Positions 1-64,000 of a stretch of DNA of 64,000 nucleotides are shown here, piece after piece. Both the position numbers and the translations under genes were made by a program. Every line of letters begins with the position of its first letter. Position 1 is the stretch's first letter. Origin of the DNA: a bacterium. GTDB taxonomy: Bacteria; Patescibacteriota; Dojkabacteria; B142; OLB20. The notes beneath the pieces were generated by a model, which ran no database searches, was not told the origin of the DNA, and saw only the letters and a program-made list of their open reading frames with translations. Location of the stretch: positions 6,105 to 70,104 of the forward strand of contig JBAXHO010000001.1 of the NCBI GenBank assembly GCA_037138855.1. The letters are read 5' to 3'.

Positions 1-3000
1 GTGGTGTCCTGGTGAAGTTGCTGAATATGGTTATACATTTCCTGATCAGCAGGAAGTAAGTTGGGTAGTTGGTAGCTCGTAGCTCGTAGCTGAGATTCGA
101 GATTCGAGATTCGCAATTCGAAGTCTTCCAGATTCATGAGAATAAATTTCCCGGCATTCCAGAGTTTGTTGCAGAAATTACGGTTGTTGGCGATTTTTTC
201 TTCATATAGTCGGTAATTTTGACCAACAGAATTTCCCAGGATAAAACTGAGGCGGAGGGCATCTGTCCCGTATTTCTGCATCATTTCAAAGGGGTCAATC
301 CCATTTCCTTTAGATTTACTCATTTTAACGCCATTTTTATCAAGCACTAGTCCATGGAGGTAGACATCTTTGAAAGGAGCTATTTTTTCACCTGGTTGTT
401 GATCCCAGGGTTTGCCGTTTGACTTCTGTAGTTCTTTGGCAGCGCGGTAAGGATTGAGTAACATCATTCTAGTCACCCAGAAAAGCAAGATATCCCAACC
501 TGTTTCCATTACTTGGGTCGGGTAGAAGTCCTGATAGTCATTGACACCACTTGCTTTGAGCGTCAAATATGGCCATTGACCGGAAGAAAACCAGGTGTCG
601 AGGACGTCGGAATCTTGATTCCAGATCGGTGACCGGTTATCGGTGACCGGTAATCGGAAGGGAAAGGAATTGATCTCGAGATTGTTGATTTCGTGGGCGC
701 GACTTGCGGCGGGAGTTTCGCCACCAAGTTCTCTTTTAAATACCCGAATTACACCGGAATGGGTAACAATGAGTATTTTTTTGTGGGCATATTTTTGTTT
801 AATGTCAGCGATGAATTCTTGGACACGGGATTCAACTTCTTGGATGCTTTCTCCTCCCGGAATAGTTTCCTGGTAGTTGGCGTCGTTGGCTGAGGTGAAT
901 TCAGGATATTTTAGCTCAGCTTCCTGCCAGAGTAGTCCTTCTAAAATGCCGAAGTTACGTTCTTTCAGTCGATCATCAGTAATTACTTCCAAGCCAAGCT
1001 CTTTGGCAATGATTGTCGCGGTAGTATAGGTTCTTTTTAACGGTGAACTGATAATTAAATCATAGCCGGTATTTTCAGACTTTAGTTTTTTAGCCAATAA
1101 TCCAGTCTGAGTGACACCATTGGCATTGATTTGAGAATCATTTTGACCTGAAATTCTGCCAATATGATTATTATCTGTTTCCGCATGGCGAATCACGTCA
1201 AGAGTTTCGCTTTGAGAATTGGGATTATCGAGTCCCACATAGAGCAGATCTTGATAATCTGAGTTTTCTGAAATGGTTTTACCGGCAATTTTTTCGCGAA
1301 CTACACCATTTTCATCAATAAATTGTTCATGAGTGCCTTTGTACCAAACTGGAATCCGATAACCCCACCAGAGTTGTCTGGTGATACACCAGTCTTCCGG
1401 CGTATTCATCCAGTCAAAATAAGTTTTCTTTTTGCCTTCAGGCATAATTTCAGTAAAACCTTGTTCGACAAGTTCTTTTGCTTTGGCTTTCAAGGGTTTA
1501 GTATCGACAAACCACTGATGAGAAACTAGTGGCTCGATTGGATGTTTGCAACGTTCACAGATTCTGATGCGGTTTTCATATGCAGTATCAATGGAAATCA
1601 GCATCCCGGCAGTTTTCATATCTTCAAGCATTGTCTTTCTAGCTTCATCGGCTTTCATGCCATTATATTTACCAGCCAAATGGTTCATGGTACCATCGAA
1701 ATTGATTACTTGTTTCTCCGGCATACATTCAGTTTGATGACGTTTAGCAATATCCCAGTCTTCCATGGCATGAGCAGGAGTAATTTTGAGTGATCCTGTT
1801 CCAAATTCAGAATCCACTGCTTGATCGCCAATAATATTTAGTTTTGTTGTACTTGTAATAGTTCGAACTGCAAAGCTTTTACCGAGGAATTCCTGATAAC
1901 GCCAGTCATCAGGATCCACTGCAATAGCTGTATCGCCAAAGATCGTTTCCGGTCGGACAGTTCCGATGATAAAGCCATTATTGTAAAATTTATCTTCAGG
2001 ATAGTCAGCAAATTTAATGATATGTACTCCGGCAAAATGCTTACAATAATGCAGGAAAAGTTTTTCTAGTTCATCCTGCAACTCGTTAAGATTTTTTTCA
2101 GGATTAATTACAATTAATTTGTAATCTTTATCGAAACGCATCATGATCGCTTCAGCTTTTCCAGTTACCTTATCACCCTTTTTGAGATTATCAAATCCCA
2201 AAATCCAGGCATCTAGATCTTCACCATCATTGGGATTTTTTTCACCAGCAATATAGCCATAATAATCAAAGGGCCATTGATATTCTTCACCATTTTTTGT
2301 GGTGAATTTATCTCCTTTGCTTCTTTCGACAGTAACTTCAATTTCTTTTCCGGCAAATTTATTTTTTAGGCTAACTGCATATGGTTCGGCATCGATTAAA
2401 CCATATTTAAAATAGATAAATGGGCTTTGACTGTCTTTAAATTCAGTGTCAATATCCGCAAGAGCAGAGGAACAGCGGGGACACCAGTTAATGATTCGCT
2501 TCCCACGATAAATCAGACCATCTTCGTACATCAGGATAAAGGCCTTCAGTACTTCATCGACAATTTTTGGATCCAGTGTAAATAATTCTCTCTCAAAATC
2601 TGCTGATAAGCCGATTTTTTTCTCCTGATTACGCGCTGTAGCAGAATTGTCCATACAGAATTTATAGCAGGCTTTATAGAAAGTTTCTCTCCCTAAGTCT
2701 TTTTTACTTTTACCTTTTTTCGCCAGTTCCTTTTCAAAAACAACTTCTGTCTGAATACCAGCATGATCTTTGCCAGGTAGTAGCAATACTTTTTTACCTA
2801 ACATTCTCTGATATCTACCCATTAGATCCTGGTAAGCATAACCGGACATGTGTCCGAGATGAAGGTTGCCATTGGCATTGGGTGGGGGCAGGGTAATCAT
2901 GAAACTTTCCCGCTCAGGCAGGTGAGCGCTCGAAAGTTCTCGATCGCTTGTGTATTCCGGAGCGTAAAAATTATGATCCAGCCAAAATTTCAGCATCTCT

Positions 3001-3041
3001 GCTTCAGTTTCGGATGGTTTGTAGGGTCCTTTGGGGAGCAT
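1..3041 (-). CDS. valS: Valyl-tRNA synthetase; start codon at 3041-3039, the ORF runs off the window start (3' end of the gene lies beyond position 1)
   Basis: Translating the minus strand from ATG at 3041 gives MLPKGPYK...PPPNANGNLHLGH (HIGH motif), ...INWCPRCSSALADID, ...GTGSLKITPAHAMEDWDIAKRH, ...HGLVLDKNGVKMSKSKGNGIDP (KMSKS), ...DALRL..., NKLWNAGKFILMN. The frame stays open to position 1. It is absent from the ORF track only because there is no stop inside the window. Confidence 0.9.
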   Translation of the reverse strand, partial: MLPKGPYKPSETEAEMLKFWLDHNFYAPEYTSDRELSSAHLPERESFMITLPPPNANGNLHLGHMSGYAYQDLMGRYQRMLGKKVLLLPGKDHAGIQTEVVFEKELAKKGKSKKDLGRETFYKACYKFCMDNSATARNQEKKIGLSADFERELFTLDPKIVDEVLKAFILMYEDGLIYRGKRIINWCPRCSSALADIDTEFKDSQSPFIYFKYGLIDAEPYAVSLKNKFAGKEIEVTVERSKGDKFTTKNGEEYQWPFDYYGYIAGEKNPNDGEDLDAWILGFDNLKKGDKVTGKAEAIMMRFDKDYKLIVINPEKNLNELQDELEKLFLHYCKHFAGVHIIKFADYPEDKFYNNGFIIGTVRPETIFGDTAIAVDPDDWRYQEFLGKSFAVRTITSTTKLNIIGDQAVDSEFGTGSLKITPAHAMEDWDIAKRHQTECMPEKQVINFDGTMNHLAGKYNGMKADEARKTMLEDMKTAGMLISIDTAYENRIRICERCKHPIEPLVSHQWFVDTKPLKAKAKELVEQGFTEIMPEGKKKTYFDWMNTPEDWCITRQLWWGYRIPVWYKGTHEQFIDENGVVREKIAGKTISENSDYQDLLYVGLDNPNSQSETLDVIRHAETDNNHIGRISGQNDSQINANGVTQTGLLAKKLKSENTGYDLIISSPLKRTYTTATIIAKELGLEVITDDRLKERNFGILEGLLWQEAELKYPEFTSANDANYQETIPGGESIQEVESRVQEFIADIKQKYAHKKILIVTHSGVIRVFKRELGGETPAASRAHEINNLEINSFPFRLPVTDNRSPIWNQDSDVLDTWFSSGQWPYLTLKASGVNDYQDFYPTQVMETGWDILLFWVTRMMLLNPYRAAKELQKSNGKPWDQQPGEKIAPFKDVYLHGLVLDKNGVKMSKSKGNGIDPFEMMQKYGTDALRLSFILGNSVGQNYRLYEEKIANNRNFCNKLWNAGKFILMNLEDFELRISNLESQLRATSYQLPNLLPADQEMYNHIQQLHQDT

Positions 3042-3347
3042 AATAAAATCATAAAAGATAAAAGATAGAAGTTAAAAGATAAAAGAATAATACCTTAATA
3101 ATTATTGACTTTTAACTATTAGCTTTTAGCTATTAACTTTTTCCACAAAAAATCCCCACACAACTATCAATCTTGATAATCATATAGGGACCTAGTAAAT
3201 CGGTGGTTCCACCCTAATTCCAATTAAATTTAATTAACTGGCTCTTGAATAGCGATAACGGGCTGCCCGGAAGAATTAGCATTAAGGATTTTCTTCAGCT
3301 CCTGCGGTGACGTCTTTCGCAGTCTAGTGCTTTTAGTTATTAAATTG
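3042..3347 (-). promoter_or_regulatory. Candidate T-box riboswitch leader of valS with an extended -10 promoter (TGTGTTATAAT at 3365-3355, minus strand)
   Basis: Minus-strand sequence GGAATTAGGGTGGAACCACCG (plus 3215-3195) matches the T-box consensus AAUUAGGGUGGNACCGCG. It is followed by an imperfect hairpin and GGGGAUUUUUUGUGG (terminator) about 100 nt upstream of the valS ATG. Leader length is ~300 nt. The specifier loop was not resolved. Confidence 0.55.
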
Positions 3348-3390
3348 TGCTTGAATTATAACACAATCAGAAAAATGCAGTGGTAAAGAA

Positions 3391-3993
3391 TTAGTCTTTC
3401 CTGAAATAAAAAACATGCCAGTCACCTGTTGTTGATTGGGCATTGGTGTATTTAATTAATTGGAAATTATTTTTGTCAGCAAGTGCCAGGATTTGTTCTT
3501 TTGAATAATAGTAGAATGTCAGTGGTAAATTTCGAAATTCAGCAGTTCTGACAACTTTTTTTCCCTGGCCATTTTTTACACAGATGAATAATATTCCATT
3601 CTTTTTGAGAAGCGTATAAAAATCCTGGATTACTTTGGCGACTTGATCAAAATCTAAATGTACTAATGAACTCATGGCCCAGATCGCATTAAAGGAATTT
3701 GGCTTGAAAGATAAAGCATTGAGGTCAGCTATTTCAAATAGCGCTTTAGGTGCATATTTTCGAGCAGCAGTAATCATGTTTTCACTCAGATCAATTCCTG
3801 TTACTTGAAATCCATTTTCGGTAAAAACCTTACTATCGCGTCCAAATCCACATCCTGCATCCAAAATGTGAGCTGACGGTTGCAATAGCCCCATAAATTC
3901 TTCAAGTAAATGCGAAAAACCTTTACTAGATACTCTTGCCTTAAAATATTCTGCAGTAATTTTATTATATGTATCAATTGTCTGATCTTCCAT
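3391..3993 (-). CDS. Class I SAM-dependent methyltransferase
   Basis: 200 aa ORF with motif ILDAGCGFGRDS (Rossmann motif I) and a downstream acidic motif. Confidence 0.8.
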   Translation of the reverse strand: MEDQTIDTYNKITAEYFKARVSSKGFSHLLEEFMGLLQPSAHILDAGCGFGRDSKVFTENGFQVTGIDLSENMITAARKYAPKALFEIADLNALSFKPNSFNAIWAMSSLVHLDFDQVAKVIQDFYTLLKKNGILFICVKNGQGKKVVRTAEFRNLPLTFYYYSKEQILALADKNNFQLIKYTNAQSTTGDWHVFYFRKD

Positions 3994-4101
3994 TGGTAAA
4001 TGTGAAAATATGTTGAAATTATAGCATGGAGAAAAATCAAAAGTATGAAACCTACAATCTAAAAAGAATTTTTAATAAGGTGTCTTAAGTCACATTTGGT
4101 A

Positions 4102-4296
4102 TTAAATCGTAGTAGGGTCAACTTTTTTATGCTCAGGACAGCAGTAAAATGCTCGGCTCATAATTTTTTGAATTTTGGCATTTGAAGCAGTACAAAAGTT
4201 ATTACTTAAAAACGGACAGGCATATGTAGTTTGAGTTGGTTGGCCGAGTGCATTATCACAGCGATTATCTTGTTTTAATTTACAGTGAATCTTCAT
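4102..4296 (-). CDS. Small Cys-rich hypothetical protein (7 Cys, CCPEH motif)
   Basis: 64 aa ORF; no recognisable family. Confidence 0.3.
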   Translation of the reverse strand: MKIHCKLKQDNRCDNALGQPTQTTYACPFLSNNFCTASNAKIQKIMSRAFYCCPEHKKVDPTTI

Positions 4297-4465
4297 ATAT
4301 TAAATATATCACATTACTTTTCTGCCTAGCAAGAAAAAATGAATACTTGTGATATATCAAATTCAAAGCTTTGTATAATGAAGAATAATAAAACGAAAAT
4401 GTCCGGATTTAAGAATTTTTTAAGAATTTGATGCGAGAATGGAAAAGTAGCAAGTAGCAAGTATC

Positions 4466-5134
4466 ATGACAAAATTAATCAATTTCATTCTTGATTTTCT
4501 TTTTCCGAAGTTCTGTGAATTTTGCGGGATAAAAGGCAGTTATATTTGTTTGGAATGCGAAAAGACTAAGTTTGAATATTATCAGGAGCATGAATGTCAT
4601 GTTTGTCGTAAAAGATGTGGCGAAGGATATGTACACAAATCTTGTACATCGAAAACGGATTTGGATGGTGCTTTCTATCAATTGAAATATACTGCAAACG
4701 TAAAGCGTATTCTACAGCAGTTTAAATTCAATTTTTATTCTTCCTATGTAGAAGACATTGCCCGGGTTTTAAACCGGAAATTCATAAAGCTTTCTCTACA
4801 ATTTGATTTACTGGTAGCTATTCCTTTGCATCGTAAAAGGTCATGGGAGCGTGGCTTTAATCAATCGGAATTATTGATTAAAGCCCTTGGATATCAGGCG
4901 AGTAAATGTTTGATTCGGATTCGTAATACACCTTGTCAATCAAACTTGAAAAGAGAAGAGCGCCTAATTAATTTGAAAAATGCTTTTAAAATCTCTGAAA
5001 ATGTCAGAGGAAAATCCATACTATTGGTTGATGATGTGATTACGACCGGTAGTACTTTGGAAGAATGTGCAGCGGTTTTAAAATTGCATGGAGCTAGAGC
5101 AGTATATGGATTGTGCTGGGCAAGGGGAGAGTAA
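4466..5134 (+). CDS. comF: ComF-family protein (double zinc-ribbon plus phosphoribosyltransferase domain)
   Basis: N-terminal CxxC...CxxC pairs. C-terminal PRTase motif ILLVDDVITTGSTL. The ATG is embedded in an upstream GTAGCAA/GTATCA tandem repeat. Confidence 0.75.
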   Translation: MTKLINFILDFLFPKFCEFCGIKGSYICLECEKTKFEYYQEHECHVCRKRCGEGYVHKSCTSKTDLDGAFYQLKYTANVKRILQQFKFNFYSSYVEDIARVLNRKFIKLSLQFDLLVAIPLHRKRSWERGFNQSELLIKALGYQASKCLIRIRNTPCQSNLKREERLINLKNAFKISENVRGKSILLVDDVITTGSTLEECAAVLKLHGARAVYGLCWARGE

Positions 5135-5184
5135 TTAAAATTTGAACATTTGTACCATAAAAGGTACAATTTTTACTATATTGT

Positions 5185-5502
5185 ATGAATCTAAAGCAAG
5201 ATATCCAAGTTGATCCAAATGCAGCAAAAGAGATTTTAAGATTTCCAATTGAAGTCAAGAAAGAATTGATGGTGATATTACATATATTGGCAATAGATGG
5301 GCATTTGCAGCAGCCATATGCAAAAAAACTTACGCTTTCATTATTTGAAATTAGAATTAAAGTCAAAGGACAGTGGAGGGTAATATATGCATATTTAGCT
5401 GATAGATGTATTATCATTTTATCTGCTTTTAAAAAGAAAACACAAAGAACTCCAAGTACAAATTTGCAACTTGCAAAAAAGAGATTATTTAGATATTTAT
5501 AA
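5185..5502 (+). CDS. Type II toxin, RelE/HigB (Gp49-like) family
   Basis: LFEIRIKVKGQWRVIYAY...ILSAFKKKTQRTPSTNLQLAKKR resembles the Gp49/HigB-type toxin signature. An HTH gene follows immediately. Confidence 0.6.
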   Translation: MNLKQDIQVDPNAAKEILRFPIEVKKELMVILHILAIDGHLQQPYAKKLTLSLFEIRIKVKGQWRVIYAYLADRCIIILSAFKKKTQRTPSTNLQLAKKRLFRYL

Positions 5503-5508
5503 AAAATT

Positions 5509-5839
5509 TATGATGAATAAAAATAATTATCAAATTCCGACCATTCAAACCCAAGAATCGATTCGTAAGAACACACTCTCTCTTAGTCAGATGATGGATG
5601 ATTTCTCAGATTCTGATCAAATAGATATTTTAGAGCAGGTGAGATATTATGAATTAAAATTATTGTTGCGAGATACACGTAAAAAAGAAGGAATGACTCA
5701 ACAAAAATTAGCTGACTTATTAAATATTCCACGCACTACCATCGCAAAAATTGAGTCTGGCCAAAGAAATGTAACGGTATTAACATTAATGAAGATCGCC
5801 AAAGTGATGGAGAAAAAATTAATAATTGAACTGAGATGA
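5509..5839 (+). CDS. HTH XRE-family antitoxin (HigA-like); the track ORF begins at a TTG at 5471, the ATG ATG at 5509 is more likely
   Basis: C-terminal helix-turn-helix GMTQQKLADLLNIPRTTIAKIESGQRNVTV. Toxin-then-antitoxin order is typical of HigBA. Confidence 0.6.
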
Positions 5840-5877
5840 ATTATCTCTGAAAGTACTTCTAAGAAAGCAAGAAACCA

Positions 5878-6582
5878 TTATTCCATCTCTAGTCTTGGGT
5901 GCCAGGTAGTATCAAGTTTGAGTATTTCATCCGGAGTGTATTTTACTTGTAGATATTTTCCATCCAGTTCGTAAACAGTAAACTGGTAATCAGTAATTAT
6001 CGGAAATAAGGTAGGGAAGAAGCTGCATTGGTTTTCATTACCTAGAAGTATTGAGAGCTTTTTCAGTTTAGCTGGTTCATCCTCCAGAGCATCAATTAAT
6101 GCATCCAACATGAGCTGACTACAGGTTTTTTTAGATGGGTTATATAAAGCTTGAGCTGGAGGATTAAGCATAGTTTTTAAATTTGTCTTAATTTGTGGTT
6201 TATGGTATTTGAGATAAAATAAATGTCCTAATACATTTGTAATACTGTATTTTATTCCTTTATCCTGAAACTCAAGGAGTTTTTGAATGTATTTTATTTG
6301 AATTTTTTTATTAAAAATTGTTTTTTGATAGCGATAAATATGGACGTATGGTCCCAATTCCTTGATTAGTTCTACAAAAGGGCTGACGATAATATTTTTG
6401 AAAGCGATAGTCTGAATCACCTTTTTCCTAGCTAAATATGATGCTGAATGAGCGATAAATGTACCTACAGGAAAGTATGTCAGTGTGCGTAACACATCGT
6501 TTATATTTAAACGGGTTAATAATACGTCACCCGGTTGAATTATTTTGTCAAAATTTTTAATTTTATTTGAGAGAACTTGCAT
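5878..6582 (-). CDS. Hypothetical; possibly a YiiX/DUF830-like permuted papain-fold (NlpC/P60-LRAT-like) enzyme
   Basis: GDVLLT...IAHSASYL (His) precedes ...KKTCSQLMLD (Cys), the order seen in permuted NlpC/P60 proteins. It overlaps the stop of the upstream acyltransferase fusion by 20 nt (same operon). Confidence 0.35.
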   Translation of the reverse strand: MQVLSNKIKNFDKIIQPGDVLLTRLNINDVLRTLTYFPVGTFIAHSASYLARKKVIQTIAFKNIIVSPFVELIKELGPYVHIYRYQKTIFNKKIQIKYIQKLLEFQDKGIKYSITNVLGHLFYLKYHKPQIKTNLKTMLNPPAQALYNPSKKTCSQLMLDALIDALEDEPAKLKKLSILLGNENQCSFFPTLFPIITDYQFTVYELDGKYLQVKYTPDEILKLDTTWHPRLEME

Positions 6583-9100
6583 GTTTGAAATATATTTCTT
6601 CCAAAAAATGAGTAATTTCTATAGCGGATAGATTTTTTGTTGGGTAAATTGGTTTTTCAATGATGAGTTTTACAATACCGCGCTTCTTAGGTCGATATTT
6701 TTGTGAAAAACTGCGATTATCATCATCATCACGGACTGGCCAAATTGTGTCATAACCTTCCAAATAGATTGGAAGAATCGGTTTGGAAAGCTCTTTAGCA
6801 ATATAGCCAATTCCGAAGTTAAATTTATTATGAAAACTATCTGTTTGTAATCTACCTTGAGGAGAGTAAAGCATATAATAGCCTTGTTCAAAGAGATCAG
6901 AAGAAAATTTCAGAATTTTAATTAATTTTTCAGCTTTCTCGTAAAGCGGGATTCCGCCACCAATGACTTCAAGTGCCTTGCCAATGATTTTCAAATTAAG
7001 ATTGTTACTAGTCCAATGAGTTTCTTTAGACAGTAAAAAACATTTTTTTAAACCAAATTGGTTTAGAGCTCGGAGTACACAAATACCATCAAGATAACCA
7101 CAATGATTAAATGAGGCAATAAAACCTTTGGAAGTATCAATTGTTTTAAAATTTTCTATTCCAGAAACTTCAAGTTTGGCATAATGTCCATGTAACGGGA
7201 AAATGATATTTTTTCTGATAGTTGATGTAAATGCTGTTCCTACTTTGCTAAACTGCCATTTTGGAATATATACTTTTTCTGTGACAGCCTGATTATTTTC
7301 AAGATATTTTTGCAGATCAGCGACAGTTGTCTTTGAGGTAATGATTGTCTCCGGGATTACTACCCCCAAATATTCTTCAATTTGGGCTACCAATTCTACT
7401 CTGGTTAAAGAGTCTAAATTGAGATCTTCAGAAAGGATATCTTCATTAGCAATAAATTCTTTTTTTAAACCTGATAAATTTGCAAGAATATCGAAAACGT
7501 TAACAATTGCAGTTTGTTCCTGATAATGTTCTGAGATAATCTGATTGTTTTCGATTTGCAGCGATGCTACTTTCCTCCGGTTTGTCTTCAGGGTATTGGT
7601 TCTGGGGAAATCATCCTCTGGCCATAAAGCATAATTACGGATTTGCTGTTTAGATTCTAAATTTTGATTGATTTCAGAAATAATGGTATCAAGGTTTTTG
7701 GTTGTATGAGATTCGAGAATCAAATATGAAAAGATTTGTGGTTTACCTTGAATTTCTTTTTCCAGCACGCAAGAATATTTTACATCCTGATGCTGGTCAA
7801 TTTTATTCTCTAAGTCTTCGACATAAATTTTTTCTCCACTAGCCAGGACAATTTTAAAAGTACTACGACCAGAGATAGTAAAAAAACCATTATTATCAAT
7901 TTTTCCAATATCTCCAGTATAATAACCGTTGGTTTTGAATGCTGCTGCTGTTTTTTCGGGATTTTCGAAATAACCTTGACTGACGGACTTACTTGTAATT
8001 ATTATTTCGTTTTCTGGTGAAAGAGTAATATTTACTCCGGTGATCGGTTTACCTGCTGAACCAAAACGGTAATGTTTTCGGAGATTGAGAGTAGCTACTG
8101 CTGTAACTTCAGTAGCACCATAGCCTTCCATAATTTCAAAGCCTAAATTATTCCAAATTTCGGCGATTTTTGTATTGAGTGCAGCACCACCAGTTCCTAT
8201 AAAGGCCAGATTATTACCAAAAGTTTGGTGTACTTCTTGGAAGATTTTTCTTCGTAAAAACTTTGGGAGATATTTGGCAATTTTCAGACCTTTTTCTAAT
8301 TTGCTTAATTTACCTTGTTCTGTAGCTTTTTGACGAATTCTTTGCCAAAATAAAGTGAAAAGTTGTGGTACAAAAACAAGGTATGATGGATTGAATTCAT
8401 TCATAGCTTCAGCGAGCTTGAAACTATTAATTCTAGGAAGATAAATAATTTTACCACCCCGGTAAAGAACTGTATAAAGACCAATAAGCTGCTCTAACAT
8501 GTGGCTTAGTGGCAGAATAGAAATTGTTTGATATATTTTTAATTTGGGAATTTCTTTATTCACAGCTTGTAAATTTTCTAAGATGTTTCTGTGTGTAAGT
8601 ATCACGCCCTTAGGTTCTCCGGTAGTACCAGAAGTATAAACTAATTCAGCAATTTGATCAGGATTTGAATTTGGTTCGTATGGTTTTCCGGTTGTCAATT
8701 CATCAAAAAGATCTTCAATAATGAAAATATTTTTTACCTGGAGTTTGAGAAAATCATATCTGAGATATTTTGAAACAAAGGCTATTTGAATCTTGGTTTG
8801 GGTAATAATTTTTGTAATAGTTTCATCACTATTTCGGTAATCAACTGGTACAGCAATTCGAGATGTATCAAACATACTCAATAGTAGAAGGGCATATTCA
8901 GGTGAATTCATCCCCCAGATTAAAACCTTGTCGTTTTTCTCGGTATTTTCTGCCAGGTATTTTGCATAAATACTTTGAATTAGACCAGGTATTTCTTGAT
9001 AGGTTACTTTACTATTGGTAATTTTGCGACGGATTTCAAAGCTGGTTTTTGAAGAGAATCGATCTGAGGCAAAAGTAATTAAATCATGAAAAATCTGCAT
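6563..9100 (-). CDS. Tridomain fusion: AMP-forming fatty-acyl ligase, acyl/peptidyl carrier domain, and PlsC-type lysophospholipid acyltransferase (Aas-like, domains in reversed order)
   Basis: Adenylation motifs YTSGTTGEPKGV, EGYGATE, YYTGDIGK...GR. Carrier motif LNLDSLTRVEL. Acyltransferase motifs FNHCGYLDG (HX4D), YSPQGRL and KPILPIYL. Confidence 0.85.
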   Translation of the reverse strand: MQIFHDLITFASDRFSSKTSFEIRRKITNSKVTYQEIPGLIQSIYAKYLAENTEKNDKVLIWGMNSPEYALLLLSMFDTSRIAVPVDYRNSDETITKIITQTKIQIAFVSKYLRYDFLKLQVKNIFIIEDLFDELTTGKPYEPNSNPDQIAELVYTSGTTGEPKGVILTHRNILENLQAVNKEIPKLKIYQTISILPLSHMLEQLIGLYTVLYRGGKIIYLPRINSFKLAEAMNEFNPSYLVFVPQLFTLFWQRIRQKATEQGKLSKLEKGLKIAKYLPKFLRRKIFQEVHQTFGNNLAFIGTGGAALNTKIAEIWNNLGFEIMEGYGATEVTAVATLNLRKHYRFGSAGKPITGVNITLSPENEIIITSKSVSQGYFENPEKTAAAFKTNGYYTGDIGKIDNNGFFTISGRSTFKIVLASGEKIYVEDLENKIDQHQDVKYSCVLEKEIQGKPQIFSYLILESHTTKNLDTIISEINQNLESKQQIRNYALWPEDDFPRTNTLKTNRRKVASLQIENNQIISEHYQEQTAIVNVFDILANLSGLKKEFIANEDILSEDLNLDSLTRVELVAQIEEYLGVVIPETIITSKTTVADLQKYLENNQAVTEKVYIPKWQFSKVGTAFTSTIRKNIIFPLHGHYAKLEVSGIENFKTIDTSKGFIASFNHCGYLDGICVLRALNQFGLKKCFLLSKETHWTSNNLNLKIIGKALEVIGGGIPLYEKAEKLIKILKFSSDLFEQGYYMLYSPQGRLQTDSFHNKFNFGIGYIAKELSKPILPIYLEGYDTIWPVRDDDDNRSFSQKYRPKKRGIVKLIIEKPIYPTKNLSAIEITHFLEEIYFKHASSLK

Positions 9101-9114
9101 TATGAAAGCGCAAT

Positions 9115-10047
9115 TTAATAATTAATAAAGCCAAGTTTTTTTGCTTCTAGATAAGAATATACTGGACTTAAACAATAATTGTTATCTTCGGCTACCCATT
9201 CAGCTAATGTTTTTTGAGCGATAATATTTTGGATCAGACTAATCACTGTTTCAGAAGTAGAAAAGTTATGTTGACTATAATCAGTTAGTTTATTTGTGGT
9301 ACAAAAATCATACCAAAATGCGGGTTCTAGAGCTGCTAAAACCATATAGCGATCATCTTTGGTTTTGTAGATATGGTAACAGGCATATTTGCCCCAAAGA
9401 GGCATTTCGTTTGGAGCAATATTATGTTCTAATTTAGCTTCTGCTGGTGCAGTTAGCGTAAAAAGATGCTGCATTGCCTGTAACATGGAAATATCTAGCC
9501 AGGTTGCTTTTCCGGTGATTTTTGTTGCTAAAATTTTATTTACAGCTTGATAACTTGTAATCACATCAGCAATTTGTACCGGTGGCAAAGGCATCTCTTC
9601 AGAATAGCGGGATTGATAGTCCAGATAACCACTGACTGCAAGAATATTTATATCATGTGCTGCCTTTTTACTTAACGGGTGTTCGTAGCCATAACCGGTA
9701 ATGGAACAGTAAATCAGATTGGGATTGATTTTAATTAAATCCTGGTAGCCTAAACCCATTTTATCCAGAAAATGCGGACGAAAATTTTCGATAATGGCAT
9801 CAGCGGAGCGAACTTCTTCAAGAATTTGTGCTTTACCTTGGTCACTGCGGAGGTCCAGACGAATTAATTTTTTATTTTTATTCAATTCCTGATAAATGAC
9901 ACTAATACCATTTTCAGTAGGTTGTAAATTTCGGAGTAAATCAAAATTGGCATCATGTTCAATTTTGATAATTTCTGATCCCAGTTCGCCGAGAATACTG
10001 GCTGCAAGAGGACCTGGTAACAGGCTGGATAGATCGATTATTTTCAT
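9115..10047 (-). CDS. CoA-transferase family III (CaiB/BaiF/alpha-methylacyl-CoA racemase family)
   Basis: N-terminal IDLSSLLPGPLAASILGELGSEIIKIE is typical of family III CoA-transferases. 14 bp upstream of the fusion gene on the same strand. Confidence 0.8.
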   Translation of the reverse strand: MKIIDLSSLLPGPLAASILGELGSEIIKIEHDANFDLLRNLQPTENGISVIYQELNKNKKLIRLDLRSDQGKAQILEEVRSADAIIENFRPHFLDKMGLGYQDLIKINPNLIYCSITGYGYEHPLSKKAAHDINILAVSGYLDYQSRYSEEMPLPPVQIADVITSYQAVNKILATKITGKATWLDISMLQAMQHLFTLTAPAEAKLEHNIAPNEMPLWGKYACYHIYKTKDDRYMVLAALEPAFWYDFCTTNKLTDYSQHNFSTSETVISLIQNIIAQKTLAEWVAEDNNYCLSPVYSYLEAKKLGFINY

Positions 10048-10517
10048 ATTTTGTCATTGAATAGTGAATATTATGCATACTAATTTGTGGAAAATCAACG
10101 TTTTGTTATTTTTTGATGGTGCTAAAGTAGATAATTTAAATAATAATTTCGTCAAGCAGACTGTAGGATAAAGTGCCTCAGATGTAAAAATATTTATTAT
10201 AAAAATCTCCGGGGCGTTGGCACGCCCACCCCCAAGTTCATTATAGAACTTTTTATTAAGACTTTCATTGTGATGTAACACAAATTTCAACTTAATCTTG
10301 ATTTAATATTGTTGCACAGAAATGAAGTCATAAATGCTATATGGTTTTGTTTGGTATAATACCGGTCTTAGTTCGATTTTGTGAATTTGTAATGAATATC
10401 AATCAAACTGATGTGCTATTAATTGTGAATTTCACTTTTTTGACAAACTATCTTTTTAATCCGATAATAAAAGTATCCTTTTGTAATTTCGCATTAATTA
10501 TTTAATATTTCTTTATC

Positions 10518-11255
10518 ATGTGCACAACCTTCGCCAAAAAAATCGACAATACTTGGTATCTCGGTAAGACTCGCGATCCTGTTAGTTGGATGCGTTGGGA
10601 TGATGAGATTAAATTGTTTGCAGAGGCAGGGGATAAATTCAGGAAATTGCTTGTGCAAAATCCCAATCCTAAAGAGGATGGTTATTATGGAGGTATTAAT
10701 GAAAAGGGTGTTGCTATAGTTGCTACCTATGTTAAAACAGCTGAAGAACAGGTTTCTTATATTCGACGTCCATACGTAAGATTAATTTTGGATGCTGCAA
10801 CTGCCGAAGAAGCAGTGGAAATTATTAAAAAATTTAATCCTTTAATCGGTGGCAATATGTTTGTGGCTGATAAAAAGAAGTGTTTCGGTATTGAAGGTGG
10901 CTCTAAAAGTATTTATGTGGAGGAAATTAAAGATCAGGCAGTGAAAACTAATCATTTTCTGCATTTGGATGAAGTTAATCTTAATTTTTCCAGATTACCT
11001 AAGTTTAAGGACTGGACTGAGGCTCATTTTGATCGGGCAACGGAATTACTTGGTGCAGCAAAAAGTCTGGAAGGTTTAGAAAATCTTCTGAAAGATCGCC
11101 AGGGCAGTGAATTGAAGCAGGCAATTTGTACGACAAGTGCCGAAGATGAATGCTATACCTATTCGGCGGTGATTTTCGATACGAACAAAGTAATTGCACA
11201 TTATGCTCAAGGGAACCCCAGTGAAGTGCCTTTTAAGGAATATAATTTTAAGTAA
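10518..11255 (+). CDS. Ntn-hydrolase with N-terminal Cys nucleophile (choloylglycine hydrolase / penicillin V acylase / C45-like linear amide hydrolase)
   Basis: Starts MCTTFAKK...; Cys2 after Met removal is the hallmark of this family. It is shorter (245 aa) than typical members. Divergent from the CoA-transferase operon. Confidence 0.5.
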   Translation: MCTTFAKKIDNTWYLGKTRDPVSWMRWDDEIKLFAEAGDKFRKLLVQNPNPKEDGYYGGINEKGVAIVATYVKTAEEQVSYIRRPYVRLILDAATAEEAVEIIKKFNPLIGGNMFVADKKKCFGIEGGSKSIYVEEIKDQAVKTNHFLHLDEVNLNFSRLPKFKDWTEAHFDRATELLGAAKSLEGLENLLKDRQGSELKQAICTTSAEDECYTYSAVIFDTNKVIAHYAQGNPSEVPFKEYNFK

Positions 11256-11260
11256 AAAAA

Positions 11261-11488
11261 ATGAAAAGAAAAATAATATTAATATTTGTAATAATAGGAT
11301 TTCTAATCAGTGCGATTGTATTATTTTTTTTAACAGCTAAATGTGATGATTATGGTGGATATCAAGTTGATGTTAAATCGTCTTGTACTTGTGATGGGTA
11401 TGAATGGGTAGTGTATGACAAGACCTCAAGTGATGGTTACCGATTGTCCTACTGCCTAGGTAGAAAACAGCCAGGAATTCATGGATAA
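11261..11488 (+). CDS. Small membrane-anchored Cys-rich protein
   Basis: N-terminal TM helix followed by CDDYGGYQ...SSCTCDGYEW...SYC. Confidence 0.3.
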   Translation: MKRKIILIFVIIGFLISAIVLFFLTAKCDDYGGYQVDVKSSCTCDGYEWVVYDKTSSDGYRLSYCLGRKQPGIHG

Positions 11489-11503
11489 CAAAGTGCGTTC
11501 TAA

Positions 11504-12439
11504 CTAAATTTTTCCTACCACCCAGACCCAAAAACTTACACTGGCGAGTGCTAATATTGATGAGACTAATACATTGCCAGCAGCGAGTTTTTTATCAAGT
11601 TGATAGAGATCAGCTAGAACGATGGTAAATACAGCTGAAGGCATGGCACCTTGAATGATCGAGGTGATAATGCCAGCATGAGAAATGGGAAATAGGTATT
11701 TTACTAAGAGAAGAATGAATGCTGGAACAACCATTAATTTAACAAAGCTGGTAAGAAGATTTAATTTGATATCAGTGAAATTATATTTAAAGTTATGTGC
11801 CAGGGTTAATCCCATTGATATTAAAGCTAGAGCACTGATTGATTTACCAAGGATATCAAGTGAGCGATAAATTGTTGCTGGAAGCGCTATTTTTGTGGTA
11901 AATAAGGCAAGCCCCACAATTGTAGCCATGACAAGGGGAATTGTGATCAGCCGAATTAGTTCTGATTTTAAGGTAGCTTTTCCATTCACATCACCAGCGC
12001 GTTGAATAATAAAATAGAGAATTGCTTCAGGGATTGTGATTACAGTAAGGGCATAGATCATTCCTAGGCGATAATATTCCTGGCCAAATAAACTCAGTAA
12101 AATTGGTAAACCAAAGTATAAATTATTCCCGGCCACCATGGAATAAACTAAAACAAATTTCTTTTGATACCTCACGCCCAGTACTTTGAAAAGTAGGATT
12201 AATGAAAAAAATAATATGAGCTGGATAATTAGTGTAACTAAAATGAATTTCTTCAAATCCTGAAATTCCTGGTGGCTAATACCACTAATACTGATGAGGG
12301 TAGAGGCTGGTACAGCAATATAGAATACAAATTTATTAAAATATTTCGAGGCATTTTCATCGAGAATTTTATATTTTCCAGCCAAAAAGCCTATTAAAAT
12401 AACCAAAAACAGGGAGATGAGTAATAGAAGTTGTTGCAT
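11504..12439 (-). CDS. AEC-family (auxin efflux carrier/malate permease-like) transporter
   Basis: 311 aa, ~10 TM helices. N-terminal LLISLFLVILIGFLAGKYKIL is typical of AEC transporters. Confidence 0.7.
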   Translation of the reverse strand: MQQLLLLISLFLVILIGFLAGKYKILDENASKYFNKFVFYIAVPASTLISISGISHQEFQDLKKFILVTLIIQLILFFSLILLFKVLGVRYQKKFVLVYSMVAGNNLYFGLPILLSLFGQEYYRLGMIYALTVITIPEAILYFIIQRAGDVNGKATLKSELIRLITIPLVMATIVGLALFTTKIALPATIYRSLDILGKSISALALISMGLTLAHNFKYNFTDIKLNLLTSFVKLMVVPAFILLLVKYLFPISHAGIITSIIQGAMPSAVFTIVLADLYQLDKKLAAGNVLVSSILALASVSFWVWVVGKI

Positions 12440-12552
12440 GGAAGAAATAAAAGCTAAAAGTTAATAGTTACAAGTTAAAAGCTAAGAGAAACAAACGAGT
12501 ATCAAGTATCAGGTAGTAAAAAAAGTATCTGGTACCTAGTATCTAGTAGCTG

Positions 12553-12610
12553 AAAAAAATAAAAACTCATGATTCGATCCTGAAGTTGTTTCAGGACGAA
12601 ATTCGTCCCT
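12553..12610 (-). terminator. Rho-independent terminator for the SDR gene (two hairpins plus T-run on the minus strand)
   Basis: Minus-strand read: GGGACGAATTTCGTCC, CCTGAAACAACTTCAGG, then GAGTTTTTATTTTTTT. Confidence 0.6.
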
Positions 12611-13354
12611 TTACAATAGATTCCCGCCGCCGTTGACGCCAATTACTTCTCCATTAATGAATTCTGCCTTAGGCGAAATTAAAAATTCTACTACATTTGC
12701 AATGTCTTCAGGCGTGCAATTTCTTTTCATTGGATTTTTTTCGGCCTCTCCCTGGAACTTATCATCAGCCATGTTTATATTTCTGGTCAGATTGGTATCC
12801 ATAAGAGAAGGATTGATCACATTCACTTTAATTCCATATTTCGACCATTCTAGTACACACACCTGACTAAACTTGATGAGTCCTGCCTTGGATGCTCCAT
12901 AAGCTCCGGTGGTGGGTGATGTCTTCTCTTTACCTAGTCTGGATCCGATGTTGATAATTTGTGATTTTTCTGCTTTTTTCAAGAAAGGCAGGGCAAATTT
13001 ACTCATGAGTATCGGACCGACAAGATCAACCGCAATGATTTTTTTTAATTCTTCCACGGATGCTTCCTCAATGAGTTTAGCAGAATCGATTGCAGCATTG
13101 TTAACGAGTACATCCAATTGATTTGTAATTTTAATGATATTTTCAAAAATAATTTTTACGTCGGCTTCACTGCTTACATCTCCTGGTACCAGATAGCTAG
13201 TTCCGCCTTGAGCTTTGATTTCATCCATTACCTGCTCGGCGTTTTGCGTATCAGAAATATAATTAATAAAAATTGTGTAACCATGCTTCGCAAGATTTAA
13301 AGCAATAGATCTACCTACACCTTTGCTTGAGCCAGTAATTAATGCGTATTTCAT
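12611..13354 (-). CDS. Short-chain dehydrogenase/reductase (FabG-like)
   Basis: MKYALITGSSKGVGRSIA (TGxxxGxG), NNAA, YxxxK. Confidence 0.85.
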   Translation of the reverse strand: MKYALITGSSKGVGRSIALNLAKHGYTIFINYISDTQNAEQVMDEIKAQGGTSYLVPGDVSSEADVKIIFENIIKITNQLDVLVNNAAIDSAKLIEEASVEELKKIIAVDLVGPILMSKFALPFLKKAEKSQIINIGSRLGKEKTSPTTGAYGASKAGLIKFSQVCVLEWSKYGIKVNVINPSLMDTNLTRNINMADDKFQGEAEKNPMKRNCTPEDIANVVEFLISPKAEFINGEVIGVNGGGNLL

Positions 13355-13547
13355 TGATATTTAGATGAAAATATTTTTTCATTATATGATCATTATTTAT
13401 TTTCTGCAAGGAAGCAGAGAAAATGATCAGATTTAAGAAATTTTTAAGAATAATTTGATAATTTAAAAGGGTAGAAATTCAATATTCCGTTTAAACGATA
13501 TTGACTAAACATAAATAAATAATTAAAATATAAGTATTAAAAATTTC

Positions 13548-13814
13548 ATGTTGGAACTAATGCAAGTTAAATTACAAAAAATTGGAAATTCATTTATGGT
13601 TACCATTCCAAAGGCTTTGAAAGAGCAAGCTAAGTTACATTTAGGAGATATGCTGAACATTGAAATTGCAGAAAATTCTTTGCTGATCAAGCCAGCTGTT
13701 TTAGATAAACTTACCAAAGCTCAGGTTGAAGGTGGATTGTTACAAATTCCAAATTTTCACATTCAGAAAGTAATTCAGGAAATCAAAAAACGAGATTATG
13801 AAAGAGAAAGATAG
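13548..13814 (+). CDS. AbrB/MazE/SpoVT-type antitoxin (VapB-like)
   Basis: VKLQKIGNSFMVTIPKAL swapped-hairpin DNA-binding motif. It overlaps the downstream PIN gene by 17 nt. Confidence 0.6.
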   Translation: MLELMQVKLQKIGNSFMVTIPKALKEQAKLHLGDMLNIEIAENSLLIKPAVLDKLTKAQVEGGLLQIPNFHIQKVIQEIKKRDYERER

Positions 13815-14226
13815 TATATATGTTGATACTAATGTTTTTATTGCCTGGTTAGTAGCTAGTCACCCTGACTATAAACAAGCAAGATGTATTTTTAAACAAT
13901 ATTCTAAATATCAGTTCTATTATTCTTTATTAGTGATCGATGAAATACTGTTTGTTATGACAAAATATCGGATTAGTAAAAATATCATTCAAAATATTAT
14001 TAAATCTAACTTAATAGAAAATCCGATTTGTATTTTAATTGAAGATACAATTAATCATGAACAGATTGAGAAGTATTTAAATCTTTGGGTTAACTGTGGT
14101 TTGAAACCTAGAGATGCATTACATTACTATTATATGAAGAAGATGAAGATTACTACTATCGCCACTTTTGATCAGGATTTTATTAGACAACAAAAAAAAC
14201 TTGGTATAAAAGTTTTAAAATATTAA
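13798..14226 (+). CDS. PIN-domain toxin (VapC-like ribonuclease)
   Basis: IYVDTNVFI...D...E...ATFDQDF conserved acidic residues of the PIN fold. Confidence 0.7.
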   Translation: MKEKDSIYVDTNVFIAWLVASHPDYKQARCIFKQYSKYQFYYSLLVIDEILFVMTKYRISKNIIQNIIKSNLIENPICILIEDTINHEQIEKYLNLWVNCGLKPRDALHYYYMKKMKITTIATFDQDFIRQQKKLGIKVLKY

Positions 14227-14242
14227 AAATGTAGTGAAAAAT

Positions 14243-14509
14243 TTAGATGCTTTGGATAACTAAGCTATATCCTGCTACCGAAGCACCAGTTCGTAGCTTT
14301 TTATATGCTTTCATAGAAATTTTGTAAGTATCTTTTTTACCAGAAGCTAATTCAAGTAATTTTACTTTTCGTAGGTTAGGTTTCCAAGTACGTAGAGTTC
14401 TTTGTGCTTTGAAACGCCAAACTCCTCCTCCTCCGGAAGAGCCTCTTTGATGTTTGCGAGAACCGCCGAAAGCAATTGTTTTATTGGTGATGTCACACTT
14501 GTTTGACAT
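14243..14509 (-). CDS. rpmB: 50S ribosomal protein L28 (bL28)
   Basis: MSNKCDITNK...FGGSRKHQRG...WKPNLRKVK matches the bL28 pattern. The track ORF begins 4 codons upstream, at 14521. Confidence 0.8.
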   Translation of the reverse strand: MSNKCDITNKTIAFGGSRKHQRGSSGGGGVWRFKAQRTLRTWKPNLRKVKLLELASGKKDTYKISMKAYKKLRTGASVAGYSLVIQSI

Positions 14510-14659
14510 AAAAATGATCACTTAAGATATATGCAGAACGAATTGTAGCAGATAAAACCCAGATATGAAAGAAAAAAGATGAAAAAAATAATATTTATCT
14601 GGTAAGTTAGAATTTAAAATTGTAAACTAATAACTTGTTTATTTCTTATTATTGTTTAA

Positions 14660-15634
14660 ATGATTAATCAAAAATATTTTGATGATATTACGAAATTTCC
14701 AAGTCAATTGGCGATTGGAGTTCAGCAAGCTAATGAAATTAAGGCACTTCGTTCTTTTCAAAAAGTGATTTTAAGCGGTATGGGGGGGAGTTCCCTTTTC
14801 GTTGAATACATCAATCAAATGAATGCTTCCCTAGGCTTTACCGAAAGAATTGATATAAATCGCAGTTATTCAATTCCAAAATTTGCTGATGCAGATACAT
14901 TATTAATTGCATCTTCATATTCCGGAAATACTGAAGAATCAGTTAGCTTTCTTAAGGAAGCATTGGAAAGAAAATTGAATTGTATAGTAATTTCTGCTGG
15001 AGGAGAATTAGTAGAACTTGCCAAGACAAACAAGCTACCATTAATTATCATTCCACAAGGTGTAGTGCCTCGTCTTGCTACAGGATATTTTATTGGCGCG
15101 CTGGTAAAATTTTTAACAGACAATTTATTTTTTAAAGCAGCACTTTTAGAAAAAATTCTTACTGTTAAGTTTGATGTAGATCAGACAGCAGCGAAGCTTT
15201 TTGCAGAAAAATTATATAAAAAAGTACCAATTATTTATAGTTCGATTGAGAATTCAGCGACAGCAAGAATTATTAAAATTAAATTTAATGAAAATAGTAA
15301 AGTGCAAGCATTTTGGAATGAATTTCCGGAACAAAATCATAATGAATTAGAAGGATTTACTAATTTAATTATAAATCCTTACATAATTTTATTGAAATCA
15401 AAATTCACCCATCCCAGAATCAGCAAGCGGTTTGATATTTATCAGGAAATTTTTTCGAAGAAAGGTTTGGTGATTGAAACTATACCTCTAAAAGGGAAAA
15501 GTATGTTGGAAGAAATGTTCAACACAGTACATTTCTTTGATTATGTTAGCTTTTTTCTGGCAGAACTTTATAATACTAATCCGGAAAGTACAAATTTGTT
15601 GGAAGGATTTAAGCTGGAATTGAAAAATTTGTAA
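14660..15634 (+). CDS. Bifunctional phosphoglucose/phosphomannose isomerase (SIS domain; archaeal-type PGI/PMI)
   Basis: SGMGGS...SYSGNTEE SIS motifs; ~320 aa, typical of the bifunctional PGI/PMI family. Confidence 0.75.
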   Translation: MINQKYFDDITKFPSQLAIGVQQANEIKALRSFQKVILSGMGGSSLFVEYINQMNASLGFTERIDINRSYSIPKFADADTLLIASSYSGNTEESVSFLKEALERKLNCIVISAGGELVELAKTNKLPLIIIPQGVVPRLATGYFIGALVKFLTDNLFFKAALLEKILTVKFDVDQTAAKLFAEKLYKKVPIIYSSIENSATARIIKIKFNENSKVQAFWNEFPEQNHNELEGFTNLIINPYIILLKSKFTHPRISKRFDIYQEIFSKKGLVIETIPLKGKSMLEEMFNTVHFFDYVSFFLAELYNTNPESTNLLEGFKLELKNL

Positions 15635-15716
15635 ATACTTCTGATATTTCCTATTGACACCATAACATCATCTCGATAAACTAATTAAAAGTAGTTAATT
15701 TCTAATCTTTATTACT

Positions 15717-16169
15717 ATGTTGAGCGTCAATGCTTTATTTTCTAAATTACACGGTTTAGAACCTAAAAAAAGAAAAATGCTAGTTTTAGGATCTTTAGTA
15801 GGTTCATTTCTTTTTGTATTGATTGGGGTAGTTTTTGTCATAGCTAATCGTGGCAATATTACTTTACCGGAAACAGGAACTTATTCGATTGTGGTTGATA
15901 AGAATACTGATGAAGCTGGTTCTTGTGAGTTTGGAACCGATGTTAAAGCAGTTAAAACTTGTACTTTACGTGGGGCAATTAATAAAGCTAATACGCTGGG
16001 CACGAATAATAGTGTGAATATTACATTTGAATCAAATTTGGCTGATAGCAGTACCGGGGTTACGACAATTCAGCTGCAATCTCAATTACCAATCATATCT
16101 TCAGAGGCTTCAGTATTAATTTCTGGAAATAATTCTGATCCAAGTAAAGTAGTAATTAAGATGAACTGA
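15717..16169 (+). CDS. Membrane-anchored hypothetical protein; looks like the N-terminal start of a beta-helix surface protein (possible fragment)
   Basis: N-terminal TM helix, then CTLRGAINKANT...ISGNNS resembling the first rungs of the beta-helix domains of the neighbouring giant protein. Confidence 0.4.
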   Translation: MLSVNALFSKLHGLEPKKRKMLVLGSLVGSFLFVLIGVVFVIANRGNITLPETGTYSIVVDKNTDEAGSCEFGTDVKAVKTCTLRGAINKANTLGTNNSVNITFESNLADSSTGVTTIQLQSQLPIISSEASVLISGNNSDPSKVVIKMN

Positions 16170-16198
16170 TTTTTTAATTCATTTATTCAATTAAAAAT

Positions 16199-19100
16199 AT
16201 GGAACCGCAGTCTGCTCAAAGTATCAATCATGTTGCTCAAATCCGTAAATATTTCCCGATAATTATCGTTACAGTGGTTGTTTTAGTAGCTGCTTTAGCT
16301 ATTGTTGTGGTACAACGCATTCGCATTAATAACCTGCCAAATACAGGTACTGATAATCCCATTCCTACAGTGCCGCCAACATGTGATTTGGTTTGCGCAG
16401 ATGGACATTTGGATCCAAATATTTGTAGCTGTGTGCCAGATGTCACGTCAATTATTTCAACGAATACACCAATACTTATAATGGGAAACTATTTGTTAAA
16501 AAGTATGAGTGTTAGTCTTGATCAGGCAACTGGAAACAATGTGATTACTTATAAAGTTCAAAATGATGGTACAGCAGAAATCGCAGGGAATAGTTTTCAG
16601 AATACATATTGGATAAATCCCGTTCCAGAGCCAAGTAGTATTAATAATATTCAACCTACTCAATCCTTATTTCAAGCTAAGATTTTAACCAGTCAAAGAT
16701 TAAGTGCTGGTACATCTGGTCTTGGGACTATTTCAATTAATAATTCATCCATACCAGCAGGGGTCTATAAATTATGTATGTGGTACGATAGCTCAAAAGC
16801 CGTTAATGAGGCTAATGAAAATGACAATATTCTCTGTAGTCAAGTTACTCTAGCTATACCAGAAGCACCGGCATGTACCTCATTTACAAATATGTGGATT
16901 AATGATTGTAATAGTACAGGGTTACTCGGCACACCTCAATGTGCTACTACTTCTGATAAAGCAACGATTCATTATAATTCCAATGCTGCAAGTATGAAAT
17001 TTCTGGATGCAACATCTATGCCAGGTATATTGTGTAGTGCAATTCCGGATAGTACTTTTACCGGACAATCACAAATCTATGATGCAAATAATCCGACAAT
17101 TAATTGGACCTTAACACCTGGATTTGGATTAAAAAAGATTTGTGTCAGATTTGAAAATAGTGCTGGATCAAGTAAGTGTGGAGGAACTATTAATTACACG
17201 GGTGTTACTCCAGTTGTTACTAATACAGCAATACCAGTAAGTCCACCTCAATGTACATCATTTCAAAATATGTGGATTGAAGGATGTCAGAGCTGGAACG
17301 CAGCAGATCCAACGGCAAATGCTAGCTGTATCACAAACAATACAAATGTTCAAATTAATTTGAATTCTTCTAATGCTACTACAATGAGGTTTTATGAAAA
17401 GACTGCGAATTTGGATATAGCATGTAGTGCCCTTGATCCTGGAGCATTTCCAGTGGTATTTCAAAGTTATTATCCAACACACAATATTACATTATCATCG
17501 ACACCAGGAGAGAAGCAGGTATGTGTGAGTTTAGGAAATAGTGCAGGGTCAAGCCAATGCGGAGGAAAGATCTGGTTCCAACCATCAATTACTCCTACAA
17601 TTTCTACAATACCTTCACCAACTCCGACACCTCAAGGGGCACCGGAATGTACATCTTTTGTGAATATGTGGCTAGAAAATTGTAAAACTAATCAGATGAC
17701 AGGTCCAGATTGTACAATTAATACAAACAAATTAAATATCAATTTAGCTGTACCCAATATTACAGCTGGTTCGAAGATGAGTTTTTATGAAAAAACGGCT
17801 GCGGATGATCCAAAGGTGCTTTGTAACTCGATTGATCCAAATAAATTTTCTACACCAGTAGATTATGCTACTCAGGTAAAAGATTACCAATTACAAGCCA
17901 CAACTGGACAAGTGAAGGTCTGTGTTCGTTTAGTGAATAGTAGTGGCGCAGCTAGTCAGTGCGGTGGTGGAATAAATATTGTAGAACCTGTGTATCGAAT
18001 TTTAAAAGTTGAATCAGGAGCTGTTGTGACACTTTCCGGTTTGACCTTGATGGGTGGTCGTGCTGATATTGGTGCAGCTATCGAGAATTTTAGTTTTCTT
18101 GAGATTAATAATAGTATTATTGCCAATAATATCGCTGATGTTTATGGTGGCGGTATTTACAATGAGGGATATCTTTCGGTGAGAAATTCTATTTTCCACG
18201 CTAACTCAATAGGAAATACAAATGGAGCAGGAGGAGCGATATATTCGAGAAATACAAATGGCGGATCTTATCTTCAAAACTCTTTGACTATTAGTAAGAC
18301 TATGTTTGAAGGGAATATTGCAGGGACAGGAGGAGGAGGAGCTATTTATTCAGAGGATACTCCAGTAATGATATCAAGAAGCTCTTTCAAATTAAATCTA
18401 GCTCCGAGTGGAGGCGCATTGTATCTAACAGCTATAAGGAGTAACGATATATTAAATAGAATTGATAACTCCACATTTGCAAGTAATACAAGTATGTATG
18501 GTGTAATAAATAATACCGGTTCCAGCAAACATGTCAGGTTAGATTTAATGTTCTCTACTTTTGTATCTGATTTACCAAGCTCAGCAAATAATTTCACACT
18601 TTATTCTGGTACAAATTCAGAAATCAATTTTAGGAATAATATTTTAGCAGCAAAGGGAGCTACTCAATGTAATTCCATTCCAAATAGTTTAGGTGGAAAT
18701 GTAATAATTGATAGTAGCTGTACAGTATTACCTGTAAGTAATAATGATATAGTTGGAACTCAAGTCAACCCACTGTTATCTGCAGAGCAGACCATACCAG
18801 GAAACAAGACAGTATTTTTCTCAATTGATCAAAGTAGTCCAGCATTTAATAATGCGATAAATTGTACAGGTACACCAATCGATCAACTTGAACAAACACG
18901 TCCTCAGGGAAGTGCTTGTGATAGCGGTGCTTATGAATTTCCAATACCAGTAACGACAACTGTGACACCCACGCCTGCTACAGTGGCGATGACTTGTAGT
19001 GAGGGATTTACAGATGATTTCGGGAGATTTATGATCGATAGTAGCAGATGGAAAGTAAATATTGCTGACAGTTTAAAAACGAGTGTGGAAATTAATGCTC

Positions 19101-22100
19101 AGGGAGGTATGCTACTAATTCATATTAAGAAAGATAATTTAAATTTTGATACAACTCCTAATGTTCAGCTACAGCGTTGGATAACAGGAAATTTTAATGT
19201 AGAAGTAGATATGCTCCAATGGCAAACACCATTACCATTAGATAAGAAAGATACAGCAGTGGCTGCATTCCAAATTGTAGATAATACAGGATATGTCAGA
19301 AAAATTTGGTTTGAAGCAGCAACTTTATCAGATGGGGTAACAATTGATCCGAATAATTATCTATTAGCTTCTGATTCATATAAATTTAAAATTTTAGTAC
19401 CAAGATATGGTTCGGTACGATTGAAGGCAATTAAAACAGGTGAAGAAATCTCATATTTTTATACGGTTTTAAATCGTAACGATGGTAGTACGACTACAGG
19501 TTTTATTGGAAAAGATACTGGAGTGAAGGGAGTAAATGTTATGCCAATAATGAAGATGTCATCACCTCTAGCAAATACTTTTGAATTTGATAATTTCACT
19601 TTAAATTGTGATCAGGCAGTACCGGTATGTACATCATTTCAAAATATGTGGATAGAAGGATGTCAGAGTTGGAATGCAGCAGATCCAACGGCAAATGCTA
19701 GCTGTATCACAAACAATGCAAATGTTCAGATTCATTTAAACTCTCCTAATGCCAGTCAAATGCAGTTCTATGAAAAAACTGCAAACCTAAATATACCATG
19801 TAGTGCGCTTGATCCTGGTACATTTCCTCCAGAACAATATTATTCTTCAACACAAAATATTACATTATCATCGACACCAGGAGAGAAGCAGGTATGTGTA
19901 CGATTAACTAATAGTAATGGGTCAAGCCAATGCGGAGGAAAGATCTGGTTCCAACCATCAATTACACCTACAATTTCTACAATACCATCACCAACTCCGA
20001 CACCTCAAGGGGCACCGCAGTGTACATCTTTTGTGAATATGTGGTTGGAGAATTGTAAAACTAATCAGATGACAGGTCCAGCTTGTACAATTAATACAAA
20101 CAAATTAAATATCAATTTAGCTGTACCCAATATTACAGCTGGATCGATGATGAGTTTTTATGAGAGAACGGCAGCAGATGATCCCAAGGCTCTATGTAGT
20201 TCCTTTGATCCAAATAAATTTTCTACACCAGTTGATTATGCTACTCAGGTAAAAGATTACCAATTACAAGCTACAACTGGACAAGTGAAGGTCTGTGTTC
20301 GTTTAGTGAATGGTAGTGGTGCTGCTAGTCAGTGCGGTGGTGGTATTAATATTGTAGAACCTGTGTATCGAATTCTTCAAACTGCTGTAAATACAAATGT
20401 TACACTATCAGGAATTACTCTGCAGGGAGGTAGGGCAGATGGAGTTGGAGGAGCAACTATGGGTGGAGCTATAGCTAACTATGGAATTATGAATTTGAAT
20501 AATTCTATTTTAACAAATAACTCTGCGGTTTCTTCAGGAGGTGCAATATACAACGAAGGTATGCTTAGGATAAACGCTTCAAGAATATTTGCAAATACTA
20601 CTAAAGGGACTGGAATTGGTGGTGGAGGAGCAATTTATAACAATGGTACTCAATTAAACATTAGCACTTCAGCGCTAAATAGTAATCAATCTGGATCTGC
20701 CGGAGGAGGTGCGATTCTTTCTCGAGGTAGTGAGGTAAATATTTTAAAAAGTTCCTTCAAAGATAATATTACTACTGGTTCTGGAGGTGCTCTGAATTTC
20801 TTCAATGATCATGCCAGTATTCTGAAAAACATCATTATTAACTCTACATTTGCAGATAACTCTGTGCAATCAGGAGAAATCTATTCTAATGCAAGTTATC
20901 AATATAGTTTAGTGACAAATATTTCATTTTCAACTTTTACTTCAAAGAGTTCTGGGTCAAATACACTAGGAACAACATTGTTTGCAACTGGAAAGTCGGA
21001 AATGTTTATTAAAAATAACATTATCGCTGATAATCGTACAACTCAATGCAATTCACCTTTATTGATCGATAGTTCTGGAGGTAATGTGGTCTTAGATAGA
21101 TCATGTTTACAAGATCCAAATAATTTGAATGGCGATATTATTCAAAATCCAAAATTACAAGTTGAGGCTTCAAATGTAAATTATTATTCAGTTGCATATC
21201 CTATTGATCTTACTAGTCCAGCTGTTGATGCTGTTAAGGATTGTATGGATCTCGATATTACAACAATTGTCGAAGATCAGTGGGGTAGAGTAAGACCAAA
21301 TGGTAGTCTTTGTGACAGTGGTGCTTATGAATTTCTAATGGATGTGACACCTACTATTTCCACAATACCTTCACCAACCCCAACTCCAGTGGGAGCACCA
21401 GCATGTACATCTTTTGTAAACATGTGGATTGAGAATTGTAATGATAGTCAGGTTCCTGCTGGTCTTTGTACGGTATATAAAAATCATGTAACAATTCATT
21501 TGAATACGACAAATGCTAGTATGATGAGTTTTTATGAAAGGACGGCAGCAGATGATGTCAATGCGTTATGTAGTTCATTTGATCCTACTAAATTTTCGCC
21601 ACGAGTAAATTATGCTTCACAAGTAGATAATTTTCTATTGCATGCAACACCAGGGAAAGTAAAGGTATGTGTACGATTTGAGAATAGTAATGGAGCAGCG
21701 AGTCAGTGTGGTGGAGTGATTATTCTTGGAGATGCAATACCTACAGTGACACCATCCGTTACTCCTGTGCAGCCAAGTAATACTGTGATGCCATCAGCTA
21801 CAGCTGGGGTACAAAATAGTAATACACCGACACCAATTCGACCATCAAATACTGCTTCTGTCCCGACTAATACGAGGCCAGTGGTATATTACAGCGCGAC
21901 ACCTAGACCAACAACAAATGGCATAGTGACACCGACTATAACCGGTACAATTACCATAACTCCCAGTGGTTCGATTACAGTTACTCCGACAATAAAAGTA
22001 ACTGTCACTAATACTGGTACAGTGACACCTACAACAACGAATGGCGGTGGAATTTTAGGAAACTTTGATTTTGGTACATTTTTCTCCGACTTATTAAGTG

Positions 22101-22240
22101 GTAAGGCTTCACCATGGGGTTATCTTGGAGTAGCGCTTTGTTGCTTGTTCTGGTTGATATTGCTCTTATTATTAGTAGGATTGTTACGTCGCAGAAAAGA
22201 TGAAAATGGTGCCAATGCCATGTTTACTAATCAGATTTAG
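16199..22240 (+). CDS. Giant (2013 aa) surface adhesin: N-terminal TM, 6 copies of a ~120-aa 4-Cys domain (CTSFxNMW...QCGG), two polymorphic-membrane-protein (Pmp GGAI/FxxN) beta-helix regions, a lectin/LamG-like domain, a Thr/Pro stalk, and a C-terminal TM with RRRK stop-transfer
   Basis: Repeated GGAIY / GGGIYN / FHAN / FEGN / FKLN motifs. Six CTSF(Q/V/T)NMW(I/L)E..C modules. C-terminal TPTITGTITITPSG...LGVALCCLFWLILLLLLVGLLRRRK. Confidence 0.8.
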   Translation: MEPQSAQSINHVAQIRKYFPIIIVTVVVLVAALAIVVVQRIRINNLPNTGTDNPIPTVPPTCDLVCADGHLDPNICSCVPDVTSIISTNTPILIMGNYLLKSMSVSLDQATGNNVITYKVQNDGTAEIAGNSFQNTYWINPVPEPSSINNIQPTQSLFQAKILTSQRLSAGTSGLGTISINNSSIPAGVYKLCMWYDSSKAVNEANENDNILCSQVTLAIPEAPACTSFTNMWINDCNSTGLLGTPQCATTSDKATIHYNSNAASMKFLDATSMPGILCSAIPDSTFTGQSQIYDANNPTINWTLTPGFGLKKICVRFENSAGSSKCGGTINYTGVTPVVTNTAIPVSPPQCTSFQNMWIEGCQSWNAADPTANASCITNNTNVQINLNSSNATTMRFYEKTANLDIACSALDPGAFPVVFQSYYPTHNITLSSTPGEKQVCVSLGNSAGSSQCGGKIWFQPSITPTISTIPSPTPTPQGAPECTSFVNMWLENCKTNQMTGPDCTINTNKLNINLAVPNITAGSKMSFYEKTAADDPKVLCNSIDPNKFSTPVDYATQVKDYQLQATTGQVKVCVRLVNSSGAASQCGGGINIVEPVYRILKVESGAVVTLSGLTLMGGRADIGAAIENFSFLEINNSIIANNIADVYGGGIYNEGYLSVRNSIFHANSIGNTNGAGGAIYSRNTNGGSYLQNSLTISKTMFEGNIAGTGGGGAIYSEDTPVMISRSSFKLNLAPSGGALYLTAIRSNDILNRIDNSTFASNTSMYGVINNTGSSKHVRLDLMFSTFVSDLPSSANNFTLYSGTNSEINFRNNILAAKGATQCNSIPNSLGGNVIIDSSCTVLPVSNNDIVGTQVNPLLSAEQTIPGNKTVFFSIDQSSPAFNNAINCTGTPIDQLEQTRPQGSACDSGAYEFPIPVTTTVTPTPATVAMTCSEGFTDDFGRFMIDSSRWKVNIADSLKTSVEINAQGGMLLIHIKKDNLNFDTTPNVQLQRWITGNFNVEVDMLQWQTPLPLDKKDTAVAAFQIVDNTGYVRKIWFEAATLSDGVTIDPNNYLLASDSYKFKILVPRYGSVRLKAIKTGEEISYFYTVLNRNDGSTTTGFIGKDTGVKGVNVMPIMKMSSPLANTFEFDNFTLNCDQAVPVCTSFQNMWIEGCQSWNAADPTANASCITNNANVQIHLNSPNASQMQFYEKTANLNIPCSALDPGTFPPEQYYSSTQNITLSSTPGEKQVCVRLTNSNGSSQCGGKIWFQPSITPTISTIPSPTPTPQGAPQCTSFVNMWLENCKTNQMTGPACTINTNKLNINLAVPNITAGSMMSFYERTAADDPKALCSSFDPNKFSTPVDYATQVKDYQLQATTGQVKVCVRLVNGSGAASQCGGGINIVEPVYRILQTAVNTNVTLSGITLQGGRADGVGGATMGGAIANYGIMNLNNSILTNNSAVSSGGAIYNEGMLRINASRIFANTTKGTGIGGGGAIYNNGTQLNISTSALNSNQSGSAGGGAILSRGSEVNILKSSFKDNITTGSGGALNFFNDHASILKNIIINSTFADNSVQSGEIYSNASYQYSLVTNISFSTFTSKSSGSNTLGTTLFATGKSEMFIKNNIIADNRTTQCNSPLLIDSSGGNVVLDRSCLQDPNNLNGDIIQNPKLQVEASNVNYYSVAYPIDLTSPAVDAVKDCMDLDITTIVEDQWGRVRPNGSLCDSGAYEFLMDVTPTISTIPSPTPTPVGAPACTSFVNMWIENCNDSQVPAGLCTVYKNHVTIHLNTTNASMMSFYERTAADDVNALCSSFDPTKFSPRVNYASQVDNFLLHATPGKVKVCVRFENSNGAASQCGGVIILGDAIPTVTPSVTPVQPSNTVMPSATAGVQNSNTPTPIRPSNTASVPTNTRPVVYYSATPRPTTNGIVTPTITGTITITPSGSITVTPTIKVTVTNTGTVTPTTTNGGGILGNFDFGTFFSDLLSGKASPWGYLGVALCCLFWLILLLLLVGLLRRRKDENGANAMFTNQI

Positions 22241-22284
22241 CAAAGAGAAAAGAATATAGGAATCAAAGAATAGAAAGCGTTATA

Positions 22285-22327
22285 AAGTCCTCGGTAATCA
22301 ATTGTAAGATTACCGAGGACTTTTTGT
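22285..22327 (+). terminator. Rho-independent terminator of the giant adhesin gene
   Basis: GTCCTCGGTAATC aattgtaa GATTACCGAGGAC TTTTTG. Confidence 0.75.
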
Positions 22328-22365
22328 AAGTAGTTAAGATTATGCAGCTGGTAATTAATAAATAA

Positions 22366-22394
22366 TTGACAGAATGAAATCCTTTAGTTATAGT
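22366..22394 (+). promoter_or_regulatory. Sigma-70-like promoter TTGACA-17-TATAGT driving the cysK leader
   Basis: TTGACA at 22366-22371, a 17-nt spacer, TATAGT at 22389-22394. Confidence 0.5.
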
Positions 22395-22486
22395 TGCTTT
22401 ATGGTTTACTTAATTAATACATTCAATTCTTGTTGTTGTCCACACTTAGTGGACTAGAATTGTATTAAATAATTATTCAATTTATA

Positions 22487-22518
22487 GCTAGTCCTTTAAA
22501 TAAGACTAGCTTTTTTTT
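22487..22518 (+). promoter_or_regulatory. Leader hairpin plus U8 (intrinsic terminator/attenuator) 21 nt upstream of the cysK start
   Basis: GCTAGTC ctttaaataa GACTAGC TTTTTTTT, preceded by a second hairpin GTCCAC actta GTGGAC at 22436-22452. Confidence 0.45.
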
Positions 22519-22539
22519 ATCTATTAAATTTTAAAAATT

Positions 22540-23433
22540 ATGCAGAATTCTAAATTAGTTGTTGCTGAAAATATTTTTGAGTTAATTGGGAATACCCCGT
22601 TGCTTAGGATTCCTCTAGAACAATCAGAAATAAAGCTTTATGCCAAGCTGGAAGGGCAGAATATCGGTGGTTCGGTAAAAGACCGTGCTGCATATTCGAT
22701 GATTGTGGAAGCTGAAAAAAGAGGTGAATTAACAAAAGAAATGGAAATTATTGAAGCGACCAGTGGTAATACTGGTATTGCTTTAGCGATGATAGCAGCT
22801 GTCAAAGGCTATAAAATCACTATTGTGATGTCAGAAGCGATGAGTGTCGAGCGACGCAAAATGATTCAATTATATGGAGCCAATTTAATTTTAACTCCGG
22901 CAGCATTAGGTACTGGTGGAGCGATAACAAAAGTTCATGAAATGATGGCAGCTCAACCAGGTAAATACTGGCATGCTAATCAACATGATAATCCGGATAA
23001 TGCTTTGATTCATTACAATACCACTGCTATGGAAATTCTAGAACAACTTCCTGATGTCACACACATTTTCGCCGGTATCGGTACTTTTGGAACTGTACGA
23101 GGTATATCTAAACGTTTTAGAGAAGAGAAACGAGCTATCAAAATTATCGGAATTGAACCTTTTGCAGGTATACCAATTCAGGGATTACGCAATATGTCTG
23201 AAATAAATCCTCCGCAACTATTTGATAAGAATTTTTTAGATGAGATAATCAACGTTGATGCTCAATTTGCTAAACCACGTTTGGAAGAATTAGCTAGAAA
23301 GTCTGGATTATTTGTTGGATTTAGTTCCGCAGCAATTTATCATGGTGCATTAACTTATTTAAAAAATGTTGATTCAGCCACGGCAGTAATGATTTTTCCA
23401 GATAAAGGTGAAAAGTATCTGAGTATGATATAA
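22540..23433 (+). CDS. cysK: Cysteine synthase (O-acetylserine sulfhydrylase, PLP-dependent)
   Basis: LIGNTPLLRI, ...GSVKDRAA (PLP-Lys), SGNTGIALA. 297 aa. Confidence 0.9.
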   Translation: MQNSKLVVAENIFELIGNTPLLRIPLEQSEIKLYAKLEGQNIGGSVKDRAAYSMIVEAEKRGELTKEMEIIEATSGNTGIALAMIAAVKGYKITIVMSEAMSVERRKMIQLYGANLILTPAALGTGGAITKVHEMMAAQPGKYWHANQHDNPDNALIHYNTTAMEILEQLPDVTHIFAGIGTFGTVRGISKRFREEKRAIKIIGIEPFAGIPIQGLRNMSEINPPQLFDKNFLDEIINVDAQFAKPRLEELARKSGLFVGFSSAAIYHGALTYLKNVDSATAVMIFPDKGEKYLSMI

Positions 23434-23689
23434 AATGGAAGTTGGAGAATCGTATATCGCATTTCGCATATCGGAAAGGAGAAAGAAAATTTAGGAATTT
23501 GAGAATCTAAGAATCTAAGAATTAGTGAAGACGTAGTGCAAATTTTGAATAGTACTATAGATTGTATTCAATAGACAGACATTAGTTATTAGGAAGATAG
23601 TTGATTTATATATTTTTTTAACTAATATCTTTTAACTTTTAGCTATTATCTATTAATTCCAGCTATATTTATACATTAATTAAATCATC

Positions 23690-25129
23690 ATGCTGAAGGT
23701 TTACAACACACTTACCAAGCAAAAACAGGAGTTTATTCCCATCGAACCTAAAAAGGTAATGTTTTATCATTGTGGTCCGACAGTTTACTGGGTACAACAT
23801 ATCGGGAATCTTCGCGGTATGATCTGTGCTGATTTAATTCGTCGCTCTTTGATTTACATGGGTTATGAAGTTAAATTTGTTCGTAATTATACCGACGTTG
23901 GGCATCTGACTGGTGATAACATCGGAGATGCAGATACTGGTGAAGATCGCATGGAAAAAGCTGCGAAACGAGAAGGATTGGATCCAGACAAAATTGCCAA
24001 TAAATATATTGAACTTTTTAATATTGACTTGGAGAAGTTGAATATTCTGCAGCCAACTTATACACCAAGGGCGACAGAATTTATCCAGCAAATGATAGAT
24101 TTAGTGCAGGTTTTACTGGATAAAGGTTTTGCCTACGCCACACCTAAGGCAATTTATTTCGATGTTACTAAAAAAGCAGACTACAATAAATTAAATCGGC
24201 AAAATCTTGAGGAAAATCGTCAAGGTTCTGGCACCGGAGATGTAAGTGATCCAGCTAAAAAGCATCCCTTTGATTTTGCTTTATGGTTTTTCAAAACTGG
24301 AGTGCATAGTAATGCTTTGCAAACCTGGGAGTCACCGTTTAGTTCAACTGAAGTTGAAAAGGGACGAGGGTTTCCTGGCTGGCATATCGAGTGTAGTGCA
24401 ATGTCCAGCTCTCTCTTAGCCGATACGATTGATTTACATATGGGTGGTATTGAGCATATTGCGATTCATCACACCAATGAAATTGCTCAAAGCGAATCTG
24501 CCAGTGGCAAGGAATTTGTCCATTACTGGCTGCACAACGAGCATTTAACTGTAGATGATCAGAAGATGTCAAAGTCACTTGGTAATGTATATGCAGTTTC
24601 CGATATTGAAGCTAAGGGTTATGATCCACTTGCCTTACGTTATTTTTTCTTGCAAGCGCATTACCGTTCTAAGCAAAACTTCACCTGGGAAGCACTGGAT
24701 GCAGCCAAGCAAGCCTTTTCCAAACTGAAAAAAGAGGTTCTAAACTGGAAAAAAGCTGAAAGTAGCTCAAATACAGCCGAAAATGAGGTGGAAACCCTAA
24801 AAAATGAGTTTCTAAGGGCTCTGGAAGATGATTTTAATATTCCTCAAGCACTTGCAGTGGTTTGGAAAACCAATAATTTTAAAGCCCTGTCTGATCAGGA
24901 AAAATTAAATTTGGTTTTGGACTTTGATAAAGTATTAGGTTTGAAATTAAGTGAAGTGAAGGAAAATCAGGTAGAGATACCAGAAGCTGTGAAAAAATTA
25001 CTTGAGGAAAGACAACTTGCCAGGGTAAATAAAGACTGGGCAAAATCAGATCAAATTCGTGAACAGATTAAAAAGGAATTCGGGATGTTGGTTGAGGATA
25101 GTGGTGAAGGACAGAAGATTATCGGTTAA
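23690..25129 (+). CDS. cysS: Cysteinyl-tRNA synthetase
   Basis: Class I motifs HCGPTVY...HIGN (HIGH-like) and KMSKSLGN; 479 aa. Confidence 0.9.
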   Translation: MLKVYNTLTKQKQEFIPIEPKKVMFYHCGPTVYWVQHIGNLRGMICADLIRRSLIYMGYEVKFVRNYTDVGHLTGDNIGDADTGEDRMEKAAKREGLDPDKIANKYIELFNIDLEKLNILQPTYTPRATEFIQQMIDLVQVLLDKGFAYATPKAIYFDVTKKADYNKLNRQNLEENRQGSGTGDVSDPAKKHPFDFALWFFKTGVHSNALQTWESPFSSTEVEKGRGFPGWHIECSAMSSSLLADTIDLHMGGIEHIAIHHTNEIAQSESASGKEFVHYWLHNEHLTVDDQKMSKSLGNVYAVSDIEAKGYDPLALRYFFLQAHYRSKQNFTWEALDAAKQAFSKLKKEVLNWKKAESSSNTAENEVETLKNEFLRALEDDFNIPQALAVVWKTNNFKALSDQEKLNLVLDFDKVLGLKLSEVKENQVEIPEAVKKLLEERQLARVNKDWAKSDQIREQIKKEFGMLVEDSGEGQKIIG

Positions 25130-25159
25130 TTACCGAAAATTATCATTATCATAATTTCC

Positions 25160-25600
25160 TCACTTAAATTTTTTTAAGATGAGATAAATAATAATACCGC
25201 CAATACATAATGTTCCAAAAGCTCCAATCATATAAATAATAGGTGAAATTGAGCTATTTGATAATTTGATAGTTAATGTTTTTTGGGAAACTGCAGCACC
25301 TAGCACAATAGATTGAATGTATTCTTTATTATTGATTGTGATGACTACTTTATAGGTTCCATTTGGAATATTTTCAATTTGAATAAAGCCCTTATCGTCG
25401 GTTATGTAATCTCTATCATTCAAATTGACTTTTACATTTGTAGCAGGTTTTCCATTGGGGCTAATCACTTGTATCTTGAACATTTCTGCTGTTGCTTGTT
25501 CATTTGAAAAAATCATTGTAGGGATAAGAATATATTCGGTCGTAGGAGTTATTGTGGGTGGTATGGTTAAGACAATGGTTGGAATTGATGAAGGTTTCAA
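25160..25600 (-). CDS. C-terminal portion of a split surface protein: TP-rich stalk remainder, CarbopepD_reg/Ig-like beta-sandwich, C-terminal TM anchor
   Basis: KIQVISPNGKPATNVKVNLNDRDYITDDKGFIQIENIPNGTYKV (carboxypeptidase-regulatory-like fold), then IYMIGAFGTLCIGGIIIYLILKKFK. The 5' end lies 8 bp from the stop of the upstream ORF, in a different frame. Confidence 0.55.
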   Translation of the reverse strand: MKPSSIPTIVLTIPPTITPTTEYILIPTMIFSNEQATAEMFKIQVISPNGKPATNVKVNLNDRDYITDDKGFIQIENIPNGTYKVVITINNKEYIQSIVLGAAVSQKTLTIKLSNSSISPIIYMIGAFGTLCIGGIIIYLILKKFK

Positions 25601-25608
25601 AGTAAATG

Positions 25609-27612
25609 TTAAACGTGATGTTGGAATTTTGGTATTAACAACAATAGGCGTAGCGTATGGACCTGTAATGGAGTGTTTGTAGGTACATTTGTAGTAACTA
25701 GAATAGTTGTATTAGTAGGTAAGATTGTAGCAGTGGTAATTGGAGTAGTTGTACTAGTAGGTAAGATTGTAGCAGTGGTAATTGGAATGATTGTACTAGC
25801 AGGTGTGCTTGTAGGTATGAGAGTTGAAACTGGTGTATTGGTTGGAGAGTTGGTTGAAGTTGGGACAGCTGTAGCAAATGGAGTAGGAGTAGGTGTGTCA
25901 GTCAGAGTGGGTGTTGGCGTTGGGCTGGGATTTTCCTGGTAAGCACCGATATTTGTCCCGTCATTAGCACTAGAAATGATTGGAGAGCCAATGTTCGGTG
26001 TACTGCATAAAATAACTCTATCTCTCAGTTGCTCAATCGGCAGAGCCAATAATTGCGCTCTGCTACACTGGCTTTCATCAGAAATTGTAGGATTGGTATC
26101 CATAAATTTAGAATGAAACTCATATGCCTGCTGTTCGTTATACGGGTCATTGTTTAGGCATTTGATAGCAAGAGAACCCAACCGCACTACACAGGTAGTA
26201 CTATCAGTTTTCGTTTTCGGATAGTATGCATTAAAATCGCTCTCAGCAGGTAAATAACCAGCATATGAATAAACATGATATTCACCTCTTGTAATGCCTG
26301 AGCCAGAGACTCTCCTAGCGCCTATCATCAAGTTATTCATTATTACATTTTCGATCCCAGGATAAGAAAGTGATTTTATACTGGTGTATTCACTAACATT
26401 TCCTGAAGTCTCACTGATACCAACAATAGTATTATTCTTTATGATATTTGCTGCAGATCTTTCAGTTATACTAATTCCATTGGCATTGTAAGTAAACTGC
26501 GCCCAGGAATAAAGATAATTATGGTGAATATTGTTTTCATAAGATGCCATATATGTTGGAACACTTTCGGAATTTAAGTATTTGTAGGCTTCGACTCTAT
26601 CGCTACCGGGGTCAGAAGGGGATTCACTCATTACCCGAATTCCATTGTTGGGAGAACCAACTATTACATTATCAGTGATTTCGTTATTATGTCCGCGGAC
26701 ATCTATCTCGCTTCCCTCAACAAACTGCCTAGTTGCTGATATAGTATTACCACGAACAATATTATTTCTTGTATCAGGCTTGAGCTCAACTGCCTCATTC
26801 CAGGAGTTAATAATATTATTATTTTCAATTACATTGCCTTCGACCCAGGTCCGGCTAAAGCCTTGTTCCGGAGACCAACAGTTTCCCGACACCACATTGC
26901 CGGCACTACCGACATAGAAGCTTTCATCTAAATTTTCAATTGTATTATTACTAAATGTACTATTTATAGTTTTGCATATTGAAAAACCTGTATTTTGACT
27001 ACCATCATGTTCTACTATGGTAACTCCATTTTTATCGTGTCTTCCTTTAACCTCACCAATACCGAGGCTGGAATAGTATGTGCAACCGGCATATTCGCCT
27101 ATTTCACTCGGGCTACAATTACCGTCAAATCCTAAATGAATGTAGTTATTTTTTATAGTTAGATCTGAAGAGATATAAATTGGAAATCCCGAACGGGAAA
27201 TATCAACAATCTCAAAGCCATCTATAGTAATATATGATGAATTTACCAGCCTAATGCCTGAATAGCCTTTGAGAACTGGTCTTTGATCAGGATCATAAGC
27301 CTTGAGAATAATATTATTTCCGAGTGCACCATGTTTATTGACAAAAGAAGCGACTTCGCCATAGATATTATTGTCAGACTGAGTATAATTCCCGGGTATT
27401 ACAAGAATTGTATCGCCCGGAGCGCTTGTCATATCTATGCCTTTCTGTATTGTCTTGAATGGAGTCGAAATTGATAAGCCTGAATTGGAATCATCTCCGT
27501 CAGGTGCAACGTAATAAGTAGAACTGGCAAAGACCGGAACTACAAAAAGGCATAATAAAAGAAAAGCACTAATTATGGCTAATCCGTATTTCAATTTGAT
27601 AACTGAAAACAT
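25609..27612 (-). CDS. Secreted right-handed parallel beta-helix (pectate-lyase/NosD-like) repeat protein with a TP-rich stalk; the 3' end appears frameshifted into the 25160-25600 ORF
   Basis: Signal peptide MFSVIKLKYGLAIISAFLLLCLFVVPVFASS. Repeated N-rich beta-helix rungs (NNTI, GNVIEN, NNIV). Tandem 42-bp DNA repeats encode PITTATILPTSTTT. The last ~20 residues look like out-of-frame garbage. Confidence 0.7.
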   Translation of the reverse strand: MFSVIKLKYGLAIISAFLLLCLFVVPVFASSTYYVAPDGDDSNSGLSISTPFKTIQKGIDMTSAPGDTILVIPGNYTQSDNNIYGEVASFVNKHGALGNNIILKAYDPDQRPVLKGYSGIRLVNSSYITIDGFEIVDISRSGFPIYISSDLTIKNNYIHLGFDGNCSPSEIGEYAGCTYYSSLGIGEVKGRHDKNGVTIVEHDGSQNTGFSICKTINSTFSNNTIENLDESFYVGSAGNVVSGNCWSPEQGFSRTWVEGNVIENNNIINSWNEAVELKPDTRNNIVRGNTISATRQFVEGSEIDVRGHNNEITDNVIVGSPNNGIRVMSESPSDPGSDRVEAYKYLNSESVPTYMASYENNIHHNYLYSWAQFTYNANGISITERSAANIIKNNTIVGISETSGNVSEYTSIKSLSYPGIENVIMNNLMIGARRVSGSGITRGEYHVYSYAGYLPAESDFNAYYPKTKTDSTTCVVRLGSLAIKCLNNDPYNEQQAYEFHSKFMDTNPTISDESQCSRAQLLALPIEQLRDRVILCSTPNIGSPIISSANDGTNIGAYQENPSPTPTPTLTDTPTPTPFATAVPTSTNSPTNTPVSTLIPTSTPASTIIPITTATILPTSTTTPITTATILPTNTTILVTTNVPTNTPLQVHTLRLLLLIPKFQHHV

Positions 27613-27950
27613 TACTTTTTCAAGATTTCTAATATAATAATCATATATGTTATAAAAAGTGTTAGCAAGATTATGACTTGAAATTCTGAACCAGAAATCC
27701 AGAAACTATTTTCTGGATAATTTTTTATGGTGAAATGTAAGATATCCTGCACCAAAGAGGAAAATTCTGTAGTTCAAGCTTATGAGATTTATTTTGGTAT
27801 TGGTAAGTAATGACAGGAATTATTGCTAAATAAGATTGCTTGCGCATTTTGGTGAAGTTAATTAATTTTATTATAGTCAAATTATCTTGAGAAAGAAAGA
27901 ATTATGCATTATTTAGCGCAATAGGAGAGAATGGTTTATAATTGATTGGA

Positions 27951-28006
27951 ATCTAGGAATCTAGGAATCTAGGAATCTAGGAATCTAGGAATCTAGGAAT
28001 CTAGGA
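27951..28006. repeat. Perfect tandem octamer (AATCTAGG)x7 in a divergent promoter region
   Basis: Read directly from the sequence; it lies between the starts of the 27612 (-) and 28068 (+) genes. Confidence 0.95.
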
Positions 28007-28067
28007 ATAAAGGATAGTTAAAAGTTAAAATTCAAAATTAAAATCTGTAAAGGAAATAAAAGAAGTT

Positions 28068-28424
28068 ATGAATATAATTACTAACTGGAAAATTAAACAG
28101 AGTATCTATTCCAGATATGATAAGGCTTATCAGGAATTATTTCAGTATTTTTTTGATAAACAAGCTCTTAGTGCTGAAAGAGCAATTCAAATTAGCCAAG
28201 TTGAGCTAAAAAAAATTGGAATTAAATTTGCCCCAGGAGATTTTTCTTGTTTTAGAGAGATTAGTCCACAAATTTATTGGTTAGATAAATTAGAATTGAA
28301 ACGTTGTGAAAGGAGACAAAAGAAAATTGTAAAAATTTCGGTAATCTTTTTAATTTCATTGATTGTGTTTATTCCTGTTTTAGGATATTGGGTGATATTA
28401 TTATATTTAGCCAATTTTTATTAA
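28068..28424 (+). CDS. Hypothetical protein with a C-terminal TM helix
   Basis: 118 aa ORF, 20 bp upstream of the DHH gene. Confidence 0.4.
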   Translation: MNIITNWKIKQSIYSRYDKAYQELFQYFFDKQALSAERAIQISQVELKKIGIKFAPGDFSCFREISPQIYWLDKLELKRCERRQKKIVKISVIFLISLIVFIPVLGYWVILLYLANFY

Positions 28425-28444
28425 TTACCAATTATTGATAAATC

Positions 28445-29407
28445 ATGAGTAGACTAGTTGTCACCTCCGGGTGTAATTATGCTGATATTGATGTGTTAGC
28501 CTGTGTTGTGGCATATACGGAATTGCAAAGGTTACTGGGTAAAAATGCTGTGACATTACTCGAGGCTCCCTTCAATGAATCAGTTCCGAGGACAATTCGG
28601 AGTTGGGAAATGCCAATTGTTCGGAAATATGTAGCTGAAGGCGGCGATCAATTTGCAGTTGTTGATGTTTCAGAAGCGAAGTATTTTGCGAAGTTTATAC
28701 AGGAAGAACAAATAGCAGTTCTGATTGATCATCATTTTGGGCATGAAGATTACTGGCAGCAGAAATTAGGCAATAACAGTATTATCGAACCAGTAGGATC
28801 ATGTGCGACTTTGATTTGGGAAGAATGGAGGAAAGCGAATTGCGTCCTGAAACAAGTTCAGGATCGAATTTCGAAGCTCAGTGCTAATTTACTTTATACG
28901 GCAATTATTTCCAATTCTTTGAATTTACAGGCGCAGATTACCAAAGAATCGGACAGGCAAGCTGCAGAAGAATTATTGCAATATACAGATTTGCCAAAAA
29001 ATTGGCTTGAGGTTTATTATCAGGAAGTTGAGCAAATTATTTTAGAATCTGGAACAAATTTAATCCAGTTAGCAATCAATTACAAAGATTATCCTAGCTT
29101 TAGAATGACCATGGGGCAATTGGAGCTCTGGGATGGTAAGACATTTATCTATAAATATCGGGAAAAATTGTTGACTGAATTGAAAAATGTCCAAAGTGAT
29201 TACCTTTTTTATTCCATTCCCAGCATTGGTGAAAATTGTAATTACCTACTTACCTTCAGACAAAAAGAGCGTGATTTTCTCAGCAAATTGTTTCCAGTTA
29301 GCTGGAATGGCGATATCGGAGTAACTGAAAAACTTTGGTTACGGAAGGAGATCAAGCAGCTGGCCGGGAAATTTATTTTTTGTAACCCCCGGCGAATTAA
29401 TAAGTAA
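28445..29407 (+). CDS. DHH-family phosphoesterase (NrnA-like nanoRNase/pAp phosphatase type)
   Basis: N-terminal ADIDVLAC (DxD motif), LIDHHFGHED (DHH motif), EPVGSCATL (GS motif). Confidence 0.55.
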   Translation: MSRLVVTSGCNYADIDVLACVVAYTELQRLLGKNAVTLLEAPFNESVPRTIRSWEMPIVRKYVAEGGDQFAVVDVSEAKYFAKFIQEEQIAVLIDHHFGHEDYWQQKLGNNSIIEPVGSCATLIWEEWRKANCVLKQVQDRISKLSANLLYTAIISNSLNLQAQITKESDRQAAEELLQYTDLPKNWLEVYYQEVEQIILESGTNLIQLAINYKDYPSFRMTMGQLELWDGKTFIYKYREKLLTELKNVQSDYLFYSIPSIGENCNYLLTFRQKERDFLSKLFPVSWNGDIGVTEKLWLRKEIKQLAGKFIFCNPRRINK

Positions 29408-29439
29408 GAGCAGTATTTAATTTATTAGAAAAACAAAAA

Positions 29440-29958
29440 ATGCCAAATAAACTTCTCTTCAAGGTATTTTCAGTTATGGCAGTAGTTATTTTTTCAGGAG
29501 TGCCGATGGCTTTGACAGCTGAGGCAGCTGTTCGGGATACAGTTTCTCCAACTAAAATCGAAAATCGCTGTGAGATTATCACAGCACGAGTAGATTTAAT
29601 TTTGTCGCGTTATGCTGCCCATAAAGTACGTTATGATGAGAGATTCCAAAAGGTTAGTGAAAAATTAACAGCGTTAATTCCAGTTTTGAAAACTAAAGGT
29701 TACGATACTACCAAGTTGGAAGCTGATTTAACTCAATTGAATCAATACCGTGAGCAATTTAAAACATCCTATCAGGATTATATTAACCACCTGAATCAGT
29801 CTAAGACATTGGCTTGTGGGAATAGCGAAGGTGCTTTCAAAGCAGAAATTGAAGCGGCAAGGACTGATTTACAAAAAGTACGAGAATTATCACTGCAAAT
29901 CAGATTATACATAATTGAAACCATCAAACCTGATTTACAGGCCTCGAAAAAGGTATAA
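29440..29958 (+). CDS. Secreted coiled-coil hypothetical protein
   Basis: Signal peptide MPNKLLFKVFSVMAVVIFSGVPMALTAEA; a terminator follows. Confidence 0.4.
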   Translation: MPNKLLFKVFSVMAVVIFSGVPMALTAEAAVRDTVSPTKIENRCEIITARVDLILSRYAAHKVRYDERFQKVSEKLTALIPVLKTKGYDTTKLEADLTQLNQYREQFKTSYQDYINHLNQSKTLACGNSEGAFKAEIEAARTDLQKVRELSLQIRLYIIETIKPDLQASKKV

Positions 29959-29965
29959 ATAATAA

Positions 29966-29996
29966 GAGCTCCGGAATTTTAACCGGAGCTTTTTGC
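29966..29996 (+). terminator. Rho-independent terminator
   Basis: AGCTCCGG aattttaa CCGGAGCT TTTTG. Confidence 0.7.
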
Positions 29997-30022
29997 TATT
30001 TTGAAACTTTTAATTTAAAAAG

Positions 30023-30346
30023 ATGAATAAAAAGAATTTAATCATAATTGCTGTTGCATCTTTGCTTGTAATATTGAGTCTGGGCTTAGCTTTACAAAGA
30101 CGAATCAGCAAAAGAAATCAAGATACAGCTGCAGTGAATCAGGCAATTGATCAAGTTTTGAATGAAAAAGATGAAATCCCGGATTTAAATATTGATAATG
30201 AGCTGACAGGTACACCTGCAGTAAGTACCACTAGTACTAATGCTAATGCTGATAGTGATATTGATCAAGTGTTAAAATATCTGGAAAGTGATGTAAAGCA
30301 ACTTGATGCCAGTAGTGATTTTAAAGATTTTGGCACGGTGGAATAG
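30023..30346 (+). CDS. Small membrane-anchored acidic hypothetical protein
   Basis: N-terminal TM helix, then a D/E/T-rich tail. Confidence 0.35.
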   Translation: MNKKNLIIIAVASLLVILSLGLALQRRISKRNQDTAAVNQAIDQVLNEKDEIPDLNIDNELTGTPAVSTTSTNANADSDIDQVLKYLESDVKQLDASSDFKDFGTVE

Positions 30347-30530
30347 ACTGGAAGCAGAATGAAAATTGGAATTTGCAATTTAGAGGAAAATGAAATAGTT
30401 AGAAGTTAAGAGATAAAAGTTAGAAGAGGAGAAAATTCTCTAATTTTTTTGAGCTATTAGCTCTTAGCTTTTAACTTTTAGCTTTTTAATTAACTGTCCG
30501 CTCACTGGATACCAATTACCGTTTTAACCT

Positions 30531-31034
30531 ATGTCCCGAAAATACGAAGCGGAATTTAATACATTTTATCAGAAAAGTTTTTTAGTTTTAATCAAGTATT
30601 TTTTAAGACGAGTACCGAAGTTGGTTGATGCTGAAGATTTGACAGCTGAAACATTTATTGTAATCTGGGAAAATTGGGAGAAGATTGAAAAAGAAACCAG
30701 GCAGAATTTTCTTTTTGGCATTGCCCGAAATAAGTTAAATACATATTTGAGAAAAAAATATCAACTTGAGATAAGAACCCGAGAATTTGATGAGAATACT
30801 GATCTAGAAATAGTTTCTGAGCAAAGAATTAATCCGGGAAATGCTAATTTGAAAAATATTTTAAGTGAATTAGTTAATCAGTTATCAGAACGGGAACAGT
30901 TTTTGATCAAAGCTAAATATATGAAGCACAAGACTTTTCGGGAATTGGCAGCCGAACTCAAGATTACTATCAATAATGCCAAAGTGATTCATAATCGTTT
31001 AATTAAAAACTTAAACAATCATGGCAACAAATGA
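30531..31034 (+). CDS. ECF-type RNA polymerase sigma factor (sigma-70 regions 2 and 4)
   Basis: Region 2 FLFGIARNKLNTYLRKK; region 4 SEREQFLIKAKYMKHKTFRELAAELKITINNAKVIHNRLIKNL. Confidence 0.8.
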   Translation: MSRKYEAEFNTFYQKSFLVLIKYFLRRVPKLVDAEDLTAETFIVIWENWEKIEKETRQNFLFGIARNKLNTYLRKKYQLEIRTREFDENTDLEIVSEQRINPGNANLKNILSELVNQLSEREQFLIKAKYMKHKTFRELAAELKITINNAKVIHNRLIKNLNNHGNK

Positions 31035-31365
31035 TTTAAACCACAATTTTGAAAAATATCTGGGTGATTCACTCAGTAATTCTGAAGAAAATTTTGATAT
31101 CCAATTAAGTCAGGTACGGGTTTTACAAAAAATAAAGGCAAAAACTCAGCAGTCGAAATGGCTGGTAATATTTAGTTATGGTTATTTAGTGTTGGCGATG
31201 GTAGTTGGACTTATTGTGATTTTTAATTTTAGTCCAACGGGTCTGAATAATTTTAGAATAAATAATACTATAAAAAATATTGATGAACAAAGCCAGGGCT
31301 TAAAAAGCGATGCAGCTGTATTCGACCAGATGGATGCAGATTTGAATGAGCTGGCTGAGCTGTAG
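31021..31365 (+). CDS. Putative anti-sigma factor (single-pass membrane protein), overlapping the sigma gene by 14 nt
   Basis: Position and overlap; single TM helix WLVIFSYGYLVLAMVVGLIVIF. Confidence 0.5.
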   Translation: MATNDLNHNFEKYLGDSLSNSEENFDIQLSQVRVLQKIKAKTQQSKWLVIFSYGYLVLAMVVGLIVIFNFSPTGLNNFRINNTIKNIDEQSQGLKSDAAVFDQMDADLNELAEL

Positions 31366-31500
31366 GAGGAAGATCGAATAGCGCAGGGCGAATTTTGGTA
31401 GTACTACCTTTATAAAATTGGATATAGAATTATTAAATATTCAGTTTTCAGTAGAAAAAAGTGGAATCTTTGTGGGATAATCAGAAAAGTTTGATAAAAA

Positions 31501-32109
31501 ATGATTGAAGTCCCTTCAAGAGTAATAGTATATGAACCCCCTATTGTTTTGCTTGCTACTCCACAAAATAAATTTTCTCCAGATAATAAACCTGGCCATC
31601 AAATTATAACTGGTCAGGTAATAATTAAAGAAATACAATACAATTCTTATTGTGAAGAATATGGTAATGCTATTTTCATTACTTTACATGATAGTTTAAG
31701 TAAGTTAATTCTTTCTGTTACTGGAGTAGTAGGTGATCATTTGACAGTTAGATTACGAGATGATGTTGAAAATTACATTTTGCGAGATTGTCCTGTGTCT
31801 GCTTTACTTCAACCAGCAAGTTTATGTGTTAATGAGGAGCAAAATTTAACAGACGAAGTGATTCCTGGGGATTTATTGGGTAATATTAGTACAGTGATCT
31901 TTACTAAAAAAATTGCAGCAGATACACCAGATATTCGGATAACAGATTTACAAAAAATATTTGAATTAATAGTTCAGGCAAATCAGTATGCACTAGCAAT
32001 TCCAGGAGCAACGCAGCTTTTACAATATTATCTCAAAAGATCTCAAGGAAATAGAGCAATGACATTCGAGGAGTTTATACAGAAAAAAAGTCAAACAGCT
32101 GAACCATAA
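31501..32109 (+). CDS. Hypothetical protein
   Basis: 202 aa, no recognisable motifs. Confidence 0.35.
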   Translation: MIEVPSRVIVYEPPIVLLATPQNKFSPDNKPGHQIITGQVIIKEIQYNSYCEEYGNAIFITLHDSLSKLILSVTGVVGDHLTVRLRDDVENYILRDCPVSALLQPASLCVNEEQNLTDEVIPGDLLGNISTVIFTKKIAADTPDIRITDLQKIFELIVQANQYALAIPGATQLLQYYLKRSQGNRAMTFEEFIQKKSQTAEP

Positions 32110-32155
32110 ATTCCAATTTGACACATATTATAAGCTAGCTATAATTTTTCTACAG

Positions 32156-33067
32156 TCACGGACTCCAGTCAGCTTTCACATCATTAACTGCAGTTATTTT
32201 TTTACAGCGGGAATCTTTGGCACAAGCATCACTGGCTGCAGTCCAAACTACTGGAGTACAGTAGCTCACTGTACATTGTGCCTGGGTAGTTTGACGTTGC
32301 ACTGACTGACGGTCACTAGTGCACTGATTGCTACAGGCAATACCCAGACAGACATCAGCACATCCTGTGGCTGAACAGGTGCAAGTACCAGTAGCAGCAG
32401 CTGGTGTATTTGTCGGAGCAGTTGTATTTATCGGAGTAGGGGTTGGTGTATTAGCCACCATTGTAGTAGGACTAGGTCGGACCACAATACTAGGTGCAAT
32501 AGTCAAGGTTGGAGTATTACTGGATGGTAAAATTGTTCCAGGAGTTGGCGAATTAGCTGGAGGTGGATTACTAGTGGTCACAACACATTGGCAACTATTA
32601 TTACAAATTTTATTAGCATTACAGCCTTGATTGGAATAGGGTGGATCACACATTTCTCCTGAATTTAATACGCCATCACCACAAGTGGTGGTACCGGATT
32701 TTTTTTCAGTTTCTAAACGCCAGCAATATAAAACTCTAGAGATGTCATAGATATCAACTTTTTGGTCAATGGTGGTAGCAGATCCCCAGAGATCTGCACG
32801 GGTGTCGCGTGGAGTTACTTGCCAGTTCCAATTTGTCAGTACTAGATTTAAATCATAACTGTCGACCTTATTATCTTTGATGTTGTTGGCTCCGGTAATA
32901 TCAGCTTGAGAGCAGGCAGTATCCTGGGTTTGAATTAATTTCGCAAGTAAACGGGGGTCAAGACTTCCAATTTTGAGAAGCATCCAACTAGAACCAATAG
33001 TTACTAAACTTATAGCAATAGTGGAAACCAGAAAGTATAAATTTTTCTTTTTTAGTTTGATCTTCAA
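32156..33067 (-). CDS. Secreted dockerin-like (duplicated Ca-binding segment), Cys-rich and TP-rich protein
   Basis: Two dockerin-like segments: ADITGANNIKDNKVDSYDLNLVLTNW and ADLWGSATTIDQKVDIYDISRVLYCW. Then Cys-rich modules and a PTPT stalk. N-terminal TM/signal. Confidence 0.5.
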   Translation of the reverse strand: MKIKLKKKNLYFLVSTIAISLVTIGSSWMLLKIGSLDPRLLAKLIQTQDTACSQADITGANNIKDNKVDSYDLNLVLTNWNWQVTPRDTRADLWGSATTIDQKVDIYDISRVLYCWRLETEKKSGTTTCGDGVLNSGEMCDPPYSNQGCNANKICNNSCQCVVTTSNPPPANSPTPGTILPSSNTPTLTIAPSIVVRPSPTTMVANTPTPTPINTTAPTNTPAAATGTCTCSATGCADVCLGIACSNQCTSDRQSVQRQTTQAQCTVSYCTPVVWTAASDACAKDSRCKKITAVNDVKADWSP

Positions 33068-33085
33068 CTGAAGTTAAATTATGAA

Positions 33086-33727
33086 TTAGATGGGATGAAA
33101 TTCTTCTAATTTACGATGTCGGTGCTTTAAACCGGCAATAATTATTAATAGAATGGATATCAATATTACTCCCCAGATCGAGATGAGAAGTGTATTATTT
33201 CCTAACTTACTGATAAAAGGAATATCTCCAGTAGCAGGTAAAGGTGCTTGAGCAAGAAAGCTGGAACTGACAAATGCAGAGCTCCGGTCTACAAGAATAT
33301 TTTCTGCTCTAGTATTTAAGAGTGAGGAAGTATTATCAATTTTTATTTCGGAAAAACTGTTTTGTTTTAATTTAAAATATATTCTAGCTAGTTTGCCCTG
33401 CCCTGTGAAAGCATTTCCAGGACTTACAAATTGAGAGATTTCAATTATTCCAGGTTGAAGTTCTTGGGCTTTTACTATTTCATCAAACACACTTTGGTTA
33501 TAGTCTATCTTTAAATATTCCAGTTGATTTTGTGGAAAAATAATAACTGCATTTACTACATTTACTGATTCTGAAGCTGTATCCAGATTCAGATCTACTA
33601 CAATTGTCTCACCAGCTTGTGCCAGTAAGTTTTGTGGTGTAAGTTCAAGTTTGGCAGTGAGTTCACTGGCTAAAACTAATCGTTGAGGAAGAGATAAAAT
33701 AATTACAATTAATAAAAAAATTATTAA
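33086..33727 (-). CDS. Cohesin-domain surface protein with a C-terminal LPXTG sortase signal; the true N-terminus is upstream of the track ORF and has no canonical start codon
   Basis: In-frame upstream translation gives FLIIFLLIVIILSLPQRLVLASELTAKLELTPQNLLAQAGETIVVDLNLDTASESVNVVNAVIIFPQNQLEYLKIDYNQSVFDEIV... (cohesin-like beta-sandwich signature). C-terminus LPATGD plus hydrophobic helix plus KHRHRK. In-frame stop at 33731-33733; no ATG/GTG/TTG between it and the signal peptide. Confidence 0.55.
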   Translation of the reverse strand, partial: LIIFLLIVIILSLPQRLVLASELTAKLELTPQNLLAQAGETIVVDLNLDTASESVNVVNAVIIFPQNQLEYLKIDYNQSVFDEIVKAQELQPGIIEISQFVSPGNAFTGQGKLARIYFKLKQNSFSEIKIDNTSSLLNTRAENILVDRSSAFVSSSFLAQAPLPATGDIPFISKLGNNTLLISIWGVILISILLIIIAGLKHRHRKLEEFHPI

Positions 33728-33804
33728 AAATTAAATTTTTTAGCTTAGAGTTCCAATTGGTTAGATTTTGTTGAAGAAAATTCATTAATTATTTTTGCCT
33801 GGTA

Positions 33805-34731
33805 TTAAATTGCCGTGATGGCTGCTTTTATTACTTTAGCAGATTTTTTCAATTTAGTTAATTCTGAAGCATTGAGTTTAGGAATAATTCTTTGCTGGGC
33901 GCCTTGAAAATTAAGTTGGACGGGCAAACTTAAGCAAACATTATTTAGTCCAAATTCACCTTCAAGTAGTGTGGAGAGTGGAAAAATCCTTCCAGAATTT
34001 GTCACTAACGCCTCGACGATGCTGGCAATTACTGCACCAATCCCATAATAAGTGGATTTTTTACCGGCGATAATTTTATATGCGGATTCGCGAACGTCTT
34101 TTTCTAATTGTTTGGTTTGAATTTTTTCCATTTTTAGTTTTTCTGTGATAGGTAGACCACCATAACTGGCAATACTTTCTGCGAAAAATGAGCTGTCGCC
34201 ATGTTCGCCTAGTTGATAGGCATGAATATTAATGGGATTAAGATTGAGTTTATCACTGATGAAATAGCGAATCCGGGCTGTATCCAAGGAAGTACCACTA
34301 CCAAAAACCATTCCTTGGGGCATTTTAGCCTGTTTAATTGCAAAATAAGTAACTACATCAACAGGATTAGTGACAATTAAAATATATAATGGTTTGGCCA
34401 CGGCGGTAAGTTGGTCAATTACCTGATTGACAATTTTAACATTGATTTTGGCAAGATCAAGTCTCGACTGGCCCGGTTTTTGAGCGGCGCCACAGGTTAT
34501 TATTACAATATCATTAGGTCTCACATCTTGATAAGTACCGGTAAAAACCTTGACGCCTGGTGCATACGAGCTACTTTGTTGCAAATCCATTACTTGAGCT
34601 TCCACCAATTCCTTGGCGATATCAATTAAAATAACTTCACTAACAATTTGGCGAAGCATCAAGGCATAGGCTGCTGTAGAGCCAACCATGCCAGCTCCGA
34701 TAATTACAGCACGACGATTAGGTTGAATCAT
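33805..34731 (-). CDS. ldh: L-lactate dehydrogenase
   Basis: IIGAGMVGSTAAYAL (NAD fold), ...QLGEHGDS (LDH signature), VTNPVD. Confidence 0.9.
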   Translation of the reverse strand: MIQPNRRAVIIGAGMVGSTAAYALMLRQIVSEVILIDIAKELVEAQVMDLQQSSSYAPGVKVFTGTYQDVRPNDIVIITCGAAQKPGQSRLDLAKINVKIVNQVIDQLTAVAKPLYILIVTNPVDVVTYFAIKQAKMPQGMVFGSGTSLDTARIRYFISDKLNLNPINIHAYQLGEHGDSSFFAESIASYGGLPITEKLKMEKIQTKQLEKDVRESAYKIIAGKKSTYYGIGAVIASIVEALVTNSGRIFPLSTLLEGEFGLNNVCLSLPVQLNFQGAQQRIIPKLNASELTKLKKSAKVIKAAITAI

Positions 34732-35115
34732 AATAATATTTTAAAAAAGTAATAAGTATTAGTGTAGCAAATTGGTGATACAAAAGAAAAGGTGGATGAG
34801 TAGTTGAAATAAAAGATTAAAATATTAACGAGTTAACGGATTAATCCTGAAATATGTTCAGGAAAAAGGATTAAAATGAAAACTGGAATCCGGAATCTGA
34901 AATCAGTAAATTAATATTAGGTTTAACAGGAGGGTTTGCAGATCTGCAAACCGTGCGGCGAGCTCTTCTCCAAATTGCTATTTGCAAATTTCAAATTGCA
35001 TAATTCTTTCAGATTTCGGATTTCATAATAACGAATTTTGCTGATGTTACGGTTTTTTTGTGATCAAGGTGGTTGCTCTTACGTTTTAGCATCTTATCTT
35101 TTAAATTTTAAACTG

Positions 35116-35478
35116 ATGAAAAAATTAATTATTTTTGTTACTGTGGGAATTTCATTACTTTTGGTAGGCTGCGGCAGTAGTAAGACATCCAGTTCTACCA
35201 ATTCTACTATTAAAAATATTGTTACGATAGTACAGTCGCAAACGTATACTATTACTGATGTTGCGAAGCATAGTACAGCTAACGATTGTTGGACAATTGT
35301 TGGTGGTAACGTTTATGATTTGACTTCATTTGTCGGACGCCATCCTGGTGGTGACGTAATATTGCAGGCTTGTGGTATTGATGGCACCAATCTGTTTAAC
35401 AATCGTAATGGTTTAGGCCCGCATCCAGGAAAAGCTGAAACGACTTTGGCGACTTTGAAGATTGGAGTAATCAAATAA
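35116..35478 (+). CDS. Lipoprotein with a cytochrome b5-like heme-binding domain
   Basis: Lipobox LLLVGC at the ATG 35116 start; HPGG motif FVGRHPGGDVI. The track ORF begins at an upstream alternative start, 35038. Confidence 0.6.
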   Translation: MKKLIIFVTVGISLLLVGCGSSKTSSSTNSTIKNIVTIVQSQTYTITDVAKHSTANDCWTIVGGNVYDLTSFVGRHPGGDVILQACGIDGTNLFNNRNGLGPHPGKAETTLATLKIGVIK

Positions 35479-35625
35479 AAAAACAATTTAAGATTAAAAA
35501 GGTAAGTAACGAATTTTGACTTTCGTGTTATAATTATTTTGTTCTTTGACAATCCTTTCGACGTTCCCCACCAGAAAATAAATTTTGAAACCGATAACCG
35601 GTCACCGGATACCGATTTTTTGGTG

Positions 35626-36113
35626 GGGGATGTATGGCTTCGACAGGGAATATTACTGGTTTTTGGCAAGCCGAGGTTTTTGGATACGGAGTCCTCGTAA
35701 AACAAACTGGTCCTCCGGTTATTTTGACCGGGCCGCATAATAAGCGTCAAAACCAAATTTCAAGATTTCGTTGCTGGCGTACAGGGCACAGTTGCAGCTA
35801 TCGCTGCTTCCTTTGCTCCTGCATTAGCTTTCAACGGAGTTGTTGCCTAAACTGGAGTTTCTCCAGGGATAAGCGCGAAAGCGCGGTAACCTTCTAGTGT
35901 TCTTCTCTCCTGATGGGAGGCACTAGGAGAAACATAGTCAGGATACAAGACTTAGCAATAGCATTCTGCTAAGTCCCACGCAAAATGTCTGCTGGCGGGA
36001 ATTGGTTTTAGCTTACTTCTATCAACTTCTCGTCTAAAAATCCAAGTAAGCTACGCTTGTACACTGAGAATCGGTAAGTTTTCTGGACGCGGGTTCGATC
36101 CCCGCCATCTCCA
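35626..36113 (+). ncRNA. ssrA: tmRNA (ssrA), one-piece, CCA not encoded; unusually long (~488 nt)
   Basis: 5' end GGGGAUGUAUGGCUUCGACAGGG (acceptor plus tRNA-like D region). PK1-like GCCGAGG...CCUCGUAAAAC. Ala-rich tag frame ...GTVAAIAASFAPALAFNGVVA followed by UAA. 3' end GGACGCGGGUUCGAUCCCCGCCAUCUCCA (T-arm plus acceptor). 5' GGGGAUG pairs with 3' CAUCUCC. Confidence 0.7.
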
Positions 36114-36127
36114 TAAATTTTGCCTGC

Positions 36128-36277
36128 AAAATTTATCCCGAACTACGAATTACTAACTACGAAACGAGCCAAGCTCGACTCAACACAATAATCCAAAATT
36201 TGCGAAATTTGTATTTCGTAATTAGTAATTCGGAAAAAAGAAGAAACAAATAAAATTTATCCCGAACTACGAATTAC
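36128..36277. repeat. Perfect 25-bp direct repeats (AAATTTATCCCGAACTACGAATTAC) flanking ~100 bp immediately 3' of ssrA
   Basis: Copies at 36128-36152 and 36253-36277. The interior carries a 48-nt segment ~75% identical to 41404-41455. Confidence 0.9.
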
Positions 36278-36417
36278 GTAAACTCTTACCAAAAATGTTA
36301 TATATTTATTTCAAAGACTTTATTTATTAGCCAGAATTTTTTTTCTTCTGATAATGATTTGGGTATTTCAAACGTTGTAAAATTTTTAAAAATACTATGT
36401 CGATAACCCCAATTCTT

Positions 36418-36963
36418 TTAAGTTGCTGAGGTTGCAAGATTCTGAGAAAAAGGCTCATAAATATAACCATCTTTTACTACGTTAGAAAGGGTTGGATCAT
36501 TCTGATCATCAATTCCAGAAAAGAGTGAAATATCATGATTTATTAGATCATTGCGGAATTCATCTAAAATTTTGCTAGATATTCTCTGACTAGTATAGAA
36601 ATAAAAAGCATCTGATTCTAAGTCCTCATGAAAAGAAAATACATTGTTGAAATGATAATTATTGAGCTGTTTGATGATACGACTTGCTTCTAAATCATCT
36701 GTATTTTCAGAAAATGACCTGTTTAAATCATTTTCATTAGAGTTCTTTCTGGTTTGTGCTTTTACGGCTGTAGGACTAGCTTCTGGTATAAATAAACAAG
36801 GTGGTAATTTATCGATATTTTCTTTCAAAAAGTCTCTTAAATCGTTAATAATACTAAACTCATCACCATGCATGCCAGAAATTATTAATAGTTCTGGATT
36901 TTCTGAATTCGTATATGATTCTATGGGAGAATTGGTTATTAATTTTAACATCCTATCCGACAT
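36418..36963 (-). CDS. Putative M14-like/AstE-AspA family zinc hydrolase (short)
   Basis: LLIISGMHGDE (GxHGxE zinc-ligand motif) and a later FHED; 181 aa. Confidence 0.45.
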   Translation of the reverse strand: MSDRMLKLITNSPIESYTNSENPELLIISGMHGDEFSIINDLRDFLKENIDKLPPCLFIPEASPTAVKAQTRKNSNENDLNRSFSENTDDLEASRIIKQLNNYHFNNVFSFHEDLESDAFYFYTSQRISSKILDEFRNDLINHDISLFSGIDDQNDPTLSNVVKDGYIYEPFSQNLATSAT

Positions 36964-37194
36964 GAATTCTTATTACAAAGATATGTAAGTATATCAAAAC
37001 TGCGAGTAAAAGTTAAAAATCTACTTTCCTCTCAAATTTGTATTGCAAAACAATGATTTTATTTTGTTTTTCGGGATAGAATTGGTTTTGTTGCATAATT
37101 CTTGCGTATCAAAATTATATATCTAGCGTATTATAACGATACGTTGGAGCTAGGCGTTTGATACGCGGGAGTTAATTTGGGCACATTCTAAAAT

Positions 37195-38045
37195 CTACCT
37201 TCTGGCAAAGCTCAGAATAAATATTCCGGCAGTAGCTAAAATTGTTCCAAGTGTGAGTATTTTCCAATGGAGACGGAGATGATATTCTTTGAACCAAAAG
37301 ACTCCGAAAGCTATAACGACAAGGAAATTGAGTTGGATGATATTGAACGCAATTGATGATTCCAGATTTTGGAATGCTAAAAGCATAAATACTGATGCTC
37401 CAAAATATAGAAATCCTGATGCAATTGCTGAGAATATTTCTTTATTAGTTCCTAGATTTTTTGTGGTAAATTTTTTTTGAGCTAAAGCAATTACAATTAA
37501 TGTTCCAAGAATAGAAAGTGCCCATACTAATTCCTGATTGTAAATTCCGGCGGTTTTAATCACATAATTATTAATTAATGAAACGATACCAAAAAGGATG
37601 CCGGAAGCAATTGCAAATATTACTCCGTTATTTTTTGTTCTGGTAATAAAGCTTGATTTAAGGTTGAAGACAGATGCGGAGACGAAGATTAAGCAACTTG
37701 AAAGAATAGCCAAAAACGGGTTAACTAATGATGCTTCACCTAAGATAATAAGATTCAAGATCACGCCAACCGGTCCTTGCAAATTTTTCCACTGATTTGA
37801 TCTGACAACTCCAATCTCATCAATCGCCTTGATTAGTAATGTAAAGGCAATTCCCCACAAAATACCTGCAAGTACAGAATAGAGGAGATTATGATTTAAT
37901 AGATTAAATAAGCAATTGTAGCTGTACTTGTAAAGCCAAGCGCCATTAAGATGGTATACATAAAGGGAGGCAGATGACTACCTTTTTTGGGTAATGTATA
38001 TAATCCAAAAAATAATGCTGATAGAACTGAAAAGATAATTCCCAT
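37195..38045 (-). pseudogene. EamA/DMT-family transporter interrupted by a frameshift near 37900 (an N-terminal 50-aa piece in another frame)
   Basis: From 38045, MGIIFSVLSALFFGLYTLPKKGSHLPPFMYTILMALGFTSTATIAYLIY then stop. Shifting +2 continues NLLNHNLLYSVLAGILWGIAFTLLIKAI..., the 221-aa track ORF. Joined, they give a ~285-aa 10-TM protein. Confidence 0.5.
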
Positions 38046-38661
38046 AGGGATATTTTAATACTCGGGCTAAAATAATATTTTATTATCACTAGAAAATATC
38101 ACAGCAGAAACAATTTCTCGGGTTAGTTCTTTTAATGGCATGTCTGGAACATAACAATTTGATACGTTTTAGTATATTATATTTTTTCTAGATTATTCAA
38201 TATCGTGATTGTGATATTTAACTCAACTTAATGCTTCTTTATGTTTGATTACCATCTAGTCTTATCTTTAGCTGGAATACATCTTTTAAAAGTATCTCTG
38301 TCCTAAATAACGTATAGGTATTTCCTTTTATGTTTGATGACTTCTGGTTTAATTCAATTGATAGTCTTTCATTCTCACAATTGGTTTATCATCTACTGTA
38401 TTTTGATCCTAAATCAAATTATTTTGAGACGATATTTGCAAAATCTGAAACTAAGCAATTAAAGAATTACTTTGGATTTTCTTCTTTCTTGGATATAATT
38501 GGCATCAAATACTTAATTGATATTATTAATGACCACAGCTATTTTTAATAGACTTGTAGTTCAGATTGATAGAGTAGGATCTGTAACACTAAAACCAGTG
38601 GAGGACATTAACTGGAGCGCATGCAAGTACTCCTGAAGCAGATAACGCTTGTGTTGATGGG

Positions 38662-38928
38662 ATGCGGACAATTATTAAGGATAAATTTGATGGCGAAAGG
38701 CCTTCTTTACATCCATTAGCTATGCATATTGCTGGAGAATTATTGCAAGGTTTGCAATTAGGACCCACAACGGTTGCTAATAATCCAAAAAGTTTTCTTC
38801 GAGGAGTAGATAGATTTTATGTAGCAGATCTACCTGGTAGTATTTTAGGGGGCAATACAAGTATGATACAAGATGTCTTGGATATCAGTAATAAAGTTAA
38901 TCAAAGATCTTTTAATAATGTAATTTAA
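38662..38928 (+). CDS. Short ORF, possibly a gene remnant in a ~950 bp gene-poor stretch
   Basis: 88 aa, no recognisable family. Confidence 0.15.
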   Translation: MRTIIKDKFDGERPSLHPLAMHIAGELLQGLQLGPTTVANNPKSFLRGVDRFYVADLPGSILGGNTSMIQDVLDISNKVNQRSFNNVI

Positions 38929-39053
38929 CTTGTAATCCCAAAAGAGAATATTCGTTTCAGAAAGATAAATTTTTTCGAAAGATTATTGCAAAGATTTAAA
39001 ATCTCATCCTAACTTTTCCATTTCCACAAATGCCTTCTGTAAAGCAGAATGGA

Positions 39054-39623
39054 CTATTTGGATTGAATTTTTAAAGTGAAATTGGTATCCAAAAGTAGCC
39101 TGCCTGGGAATCTGTCAAGCAATGATAAAGTTGCTTTTTGCTCTTTGCTTAAAAAAGAAATTAGAAAATAAGTGTTGCTCCCACTTGGTATATGCCCAGT
39201 AATAATTTCAGTATCTGCTTCTTTCTGTCGTTTAGTAATCCAAGATTTATCAACAGCGAAGATATTTTGGATGGTAAAGATGTTGATGAATAGATTGATA
39301 ATACCGACGAAAATGCCACCCATTATAGCAATCCCATAGAAGATAATGGGATAATTGAACTTGAAAACTAGTTGTATTATAAAAAGAAAGGCAGTCAACC
39401 ATATTGGGCCGACTAACATGGAGATAAATGATTGTAATATCACAGGTACTCGTTTATCAAAATATAGCTTTTTATCCGTTTCTACCATTGGAAGTGGTTT
39501 TAAATGAAAATATTTTCCAAAACTTAAACCTGATTTCCAAGTATCTATTAGTTTGATATTTGATTTGTTGATGATGGATTCTTCAGGAAAGAATCTCTGA
39601 ATAATGGTCGTCAGTTGTTGCAT
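39054..39623 (-). CDS. Hypothetical membrane protein (TM hairpin, possibly PH-domain YdbT-like)
   Basis: Two central TM helices; flanking soluble regions. Confidence 0.35.
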   Translation of the reverse strand: MQQLTTIIQRFFPEESIINKSNIKLIDTWKSGLSFGKYFHLKPLPMVETDKKLYFDKRVPVILQSFISMLVGPIWLTAFLFIIQLVFKFNYPIIFYGIAIMGGIFVGIINLFINIFTIQNIFAVDKSWITKRQKEADTEIITGHIPSGSNTYFLISFLSKEQKATLSLLDRFPGRLLLDTNFTLKIQSK

Positions 39624-39712
39624 ATATTCATTATAATTGATGGTTATTATACTCTATATAATGATGAATGTAAGGGTTTTGCAGTATAATAATCTTGGAT
39701 ATTTAAATATTT

Positions 39713-40219
39713 ATGGAAAGAATTAGAATATATCAAGACAGAGATAAAGAAGCAGTATTAGATTTTATTCATGGTGTTATTCGTAATGAATTTCCTGAAG
39801 TTGGAATTAAAAAGCAGATTAATAGTTTTAAAGATTTTTTTGTAAAGTCTTTTAACCTTAAAATAGCTTTTTTATCAGATTTATATGAAGTACAAAAAGA
39901 ATATTTTGCTAAGAATGGCGTTTTTTATATTGCCGAGCAGGATGGTAAGATAATTGGCACGATTGCTTTAAAATATGATCAACCAAAAATAGCACGTTTG
40001 AAGAGACTATTTGTGGCTAAGCAATACAGAGGTCAAGGTTTAGCACAAACTCTTTTCGATAAAGTATTATTCTTTGCTAGACAAAATCATTATGAAAAAA
40101 TTGTGCTTTCTACATTACCAGTGATGAAACAAGCGCAAAAATTTTATCAGAAAAATGGTTTTATCGTGATGAGCAGAGATGAGAAAGTTCATATGGAAAA
40201 AATATTAATCAAGACTTGA
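39713..40219 (+). CDS. GNAT-family N-acetyltransferase
   Basis: RLFVAKQYRGQGLAQTLFDKVL acetyl-CoA binding motif (Q/RxxGxG/A). Confidence 0.8.
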   Translation: MERIRIYQDRDKEAVLDFIHGVIRNEFPEVGIKKQINSFKDFFVKSFNLKIAFLSDLYEVQKEYFAKNGVFYIAEQDGKIIGTIALKYDQPKIARLKRLFVAKQYRGQGLAQTLFDKVLFFARQNHYEKIVLSTLPVMKQAQKFYQKNGFIVMSRDEKVHMEKILIKT

Positions 40220-40263
40220 TAATTCTTATTTTACCTTCTTTTTACAGTCGTTTATCCTGAAAA

Positions 40264-40911
40264 ATGAAAAAAAACCAACAAAAGTACAGTAAAAATCTAG
40301 CAGCATTCAAATCATTTCCTCTTCTTTTGCTAATTGGAGTAGGATTGCTATTTATTTGTTTAGGGTGTTGTTTGAGCTGTGTTTTAATCAGTATTGTCTT
40401 ACCAGATGCGGCTGTAAATCCTGAAAGATCGATTTTGACAACAACACCTACTGCTAATTTTATTCCAACAGATACTGAAGTTCCAAAGTTATTTTATAAA
40501 GTGACTAAGATTATTGATGGAGATACAATAACAGTGGAAACTCTTGGAAAGATTAGATTAATCGGCATTGATTCACCAGAGTCTACGAATGCCCAGGAAT
40601 GTTTTGGAAATGAAGCTAAGATTAAAATTACTGAATTAATAAATGGCCAGAATGTTTTTATTGAACTTGATCCAACACAAGGAGAAAAAGATAAGTATGA
40701 TCGTACTTTGGCGTATGTATTTGTAGCAGGGGTAGAAGAATCAATAAATTTTCAAATGATTCAAACTGGTTATGCCTTTGAATACACTTATAATAAGCCT
40801 TATAAATATCAAGAGTCTTTTCAGAAAGCTGAGGAAGAGGCGAAGAATGAAAAAACAGGGTTGTGGGCAACGATTACGTGTAATTGTCTTTATTCCATAT
40901 TGTTGATATGA
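40264..40911 (+). CDS. Membrane-anchored thermonuclease (staphylococcal nuclease/SNase-like)
   Basis: KIIDGDTITVETLGKIRLIGIDSPES ... DRTLAYVFV ... GLWA; N-terminal TM helix. Confidence 0.8.
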   Translation: MKKNQQKYSKNLAAFKSFPLLLLIGVGLLFICLGCCLSCVLISIVLPDAAVNPERSILTTTPTANFIPTDTEVPKLFYKVTKIIDGDTITVETLGKIRLIGIDSPESTNAQECFGNEAKIKITELINGQNVFIELDPTQGEKDKYDRTLAYVFVAGVEESINFQMIQTGYAFEYTYNKPYKYQESFQKAEEEAKNEKTGLWATITCNCLYSILLI

Positions 40912-40958
40912 TGCTTTTAAGTCTTTAATTCACTAGTGCTCCGCGCCATTTATTAATT

Positions 40959-41402
40959 ATGGATATTTTATATTTTCTTCTTGTTTGGGTGGTGTTTGGT
41001 TTTGTATTTGAAATGATAGCTGGCTGGAAACAAATATCAAATGAAGATATCAATATATTAAAACAACTGACTCCAATTTATATCAAACACTTTAGTAGTA
41101 TTTGGATTAATTGGATAGGTTATCGAGGGTGTATTGTGGTGAAATTTTATCCTCAGGGCATATTTCTCAAACCATATTTGATTTTTACTGTATTGAATAA
41201 AGGTATATTCTTAAGTTATAAGAAGATGATTTTTGATGCTCCAGATAGTAGTTTCCTGAATTTTTTTCATCCCAAAACAAGCATTACATATAATGGTAGA
41301 GTTTTATACCTGGATTCAGCCTCGTGGGAAATGGTAAAAAAAGAGTATGATCAGTTCAAAACAAAGTTGATTAATACAGCAACGCAGTCAAATTTATCAT
41401 GA
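40959..41402 (+). CDS. Hypothetical membrane protein
   Basis: 147 aa with an N-terminal TM helix. Confidence 0.35.
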   Translation: MDILYFLLVWVVFGFVFEMIAGWKQISNEDINILKQLTPIYIKHFSSIWINWIGYRGCIVVKFYPQGIFLKPYLIFTVLNKGIFLSYKKMIFDAPDSSFLNFFHPKTSITYNGRVLYLDSASWEMVKKEYDQFKTKLINTATQSNLS

Positions 41403-41723
41403 ATTACGACTTATTAATCACGAAACGAGCTAAGTTTGATCTTGGGCAATCATCCCAACCAATGTCTCTCTTAGATTTACAGTAATCAAATCATTTTGAG
41501 ACGATTCGGCAAGTTTTTTGAGACGATATTAATGAAATTTACATATTTCCCAATTGTTAAGAGAAGAAAGTGCAGATTATAAAAAAGAAGAACCGAAGGA
41601 ATAATCGATTTGAGATTGGGATTCTAATACTTTCAGCTAAATTTAATGGCTGTCAAATACGAGAAGCTAATTGATATTTGCACAAACACCAATTTTATTG
41701 GACTGATAAGATCTTTATTTTTA

Positions 41724-43211
41724 TTAGTACCTCACACTCTTCAAAACCTCCGCAGCTTCCTGAGCAACTATGGTATCTGGAGTGCAATCCTGAGAAATGG
41801 GCTTGAAGTTTAGATCAGTTTTACCAAAACCGGAAGATTCAAAATCAATAGTGTATTTATTGTTGACTAAATAGACATAGGACTCAAATAAAGTTGAAAT
41901 ATAATATGTTGGCTTATCATAATTATCTGGTTCGCCTTCTCCTGACTGGAAATATTGAAATTTTTGCTGAGAATTATTAATTGCAAATGTTTTATCCAAT
42001 TTGGGGTCGGCAATAGTTCCAGGCCAGTAACCTTTTTTTAATTGGGTAAAATCAGTATCTCTCATATCGAAGAAAATTTCGTAAGAGCCAAGTACTTTAC
42101 CTTGTGTACAGTTTTCCCCAACTGGTGATCTGAAAACAATAGTTTTCGGATCGATACTTGTATCTAGAACCCAAGTTGGTGGATATTTCAGACTAAATGG
42201 AAAAGCATTATTGGTGTATGATTGCCAATTAGAGGTATCTATTCCTGCTGTCGGACTGACAACTGTATTAGTCGGAGTAGCTGTCAAGTCAGTTGGTATT
42301 ATTGAAGAAGGAGTAAGAGTAATTGTAGGTGAAATTATGGCTTTGGGTGTAGATTTTTCATTTTTAACTGTAATAAAGGCGATAGAGGCAGTGGCAACAG
42401 CGATAACTGGAAGAATGATCACTGCCAATTTAACAGCAATTGCAGTAGCTTTGGCAGTGGTAACTGCAGTACTTAGATGATTTGCAGAAATAGTTTTCGG
42501 ATTCATTTTTGTTAATGTGCTAAATTGAAAATTATTAAGTTTGGTAATTACCAAATCTGATAAAGTTGTTAAAAAAGTTGGATCGGGAGCTAAAGTTAAA
42601 GCTGATTTTAATTGTTTGATCCCGATTAAGATTAAGAGAGGATTGATACTGTAAAATTTCTTGTAGTCTTTTTTCGCAAGCATATTTTGTAAACTTTTCA
42701 CCCCACGATGGAACTTGCTGATAGCTGTTGACTGATTTACATTTAAAAATTCCGCAATTTCTTTAAATTTCATATCTTCCCAGATTTTCAAAGTAATAAT
42801 TTCTCGAGATTCTGGATCCAGTTGAAATATCAGTTCTTTCAGTAACTTTTGTTGTTCTGTATCAACTGCTTGTTCTTCGAGTGGTTTTTCGTCAAGGTCT
42901 ACCAGATATTCTTCCTGAAGATCGGTTTCGACACTTAAGTCATTTTTTGTGACAATATTTTGATAAATAAGATTACGGGCAATTTGTAAAAACCAATATT
43001 TAATGGAAATACCACGCCATTCGAAAGTAGAGATTTTTTCGAGGGCAACTAGAAAAGTCTTGGAAGTCAGATCTTCTGCTTGTTCTTTGTTACCACTGAC
43101 TGAATATGTGTAGCGATAGATGTCTTTGGTAAAATTCTGATAAAGCTCACTAAACGCAGTCTTATTAGTGCGACATTCTGCAATTAACTTTTGTTCTTGT
43201 TCGAGTTGCAT
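41724..43211 (-). CDS. Sigma-70 family (ECF-like) sigma factor fused to a TM segment and a C-terminal extracytoplasmic domain
   Basis: Region 2 TFLVALEKISTFEW...YWFLQIARN; region 4 ESREIITLKIWEDMKFKEIAEFLNVNQSTAISKFHRGVKSL; TM AIAVKLAVIILPVIAVATASIAFITV; then a ~200-aa TP-rich outside domain. Confidence 0.7.
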   Translation of the reverse strand: MQLEQEQKLIAECRTNKTAFSELYQNFTKDIYRYTYSVSGNKEQAEDLTSKTFLVALEKISTFEWRGISIKYWFLQIARNLIYQNIVTKNDLSVETDLQEEYLVDLDEKPLEEQAVDTEQQKLLKELIFQLDPESREIITLKIWEDMKFKEIAEFLNVNQSTAISKFHRGVKSLQNMLAKKDYKKFYSINPLLILIGIKQLKSALTLAPDPTFLTTLSDLVITKLNNFQFSTLTKMNPKTISANHLSTAVTTAKATAIAVKLAVIILPVIAVATASIAFITVKNEKSTPKAIISPTITLTPSSIIPTDLTATPTNTVVSPTAGIDTSNWQSYTNNAFPFSLKYPPTWVLDTSIDPKTIVFRSPVGENCTQGKVLGSYEIFFDMRDTDFTQLKKGYWPGTIADPKLDKTFAINNSQQKFQYFQSGEGEPDNYDKPTYYISTLFESYVYLVNNKYTIDFESSGFGKTDLNFKPISQDCTPDTIVAQEAAEVLKSVRY

Positions 43212-43341
43212 GATTGGTAAATAACTAGTTATATAATCCGATATTTTATATACGAGTACAACTTAATTTAAGTGATTACTGTCTTTTAAATGAATGAGGT
43301 GGAAATTTATCCACCTCATTGTGATTCATATATTTTGGTTT

Positions 43342-43716
43342 TTAAAATTTGGCACAAACGACGCAGGTAGTTACCTGAATTGAGCTGGCAGATTTATTAT
43401 TCCAAACACACTTCATACCAGGCTGTTCATAAGTAAGATTTTGTGGAGAACAACCAAGTTGAAAAATATTATCGATGCCACCAGTGTGGTAGCTATAGAC
43501 TGAAATTACTTTTTTACCTGTGGAACAATATGAAGCGATGGTATTCCAGCTATTGGGATGCACATAAGTAGGATTGGAGCAAATTGTTTCATAATTGCTT
43601 GTAACTGGGATAGATGGTAGTGGCATTTGAGTAGCTGCCTTGCTGGGTCTCAAATATACTGCGCTGATAACTAAGATAACTGCTGTTGCACTCACGACGA
43701 GAAGTTTTTTATACAT
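43342..43716 (-). CDS. Small secreted Cys-rich protein
   Basis: Signal peptide; 7 Cys in a 100-aa mature region; sits upstream in the same orientation as the sigma-fusion gene. Confidence 0.4.
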   Translation of the reverse strand: MYKKLLVVSATAVILVISAVYLRPSKAATQMPLPSIPVTSNYETICSNPTYVHPNSWNTIASYCSTGKKVISVYSYHTGGIDNIFQLGCSPQNLTYEQPGMKCVWNNKSASSIQVTTCVVCAKF

Positions 43717-43939
43717 GGAGATTTAAATAAAAAGTAAAATAGTAGAGCTTTCTCAGGCTCTATATATATAAACCAGAAATATCAGGAAATTGTTGCAAGA
43801 AAATCGAGGAAATGAATATTAGGTTAAATTAAAGATCAAATTTTGGTCGATCAACAATTTATTATAATCCTACTAATGAATCTAACTTCATTTTCATTTT
43901 AATCTGGGTTATACTTAATCAATTATTATCCATACCCCC

Positions 43940-44686
43940 ATGACACAACCTGCATCCATCTTAAAAAACAAAGTAGCCCTTGCAGTAGTTGCTGTACTTG
44001 GAGTTTGCTTAGTCAGTGCTTGCTGTATTGTAATTTTTATCATCGCTTTTGGTAACAAGAACTCCTCATCTGATGGATCAACTGGTTCTACTACAAGCAA
44101 AAAGAAACTCAGCATTTCAGAATGTCAAAGTAATGCTGCTAAGTTTGATAAAAAAGTGCTAAAAATTAGTGGTAATGGCATTCAGGGAACTGTCGCACTT
44201 ACTGCCAATGTCTCAGAGTGCCGAATTGAAGCACAATATCATTTACTTTTTCCAGCAGGCTTACCCCAAAATCCTTATAATAGTTATTTTAATCAATATA
44301 ATTACATTGCCTTAATTCACAAAACTTCAGAAAGGGAACGTCAGAATAGTTATGGAATTGGGGTGATTTTTGCTGCCTATCGAAACAAAGCACTTTTGCC
44401 AATTGACTCATTTGCATCAATGCTAAATGGATTTTATGCTGAAGGTGCAGAAGCCAATCAGCTTGGTGCTACAGAGACTTTTTATGCCATACCTGAACGC
44501 TGGTTTGAACTGTCTGATAAAGGTTATGCTGATATGTTATCAGATACAGTTTTTGAATTAATTGACAGTAAGCCATATATTATTGAAGAAAAAATCGGAA
44601 ATGCTTCAACATACACTACCGATACCGCCAAAGCAGAAAAGCAAGGGACGATTGTCAAAACTTATAATTGGCAGTATCAGGAATAG
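43940..44686 (+). CDS. Membrane-anchored hypothetical protein
   Basis: N-terminal TM helix; 248 aa. Confidence 0.4.
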   Translation: MTQPASILKNKVALAVVAVLGVCLVSACCIVIFIIAFGNKNSSSDGSTGSTTSKKKLSISECQSNAAKFDKKVLKISGNGIQGTVALTANVSECRIEAQYHLLFPAGLPQNPYNSYFNQYNYIALIHKTSERERQNSYGIGVIFAAYRNKALLPIDSFASMLNGFYAEGAEANQLGATETFYAIPERWFELSDKGYADMLSDTVFELIDSKPYIIEEKIGNASTYTTDTAKAEKQGTIVKTYNWQYQE

Positions 44687-44694
44687 AGTATTTT

Positions 44695-44949
44695 CTAATA
44701 ATGAAAGCGACAGGAAATGACAGTTATCTGATCAGTCCGATTACTGTAAATCAGTCTATGTTCGTGGGTGATTCTTCGTGAATAGTAGCCAGCAAGATTG
44801 CCAACCAATTTTTCTGGTTTACCAATACCGGTAAGGGGACTTTGTTCAATTTCTCTGAGAAGAAACTTTATCCGTAAAAAAATTCTATTGTCCTTTTTCT
44901 TCCAGTAAAATAGATCTTTTGCAGCTAGTTTAGTAAAAGTGATTATCAT
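44695..44949 (-). CDS. yoeB: YoeB/Txe-family type II toxin
   Basis: KDLFYWKKKDNRIFLRIKFLLREIEQSPLTGIGKPEKLVGNLAGYYSRRITHEHRLIYS ... CRFHY is very similar to the YoeB consensus. Confidence 0.8.
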   Translation of the reverse strand: MIITFTKLAAKDLFYWKKKDNRIFLRIKFLLREIEQSPLTGIGKPEKLVGNLAGYYSRRITHEHRLIYSNRTDQITVISCRFHY

Positions 44950-45203
44950 AAATTATCCAGATCAATAGCTACAACATTTCCTAATTTTACATCTTTAATG
45001 GAATCTTTGAGATGTTTGGCATTATTTGGATTGGAAAGCAGATAAAGGGTTTCTGCCATTGCCGAATATTGGTCAGCAGCAAGTACCACTACATCATCAC
45101 CATGTCGTCTGGAGATAGTAGTAACTGTTTTATTATTGGCAACATCATCTAAAGTCGCTTTGAGATTTTGTCTTGCTTGAGTATAAGAAATTTTGTTATC
45201 CAT
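44946..45203 (-). CDS. yefM: YefM/Phd-family antitoxin (4-nt overlap with yoeB)
   Basis: ISYTQARQNLKATLDDVANNKTVTTISRRHGDDVVVLAADQYSAMAETLYLL. Confidence 0.8.
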   Translation of the reverse strand: MDNKISYTQARQNLKATLDDVANNKTVTTISRRHGDDVVVLAADQYSAMAETLYLLSNPNNAKHLKDSIKDVKLGNVVAIDLDNL

Positions 45204-45448
45204 GGATTAAAATTTATTAAGTACAGAATTACTGTACAATTGAATAATTGATTTGTCAATCTGATAAATTTAAAAAATCTATAGACCTTTCATTTTAAAT
45301 CTGCTGAAGTTAATTTCGAATATGCACACCAGATTTAAAATTTCAGGCTATTATAGCCACAATTATTAGTTATAAGTTCTAGTTTTTGACATAATTCCTA
45401 ATATCTGTTAAACAATTATTACCATATTTTATTTTTTAAAATTTCAAA

Positions 45449-45901
45449 ATGTTTGGATTTAAAAGACCAAATACTGATGATCCTCAAGCTGCCATTGATC
45501 AGGCAAACAAGACAATGAATAGCGGGATTACAGGTGGACTTACCAAAATGTTTATGGGTAAGGATTTTGTCAATAAGGCAAATGATGGTTTGGCTACAGC
45601 CCAAAGTGCGATGGATGATGCCAAAGAAATGCAGGAATTGATGGTTTCAGGAGTTGATGCGAAAGCATTGGTTAAAACACTTGCTGATACTGGAAAGTTG
45701 ATTAATTTTAATCCAGTACTTCAAATGAAACTGGAAGTTAATCCAGGTACTCCAGAAGCTTATGAATTGGATGTGGAAAAAATGGTATCGAAAATTATGA
45801 TCCCAAGAATTGGTGATACATTGATGCTTAAAGTGTCTCCCACTGACAAGCAGAAAATTGCGATTATGGGAATTATGCCACCTACACCTGTAGCAGCTTA
45901 A
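45449..45901 (+). CDS. Hypothetical protein
   Basis: 150 aa, no recognisable family. Confidence 0.35.
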   Translation: MFGFKRPNTDDPQAAIDQANKTMNSGITGGLTKMFMGKDFVNKANDGLATAQSAMDDAKEMQELMVSGVDAKALVKTLADTGKLINFNPVLQMKLEVNPGTPEAYELDVEKMVSKIMIPRIGDTLMLKVSPTDKQKIAIMGIMPPTPVAA

Positions 45902-45917
45902 TCTGTCTAAATCATAA

Positions 45918-45952
45918 ATTTAAAGAGCGGATCGCATGATTCGCTCTTTTTT
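45918..45952. terminator. Bidirectional intrinsic terminator between convergent genes
   Basis: AGAGCGGATC gcat GATTCGCTCT TTTTTG on plus; the minus strand also has an A/T run. Confidence 0.65.
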
Positions 45953-45971
45953 GATTTTATTAATATTAACT

Positions 45972-46340
45972 TTAAGCAAGGAGCTTCTTAGCCTGAATAA
46001 TATCTGTGGAAATTTGTTGTTGCAGTTCCTGAAAGTTGGCAAAATCTTTTGGTGCTCTAATGAATCCTACAAGTCTGAATGCGATATTTTCGCCGTAAAC
46101 TTCAGAGATTTGGGCGAGTAAATGAATTTCACAAATCGTTTTTGTTTCACCGAGGATATATCGGGGACCAAGGTATAATACTCCAGGATAAATTTGTCCG
46201 GAGAGAGTAACTCTCACAGCATAAACACCTGGTTTAAAGTCAAAATCAACTTTGGTAAGATTCAGTGTCGGAAAGCCAATTGTCCGGCCGAGTTTATTGC
46301 CATGAATAATTTTGCTGTGAAAAATAGTATCAGGTATCAT
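45972..46340 (-). CDS. Riboflavin kinase domain protein (monofunctional)
   Basis: GNKLGRTIGFPTLNL...GVYAVRV...GVLYLGPR matches the RibF C-terminal kinase domain. Its start codon is embedded in a GTATCA repeat. Confidence 0.75.
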   Translation of the reverse strand: MIPDTIFHSKIIHGNKLGRTIGFPTLNLTKVDFDFKPGVYAVRVTLSGQIYPGVLYLGPRYILGETKTICEIHLLAQISEVYGENIAFRLVGFIRAPKDFANFQELQQQISTDIIQAKKLLA

Positions 46341-46558
46341 GTATCAAGTAGTAAAAATAGTAGCTGGTAGCTTGTAGCTCGTAGCTGAGAAAATCAGATT
46401 TCAGATTCCGGATCCCAGCTTTCATTTTTCCTAGATTCTTATCTTTTAACTTTTAACTAGTAGCTTCTAACTTTTCCCTCTTTTTCTTACCCAAATTGCA
46501 ATTTGCAAATTCCAAATTTCAAATTTCACTCTCATTCTGATTCCAGATTCCATTTTAT

Positions 46559-47464
46559 TCACCGTCTTCCGATTTTTACTACCTGAAAAATGCCAAAAAT
46601 TAAAATTATCATGCCAATGATTTGCGTGAGTGAGTAGGATTCGTGAAAATAAAAAATTCCAATGAGAAATGCTGACGCTGGCCAGGCAAGCTCGGCAATG
46701 GTGCTGATCCGGGCTGGCGTGTGACGCAGTCCGTAATAGTAGATTCCGGTTCCTACAGCTCCAGCCGAAAGCGTGACTATGAGAAGAGAAATAATTTGAG
46801 TTGGAGTGATCGCCATACCTGCGACTTGTCCGCCCTGGAAAAAATAAATAATTAAACTGGTGATTGCTGCAATAACGAAGCGGAGAAAAAGTACTTCCAG
46901 AAAGCCAGCTTCTTTGAGTAGAATTTTGGAAGTAGAAGTGGAGGCACCCCAGATCACACCAGCGAGGAGTGCATAAATTGCTGCAATGATCGTCTGGGAA
47001 TTATTTTGCCAGTTGATGCTGAGGTCTTTGAAACTAACGAGAAATGCTCCGATCATCGCGAGAATAGCCCAAGGGAGAAAGCGTTTGGAGATTTTTTCCT
47101 GTAAGAGAAAATAAGCAGCAGTGATTGCCCAGATTGGTTGCAATTGCTGCATCAAGACGACTGCTGAAAAGGGAATAAAATTAACTTTGGCAAGTGCTGC
47201 CGTATAGAGAATAGTTGCTACAGCACCGGAAAGTACTCCAGTGACAACTAAGGCCAGCCATTCAGCTTTGGTAAACTTTTTTAAGCTACGTTTTACTGCT
47301 GGTACAAGTGGCAGCATGAAAATCAAGCCTAAACTGTGCTCCCAGAAAACAATAAGTGGTGCTGGTAGAACATATAAACTACGACGTACAATCGCATCCA
47401 GACTCCATAAAATGGCAGCAATAATGATGAAGATGACTGGGTATTTAAATCTGGCTTTTGGCAT
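46559..47464 (-). CDS. EamA/DMT-family transporter (10 TM)
   Basis: Two EamA-like halves; 301 aa. Confidence 0.8.
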   Translation of the reverse strand: MPKARFKYPVIFIIIAAILWSLDAIVRRSLYVLPAPLIVFWEHSLGLIFMLPLVPAVKRSLKKFTKAEWLALVVTGVLSGAVATILYTAALAKVNFIPFSAVVLMQQLQPIWAITAAYFLLQEKISKRFLPWAILAMIGAFLVSFKDLSINWQNNSQTIIAAIYALLAGVIWGASTSTSKILLKEAGFLEVLFLRFVIAAITSLIIYFFQGGQVAGMAITPTQIISLLIVTLSAGAVGTGIYYYGLRHTPARISTIAELAWPASAFLIGIFYFHESYSLTQIIGMIILIFGIFQVVKIGRR

Positions 47465-47579
47465 GAAATGAAATTTTAATTTGGATGCGCTGATTTTACC
47501 ATAAGTTTAAAGTGAATTATTTTAAAAGGATGACGGATTGATAAATTTAATTAAAGAAAATATTTATTTGAGGAGAATG

Positions 47580-48149
47580 TTAATTTTTCTCTAAATAATA
47601 CAAAATATGTAAGAATTTTACTCCAAGATTCTGGTCAAAATATTGTTCACTTTGTTTAACAGCGAAATTTTTGCTTTGAAAGAGTTTTCGCCACTCGCAA
47701 TCTGAGCGATAAGATTGCCAGTTTGCTCGAAACTGAAGATTAGCTAAGGTATCAGCCAGTACAGTTATAAATTTGTGAAAGGGATTTAAAAATGAAGTTT
47801 CAATGATCAGTAAGTTCTTAGCCACTCTGGCTGCTTCGTGAAATACAATTTCCGGATCTGGTGTATGATGCATGACCATAAGGAGCATCGCGGTTTCAAA
47901 TTGTTGATCAGCAAAGGGCAGGTGGCTTCCGTCATAAATTATTGGTTCGCTGAGTCGTGGTCCATGAAAGCTGGCTACATCTACTGGAGTCACAGCAAAG
48001 CCCTGATTTCTTAGTGCGAGAGTAATAGCTCCAGGTCCAGAGCCAATATCGAGAATTTTACCAGATTGGGGAAGATAAGGGAGAATTCTTTTTACAAATA
48101 ATGCCGTTCGTTTATCATTAAACTTCTGAAGTAATTTTGTTGGGATCAT
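47580..48149 (-). CDS. Class I SAM-dependent methyltransferase
   Basis: ILDIGSGPGAITLAL motif I. Confidence 0.8.
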   Translation of the reverse strand: MIPTKLLQKFNDKRTALFVKRILPYLPQSGKILDIGSGPGAITLALRNQGFAVTPVDVASFHGPRLSEPIIYDGSHLPFADQQFETAMLLMVMHHTPDPEIVFHEAARVAKNLLIIETSFLNPFHKFITVLADTLANLQFRANWQSYRSDCEWRKLFQSKNFAVKQSEQYFDQNLGVKFLHILYYLEKN

Positions 48150-48173
48150 CGGTCGTCTTAATATCGTATTGTA

Positions 48174-50540
48174 TTAGTTTTCATTTCCCTCAGTAAACTG
48201 TGTTTCTCTGATATTCTGAATATTGGAATAGCTGAGTAAGTCCCCGAAGAGATACATGTATTTCGTACCATCATAATAAAATGCTTCTGCTGGAGCTAGG
48301 GCATTTTTTTCTCCGGTTAGATTACGTCCAAATCCTGAGATAATTGGTGCTGGATTAGTGAGGGTAGTTATGTTGGCATTGACGATTAAGCCACCTTTTA
48401 AGAATAAGCCATCATTTTGTGTATCGTTAGGAATATTAATATTAGCTGTAATTATAAAAGCCTGAACCTGGTCATAGTTTGCATTAGAAGTACCGTTTGT
48501 TTTATTTGTGCCTTCGTTAATTGTCGTGGTGTCGCTTACTACAAACAAACAGGCACTAGAAGAGTTGTCAGTAAAATCCGGGTTGATGATAAGTTGATTA
48601 ACAAGAAAAATTGTTTTAGAGTTGCAACTTGAATTGGATTCAAGCGTAAGCTCTGGAATTGATACGACAAAGGGATTAGCATTATTGTAACCACTACAAA
48701 TTGAACTTAGTAAGTCAGCCGAATTGACATTTAAGGTCTGATTATCCAGAGTAGAACAAAAAGTATTTTGAGAGGTGGCTTTGGCTTTGACTGTAGTATT
48801 AAAATATTCAATCCAGGAATTGGTATTACTATTGCGGGTTTTGTAGTTCAAATCTGTATAAGACTGATTGGTATAACTATTGACAGACATGGGTAAACTT
48901 TTGGAAGTGATAGTAGACAATCCTGTATAAGTAGATAAGAAAGCTGGTTGATCAGCAAGTGAAGGAATATTTGTATTTGTTGTGATTTTACTTGGCGCCT
49001 TCACTCCTAGTAAAAAGTCAAAACTATTACTAAATGCCTCACCATTCATGGTCATCAGCCAAGGGTCGCTCATTTGATTGAGAGAAACTGAGGTAGCATG
49101 AATATTACAGGCCTGGTCTTTGACACTCCAGTCGATCCGGAGTGAGCTATAGCTACTCCCTTCAGAAATCGAATAATTTTTTGAAGTGGTACTGGTGATC
49201 TGGGAAAAGAAGTCTGATTTAGGTGTGGTCTGATTATCTAAAGTGAAGGTATGAGATTGACCATCGCTGGAGATGGTGGAATTAGCTGTAACTCCATTAG
49301 CGGTTCCGGTAGTAGTTCCGGAAATAATGCTATTTACTTCATCCGAAATTGTGAAATTCACTGTGAAACCTGAAGTTGAGGCATTAGTAATCCCGAGATT
49401 AATTGCTGGATCTGTGAGATCTACTCGCCAGAGAGTGGGATTACTTTGATCCCAGGAATATGCCCCCTTTTTATCTGCAGCAACTGTATATACTGTGAGT
49501 GGATCTTGATCAAAGATATTAGTTCCATTATCGAGGAATCCTACTTTCCAGGTTAATTTCACTTGGGTTCCGGAGACATCCTGGTTGGCCATGAGCATTA
49601 CCCAAGATGTAAAGTTACTATTACCTTCCACTACGTTTCCATTTGTTGGGTCAATCGTGCAGATTGATTGGGCACCATTATTTTTATCGGTGCAGATAGC
49701 TCTATTTGGAATGATATCTGCAAGACTAGAAGTAAAAGTTTCTGGAGCGGTATAATATAAATATTGGTAACTGCCCGGTCCGTTTTTTTTGACACGGATA
49801 TAGGCACCACCTTCTGCTCTGGTATTCCAGCCCAGTGCAGGCTCTGGTGATATCCAGAAGCCCATGCGGTCTAAGTCAGTATTGCCATCAGCATCATTAT
49901 GATATGTGATGACAGTGAGTGGATTATTGGCAGGATTGGTTTGACTTGTACTCAGTATATTAGCGTTACTTCCGCTATTCGTTGCCAGTTTACCTGACCA
50001 GTTAGGAAAACCGGAACTACAAGTCGAAGTATTGGTTATTTCTGAAGTAGAATCGGGTACATTATCGATAGGCACCGGAGTATAAGTAGGTCCAGGAGGA
50101 CTGGTCGGCCCTGGAATAGTAGGCGTAGGGCTAGGACTAGGCCACATGCAATAGCCATAATTCATCACTGGATTACATACGCGTTTTGTAGGTAACGAAC
50201 AACATCGTGCAGTAAAAATTGCATTTACTTCAGGAACATTTCCGGCAATGAACATTTGGCAATAGGGGGATGGATCATGCTGAAAAGTATCCCCACAATA
50301 TCCTAGAGAGTCTAGGGGGCAACTAACATGATTCCAACTATGTGTGACTGAACAGTATGAATAATTCCATGGATCACAGTAGCCACCACCGAACCAATCA
50401 TCATGATTAGTTCGATAACCTGCCAAAGGGTCCCAACCATGTACTATTTGGGTTTGCATAGTGAATAAGCCCATTAGTATTATAAATGCAAAAATAAAAA
50501 GTTTTGTTTTTAATTTGTTTTTTACCAACAATTGTTGCAT
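48174..50540 (-). CDS. Large secreted/surface hypothetical protein with an N-terminal 12-Cys module and a Pro-rich linker
   Basis: Signal/TM peptide; ...GYCDPWNYSYCSV...SCPLDSLGYCGD...YCQMF...ARCCS...; PSPSPTPTIPGPTSPPGPTYTP; an S/T/N-rich 600-aa domain. Confidence 0.5.
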   Translation of the reverse strand: MQQLLVKNKLKTKLFIFAFIILMGLFTMQTQIVHGWDPLAGYRTNHDDWFGGGYCDPWNYSYCSVTHSWNHVSCPLDSLGYCGDTFQHDPSPYCQMFIAGNVPEVNAIFTARCCSLPTKRVCNPVMNYGYCMWPSPSPTPTIPGPTSPPGPTYTPVPIDNVPDSTSEITNTSTCSSGFPNWSGKLATNSGSNANILSTSQTNPANNPLTVITYHNDADGNTDLDRMGFWISPEPALGWNTRAEGGAYIRVKKNGPGSYQYLYYTAPETFTSSLADIIPNRAICTDKNNGAQSICTIDPTNGNVVEGNSNFTSWVMLMANQDVSGTQVKLTWKVGFLDNGTNIFDQDPLTVYTVAADKKGAYSWDQSNPTLWRVDLTDPAINLGITNASTSGFTVNFTISDEVNSIISGTTTGTANGVTANSTISSDGQSHTFTLDNQTTPKSDFFSQITSTTSKNYSISEGSSYSSLRIDWSVKDQACNIHATSVSLNQMSDPWLMTMNGEAFSNSFDFLLGVKAPSKITTNTNIPSLADQPAFLSTYTGLSTITSKSLPMSVNSYTNQSYTDLNYKTRNSNTNSWIEYFNTTVKAKATSQNTFCSTLDNQTLNVNSADLLSSICSGYNNANPFVVSIPELTLESNSSCNSKTIFLVNQLIINPDFTDNSSSACLFVVSDTTTINEGTNKTNGTSNANYDQVQAFIITANINIPNDTQNDGLFLKGGLIVNANITTLTNPAPIISGFGRNLTGEKNALAPAEAFYYDGTKYMYLFGDLLSYSNIQNIRETQFTEGNEN

Positions 50541-50546
50541 GTATTC

Positions 50547-51509
50547 TTATTCTAAAATCGAAAAATAATAGTTTTGAAAATTAAATAGCTGGTTCTGTTC
50601 GTCAGCACAGCGTAATTTTTTATCCAATTGAACCATTTCAGTTTTATTATATTCATTAAAAATACTAAAAGTGACTAAAGTGACTTGATTATTATCGAGA
50701 TATGTAGTTTGAAGCATGGCCACGATATTTTGAAAAAGTAATTTGCAATAAGAACAAGAAAAATCTATAAAAACTATAATATAATTAGTATTACTATTAC
50801 CTTGAGTAATACCACCGGTAATAGTAATTGGTTTTATTGGATAACCTTGTTGAAATTTCGCCTCGATTTCAGCCATTTGAGTTGTCAATTGTTGTTGCTG
50901 AGTTGCTTCATTAGAGAATTCACTTTGGCGGGAAATGATATCTTTATTAATTTCATTCTCAATTCCTTTCAGCTGAGAGGCAATCCAAAGGTCGTGGGTT
51001 TTGGTGATGTTGTTTTGGGTGAGATAATTCAGGATTGTTTTCAATTCTTTTGCTTGTGTCGACTCAGGTACTTCAAAGCCTTCTAGTTTGTCGCCATTTT
51101 TTTTGGCGATAAAGACAGAAGGAGAAAATCCGACCTTATTGTCCTGGTAGCTTTTTTCGGCAGCGGCGATTTGGCTGGTAAAATCCTGCGTTTGTAGACA
51201 TTTATCAAATTGAGTTTTATCGATTTGTGATTTATCCAGATAGAGATTGGTACATTGATCAGACAATGGGTTACTTGGCTGACAGCCATAATTATCTAAT
51301 ACCACTTGTTCAATAACGGGAATAGCAATTGTTGGAGCTGGCGTAACATTAATTAAGCTAGTAGAGTTATTATTCTCGGAATCCGGGTTAGTTTTGAATC
51401 TCATTACAATTATCACGAAAATAAGTCCAGCGAAAATCCCAATCAGGAAAGAAGCAAGTAATATAATTGGAAGTTTTTGCTTCATAATTAAAGTAAGAAA
51501 AATCAACAA
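50547..51509 (-). CDS. Membrane-anchored DsbA/thioredoxin-like thiol-disulfide oxidoreductase
   Basis: CxxC active site FIDFSCSYCKLLF in a thioredoxin-like context; N-terminal TM. Confidence 0.6.
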   Translation of the reverse strand: MLIFLTLIMKQKLPIILLASFLIGIFAGLIFVIIVMRFKTNPDSENNNSTSLINVTPAPTIAIPVIEQVVLDNYGCQPSNPLSDQCTNLYLDKSQIDKTQFDKCLQTQDFTSQIAAAEKSYQDNKVGFSPSVFIAKKNGDKLEGFEVPESTQAKELKTILNYLTQNNITKTHDLWIASQLKGIENEINKDIISRQSEFSNEATQQQQLTTQMAEIEAKFQQGYPIKPITITGGITQGNSNTNYIIVFIDFSCSYCKLLFQNIVAMLQTTYLDNNQVTLVTFSIFNEYNKTEMVQLDKKLRCADEQNQLFNFQNYYFSILE

Positions 51510-51650
51510 GAAGTGAATATATTTATATATTACATAAATTCTAAAAGTTTGTCGAAGAAAATTAAATTAAGATCGGTGTTCTACATTCGGTAATCGGTGA
51601 TCGGTGAACGGAAGATAGAATAGCACAATAGATTAGGAGTTTAGCACTCA

Positions 51651-52292
51651 TTAATTTCGATTTTGCTTTTGGATAAAGTGTGACAGTAGTAGGCCACAAA
51701 TCAAGCCAGTACCGTGGGCTACTAGGTATGGATAATTATGTGTTACTAACATGGAAATAAGAAAACTAATGATAATACCAATTCCCAATACGCGTTGCCG
51801 ATAGGTTCTTAATATCTGGGGAATCAATAAATAAATACCCATTAAGCCAAATCCTACATTGGAAAGTCCAATATCCTGATAATTTCTCAATTGAAAAAGT
51901 TGATATAAAACTAAATATTCTACTAAGATTGTAATGATATTGTAGATCATGATTGTAAAGAGCAGCTTTTTGCTGCCCAAACAATATTCATACCAGAAAA
52001 AGAAGGGCACCATGAGTAAAATCCCTGGTAACATTGCTGGGTCTCTCACAGCTAGAAGCATTGTAAAATGCCGATAAAGTAGACTGAGATCAATTTGATT
52101 AAAAATTATTCCAAATTTGGTGATAACTGTTTCACTATGATTAAAGTTATATAAAGTACCAGAATAGGCATTGATAATCATAATACCAAGGAAAATACAG
52201 CAGGAAAGAGGCATTTTGAAAATCAGCTGTTTAAAATAACTAATTTGTTTTGTAATGTTCATGATAGAAATAATTTTAGCATTAAAGAGCAA
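51651..52292 (-). CDS. Polytopic membrane protein, possibly rhomboid-like
   Basis: GLSNVGFGLMG (cf. GxSGxxxG) and VAHGTGLICGL (cf. AHxxGxxxG); low certainty. Confidence 0.35.
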   Translation of the reverse strand: MLFNAKIISIMNITKQISYFKQLIFKMPLSCCIFLGIMIINAYSGTLYNFNHSETVITKFGIIFNQIDLSLLYRHFTMLLAVRDPAMLPGILLMVPFFFWYEYCLGSKKLLFTIMIYNIITILVEYLVLYQLFQLRNYQDIGLSNVGFGLMGIYLLIPQILRTYRQRVLGIGIIISFLISMLVTHNYPYLVAHGTGLICGLLLSHFIQKQNRN

Positions 52293-52624
52293 GTAATAAA
52301 TAGTAGTCTTACAACTCTGAGTTGAAAATAAATCTTTTAAATTTAAGAAGATCGCCAGCAGAGATCCAAATTAAATAATATCCTATAATTGTTAAAGCAA
52401 AATGATATCAAAAAATATTAATTATGTAAAAATGCTTTAACGATTTTGAACTTACTGCCTCATATATTCAGCTGATATTGTAAATCTGGATTTTATAACA
52501 ATAATTCGTATCTTTATTCATTTTAATTTGATAAATATTTGTGACTTGTAATATCCTTTTTCTTACTAACTATTTTTATCCTATAATTATCCTTTTTTTC
52601 TTTAATTTGTGATATAATAGGCAG

Positions 52625-53128
52625 ATGAGTACAATTTTACCAGTTACAATTTATCGTCAAAGTATTGCTGCTGATCGTGAGCAGATTAACTATTTAATGG
52701 AGAAATTATTAGTTCATCTTGCTAAGATTAGCCCGACACGAAAAGATAAGCCAGAGGATGGCTTTACTGATATTTATCATGATAGAGTGATCAAATTGGT
52801 GCAGCAAAAAAAAGCGAATATTCTGGTAGCTGAACAAGAAGGAGTAGTTGTCGGCTTTGGTTTCGGTGTGATCAAAGAGCACAATATTGAAGCACTTCAG
52901 GAATTCAAAGATCTTAAATCAGGCTTAATTACTGATCTTTATGTAGACTGTAATTACCGTGGTCAGGGGATTGGCCGGGAATTAGTGAAGCAATTTATGG
53001 CATATTTTAAAGCAAATGGCTGTCATCAGGCAGAGATTTATGTCTTACATGCTAATGATCAGGCGCATGAACTATATAAACGTCTTGGCTTCAAGGATGA
53101 GCTTTCGGAAATGTGTATTCCTCTCTAA
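52625..53128 (+). CDS. GNAT-family N-acetyltransferase
   Basis: YRGQGIGRELVKQFMAYF motif. Confidence 0.8.
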   Translation: MSTILPVTIYRQSIAADREQINYLMEKLLVHLAKISPTRKDKPEDGFTDIYHDRVIKLVQQKKANILVAEQEGVVVGFGFGVIKEHNIEALQEFKDLKSGLITDLYVDCNYRGQGIGRELVKQFMAYFKANGCHQAEIYVLHANDQAHELYKRLGFKDELSEMCIPL

Positions 53129-53149
53129 CAAATTTTTCAATCTGTTCTT

Positions 53150-54208
53150 TTATGGTAATGCCACGGTTCCGCTTGGCCCAATTGCTTTATACTCATGAGG
53201 ACACATCCCTTGATCTGGTGTACAGGTAATGGCTACTGATTGTAGTTCGCGGTAAGTAATTGTGTTTTGCTTGGCATTAAATTGAAAATCACCAGCTTCG
53301 GGTAGGCTGATATCCTGGTTGGTAAAGGTATTGAGGAGAATAGTTTTCCCTGGTCCGATTTCATCACAGCCATAGCAGCTAGTTAGTCTGATATCAAGGT
53401 AATTGCCTGCGTAGAGTGTGTCGACAAAGAGACCGCCTTTGTATTTGCCAAGCGGAATTTGTTTATTATTAATACCGGTAACTGCAGTCGTGCCATCGAG
53501 TGGTCGGGAATAAAGTGGGGCACTAGCATCAGTCGCTAGGTTAAATTCAAATATTGTCGTTGTATCCGGATAATCATAAGTACCTGCTTTGCCAAGTGCC
53601 AGACCGAAATAGGCACGTTGGCTAGTTGCATCATAATAAAAGCCGGTGAAATAGATTTCCTGTTTGGTAGCAGCTTGATAAAGCACATGTTTTTCACTCA
53701 ATAAATTGAAATCAGCAGTGTAATTAGCATCATCCGGAATCGTTTGATTGGGTTCATGCATATAGGCAACTTCCTCAATGAAATTTCTGGAAGCATCACT
53801 ATTTTTAAAAAATAATACATATTGTCCCTGATATTTACCGAAATATACTGTTTGTTGGTGTAAGCTGGAGATAGGAGCTTGGTCGACTTTGCTCCAGTTT
53901 AATAATTTATCAGAAAATTGTGCAGTAGGTAGAGTGGTTGGAGTAATATTACTGTTGTTGATTGTAGGTGTCACAATCTCTGTGGGTGTGATAGTGCCAA
54001 AATTAAAAAGATAATCAGGGCCAAGGTTATTTAAAGGATCATGGTTTTTCTGATAATTCTTGAGAATTAATCCAATGCCAATTACTCCGCTACAGCAACA
54101 AAAAAGGATAATAACGATTGTGAGAATGATCAGGAGACTTTTTTTTGTGACTGATTTGCTTTTTAGCGCAGGTGAGGCTGGGACATTAGAATTTGGGGTA
54201 GGATTCAT
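53150..54208 (-). CDS. Membrane-anchored secreted protein, paralog family A (YFGKYQG... / CYGCDEIGPG motif)
   Basis: Shares architecture and motifs with 56961-57947 and 59955-61094. Confidence 0.5.
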   Translation of the reverse strand: MNPTPNSNVPASPALKSKSVTKKSLLIILTIVIILFCCCSGVIGIGLILKNYQKNHDPLNNLGPDYLFNFGTITPTEIVTPTINNSNITPTTLPTAQFSDKLLNWSKVDQAPISSLHQQTVYFGKYQGQYVLFFKNSDASRNFIEEVAYMHEPNQTIPDDANYTADFNLLSEKHVLYQAATKQEIYFTGFYYDATSQRAYFGLALGKAGTYDYPDTTTIFEFNLATDASAPLYSRPLDGTTAVTGINNKQIPLGKYKGGLFVDTLYAGNYLDIRLTSCYGCDEIGPGKTILLNTFTNQDISLPEAGDFQFNAKQNTITYRELQSVAITCTPDQGMCPHEYKAIGPSGTVALP

Positions 54209-54402
54209 AATATTTTTTGTAATAGCTGATAAATAAATAGTACAAGTTTTCTTAGCAACTGTAAATTAAAAATCTCTTTGAATTGTCTAGAGAATTCTTT
54301 TGTTTTGGATTTTAATTTTGAAGCTGACAAATTTGTATCACAATACATTGTTGTTTCTGTCTGACCAGTTTATAATAATTTTTTATCTAAATTATTATAA
54401 AT

Positions 54403-55398
54403 GTGATGCTAAAAAGATTTAATGCTTATTTGACATGGCTCGATGAGAATGAAGACCATCGCTCCGTTCGCCTTATCAATCAAATTTTTCCGGTAATAAC
54501 CTGTTTGATTCTCTTTATTGTATTCATGTTTTTTTCGATTATCTTCATTAAGTTTTTAATGAATCCTTTTGCCTCTGATCCGATTGAACTGAAATTGCAT
54601 TTTTCCAGCATGGCGGTAGGATTTTTTCTATATTTTGTCACTGCAGTTGATTATGCTTTGATTGTAGGACGGATGCAGGCTGCCAATCCCGGAATCAAAG
54701 CGCGTTTCGCAATGAATGTTTTTACCTGTATTGGTTGTTTTATAGGAGTTACAGTAGTTTTGTTTCTCTGGGGTTTTGCCAAAGAAGTTTCCTGGTTAAT
54801 TTTGCCACTCCTAATCTTTGCTGGGAGTGTAATGATAAAATTGGCATATGAAGGAAGAGGATATTTTGAAAAATCAAAAAGTGTTCCGTTTTTTATTAGA
54901 ATTCCACTTGCCCGCTTATTAAAAATATTTTTTTACTTCAGTAAACCCTTGACTTTCTGGATTCCAGAATTAGGCAGTCCTAATGTCCAGAAAATGCGGA
55001 TCCGTAACTTGGCAAAATGGGCATTTTTATTACCATTTATTATTGGTCTTGATGATTTTGTCGGTTATATGGGGGCGATGACGATTTATAATGTTTTTTC
55101 TTTACTATTTGGGATTTATTTAGCCGATATTGTGATTGATCTCTTGATTTTTATTTCTCCAAAGTTTACTAAGAAGGTAGTGCAGAGTGCATTACTATCA
55201 TTATTAGCTGCTTTTGCGTTTCTTTATTTAGCTTATAAATCATATTCTGAGTCATATCATCTTTTACATGAGAAATTTAATCTTGAGACAACTACAATTA
55301 TCCTAGGTGCACTTGGTTTTTTTACAATCGTGACAATTGTGGATTTGTTGACATTAATAGTAAGAAGAAAAGCAGGGCATAGTAAAAAATCTGAATAA
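54403..55398 (+). CDS. Polytopic integral membrane hypothetical protein
   Basis: ~8 predicted TM helices. Confidence 0.45.
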   Translation: MMLKRFNAYLTWLDENEDHRSVRLINQIFPVITCLILFIVFMFFSIIFIKFLMNPFASDPIELKLHFSSMAVGFFLYFVTAVDYALIVGRMQAANPGIKARFAMNVFTCIGCFIGVTVVLFLWGFAKEVSWLILPLLIFAGSVMIKLAYEGRGYFEKSKSVPFFIRIPLARLLKIFFYFSKPLTFWIPELGSPNVQKMRIRNLAKWAFLLPFIIGLDDFVGYMGAMTIYNVFSLLFGIYLADIVIDLLIFISPKFTKKVVQSALLSLLAAFAFLYLAYKSYSESYHLLHEKFNLETTTIILGALGFFTIVTIVDLLTLIVRRKAGHSKKSE

Positions 55399-55453
55399 TC
55401 GGTCACGTTTGTTTTAGATCATTCGTTATCGCAGGTCAATATTTTTTTGAGTA

Positions 55454-55886
55454 ATGTTTAAGCTTACCCGGAAGCAACAAAAACTGATAATAGCAGCTGT
55501 CACGGCAGTTGCAATCTGTATTTCTTGGATAATATCCGTGGTATTTGGCGTCACTATTCTGGTTCAGGCGCCTGAAAGCAAAGTGGCAATAATTCCAGAA
55601 GTTACTCAGCAGCTTAGAACGAATCTTGTTGCAACAAAAAGTTTATCTTGCGTATGACACAGTGCAGCCCCAGCGGGATCGTTATCAGCGTTTATTGTTA
55701 TATGTTTATTTACCGAAAAGTGACGGGACCACATTATTTATCAATCAATATTTGGTTGCTGAAGGATTTGCCAGGATTTATGACAAAGTAAAATCCCGTG
55801 AATTAAAAAATTTTCAACAGCTGGAAATGCAGGCGAAAAAGGAGCAAAAAGGTTTATGGCGGGCATGCATACTGAGTAATGAGTAG
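55454..55886 (+). pseudogene. Degenerate/split thermonuclease (SNase) paralog
   Basis: The second ORF (55626-55886) encodes only the SNase C-terminal half (...RYQRLLLYVYLPKSDGTTLFINQYLVAEGFARIYD...KGLW). The first ORF (55454-55657) has the TM anchor, in another frame; the catalytic N-half motifs are missing. Confidence 0.5.
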
Positions 55887-56023
55887 GGAGTATTGAGTAA
55901 TTAGTAATTAGGAGTGATGAGTGAGTTGTAGTGGGAGGGGGGATTTTTGAGAAATTAAGAAACATGATATAAATTTTTTGATATAGATGTTATCATTAAT
56001 ACATTATCTTTTATTTTTTCCTG

Positions 56024-56758
56024 ATGGATAAGAAAGTCATTATAATTATTGTCGTACTGTTGGCAGTTTGCTGCTGTGTTTCGACATTGGGAATTATCGG
56101 ATTTGCTATTGTAGCAAGTAATTCCGACACTAGTACTAGCGGTGGCAGTGTAACCGATACAGTTTTTCCTACTGTAGAGATGAATACAGTTACTTCACTT
56201 TTTGATACATTTGATAGTAATACTTCTAAATGGAATCTTGGTAAAGATGATAGCGAATTTGCTGTTTCTGATGAATATCTCAAAGATGGCAAAATGTTGA
56301 TTGACGTTACTGCTAAACAGGCTGTCGTAGTAAGTGATGAATTACCTTCTCAGGCAATTAAAAATTTCGATTTATCGATTGAGGGCAAACAGCTTTCTGG
56401 TGCTCAAGGTGGTGATTATGCCGTGATCTTCCGCAGATTAAATGGCGATAATTACTATCTTTTTGGAGTCAATGAGGCTTATCAGGAATATACTTTGGCA
56501 GTTAAAAAAGATGGTGAGTGGGTAGATCTGATCGAATGGAAAAAATCATCAGTTATCAATCAAAATGCTGTCAATGTAATCAAAGTATCAGCAGTGGAAA
56601 GTCAATTGACTTTATATATCAATAATCAGCAGGTAAGTACTATTAGTGATTCTTCCATTCTCGAGGGTGGAGCAGTAGGTGTTGCCGGCGAATTGTATGA
56701 TGCCACTGACACAGCATTATTTCAATTTGATAATTTGTTGCTGACTGTGAAAGATTAG
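56024..56758 (+). CDS. Membrane-anchored concanavalin-A-like lectin/glucanase-fold (LamG/DUF1080-like) protein
   Basis: N-terminal TM helix, then a ~200-aa beta-sandwich-like region similar to the lectin-like insert of the giant adhesin. Confidence 0.4.
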   Translation: MDKKVIIIIVVLLAVCCCVSTLGIIGFAIVASNSDTSTSGGSVTDTVFPTVEMNTVTSLFDTFDSNTSKWNLGKDDSEFAVSDEYLKDGKMLIDVTAKQAVVVSDELPSQAIKNFDLSIEGKQLSGAQGGDYAVIFRRLNGDNYYLFGVNEAYQEYTLAVKKDGEWVDLIEWKKSSVINQNAVNVIKVSAVESQLTLYINNQQVSTISDSSILEGGAVGVAGELYDATDTALFQFDNLLLTVKD

Positions 56759-56877
56759 TAGGATACAAACTGTTTTTATCTTGCGAAGCGAAACAAGCGT
56801 AAGGGTAGCGAGCAAATAGGAAGTAGCAAGTATCATGTAGCATGTAGCAAGTAGAAAAGAGAAATTACGATAAAAAA

Positions 56878-56910
56878 ATGAGCTGCGGGAGCAGCTCTTT
56901 TTTTGTGACT
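56878..56910 (+). terminator. Intrinsic terminator GAGCTGCGGGAGCAGCTC plus T7
   Basis: Read directly; near-identical copies recur at 57965-57995 and 58245-58270. Confidence 0.7.
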
Positions 56911-56960
56911 ATTAACTGGCAATTCTAGTTTGAGGAGATATTAATTTATCATATATTATA

Positions 56961-57947
56961 ATGATGCAAGTTGATCAGCCGATTATGGCAAGTAGTAAAC
57001 AAGTGGAACAAAAGTTGGGGCAAAATGTTGTGAAGGCTACACTTTTGTTGGTGACATTATTGGTTTCCGTAGGAATTGTCGGAGCAGCAGTAGCCTTACA
57101 TTTTCGTAATAAAAATCAGCCAGTCAGTAAACCGGAAATTATTGTGTTAACTAGCCCAACTCCTGCATTAGTGGCTGGAAATTTACAGCCTACAGTCAAG
57201 GTGGCAGAGGCGACTCTCGCAGCGCCGACTACAGCAGCAACAGTTACAGCAGTGACCAAAGATGTGCTTTATCTCGGAAAATATCAGGAGAAACAGGTGC
57301 TGTTTTATGAGCCATATGCCAAAAAAGGTGAAGAACAGCCCGGTCTGAGCTTTGGGGTTGTGTCTGAAAATCAGGGATTTGCTGCTGCCAGAATTGATTT
57401 TGCACAAATTACAGATGCCAAAGCCTTTATGCAATTTACCGATCAAAAACAGTATTCTTATGTCGATTTCTTTATGTTTGATCAACATAACCTTTTCATT
57501 TCAGTTTTGAACACTGCTGATTTTTTGAATGAAAATAAACCAATTAATAATGATATTTACCGTTTTGACTTAACAACTGGCAAGTCGACGCTAGTTCGTT
57601 CCAAATTGATGACTAGCGGTCCAGTCACTTTTGATTCAGCGACAACTGATCAGTATTTAGTCCTGGAGCAATTACCTTGCTGGTATTGTGGTCCGGAGCA
57701 ACCGACTGACATCTTGGTTTATAATATCCAAACCCAAAAAGAAATCAATCTCAGCATGGCTGCCAATATAGTGTTGGACCAAACTAAAGTGAAATATCAA
57801 CTTTATCTAGAAACCACTGAACGCCCAAGTTGTAATACCGATGAATGTAATAATACTTTCTGTGCCCAGCCAGATATCTTCTGTACCTTCATGCAAGAAA
57901 TCGTCTGGAAAGTCGGAGGCGAGGTCAAGGAGCAGAGCTTACCGTGA
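56961..57947 (+). CDS. Membrane-anchored secreted protein, paralog family A
   Basis: LYLGKYQEKQVLFY..., LPCWYCGPEQPTDILVYNIQTQKEINL. Confidence 0.5.
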   Translation: MMQVDQPIMASSKQVEQKLGQNVVKATLLLVTLLVSVGIVGAAVALHFRNKNQPVSKPEIIVLTSPTPALVAGNLQPTVKVAEATLAAPTTAATVTAVTKDVLYLGKYQEKQVLFYEPYAKKGEEQPGLSFGVVSENQGFAAARIDFAQITDAKAFMQFTDQKQYSYVDFFMFDQHNLFISVLNTADFLNENKPINNDIYRFDLTTGKSTLVRSKLMTSGPVTFDSATTDQYLVLEQLPCWYCGPEQPTDILVYNIQTQKEINLSMAANIVLDQTKVKYQLYLETTERPSCNTDECNNTFCAQPDIFCTFMQEIVWKVGGEVKEQSLP

Positions 57948-58035
57948 GGGGATTGTTTTCTGGTAAAAAAAAGAGCTGCCGGAGCAGCTCTTTTTTTGAT
58001 AATCATTTAAATATAAACAAAACAGGAATTCTCGG

Positions 58036-58080
58036 CATGATCCGTACGGACAGGTTTCAAACCTGTCCGTACGGATCATG
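58036..58080. repeat. Perfect 22-bp-arm palindrome CATGATCCGTACGGACAGGTTT c AAACCTGTCCGTACGGATCATG
   Basis: Read directly; a second near-identical copy (1 mismatch) is at 58723-58762. Confidence 0.95.
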
Positions 58081-58277
58081 GTGTCGAAACCAACGAACGT
58101 CCCAGCTGCAATACTGATGAATGTAATAATACTTTCTGTGCCCAGCCAGATATCTTCTGTACCTTCATGCAAGAAATCGTCTGGAAAGTCGGAGGCGAGG
58201 TCAAGGAGCAGAGCTTACCGTGAGGGGATTGTTTTCTGGGAAAAAAAGAGCTGCCGGAGCAGCTCTTTTGGATATTA

Positions 58278-58661
58278 TTAAGGCGCAGATAAATTATCTT
58301 GAGTAGGTTTTGGTTTTGCACGTTCTGTTGCTGCTGTATTTGCTTGTCTTGTTTCTACTGCTGGTCTAAACATTTCTCCCCCATACTGTCTAGTTGTTTC
58401 AAAGCATGGACTACCTGGTTGACAATTTGCTGGTAATGGGATTCCGATTGGAGTTGGAGTACTGTTTAGATTACCATTACTTCCACTACCACCACCACCA
58501 TCGCAGCCATTTAATATTGTGCCAGCTACGCCAGTAAATAAGGTAAAAGCTAGTACTCCTCTTGATACTATGTGATAAATTTTAACTTCTATTGGAAGTT
58601 GATCAAAATTAGGGATACCTAAAAATTTCGACATGAATATATATCTAATATATAAAACCAA
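58278..58661 (-). CDS. Small membrane/secreted hypothetical protein with a Gly-rich region, inside the palindrome-bounded segment
   Basis: Probable start MSKFLGIPNF...; TM helix VLAFTLFTGVAGTIL; CDGGGGSGSNG. Confidence 0.35.
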   Translation of the reverse strand: MVLYIRYIFMSKFLGIPNFDQLPIEVKIYHIVSRGVLAFTLFTGVAGTILNGCDGGGGSGSNGNLNSTPTPIGIPLPANCQPGSPCFETTRQYGGEMFRPAVETRQANTAATERAKPKPTQDNLSAP

Positions 58662-58722
58662 GCTAATATTTTAACATATTGAAGATATATTTTCAACCTT
58701 TTCAAAAATTATTCTAACATCC

Positions 58723-58762
58723 CTCCGTACGGACAGGTTTGAAACCTGTCCATACGGAGGAT
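58723..58762. repeat. Second copy of the palindrome (CTCCGTACGGACAGGTTT g AAACCTGTCCATACGGAG)
   Basis: Read directly. Confidence 0.9.
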
Positions 58763-58832
58763 CGATGCCAACTCAGCAATCACGACCTATTGCCATCCCT
58801 CCCCCAAACCACTACAATACTTTCATACCTGA

Positions 58833-59786
58833 TTGCCAATGGTTTTGTCGAAAGCTCTGAAAATTATTATTATCGTCCTTGTCGCAGTAGCAGTGATGTT
58901 GCTTACTGTTTTTTTATTGTTTGTCAGCGGGGTGACGCATGAGGTGCAGTTAATTATTTTTCCTCCGACAGCGACACCGCTGCCTACTATAACTCCGATT
59001 CCGACGCCTACGCCGACACCGACTTTGACGCCTACGCCGACACCGGATTTGAATAATTTTGCGAAAGATTATGATTATCCGCCGAAAGAGCAAAATAAAG
59101 GGACTGTGCGTATCCCGGTTTTGACCTATCATCATGTCGCTCCGATCCCGGATCAGCAAAATATGCAGGCTTATTACGTCACGCCAGTGATGTTTGAAAA
59201 GCAGTTGCAGTACCTGAAAGAAAAAAATTATCGTACTTTGACCACCAGAGAGTTTCTCGAGCAAGTGAAAAGCGGTCAAAATCCCAGTCAGAAGTCGATA
59301 GTGCTCACTTTTGATGATGGTGCGAAAAATAATTATGATAATGCTTTTCCCTTGTTGAAAAAATATGGTTTTGTCGGTGTGTTTTACATCCCGACGAATA
59401 AAACAGGTATAACCCAGACACAGCTCAAGGAAATGGCTGATGCTGGTATGGAAATTGGCTCACATTCCAAAACTCATCCGGATCTCAGTAAAATTTCGGA
59501 TGACGCGAAATTAACCGATGAAATTATTAATAGTCGGGGGATGCTGCAGAGCTGGACCGGACAGGATATTTATAGTATTGCCTATCCCGGTTGTACTGCA
59601 AATTCTCTGAACATCAGTTATGTGACCAAAGCCGGTTATCAGGTGGGTTTTTCCTGTGGAAAAGTGATTGATCATAAATATTCGCAGCGTTATGTCCTTT
59701 CCCGGATCCATGTTTACAGTAATTTGGATAATTTTAAGAAAATCCTCTCTGGTTTGGGAGAATTTACGACGGAGTATGGGGATTGA
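58833..59786 (+). CDS. Polysaccharide deacetylase (CE4/NodB family), membrane-anchored with a TP-rich linker
   Basis: IVLTFDDGAKNNYDNAFPLL (TFDDG), GMEIGSHSKTHPDL (H-x4-H), PTPTPTPTLTPTPTP linker. Confidence 0.85.
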   Translation: MPMVLSKALKIIIIVLVAVAVMLLTVFLLFVSGVTHEVQLIIFPPTATPLPTITPIPTPTPTPTLTPTPTPDLNNFAKDYDYPPKEQNKGTVRIPVLTYHHVAPIPDQQNMQAYYVTPVMFEKQLQYLKEKNYRTLTTREFLEQVKSGQNPSQKSIVLTFDDGAKNNYDNAFPLLKKYGFVGVFYIPTNKTGITQTQLKEMADAGMEIGSHSKTHPDLSKISDDAKLTDEIINSRGMLQSWTGQDIYSIAYPGCTANSLNISYVTKAGYQVGFSCGKVIDHKYSQRYVLSRIHVYSNLDNFKKILSGLGEFTTEYGD

Positions 59787-59954
59787 GAGACGGTAACCGG
59801 TGATCGGTGAGCGGAAGAAGGATGAGTATCAAGTAGCAAGTATCAAGTAGTAGTAAGAAAAACGTTAGTGAACTATTACTAATGTTAAGGTACTATCAAG
59901 TAATTTTTTATGCTATATTATTATGCGCAAAGTTAAATTTAATAAATTGCTAAA

Positions 59955-61094
59955 ATGATTGAACAAATCTCTGAAAAACCAAGTTTAGAAGCGGTACAGC
60001 CTCTTAATCAAGTTTCAGCTAATTCAGCAGGAGTTACAGAATTATCTCAGCAAAAAGGTAAAAGTAATCAAAAACCTTTATTAATATTGGCTGTGACAAG
60101 TTTGATGCTGTTGATATTTTTATTAATTTGCGGTTTTGTTTGGGCGCTGGTGCGTGCAAGACAAAATAACACTGCCACACAATCCTGTAATTACCAGGGG
60201 ATTAATTATGATAATGGCATTGGTTTTCCGTCTAGTGATGGTTGTAATAGCTGTTCCTGTGCTGCCGGTCAAGTAGTATGTACAGAAATGGCTTGTTTCA
60301 ATCCAACTGAGACACCGGCAGTGACAAAAATGCTTAGTAATCAGCCAACTGTCACTTATGACCAGACAGAACAGAAAAATACTTTGTATCTCGCAGAATT
60401 GAATGGGCAAAAAGTAATTTATACCCGGGTGCAAGGTAACTGGATTTCCTGCGGCGATGCTGCCAAGCCGGCAATTTACAATAGTCTTTCCGCAAAAAAT
60501 GGCTTTCAGTTTGCTGGTGATCCCAGCTGTACTGAGTTTGCTAGTTTGAGTCAGGCACAAAGAATTCTGGAATTTAGCGGGACAGAGCAGTATGATTTTT
60601 ATGATTATTATCAGGTAGATAATTTCTTGTATGTTTCTGTGCTTAAATCAGTCAATCTGGCTAGTTTGGAAGATCATACTTTTAATGAGGTTTATCAAGT
60701 AGATTTAACTACTTTGCAAAAGCAATTATTGTGGACCCGAGAAATTGGTGATGCCAAATATGCCAGCAAAGGGCCAATTCAGTTCCTGCCAGTGACGACA
60801 AATAAATATGTGGTGATGAATGTATTATCTTGCTGGAGTTGTGGTCCGGAAACACCAGATGATGTAATTATTTTGAATATTGCTACCAAAAAAGAATCGC
60901 TGGCAGAACGTGCTACTAATATTATTCTCGGTAGTGGCCAATATACATTCAAGCAGTATATTGATCATGCATATTTTGACATTAATGATAGCAGTAGTTT
61001 TGCGACTTATTGTCACTCAGATCAATACTGGTGTGGCGATGGTGGTAGCTACTGGAAACTAGATAATCTTATTTCGACAAGACCGTTGCCATAA
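59955..61094 (+). CDS. Membrane-anchored secreted protein, paralog family A
   Basis: LYLAELNGQKVIY..., LSCWSCGPETPDDVIILNIATKKESL. Confidence 0.5.
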   Translation: MIEQISEKPSLEAVQPLNQVSANSAGVTELSQQKGKSNQKPLLILAVTSLMLLIFLLICGFVWALVRARQNNTATQSCNYQGINYDNGIGFPSSDGCNSCSCAAGQVVCTEMACFNPTETPAVTKMLSNQPTVTYDQTEQKNTLYLAELNGQKVIYTRVQGNWISCGDAAKPAIYNSLSAKNGFQFAGDPSCTEFASLSQAQRILEFSGTEQYDFYDYYQVDNFLYVSVLKSVNLASLEDHTFNEVYQVDLTTLQKQLLWTREIGDAKYASKGPIQFLPVTTNKYVVMNVLSCWSCGPETPDDVIILNIATKKESLAERATNIILGSGQYTFKQYIDHAYFDINDSSSFATYCHSDQYWCGDGGSYWKLDNLISTRPLP

Positions 61095-61840
61095 TGTTCA
61101 GTGTCGTTATTCCTACTTTTAATGAAGCCAAGTTTTTAGGTGATTTATTGCTGGCAATTAAGGCTCAGACGATTCAGCCGGTGGAAATTATTGTGGCGGA
61201 TAATCATTCCAGTGATCAAACAAGAATGATTGCCAAACAGTTTGGTTGTAAAATAGTCAGCGGTGGCAGTCCTGCTGTCGGTCGTAATCATGGCGCCAGA
61301 GCGGTAACGCAAAAAATTATCTTTTTTTTGGATGCTGATGTAGAGTTGGCAAGTCCGGATTTTTTTGCTCGAGCCTTAGCTGAAATGAATAAAGAATCGG
61401 GATCGATTGGCAGCTGTCGGATTAAAAATTCTACAATTGCGGGAAATCGTTCGATGCGATTAGGAGAACTTATCACTGATGTTCGTCCGCTTTTAAATCA
61501 AGCGACTATTGCACTGACTGGAAAATTATTTTCCGATATGGGAGCAGTTATGATTTGTACCAAAGCGCTTTGGGAAAAGATTGCTGGTTTCGATGAAAAG
61601 CTTTATACGATTGAAGATACAGATTTTTTTCGGAGAGCGGTAGCAGCAGGTGGCAAGTACTTTTTTGTGAAGGTTACTGTTCTGATTTCACCACGGCGTT
61701 TTATCAAGCGTTCCCGTTTGAAATTGGTAAAAATGTCAGTGCTGTTAATTGCAATATTGACATTAAGTTTTTTTGGAATTAAAAAATATGCCGGGTTGCA
61801 TGAGGAGTATCAAAAAGAAAAAGGCAAGTTGGGTGGTTAG
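61094..61840 (+). CDS. Family 2 glycosyltransferase (DPM1-like) with a C-terminal TM
   Basis: VVIPTFNEAKFL, ...IIVADNHSSDQT, FLDADV (DxD). Confidence 0.85.
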   Translation: MFSVVIPTFNEAKFLGDLLLAIKAQTIQPVEIIVADNHSSDQTRMIAKQFGCKIVSGGSPAVGRNHGARAVTQKIIFFLDADVELASPDFFARALAEMNKESGSIGSCRIKNSTIAGNRSMRLGELITDVRPLLNQATIALTGKLFSDMGAVMICTKALWEKIAGFDEKLYTIEDTDFFRRAVAAGGKYFFVKVTVLISPRRFIKRSRLKLVKMSVLLIAILTLSFFGIKKYAGLHEEYQKEKGKLGG

Positions 61841-61891
61841 TTGTTCTTCAGTAAAAAAAAGTTTATACTTAATTATTCTTAAAAAAATTTC

Positions 61892-62167
61892 ATGGAAAAT
61901 AAATCTTTACAAAAAACCAATCCTAAGTATTTATTAGCTGCTGGTGTAATAGCATTATCCATTGTTACTCTTGGTGGGGCAGTGGCTTTTTATAAAGTTA
62001 AAATTGATCAGGGACAGGCAAATCTGCAAAATGAATTACCTGTTACAGGCATTAAGGATCCAGAGCCTAATTTTGGCTGCGATGAATTTAGTTATGGTAA
62101 AACTCAGGTAGTCAATACCACGCGTTGGGTTTGTGAAGATACCGGCTGGCAAGGATATTCTTTGTAG
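61892..62167 (+). CDS. Small membrane-anchored hypothetical protein
   Basis: N-terminal TM helix; 91 aa. Confidence 0.35.
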   Translation: MENKSLQKTNPKYLLAAGVIALSIVTLGGAVAFYKVKIDQGQANLQNELPVTGIKDPEPNFGCDEFSYGKTQVVNTTRWVCEDTGWQGYSL

Positions 62168-62210
62168 GATAAAGGGTAATTAGATATAATTTTCAGTTTT
62201 ATCACCAACT

Positions 62211-62501
62211 ATGTCAAAACTACAGCCGCAGGATGTTTTAGAAAAGTTAATTGCCTGTTTTGTCGAAGCACATTGTACTGCTTTGCAATTTGAAACCAAT
62301 GATTTGGAAACCTCGAATGATTATTGCATTAGTGTGATTAAAAAAGCCTTTGAAGAAACTGGCGGGAATTTTGATAAGCCTACGAAAGATTCTATTTTGG
62401 CTGTTACTAATTGGCTGGCAAATTTTTCTGCCAATTTTCGTCGCCCGGAAATAATTAAGAAAAATTATAATAAAATGATGGGATACATTGACCAGTTATA
62501 G
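62211..62501 (+). CDS. Hypothetical cytoplasmic protein
   Basis: 96 aa. Confidence 0.3.
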   Translation: MSKLQPQDVLEKLIACFVEAHCTALQFETNDLETSNDYCISVIKKAFEETGGNFDKPTKDSILAVTNWLANFSANFRRPEIIKKNYNKMMGYIDQL

Positions 62502-62537
62502 ATAGTGAACAAATATTTTTATTCTGTTGAAATTGTG

Positions 62538-62921
62538 TTATTTCACTACCTGAAAAGGGCTGACACTGATGTCGATAGTTTTACTGGTGTTGAAATAATA
62601 TTCATTAACTGCTGCTGAAATTAAAATATTACGAAAGTTCGCTTGAGTGGGATGGTTAGAGATAGTAGCTTGACAGTTCCCAGCTGTTAGAGTGACTGTA
62701 AGATTCCCGGTATAATTCTGATTAATTTTAAGTTTCTGTAGGCTTTCTTCAAAGCAGGTATCAGCGACTACAATCGCCTCGGTATTATTTAATTTTGCCT
62801 TAGAGGCTTTTGCTAAATCCACACTGTTAAATACCACAATCATTCCACCGATCAGGAGAACCCCGGAAAGGGCAATTACTGTTATTAAGGAAGCACTAGC
62901 AGGTAATTTTTGCTGTTTCAT
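62538..62921 (-). CDS. Putative minor pilin / pilus-associated protein
   Basis: N-terminal hydrophobic segment LITVIALSGVLLIGGMIVVF; last gene of a pseudopilin operon. Confidence 0.4.
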   Translation of the reverse strand: MKQQKLPASASLITVIALSGVLLIGGMIVVFNSVDLAKASKAKLNNTEAIVVADTCFEESLQKLKINQNYTGNLTVTLTAGNCQATISNHPTQANFRNILISAAVNEYYFNTSKTIDISVSPFQVVK

Positions 62922-63419
62922 TTAGTCTAAACTTAATACTAGATTAATTTGGGTTTTACGATCGCTGCGGGTCAGATGGGCGAGCTCTAATTCTACAGCA
63001 ATTGCTCTGGGAATGCCTTGTAAATCATTGATTTTAGTAAGATGAAATTTGGTAACATTCATCGTATCCGGGGTAATCGGGTTAATCTGACCGTTGGCAG
63101 AAAATATTAAACGGTTATTTTCCAGGTAATATGTTTTAAATATGGTAGAAGTAGTGAGATAAATCCGTCCCTGATCAGAATCGAAAGCACTTTGTGCAGT
63201 ATCGATACCAGAAGTATTGCGAAAGCTATCTTCTAAATGTTCGGTGATAAAAATCTTTTGTTTTGCCAGAGTATTGTCGGTATTAACCTTTAAATTACTT
63301 TCTTGAATCGAAAGGACAAATTGGATAATGGCAGTAAAAATAATTGCAAACAGTGCCAAATAAATAATAGTTTCTACTAATGTAATCGCTTTTAATTTTT
63401 TTTTGAAAATTTTCTTCAT
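62922..63419 (-). CDS. Type IV pilin-like / pseudopilin (prepilin N-terminal cleavage-methylation domain)
   Basis: KAITLVETIIYLALFAIIF matches the class III signal (G/A)(F/I)TLxE plus a hydrophobic helix. Confidence 0.6.
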   Translation of the reverse strand: MKKIFKKKLKAITLVETIIYLALFAIIFTAIIQFVLSIQESNLKVNTDNTLAKQKIFITEHLEDSFRNTSGIDTAQSAFDSDQGRIYLTTSTIFKTYYLENNRLIFSANGQINPITPDTMNVTKFHLTKINDLQGIPRAIAVELELAHLTRSDRKTQINLVLSLD

Positions 63420-64000
63420 TGATAATCCAGACTAATGTCATAAAATATTGGTGTGCCGTAACGATTGGATGAAAGGAAAGCTTTATATTGGACATAGCGC
63501 TTATCCTGGACACTAGTTGGTAGTGTACTGCCTGCTTTATCGGTAAAAAATGTATTACCAGTATTATCTGGTCCGACAAAGATGGCACCACTTAAAGTAG
63601 CAGTATCGCTAGCCCGGATTTGTAATTTGAGATCAGTATTGGCTGGGATTAGGCTATTCCAGCTGATGGTGTATAGTTTGGGATCAGCTCGCTTTGTATC
63701 AAAGATAGATGAAGTATAAGTACCATTTTCTACATAACCATAACCATTGCCAGCTCCACCACCAGGACCACCGCGAATAATTTTGAATTCAGCATTGGGA
63801 TCACCGGTAATCAAATAAGCAAAAGCATTACCCTCAGCATCATAGCTAGCATCTAGATCGTAAATACCATTATCAATTTGAAGTCCACCACAACGGGTTG
63901 GATGACGTTCATCGGAAATATTATAAACCTGATATTCTTCACCACCGGTACCGGCCAAAATGGCGACATTACCACTGGCAACTACAGCAATACCTTGCAC
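63416..64000 (-). CDS. C-terminal part of a larger pilus-operon protein (continues beyond the window end)
   Basis: The open frame reaches position 64000 without a start codon; Gly-rich GPGGGAGNGYGY; 4-nt overlap with the pseudopilin gene. Confidence 0.4.
   Translation of the reverse strand: MQGIAVVASGNVAILAGTGGEEYQVYNISDERHPTRCGGLQIDNGIYDLDASYDAEGNAFAYLITGDPNAEFKIIRGGPGGGAGNGYGYVENGTYTSSIFDTKRADPKLYTISWNSLIPANTDLKLQIRASDTATLSGAIFVGPDNTGNTFFTDKAGSTLPTSVQDKRYVQYKAFLSSNRYGTPIFYDISLDYQ

What the first reader, a model, noticed from the sequence alone, without database searches (positions are those of the whole stretch)
41724..43716. Sigma factor physically fused to a membrane anchor and extracytoplasmic sensor domain, preceded by a small Cys-rich secreted protein gene
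A single 495-aa protein combines sigma-70 regions 2 and 4 with a TM helix and a ~200-aa outside domain. Signal perception and sigma activity would thus be in one polypeptide. The co-oriented upstream gene encodes a secreted 7-Cys protein that could be a ligand/partner. A conventional ECF sigma/anti-sigma pair also exists at 30531-31365, so the organism uses both designs.
Basis: partly seen in the sequence, partly recalled or inferred. Interest (0 to 1): 0.5.

Follow-up and report, generated by a model that had tools for sequence, protein, structure and literature searches.

The report
Membrane-tethered ECF sigma factor fusion
One gene in an uncultured bacterium joins an alternative RNA-polymerase sigma factor to a membrane helix and an outside PsbP-like domain; this sensor-plus-regulator design is already known in other bacteria, here with different add-on parts.

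Summary

Eight other metagenomic proteins share the sigma-linker-TM-outside-domain plan, so this is not a frameshift artefact. None of the seven gene contexts examined has a separate anti-sigma gene next to it.

The design principle is known: P. putida IutY (shown experimentally) and the actinobacterial groups ECF48/52/53 (predicted). This protein has none of their defining parts: no zinc-finger anti-sigma motif, no FecR domain and no carbohydrate-binding module.

The most likely mechanism, which is inferred, is sequestration at the membrane followed by proteolytic release.

The upstream "Cys-rich partner" idea is not supported:
- It has 6 Cys, not 7.
- It has no detectable homologue.
- It is absent from relatives' loci.
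- A stable hairpin separates it from the sigma gene.

Verdict: a new variant of a known kind, of modest interest.

The parts
41724..43211 (-). Whole gene: a 495-aa ECF sigma factor with a fused transmembrane C-terminal extension (NCBI MEI7578449.1)
   Evidence: ORF listing. The exact protein is in public collections. The same protein is on 3 contigs in the assembly index.
42948..43166 (-). Sigma region 2 (residues ~16-88), which binds core RNA polymerase and the -10 element
   Evidence: Pfam Sigma70_r2 E 3.6e-11. AF2 pLDDT is 80-93. The closest solved sequence is the ECF sigma 6dxo at E 1.2e-19.
42672..42860 (-). Sigma region 4 (residues ~118-180), the -35 binding helix-turn-helix
   Evidence: Pfam Sigma70_r4_2 E 4.5e-9. 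AF2 pLDDT is 73-84.
42492..42659 (-). Conserved cytoplasmic juxtamembrane linker (residues ~185-240). It has a short hydrophobic helix with an invariant Gly197, then an F-x-P-S-x-x-F-like motif and an amphipathic helix. It is the candidate auto-inhibitory (anti-sigma-like) module.
   Evidence: Family alignment. A leave-one-out profile built from 8 relatives finds it at E 1.7e-7, with the next best window ORF at 0.017. Helices are predicted at 191-201 and 211-234 with low confidence. It does not resemble any PDB sequence or the window's other anti-sigma candidate.
42360..42434 (-). Single transmembrane helix (residues ~260-284, with a mid-helix Pro268 and an Ala/Thr/Ser-rich face)
   Evidence: Hydropathy and Hessa-scale dG of -1.2 kcal/mol. 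Family TM helices are rich in Gly/Pro compared with the anchors of stand-alone homologues.
42258..42359 (-). Pro/Thr/Ser-rich extracytoplasmic spacer (residues 285-318)
   Evidence: Sequence. The same kind of spacer precedes the domain in stand-alone homologues.
41727..42257 (-). Extracytoplasmic PsbP/Mog1-like domain (residues 319-495; Cys368 and Cys476), the presumed sensor or binding module
43293..43320 (-). Perfect 10-bp stem with an 8-nt loop, 22 nt after the stop codon of the upstream gene. It is a probable (U-tract-poor) terminator or RNA-stability element separating the two genes.
   Evidence: Sequence. Folding gives dG -18.6 kcal/mol, z = -5.1, with 0 of 200 shuffles as stable. The consensus terminator scan did not call it because the T-run is weak.
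43342..43716 (-). Upstream co-oriented gene: a 124-aa orphan protein with an N-terminal signal or anchor and 6 Cys. No link to the sigma was found.
   Evidence: No homologue anywhere. No paralogue in the window. Only a sub-threshold Pfam match (Dermatopontin, E 0.022, 15.4 bits against cutoff 28.3).
30531..31365 (+). Context only: a separate 167-aa ECF sigma (30531-31034) and an overlapping 114-aa single-TM protein (31021-31365), a positional anti-sigma candidate
   Evidence: Sigma70_r2 at 34.3 bits for the first. The second matches no family.

Best explanation
The gene encodes a single-pass, membrane-tethered ECF sigma factor. Its C-terminal extension takes the place of a separate transmembrane anti-sigma factor.

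**Shown**
- A complete sigma2-sigma4 core lies in the cytoplasm.
- It is followed by a family-conserved 55-75 aa linker, one TM helix, a Pro/Thr-rich spacer and an extracytoplasmic PsbP/Mog1-like domain.
- The same plan occurs in at least eight other metagenomic proteins.
- No separate anti-sigma gene lies next to any of them.

**Inferred**
1. At rest, the sigma is kept from productive use. The cause is the tether itself, the conserved linker folding back on sigma2/sigma4, or both.
2. Binding or loss of an envelope ligand at the PsbP-like domain exposes the outside part to a site-1 protease.
3. A site-2 (RseP-type) intramembrane protease then cuts the TM helix, which contains helix-breaking residues.
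4. The freed sigma domain joins RNA polymerase.

This is the route shown experimentally for the P. putida sigma/anti-sigma hybrid IutY. The upstream Cys-rich gene is most likely an unrelated, separately terminated neighbour.
For: - **Sigma core:** the domains pass curated cutoffs over the full model length. The closest solved sequences are the ECF sigma of 6dxo, SigE and SigW.
- **Topology:** there is one TM-competent segment in every family member (dG -2.4 to +3.3 kcal/mol). The linker helix is not TM-competent (+5 to +10).
- **Real fusion:** the architecture is conserved in P0002-P0007, P0067 and L005:7211-8602.
- **Linker:** it is a conserved module (leave-one-out E 1.7e-7).
- **No adjacent anti-sigma:** none in 7 of 7 contexts. 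This fits the published rule that C-terminal extensions go with absence of an anti-sigma gene (PMC7826278).
- **TM composition:** family TM helices carry more Gly/Pro than the anchors of stand-alone homologues (4.1 against 1.7 per 19 residues, p = 0.0015). From my own knowledge, helix-destabilising residues are a known requirement for site-2 protease substrates.
- **Precedent:** IutY is released by Prc and RseP (PMC5411451). ECF48/52/53 are predicted to work the same way (PMC8999054).
Against: - No protease gene, cleavage site or target promoter was identified. No HExxH protein of 150 aa or more lies in the window, and the promoter searches found nothing.
- AF2 gave no confident docking of the linker onto the sigma domains (linker pLDDT ~50, pTM 0.37).
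- The linker matches no known anti-sigma domain and has no Cys or His for a zinc-finger motif.
- The window protein's own TM helix has only one Gly/Pro. The Gly/Pro comparison includes non-independent paralogues, and Gly-rich helices also fit a dimerisation role.
- The ECD model is of moderate quality only (pLDDT 65).
- The ligand is unknown. PsbP/Mog1-like domains have many unrelated roles.
- The organism and its envelope type are unresolved.
Confidence: 0.5

Rival explanations
1. The sigma works while still tethered, like the membrane-bound transcription factors ToxR and CadC. Ligand binding outside changes the oligomeric state or the linker conformation, and RNA polymerase holoenzyme forms at the membrane without any proteolysis.
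For: - Family TM helices are rich in Gly and small residues (GxxxG-like patterns), which also suits helix-helix association.
- About 75 residues of flexible, low-confidence linker separate sigma4 from the membrane.
- One relative sits on a 1.13-Mb contig, which hints at small genomes and small cells where DNA is never far from the membrane (the cell-size link is my inference).
Against: - No sigma factor is known to act while integrated in the membrane (my knowledge).
- The only experimentally studied hybrid, IutY, needs proteolytic release (PMC5411451).
- A short hydrophobic helix begins only ~8 residues after sigma4. That would hold sigma4 close to the membrane, which is hard to reconcile with binding to the polymerase flap and to -35 DNA.
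Confidence: 0.15
2. The outside domain is not a sensor. It is a cell-envelope anchoring or structural module that is very common in this kind of organism. The fusion simply parks a sigma pool at the membrane, and control is exerted elsewhere, for example through transcription or general turnover.
For: - The same domain occurs mostly in stand-alone single or tandem copies.
- None of the 20 homologues scanned carries a signalling domain.
- The outside domains of family members vary widely in number and sequence.
Against: - The sigma-linker-TM-outside-domain order is kept across about 25-35% identical proteins from different samples.
- No anti-sigma gene lies nearby in any of them, which argues that the extension is the regulator.
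- Variable outside domains on a constant transmitter are typical of sensor families (my knowledge).
Confidence: 0.15
3. One reading: the upstream 124-aa Cys-rich secreted protein is the ligand or partner of the outside domain, and the two genes form one functional unit.
For: - The two genes are co-oriented and adjacent, with a 130-bp gap.
- The small protein has an N-terminal signal or anchor and 6 Cys, so both would lie outside the cell.
- The hairpin between them lacks a good U-tract, so read-through is possible.
Against: - The small protein is an orphan with no homologue in 5.8 billion clusters.
- Relatives have unrelated upstream genes: polytopic membrane proteins, a glycogen debranching enzyme and a RidA-type protein.
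- A -18.6 kcal/mol hairpin separates the genes.
Confidence: 0.07
4. Artefact: two genes (a sigma and an anti-sigma or secreted protein) were joined by a sequencing or assembly error.
For: None was found beyond the prior that fusions in MAGs can be errors.
Against: - The reading frame is uninterrupted.
- The identical protein is on 3 contigs in the assembly index.
- Eight other proteins from other samples have the same fused architecture, including the conserved linker that bridges the two halves.
Confidence: 0.02

Closest known systems
IutY of Pseudomonas putida (ECF243 subgroup), a sigma/anti-sigma hybrid of cell-surface signalling
   Same: - An ECF sigma domain in the cytoplasm, one TM helix and an outside regulatory domain in a single polypeptide.
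- No separate anti-sigma factor.
- It is the experimentally supported model for release by a periplasmic protease (Prc) followed by the site-2 protease RseP (PMC5411451, PMC8999054).
   Different: - IutY's extension is a FecR-type anti-sigma, and it signals from a TonB-dependent outer-membrane receptor in response to aerobactin.
- Here there is no FecR domain, the outside domain is PsbP/Mog1-like, no receptor gene lies nearby, and the sigma core is closest to BldN/SigW/SigE-type ECFs rather than FecI.
Actinobacterial ECF52 (SCO4117), ECF48 and ECF53 sigma factors with fused membrane extensions
   Same: An ECF core followed by a cytoplasmic regulatory segment, TM helix or helices, a proline-rich outside spacer and an outside binding domain. 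They are proposed to be activated by proteolytic processing (PMC5826349, PMC8999054).
   Different: - Those groups are defined by a zinc-finger (ZAS-type) anti-sigma segment. ECF52 also has a carbohydrate-binding domain and is reported as exclusive to Actinobacteria.
- Here the linker has no Cys or His at all, there is no carbohydrate-binding hit, and the genome has 35% G+C and is of unresolved taxonomy.
Canonical two-protein ECF sigma with a single-pass anti-sigma (e.g. SigW/RsiW, SigE/RseA), controlled by regulated intramembrane proteolysis
   Same: - The same functional parts in the same membrane order: sigma in the cytoplasm, then an inhibitory segment, one TM helix and an outside sensor.
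- SigW is among the closest solved sigma sequences (5wuq, E 1e-12).
   Different: - Here the parts are covalently joined.
- The inhibitory segment does not resemble known anti-sigma domains.
- After cleavage the remnant stays attached to the sigma, so the final ClpXP-type removal step would have to differ.
PsbP / Mog1-fold extracytoplasmic domains (Pfam PsbP_2 PF18933; cyanobacterial PsbP 2xb3; BT_1490 3hlz; M. tuberculosis MTC28, LpqN; DcrB)
   Same: - The N-terminal strand motif W-x-x-Y-x-N...Y-P-x-x-W and the C-terminal helix are shared with hundreds of anchored homologues.
   Different: - The window protein itself gets no Pfam hit, so it is a divergent member.
That is absence of evidence only.
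Pro-sigma-K of Bacillus subtilis, cleaved by the site-2 protease SpoIVFB (my own knowledge, not checked here)
   Same: The sigma factor itself is a membrane-associated precursor that is activated by an intramembrane metalloprotease.
   Different: Pro-sigma-K is a group-3 sigma with a short N-terminal pro-sequence. It has no TM-spanning C-terminal extension and no outside domain.

Membership tests
ECF (group 4) sigma-70 family | Sigma region 2 and region 4 are present over their full length, and no region 3 or region 1.1 is present | tested here: met
   Pfam Sigma70_r2 scores 43.1 bits (cutoff 24) and Sigma70_r4_2 scores 36.3 bits (cutoff 25.7). No r3 or r1 hit appears. TIGR02937 sigma70-ECF scores 78.6 bits (cutoff 42.9) over model positions 2-165 of 165.
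BldN family ECF (TIGR02952), the best-scoring named subfamily | Score at or above the curated equivalog cutoff (206.45 bits) | tested here: not met
   It scores 100.7 bits. No equivalog or subfamily model reached its cutoff, so the ECF group is unassigned.
ECF52/48/53-type fused sigma/anti-sigma | A zinc-finger (ZAS, H-x3-C-x2-C type) anti-sigma segment between sigma4 and the TM region | tested here: not met
   The only cysteines are C13, C368 and C476, and residues 181-262 contain only one His. No zf-HC2 or RskA hit appears at E<=1.
ECF52/48/53-type fused sigma/anti-sigma | TM helix or helices followed by a proline-rich spacer and an outside domain, with no separate anti-sigma | tested here: met
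   One TM helix, a PT-rich spacer at 285-318 and a folded outside domain. No +1 anti-sigma candidate lies in the window or in the relatives.
ECF52 | A carbohydrate-binding outside domain, and actinobacterial origin | tested here: not met
   The outside domain has a PsbP/Mog1 fold and no CBM hit. The genome has about 35% G+C, and NCBI names it only '[bacterium]'.
IutY-type (FecI/FecR hybrid, ECF243) | A FecR-type anti-sigma domain and a partner TonB-dependent receptor | tested here: not met
   No FecR hit. The neighbouring genes are a GNAT-type ORF, a nuclease, small membrane proteins and a toxin-antitoxin pair, with no receptor.
ECF263 | A C-terminal extension with five or seven TM helices (PMC7826278) | tested here: not met
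   There is one TM-competent segment only.
PsbP_2 / PsbP (Mog1-PsbP fold) domain | A Pfam model hit above the gathering score | tested here: not met
   No Pfam hit for residues 306-495 at E<=1. Homologues found with this region do hit PF18933 and PF01789.
PsbP_2 / PsbP (Mog1-PsbP fold) domain | An alpha-beta-alpha sandwich fold matching solved PsbP/Mog1 structures | tested here: met
   [not shown]
Substrate of regulated intramembrane proteolysis (site-1 and site-2 proteases) | Signal-dependent cleavage outside the membrane, then cleavage within the TM helix by an S2P | not testable with these tools
   There is only indirect support: a type II (N-in) single-pass topology and helix-breaking residues in the family's TM helices. 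No protease gene lies in the window.
Class I/II anti-sigma domain (for the linker, residues 185-240) | Sequence or structural similarity to known anti-sigma domains, and binding to sigma2/sigma4 | tested here: inconclusive
   The linker profile finds no PDB sequence (best E 0.37) and does not match the window's other anti-sigma candidate (hhalign probability 0.1%). AF2 predicts two helices without confident docking. Binding itself cannot be tested here.

The most novel reading that the evidence does not exclude
This is the founding example of an undescribed ECF group from uncultured, small-genome bacteria. In it, a zinc-free, previously unseen juxtamembrane module and a PsbP-like outside domain form a self-contained one-protein transmembrane signalling device. 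In the strongest form of this reading, the sigma acts while still membrane-tethered, or is gated by tether geometry alone rather than by an anti-sigma fold.
Probability: 0.12. Interest if true: 0.6.

Novelty: new variant of a known kind. Interest (0 to 1): 0.3.

Why it matters
- **Scientific interest:** if confirmed, this would add a compact, one-gene transmembrane signalling route (outside domain to RNA polymerase) to the short list of sigma/anti-sigma hybrids. It would come from a poorly known bacterial lineage and use a different inhibitory linker and a different sensor fold from the known cases.
- **Practical interest:** such single-protein switches appeal to synthetic biology as orthogonal sensors. 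They also help in annotating the many 'sigma-70 family' proteins of unusual length found in metagenomes.
- **Limit:** it does not change the current picture of how ECF sigma factors are controlled.

Tried and rejected
- **Profile search for more family members.** I searched the 5.8-billion-protein collection with a profile of sigma4, linker and TM (A3). It returned only four short ordinary ECF sigmas.
- **Genome-contig scans.** The scan with the family alignment failed because no stretch was conserved enough. The scan with the single protein found one unrelated ordinary ECF. Taxonomy and closer relatives stayed out of reach.
- **Organism names.** Cluster look-ups for the window proteins, the relatives and the PsbP-like homologues gave only '[bacterium]' or nothing.
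- **Autoregulated ECF promoter.** Three relatives (L003 and both L005 genes) share AAC-N18/19-CATAT upstream. The window and L001 do not, and scanning the window for AAC-N17-20-C[AG]TAT[AT][AT] found nothing near this locus. I dropped this as unsupported.
- **Sigma-70 promoter and terminator scan.** It gave no more sites than shuffled sequence, and no promoter on the minus strand directly upstream of the sigma gene.
- **Site-2 protease in the window.** No HExxH-containing ORF of 150 aa or more exists there.
- **Linker as a known anti-sigma domain.** No support from PDB sequences, from hhalign against the neighbouring candidate, or from AF2 docking.
- **Second TM helix at 189-207.** This would have put the C-terminal domain in the cytoplasm. 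I rejected it on Hessa-scale energy: +8.6 kcal/mol here and +5 to +10 in the relatives.
- **Dermatopontin-like match of the small protein.** It is below threshold (15.4 against 28.3 bits), so I treat it as chance.
- **AlphaFold-database fold library.** It was unavailable.
Full report
**1. What is there**

ORF 41724..43211 on the minus strand encodes 495 residues with no internal stop. It begins at the first start codon after the upstream in-frame stop.

Pfam places Sigma70_r2 at residues 23-86 and Sigma70_r4_2 at 124-174, both above the curated cutoffs. The general ECF model TIGR02937 is matched over its full length at 78.6 bits against a cutoff of 42.9. No named ECF subfamily reaches its cutoff; the best is the BldN family at 100.7 bits against 206. 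The closest solved sequences are the ECF sigma of 6dxo (E 1.2e-19), SigE and B. subtilis SigW.

AlphaFold models sigma2 (residues 1-88) and sigma4 (118-180) with pLDDT of 73-93. The sigma part is therefore complete and ordinary.

**2. The extension**

After sigma4 come four parts.

- **A linker of about 75 residues.** It starts with a short hydrophobic helix (NPLLILIGIKQL, with an invariant Gly197), followed by an F/L-x-P-S/D-x-x-F motif and an amphipathic helix.
- **One hydrophobic segment, about residues 260-284.**
- **A Pro/Thr/Ser-rich spacer, residues 285-318.**
- **A domain of about 176 residues, residues 319-495.**

On the Hessa biological hydrophobicity scale, the 260-284 segment is membrane-competent (-1.2 kcal/mol) and the linker helix is not (+8.6). 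The same holds in all eight relatives.

Three further observations place the C-terminal domain outside.

- It aligns end to end with many ~200-aa proteins that consist only of an N-terminal signal anchor, a PT-rich linker and this domain.
- Every family member has an even number of cysteines after the TM helix.
- The PT-rich spacer is of the kind seen in those secreted homologues.

**3. Identity of the outside domain**

An exhaustive HMMER search of 1.84 billion representatives with residues 185-495 gave 448 hits at E<=1e-3. Nearly all centre on the strand motif IDTSNWQSYTN..F.FS.KYP..W. Scanned hits carry Pfam PsbP_2 (PF18933) or PsbP, often in tandem copies. None of the 20 scanned carried an anti-sigma or kinase domain.

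**4. Is the fusion real and recurrent?**

The identical protein is called on 3 contigs in the assembly index. One of them, a Logan assembly of run SRR7053653, was retrieved. The sequence is in NCBI as MEI7578449.1, 'MAG: sigma-70 family RNA polymerase sigma factor [bacterium]'.

Eight other proteins of 463-736 aa from other samples have the same order of parts (P0002-P0007, P0067 and L005:7211-8602). They are 22-34% identical overall.

The relationship rests mainly on the sigma core (about 37% pairwise identity) and on the linker. A profile of the linker built without the window sequence finds the window's linker at E 1.7e-7 among all 340 window ORFs, with the next best at 0.017. The outside domains vary: one, two or three units, some Cys-rich, and only weakly alike in single-sequence comparison.

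One relative genome carries two such genes in tandem. An assembly artefact is therefore excluded.

**5. Gene context**

In the window, the gene downstream of the sigma gene is convergent (40959-41402, +). No anti-sigma gene follows it.

In seven contexts of relatives there is no conserved neighbour and no +1 single-TM candidate. The neighbours include an alpha/beta hydrolase, glycoside hydrolases, uracil-DNA glycosylase and a RidA-type protein. This agrees with the published observation that ECFs with C-terminal extensions typically lack a separate anti-sigma gene (PMC7826278).

**6. The upstream Cys-rich gene**

ORF 43342..43716 (-) encodes 124 aa with a hydrophobic N-terminus and six cysteines, not seven.

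- It has no homologue in the 5.8-billion-cluster collection and no paralogue in the window.
- The genes upstream of the relatives are unrelated to it.
- Twenty-two bases after its stop codon lies a perfect 10-bp stem with an 8-nt loop (43320-43293). Its dG is -18.6 kcal/mol and z is -5.1 against shuffles.
- The hairpin lacks a good U-tract, so read-through cannot be excluded.

Nothing supports a ligand or partner role. Adjacency is the only argument for it.

**7. Mechanism**

Shown:
- the architecture;
- the topology;
- the conservation of the linker;
- the absence of a separate anti-sigma gene.

Inferred: the extension does the job of a transmembrane anti-sigma factor, and the sigma is activated by release from the membrane. 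The precedent is IutY of P. putida, a sigma/anti-sigma hybrid trimmed by Prc and then cut by RseP in response to aerobactin. Truncated IutY is constitutively active (PMC5411451; PMC8999054).

One small piece of supporting evidence comes from TM composition. The TM helices of the fused family carry more Gly/Pro than the anchors of stand-alone homologues (4.1 against 1.7 per 19 residues, Mann-Whitney p = 0.0015). From my own knowledge, helix-destabilising residues are needed by site-2 proteases. There are three caveats:
- three of the nine sequences are close paralogues;
- the window protein has only Pro268;
- Gly-rich helices also suit dimerisation.

Whether the linker is a true anti-sigma module is open. 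AF2 predicts two helices with no confident docking. The linker resembles no solved protein sequence and not the window's other anti-sigma candidate. It has no Cys or His for a zinc site.

No protease, cleavage site or target promoter could be identified.

**8. Comparison with what is known**

The kind (an ECF sigma with a fused membrane-spanning regulatory extension) is established:
- IutY;
- ECF48/52/53 in Actinobacteria, defined by a zinc finger, TM helices, a proline-rich spacer and, in ECF52, a carbohydrate-binding domain (PMC5826349);
- ECF263, with 5 or 7 TM helices (PMC7826278).

This protein fails the defining features of each: no zinc finger, no FecR domain, no carbohydrate-binding module, and one TM helix. 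It should not be filed in any of them. It works like them, as far as architecture can tell.

A full-text search for PsbP together with anti-sigma factors found no paper. Searches on ECF extensions and on candidate-phyla bacteria turned up no description of this combination. The library is incomplete, so this is weak evidence of absence.

**9. The other claim in the finding**

The 167-aa protein at 30531-31034 is an ECF-type sigma (Sigma70_r2, 34.3 bits). The overlapping 114-aa protein (31021-31365) has one TM helix and matches no family. 'Both designs in one organism' is therefore plausible but only half verified.

**10. Verdict**

The one-polypeptide sensor-sigma reading is reasonable. The Cys-rich partner idea is not.
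- It is a new variant of a known kind, in a rare family from uncultured bacteria of unresolved taxonomy.
- Interest is about 0.3. The unusual parts are the zinc-free conserved linker and the PsbP-like outside domain. The principle is already in the literature, and no mechanism-level surprise is demonstrated.

Noticed in passing
window 44695-45203 (-): A YoeB-type toxin (83 aa, PF06769, E 3.8e-30) and a Phd/YefM antitoxin (84 aa, PF02604, E 4.2e-18) form an overlapping type II toxin-antitoxin pair, about 1 kb from the sigma locus.
   Followed up: partly
window 35626-36116 (+): A tmRNA gene (Rfam RF00023, 112.7 bits). ARAGORN predicts the tag peptide AAIAASFAPALAFNGVVA.
   Followed up: no
window 16199-22240 (+): A 2013-aa ORF with no Pfam family at E<=1e-4. 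A 788-aa ORF at 48174-50540 (-) likewise has none. Many large proteins in this window are unannotatable.
   Followed up: no
window 59955-61094 (+): A 379-aa ORF has a Pacifastin_I (insect protease-inhibitor) hit just above the Pfam cutoff (28.8 against 27.9 bits, E 1e-6, residues 95-118). This is unusual for a bacterium and may only reflect a Cys-rich motif.
   Followed up: no
window 32156-33067 (-): A 303-aa secreted-looking protein with an N-terminal anchor, a PT-rich stretch and many cysteines. By eye it has two D-x-Y-D-hydrophobic repeats reminiscent of dockerin-like calcium loops. There is no Pfam hit at E<=1, and the resemblance was not tested.
   Followed up: no
window 40264-40911 (+): A membrane-anchored staphylococcal-nuclease homologue (PF00565, E 5.2e-24) with an N-terminal TM helix and spacer. 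It is another example of the anchor-spacer-domain design that is common in this genome.
   Followed up: no
L005 5001-7028 and 7211-8602 (+): A relative genome (GCA_054922035.1, 1.13-Mb contig) carries two fused sigma-TM-outside-domain genes in tandem (675 and 463 aa). Their upstream regions are nearly identical: AAC-TTTTTT-N-TCAAACATATTAA[GA]TAG. This may be a shared, perhaps autoregulated, promoter.
   Followed up: partly
window 6563-9100 (-): An 845-aa protein that joins an AMP-binding (adenylation) domain, a phosphopantetheine carrier and an acyltransferase domain. It looks like a stand-alone lipid- or peptide-modifying enzyme.
   Followed up: no

Follow-up and report, generated by a model that had tools for sequence, protein, structure and literature searches.

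The window, by which we mean the whole 64,000-nt stretch of DNA that was analysed, contains a locus in which the 3' end of a gene is duplicated and two near-identical palindromes lie on either side of a small gene. The features of the locus, in window coordinates, are as follows.

56871-56905, no strand assigned: T_up, the first of the copies of a bidirectional terminator specific to this locus (stem GAGCTGC/GCAGCTC between an A run and a T run); it precedes gene A
56961-57947, plus strand: gene A (NCBI WCJ58_00325), coding for a 328-aa orphan membrane-anchored protein, with its 3' end duplicated
57810-57997, plus strand: D1a, the functional version of the duplicated block, made up of the 46 final codons of gene A and of its terminator, T_A (stem-loop 57966-57997)
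57998-58035, no strand assigned: an AT-rich spacer of 38 nt from T_A to PAL1, with no detectable relative
58036-58080, no strand assigned: PAL1, REP copy 1, with core GGACAGGTTT-C-AAACCTGTCC and feet GTAC/GTAC
58086-58269, plus strand: D1b, a non-coding duplicate of the last 46 codons of gene A together with terminator T' (58241-58269)
58278-58634, minus strand: a small orphan gene of 118 aa (NCBI WCJ58_00330), terminated by T'
58668-58696, minus strand: a site resembling a promoter (TTGAAA, 17 nt, TAAAAT, TG extension) that would serve the small gene, a consensus match only, at 10/12 positions
58722-58760, no strand assigned: PAL2, REP copy 2, between the divergent small gene and deacetylase gene
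58839-59786, plus strand: a polysaccharide deacetylase gene (PF01522, 93.9 bits), the right boundary of the locus

Pfam and profile searches of the 48 window ORFs found no transposase, integrase or recombinase family. The first-pass annotation had noted that the segment between the palindromes holds no transposase, and this is true of the whole window as well.

PAL1 is located 89 nt past the stop codon of gene A, after the canonical terminator T_A, and consists of two perfect 22-nt arms separated by a single central base. Its predicted fold has a free energy of -42.3 kcal/mol (z = -10.3). The outer arms are locus-specific (CATGATCC/GGATCATG), and the perfect arms rank third in length among the 169 listed copies of the hairpin family described below. 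PAL2 has the same core with a central G, and its arms are 19 nt long with one mismatch. The feet of PAL2 (GTAC/ATAC) form one C·A mismatch, which is a G·U pair on the minus strand, and the predicted fold is given for both strands (-31.9 kcal/mol plus, -39.1 kcal/mol minus). No shuffled sequence folded as well as either palindrome. The first-pass annotation had described a near-identical pair with 22-nt perfect arms and one mismatch in the second copy. The pair is real and shares a 35-nt palindromic core (58041-58075 in PAL1, 58724-58758 in PAL2), with 94% identity in direct comparison and 97% as reverse complements. The 22-nt arms and the coordinates were right for PAL1, as was the single mismatch of PAL2, while the arms of PAL2 had been drawn too long and placed at 58723-58762 instead of 58722-58760. 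The 16-nt half-site occurs four times in the window, all within PAL1 and PAL2, against 0.15 occurrences expected by chance. Outside the REP unit, local alignment against shuffles detected no similarity between the flanks of PAL1 and those of PAL2, and the spacer (57998-58035) compared with 58266-58726 yielded a best local score of 8.5, where shuffles scored 10.6 +/- 1.7.

The palindromes do not resemble intrinsic terminators. A T run is absent at PAL1, at PAL2 and at three further copies in the same genome (see below), and a terminator scan of the window calls neither PAL; G+C-rich stem-loops followed by a U run are found instead at 56880, 57973 and 58248. Both palindromes do form the short stable hairpin (20-45 nt) that is typical of a REP. 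Read literally, the published foot motif, GT[AG]G, is not present in either window copy, the feet being GTAC/GTAC in PAL1 and GTAC/ATAC in PAL2. An Rfam search returned only sub-threshold chance matches to miRNA hairpin models.

The duplicated block (57810-57997 for D1a, 58086-58269 for D1b) is made up of the final 138 nt (46 codons) of gene A and the terminator. The two copies are identical over 124 nt (57840-57963 = 58116-58239). All seven substitutions that separate their coding parts are confined to the first 30 of the 138 nt, a clustering that has a probability of about 1e-5 under an even spread. Six of the seven lie at third codon positions (P = 0.007), and five of the six changed codons are synonymous. 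Downstream of this identical stretch, the terminator stem is flanked by A and T runs whose lengths differ between D1a and D1b. A repeated gene end with its terminator and a diverged 5' edge had been recognized in the first-pass annotation, with coordinates (57860-57990 versus 58112-58262) that were slightly off. D1b begins 5 nt beyond PAL1 and is non-coding: its frame has a stop (TGA) at 58038 and offers no start codon until 58170. Microhomology at the PAL1/D1b joint was given no weight, the shared sequences being too short to carry meaning.

T_A is flanked by A8 and T7 runs and has a predicted fold of -19 kcal/mol. T' lies in the sequence context GGGAAAAAAAG; read on the minus strand, it ends in a 7-U tail, with a predicted fold of -17.7 kcal/mol (z = -6.7), and owing to this run of seven T's it can end the small gene. 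T_up (35 nt) is 94% identical to the terminator copy at 57964. The terminator stem has only three occurrences in the window, where 0.07 are expected, and the other contig of this genome does not contain it. The idea that T_up is a remnant of an earlier gene A unit was rejected, since its flanks show no similarity. Likewise rejected was a tandem duplication of the gene end, terminator, small gene and REP that was followed by a deletion, since comparisons of the spacer and PAL flanks with the small-gene region and with each other did not rise above shuffles.

Gene A has a coding score of 0.263 and a paralogue in the window (59955-61094) that is 26% identical. Its sole match among 5.8 billion proteins is itself, and a metagenome scan for relatives of gene A found none. 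The small gene has a codon score of 0.289, which is the highest of the six frames and typical of the genome. Its minus-strand ORF spans 58278-58661 when read from a TTG, as in the first-pass annotation; gene callers start instead at the ATG at 58634, which gives a protein of 118 aa. This protein has an N-terminal hydrophobic stretch followed by a Cys, and the rest is Gly/Ser/Pro-rich. It has no Pfam match and no homologue but itself among the 5.8 billion proteins, and the PAL1-PAL2 segment has no match in plasmid or phage collections.

An ENA MEGAHIT k141 contig is 100% identical to window positions 46023-64000, which include the whole locus, and two k=31 Logan contigs (SRR7053653) end exactly 30 nt into the 124-nt repeat, at 57869 and 58210, as is expected of a genuine two-copy repeat in the reads. 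Both results support the duplication, for which an assembly artefact had been raised as a concern. An artefact would consist of two co-existing strain variants threaded into one contig to yield a false duplication. The contig comes from a metagenome, the assembly graph at k=31 is ambiguous over an exact repeat of 124 nt, and JGI and Logan contigs also break at 62495-62503, which hints at sample heterogeneity. Nevertheless, we consider this explanation highly improbable: the joint PAL1-GTGTC-D1b has no sequence in common with gene A upstream of 57810, so that an assembler would need real k-mers to make it; k=141 spans the 124-nt repeat, and the MEGAHIT contig agrees throughout the locus; and the two copies differ at their edges, so that they are not one identical repeat collapsed or expanded.

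The palindrome is not unique to this locus. Three more hairpins are found on another contig (L151) of the same MAG, in the three consecutive intergenic gaps that follow three consecutive co-directional genes of an ordinary gene row, and a hairpin pair around one gene can therefore be simply the result of REP spread. Assignment of L151 to the window genome rests on metagenomic binning and on the shared hairpin variant, and a protein encoded on L139/L151 is NCBI WCJ58_05245, with the same locus-tag prefix as the window genes. The L151 copies share the GTAC/GTAT foot variant, here as GTAT/ATAC, and their left flank, ATCATTYGTAY, resembles that of PAL1 (ATGATCCGTAC). Only five hairpin copies, at two loci, are thus known in ~95 kb of the MAG, two of them in the window. 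A GTAC-type copy from the same JGI sample (L125) belongs to a bin named Chloroflexota and was left out of the genome count. Searches for a Y1/RAYT gene in ~95 kb of the MAG (window and L148/L151) were negative, and none of the best 120 of at least 7954 RAYT-like matches carries the WCJ58 tag. We assume that this genome encodes a cognate RAYT enzyme.

The hairpins belong to a family that is widespread in other genomes. The 21-nt core, GGACAGGTTTNAAACCTGTCC, is present in at least 120 stretches of the genome_contigs collection from many phyla, where by our own estimate about one chance match is expected. Its usual form is GTAG-core-CTAC, directly downstream of genes, and this consensus satisfies the published foot motif. 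Among the 169 listed copies, the feet are GTAG/CTAC in 65 and GTAC/GTAC in 15; GTAA/TTAC, GCAG/CTGC and TTGG/CCAA also occur and likewise preserve pairing. The listed copies with ORFs on both sides (103) lie between co-directional ORFs in 63 cases, convergent ORFs in 32 and divergent ORFs in 8. The family is therefore extragenic and mainly downstream of genes, with PAL2 as an exception in the rarest placement, the divergent one. Published GTAG REPs have a matching placement, mostly after genes (PMC3733652). Dozens of hairpin copies are present in an Omnitrophota MAG (JAUYEC01), a Maf gene (L088) carries the hairpin in frame, and at some Clostridia loci (L022, L053) the core has an A run on one side and a T run on the other, as a bidirectional terminator would. 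A literature search with the core DNA sequence returned only unrelated primer matches, and the encoded peptides had no match.

In loci that had been sampled by the hairpin alone, Y1_Tnp genes overlap the hairpin in six (PF01797, 29-46 bits, above the cutoff of 23). A Y1 gene is flanked by the hairpin and carries it in frame in L143, L051, L120, L027 and L089, and in L143 hairpins are found on both sides of the gene, 33 nt upstream and 11 nt downstream. The best NCBIfam model for these genes is REP_Tyr_transpos (NF047646), at 63-73 bits, which is below its equivalog cutoff of 80; the IS200 model scores 19-32 bits. Many members of the RAYT-like protein set have been named RayT by JGI. The connection to IS200-like enzymes that recognize single-stranded hairpins, proposed in the first-pass annotation, is thus borne out in other genomes. 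In TnpA-REP subclass 2.4, double-foot REPs are associated with the enzyme, and REPs are also found in frame within the tnpA-REP gene (PMC6006769). Judged by sequence, the association of hairpin and Y1 gene matches this published subclass (RAYT group 4).

As defined by Quentin et al. (2018, PMC6006769), double-foot REPs are hairpins that carry GT[AG]G as the 5' foot and the reverse complement of that foot on the 3' side, and subclass 2.4 is most abundant in Cyanobacteria and Bacteroidetes (PMC6006769). The family hairpin in other genomes is similarly long and perfect and has such a pair of feet; copies border the Y1 gene and also occur in frame inside it, between the HuH and Tyr motifs, and the family is scattered across phyla. 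The window copies differ in their feet and in their outer arms, which are much longer and locus-specific (22 and 19 nt). They also differ in that the ~95 kb of this MAG searched contains no cognate RAYT, and in that the host is a MAG of a poorly sampled lineage. On sequence criteria, then, the hairpins are members of a known REP kind with lineage-variant feet, and double-foot REPs with GTAC feet occur in a poorly sampled bacterial lineage.

Other known systems share some of these properties. Like GTAG REPs and REPINs (Di Nocera et al. 2013, PMC3733652; Bertels and Rainey 2011, PMC3116915), the hairpins are short palindromes mostly located after genes, with co-directional or convergent ORFs as neighbours, compensatory stem changes, occasional in-frame intragenic copies and an association with RAYT genes. 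In classical GTAG REPs, however, only one end carries the tag, which is unpaired, whereas here it is paired and on both sides; classical families are species- or genus-specific, whereas the present core is common to many phyla; and a REPIN consists of two inverted REPs that together span about 70-110 nt, in contrast to PAL1 and PAL2, which are separated by 648 nt and a gene. IS200/IS605 elements and their non-autonomous derivatives (PATEs) likewise involve the Y1 HUH superfamily and subterminal hairpins in ssDNA, without the usual terminal inverted repeats. Their left-end and right-end hairpins are distinct and imperfect, lie on one strand and come with guide tetranucleotides, and the elements move as complete units present in many copies, in contrast to the single-copy unit of local DNA seen here. 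One and the same perfect palindrome forms both ends of this unit, which therefore reveal neither strand nor end polarity, and no second copy of the unit was found in ~95 kb of the genome, among 5.8 billion proteins or in plasmid and phage collections. A small gene beside a palindromic site that can fold on ssDNA also recalls integron attC cassettes. The integron-like reading offered in the first-pass annotation does not hold, because attC sites are imperfect, have extrahelical bases and form arrays beside an intI integrase gene, whereas the palindromes here are perfect, number two in the window, form no array and are accompanied by no integrase among the 48 ORFs.

We consider it probable that PAL1 and PAL2 are double-foot REP copies (TnpA-REP subclass 2.4) in neighbouring gaps with a native small gene between them, and that D1b is a separate scar of local recombination. 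The RAYT-like Y1/HUH enzymes of this subclass bind the folded ssDNA hairpin and cut and rejoin beside the foot. The mobile unit would be the hairpin of ~30-45 nt, which spreads into gaps after genes, and not the DNA between two hairpins. In the variant carried by this genome, GTAC/GTAC replaces the usual GTAG/CTAC feet, with pairing kept. The window copies, in consecutive gaps, would bracket the native small gene just as the three L151 copies bracket two genes. D1b would be what a recombination involving a second, divergent gene A (a tandem paralogue or an incoming allele) left behind as non-coding DNA, and since it is a copy of the adjacent gene, it points to a local event. Given that the novel joint is 5 nt from PAL1, we infer that the hairpin was the breakpoint, perhaps because the palindrome stimulated illegitimate joining or because a RAYT nicked there. 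The identity of the two copies on their 3' side may reflect gene conversion between nearby copies or a mosaic allele. A recombination hotspot, which the first-pass annotation had placed between terminator copies, is plausible at the REP hairpin rather than there. A REP was also found at the join-point of a chromosomal duplication by Shyamala, Schneider and Ames (1990, EMBO J 9:939), as that work is cited in PMC7661048. As described there, two REPs recombined to yield a large tandem duplication. The present case is alike in having a REP at the novel joint of a duplicated segment, and it differs in that one side of the joint, at 57810 in gene A, lacks a REP and in that the arrangement is not a simple tandem repeat. 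The locus, in which a gene fragment is joined 5 nt away from a REP hairpin, is a further example of REPs that mark rearrangement breakpoints.

An alternative that we regard as unlikely is duplication in place. An 88-nt piece (spacer, REP and 5 nt) would have been inserted, or a replication fork stalled at the hairpin would have switched template, such that 185 nt of target was duplicated on both sides and gene A remained intact; later homologous recombination with a diverged allele would have replaced gene A to about 57839, with D1b as a fossil of the older allele. REPs have been recorded at duplication join-points, according to the citation of Shyamala et al. (1990) in PMC7661048. The D1 copies directly flank the 88-nt piece, gene A was left whole, and allelic replacement inside gene A predicts mostly synonymous differences with a sharp boundary, as is seen. 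However, this account requires two separate events and leaves the origin of the inserted piece unexplained, as the spacer has no relative, and no IS200/RAYT-type enzyme is known to make target duplications, still less ones of 185 nt. A role of the palindromes as host signals, either terminators or operators for a dimeric regulator, alike by convergence and unrelated to REP/RAYT, is barely credible. The copies are placed just after genes, and the A and T runs around some Clostridia copies (L022, L053) would suit a terminator; a T run is lacking, though, at PAL1, PAL2 and all three L151 copies, PAL1 is already preceded by a canonical terminator, and convergence does not explain why the very same 21-nt core recurs in many phyla and is present around and within Y1 genes.

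The first-pass annotation had proposed a mobile cassette of ~700 bp. In its present form, the ~683 bp from PAL1 to PAL2 would be a non-autonomous element with hairpin ends used in trans by a Y1 (RAYT/IS200-like) transposase, and the donor would have had the hairpin inside a gene A homologue. The hairpins do come from a Y1-associated family, members of which occur in frame inside genes (the Maf gene in L088 and RAYT genes), and PAL1 in the D1b frame reads SVRTGFKPVRT, the frame used by intragenic copies. We nonetheless find the proposal very doubtful. What is repeated is the hairpin of ~35 nt without similarity in its flanks; the unit has no second copy in ~95 kb of the genome, its small protein is unique among 5.8 billion proteins, and plasmid and phage matches are lacking. 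The codon usage of the cargo is native, and the unit contains a fragment of the immediately adjacent gene, which argues for a local origin. Its ends are identical perfect palindromes, unlike the distinct left and right ends of IS200/IS605, hairpin pairs around one gene are also present in an ordinary gene row of the same genome, and mobilization of a gene between two REPs is not reported in the REP literature examined. We give very little credence to the version in which two double-foot REPs are the ends of a unit moved, deleted or flipped by a RAYT, the 650-bp segment with the small secreted-protein gene being the cassette and D1b its cargo from a donor with a REP in frame in a gene A homologue. 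If a RAYT-mobilized or invertible cassette were true, it would be the first domesticated REP transposase seen moving a gene. Under the preferred explanation, REP copies in neighbouring gaps beside a recombination scar, the "palindrome-bounded insertion" would be ordinary REP biology, and a fruitless search for a mobile element is spared.

The in-frame copies within RAYT-like genes follow a regular pattern. A motif V-G-x-G-[LF]-K-P-y-P-T is present between the HuH and Tyr motifs in 99 of the 120 best homologues. The residues at x and y occur as the pairs N-F, T-V, E-S, D-S, A-A and V-T, with one I-V exception, and these pairs are reverse-complement codon partners. Because the core is carried at a fixed in-frame position with codon covariation, the RAYT gene could hold a master copy of its own REP.

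The observation of two palindromes and a duplicated gene end is confirmed, and the palindromes (PAL1 and PAL2) are probably a lineage variant, so far unrecorded, of a known element type, the repetitive extragenic palindrome (REP). The locus is arranged as follows.

Features of the locus (window positions)
56871-56905, 35-nt bidirectional terminator with stem GAGCTGC/GCAGCTC, first copy
56961-57947 (+), gene A (WCJ58_00325), a 328-aa orphan membrane-anchored protein
57810-57997, D1a, the 3' end of gene A with terminator T_A
57964-57998, 35-nt terminator, second copy
58036-58080, PAL1, a single central base flanked by perfect 22-nt arms
58086-58269, D1b, the duplicate of D1a with terminator T'
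58239-58273, 35-nt terminator, third copy
58278-58634 (-), small gene (WCJ58_00330)
58722-58760, PAL2, 19-nt arms with one mismatch
58839-59786 (+), deacetylase gene

PAL1 and PAL2 have a 35-nt core in common, TCCGTACGGACAGGTTT[C/G]AAACCTGTCC[G/A]TACGGA, with outer arms (CATGA/TCATG in PAL1, CC/GG in PAL2) that are self-complementary in each. Within the window the half-site is confined to these two palindromes; 0.15 occurrences would be expected by chance. Predicted folding energy was -42.3 kcal/mol for PAL1 (z = -10.3 against shuffled sequence) and -31.9 (plus strand) or -39.1 kcal/mol (minus strand) for PAL2, the latter also far better than shuffled sequence. The arms of PAL1 are among the longest of 169 listed family copies, and the simplest account of such longer, locus-specific arms would be template-switch correction of a quasi-palindrome. 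The first-pass annotation had given PAL2 22-nt arms at 58723-58762, which are corrected here, and had the small gene using a palindromic terminator bidirectionally. PAL1 and PAL2 are not canonical terminators, because they lack U runs; the canonical terminators are separate hairpins at 57973 and 58248, and it is T' that has a U run on the small-gene strand. Apart from these three copies, the 35-nt terminator stem was absent from the window and from another contig of the same genome. The flanks of its first copy, which lies upstream of gene A, are unlike those of the other two, so the terminator forms a very small repeat confined to this locus.

The duplication is unlikely to be an assembly artefact. 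Over 46023-64000, the whole locus included, the window agrees 100% with ENA MEGAHIT contig k141_1153938 (88.9 kb), and the NCBI contig of 88,839 bp carries the same three genes (WCJ58_00325, WCJ58_00330 and the deacetylase gene). Two k=31 Logan contigs of SRR7053653 stop at 57869 and 58210, each exactly 30 nt into a 124-nt exact repeat from either side, as is expected if the reads contain two genuine copies of the repeat. Nor could an assembler have invented the joint PAL1-GTGTC-D1b, because it has no sequence in common with gene A upstream of 57810. Elsewhere, independent JGI and Logan contigs both stop at 62495, the next Logan contig starting at 62503; no repeat or palindrome was found in the sequence at 62495-62503, and these breaks may stem from strain variation in the sample.

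The duplicate comprises the last 46 codons of gene A plus its terminator, with an exact run of 124 nt (57840-57963 = 58116-58239), so that the repeat first described stands with altered limits (57810-57997 and 58086-58269). D1b differs from D1a at seven positions, all of which fall in the first 30 nt of the 138-nt coding part (P about 1e-5 if differences were spread evenly) and six of which are third codon positions (P = 0.007), giving five synonymous changes and one T to N; beyond the 124 identical nt, A- and T-run lengths alone differ. Because the differences are clustered, mostly third-position and synonymous, the diverged part probably marks divergence between two functional gene versions, and the identical part may stem from recent gene conversion or from the allele being a mosaic. 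D1b is not translatable as a gene (in-frame TGA at 58038, no start codon before 58170).

We prefer to read D1b as what is left of another copy of the gene, which would have been truncated 5 nt from PAL1. This copy would have been a tandem paralogue, or else the resident allele that an incoming one displaced via homology-facilitated illegitimate recombination; a 26%-identical gene A paralogue is present 2 kb away. Less preferred is an in-place 185-nt duplication around an 88-nt REP-containing piece, after which a diverged allele would have replaced the upstream part of gene A. Both histories place the new joint next to the hairpin. Such a position fits the role of REPs and palindromes as recombination breakpoints (Shyamala et al. 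1990, as cited in PMC7661048), and would equally fit cleavage by a REP-associated tyrosine transposase (RAYT), which cuts next to the REP foot at CT/CA dinucleotides (PMC8266576). The duplicated gene fragment is best read as the scar of a local recombination event.

Three further copies of the palindrome lie elsewhere in the same genome. When metagenomes were scanned for its GTAC variant, contigs of JGI sample Ga0194063 turned up, a sample in which a portion of the window contig is also present; one of these contigs (L139) encodes NCBI protein WCJ58_05245, from the same MAG as the window genes. The matching 36.2-kb ENA contig (L151) has a hairpin in the gap behind each of three consecutive co-directional genes (at 9854, 11518 and 12345). 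Their feet are GTAC/GTAC and GTAT/ATAC, between which the GTAC/ATAC feet of PAL2 look like an intermediate, and their common left flank, ATCATTYGTAY, resembles ATGATCCGTAC of PAL1. In all, about 95 kb of the MAG were covered; they contain five hairpin copies, divided between two loci, and no Y1 gene was found in them. At L139 5126-5190 (L151 around 12345), the intact REP is directly adjoined by another hairpin unit that has decayed (62% identical, offset by 28 nt), which suggests tandem copies eroding in place.

The segment of about 700 bp between PAL1 and PAL2 had been proposed as a possible non-autonomous cassette mobilized in trans, its end hairpins being of a kind used by IS200/IS605-type and similar elements. 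The evidence says instead that the repeated, presumably mobile, unit is the hairpin itself. Beyond the 35-nt REP unit there is no similarity between the flanks of PAL1 and PAL2, nor between the 38-nt spacer left of PAL1 and the small-gene region. The small gene (118 aa) is called in public assemblies, and its codon-usage log-odds score, trained on 24 window genes, was 0.289, which falls between the genome's limits of 0.09 and 0.33 and exceeds the scores of the other five frames. Its protein had no homologue apart from itself among 5.8 billion proteins, and the segment had no match in plasmid or phage collections. L151 likewise shows two hairpins around one gene. As first noted, no transposase lies inside the segment, and none of the 48 window ORFs matched a transposase, TnpB or integrase family. 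It is the link to the IS200/IS605 enzyme family that survives, through Y1 genes that carry the hairpin elsewhere, and not the cassette; that a RAYT moves or flips a gene lying between two REPs is very improbable.

The 21-nt core GGACAGGTTTNAAACCTGTCC was scanned in one genome per species and matched at least 120 stretches, against a chance expectation of about one by our own estimate. Hosts among the matches listed include Omnitrophota, Chloroflexota, many Patescibacteria lineages, Gammaproteobacteria, Acidobacteriota, Latescibacterota and Clostridia, among others. REPs are usually described as lineage-specific, so an identical core in more than ten phyla (L003-L122, genome_contigs; L123-L147, metagenome_contigs) suggests either that a REP/RAYT pair has spread horizontally or that the hairpin is strongly constrained. 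Strong amplification within single MAGs was seen in Omnitrophota JAUYEC01 (dozens of copies) and Chloroflexota JAPPFU01, and in a high-GC organism of Ga0316201, where the amplified core lies in the middle of a longer repeat whose flanks are conserved. The usual flanks, GTAG left and CTAC right (65 of 169 listed copies), extend the core to a 29-31-nt palindrome; GTAC/GTAC occurs in 15 of the 169, and rarer flanks such as GTAA/TTAC, GCAG/CTGC and TTGG/CCAA are likewise complementary. The 103 listed copies with ORFs on both sides sit between co-directional (63), convergent (32) or divergent (8) ORFs, and a stop codon is usually only tens of nt away. No Rfam family matches the hairpin, and a search of a viral collection found the core in one contig only. 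A Maf-like gene (L088 1526-2218, also in L135; PF02545, 184.7 bits) contains two in-frame hairpins 195 nt apart, encoding NVGTGLKPVPIK and SVRTGFKPVPTL; REPs decorating the inside of a gene in this way have been reported for other genes. For GTAG REPs, Di Nocera et al. 2013 (PMC3733652) describe both this placement at gene ends and copies within genes.

When ORFs near the listed hairpins were clustered, one recurrent family of interest emerged, a protein of 160-200 aa with the hairpin lying inside its ORF, present in six loci chosen by the hairpin alone. These proteins match Pfam Y1_Tnp (IS200-like) at 29-46 bits (cutoff 23); the best NCBIfam model is the RAYT, at 63-73 bits, below its equivalog cutoff of 80 and far above the IS200 model.

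RAYT-like Y1 genes with their own in-frame hairpin (seen also in proteins P0006-P0125)
L051 4041-4568, one hairpin within the gene and another just outside
L120 3711-4187, one hairpin within the gene and another just outside
L143 9723-10232, further hairpins 33 nt before and 11 nt after the gene
L027 2384-2977
L089 2918-3445

A Y1/RAYT profile search gave at least 7954 matches among 8000 scored candidates (saturated), many labelled RayT by JGI. In 99 of the best 120 of these matches, V-G-x-G-[LF]-K-P-y-P-T stands between the HuH and Tyr motifs. The x/y pairs (N-F 63, T-V 27, E-S 4, D-S 2, A-A 1, V-T 1) are reverse-complement codon partners, with I-V the single exception; a DNA palindrome is therefore maintained between HuH and Tyr. 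This fixed in-frame site with strict covariation suggests that the RAYT gene may hold a master copy of its own REP. Some RAYT-like proteins (P0023, P0049) have 2-6 tandem in-frame hairpin copies. The hairpin family of other genomes matches TnpA-REP subclass 2.4, or RAYT group 4, as defined by Quentin et al. 2018 (PMC6006769), in its flanks ("double foot", 5' GT[AG]G and 3' C[TC]AC), in its in-frame copies between HuH and Y of the tnpA-REP gene, and in its scatter over phyla. That paper reports in-gene REPs; we did not find the fixed site and strict covariation spelled out in it.

If it behaves like the RAYT/REP pairs studied so far, the hairpin would fold on single-stranded DNA and be recognized by the Y1 enzyme via its stem and foot tetranucleotide, and the enzyme would cut and rejoin beside it, placing copies in gene-end gaps. 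Transcribed copies may double as RNA 3' hairpins.

Elsewhere in the window, a 2013-aa ORF (16199-22240) had no Pfam match at E <= 1e-5, and no tRNA genes were called in the 64 kb. ARAGORN predicted a 488-nt tmRNA at 35626-36113 with tag peptide AAIAASFAPALAFNGVVA. The gene A paralogue at 59955-61094 (379 aa) has an additional Cys-rich N-terminal module matching Pacifastin_I at 28.8 bits, just above the Pfam cutoff of 27.9, and weakly VWC, both animal-type domains that are unusual in a bacterium.
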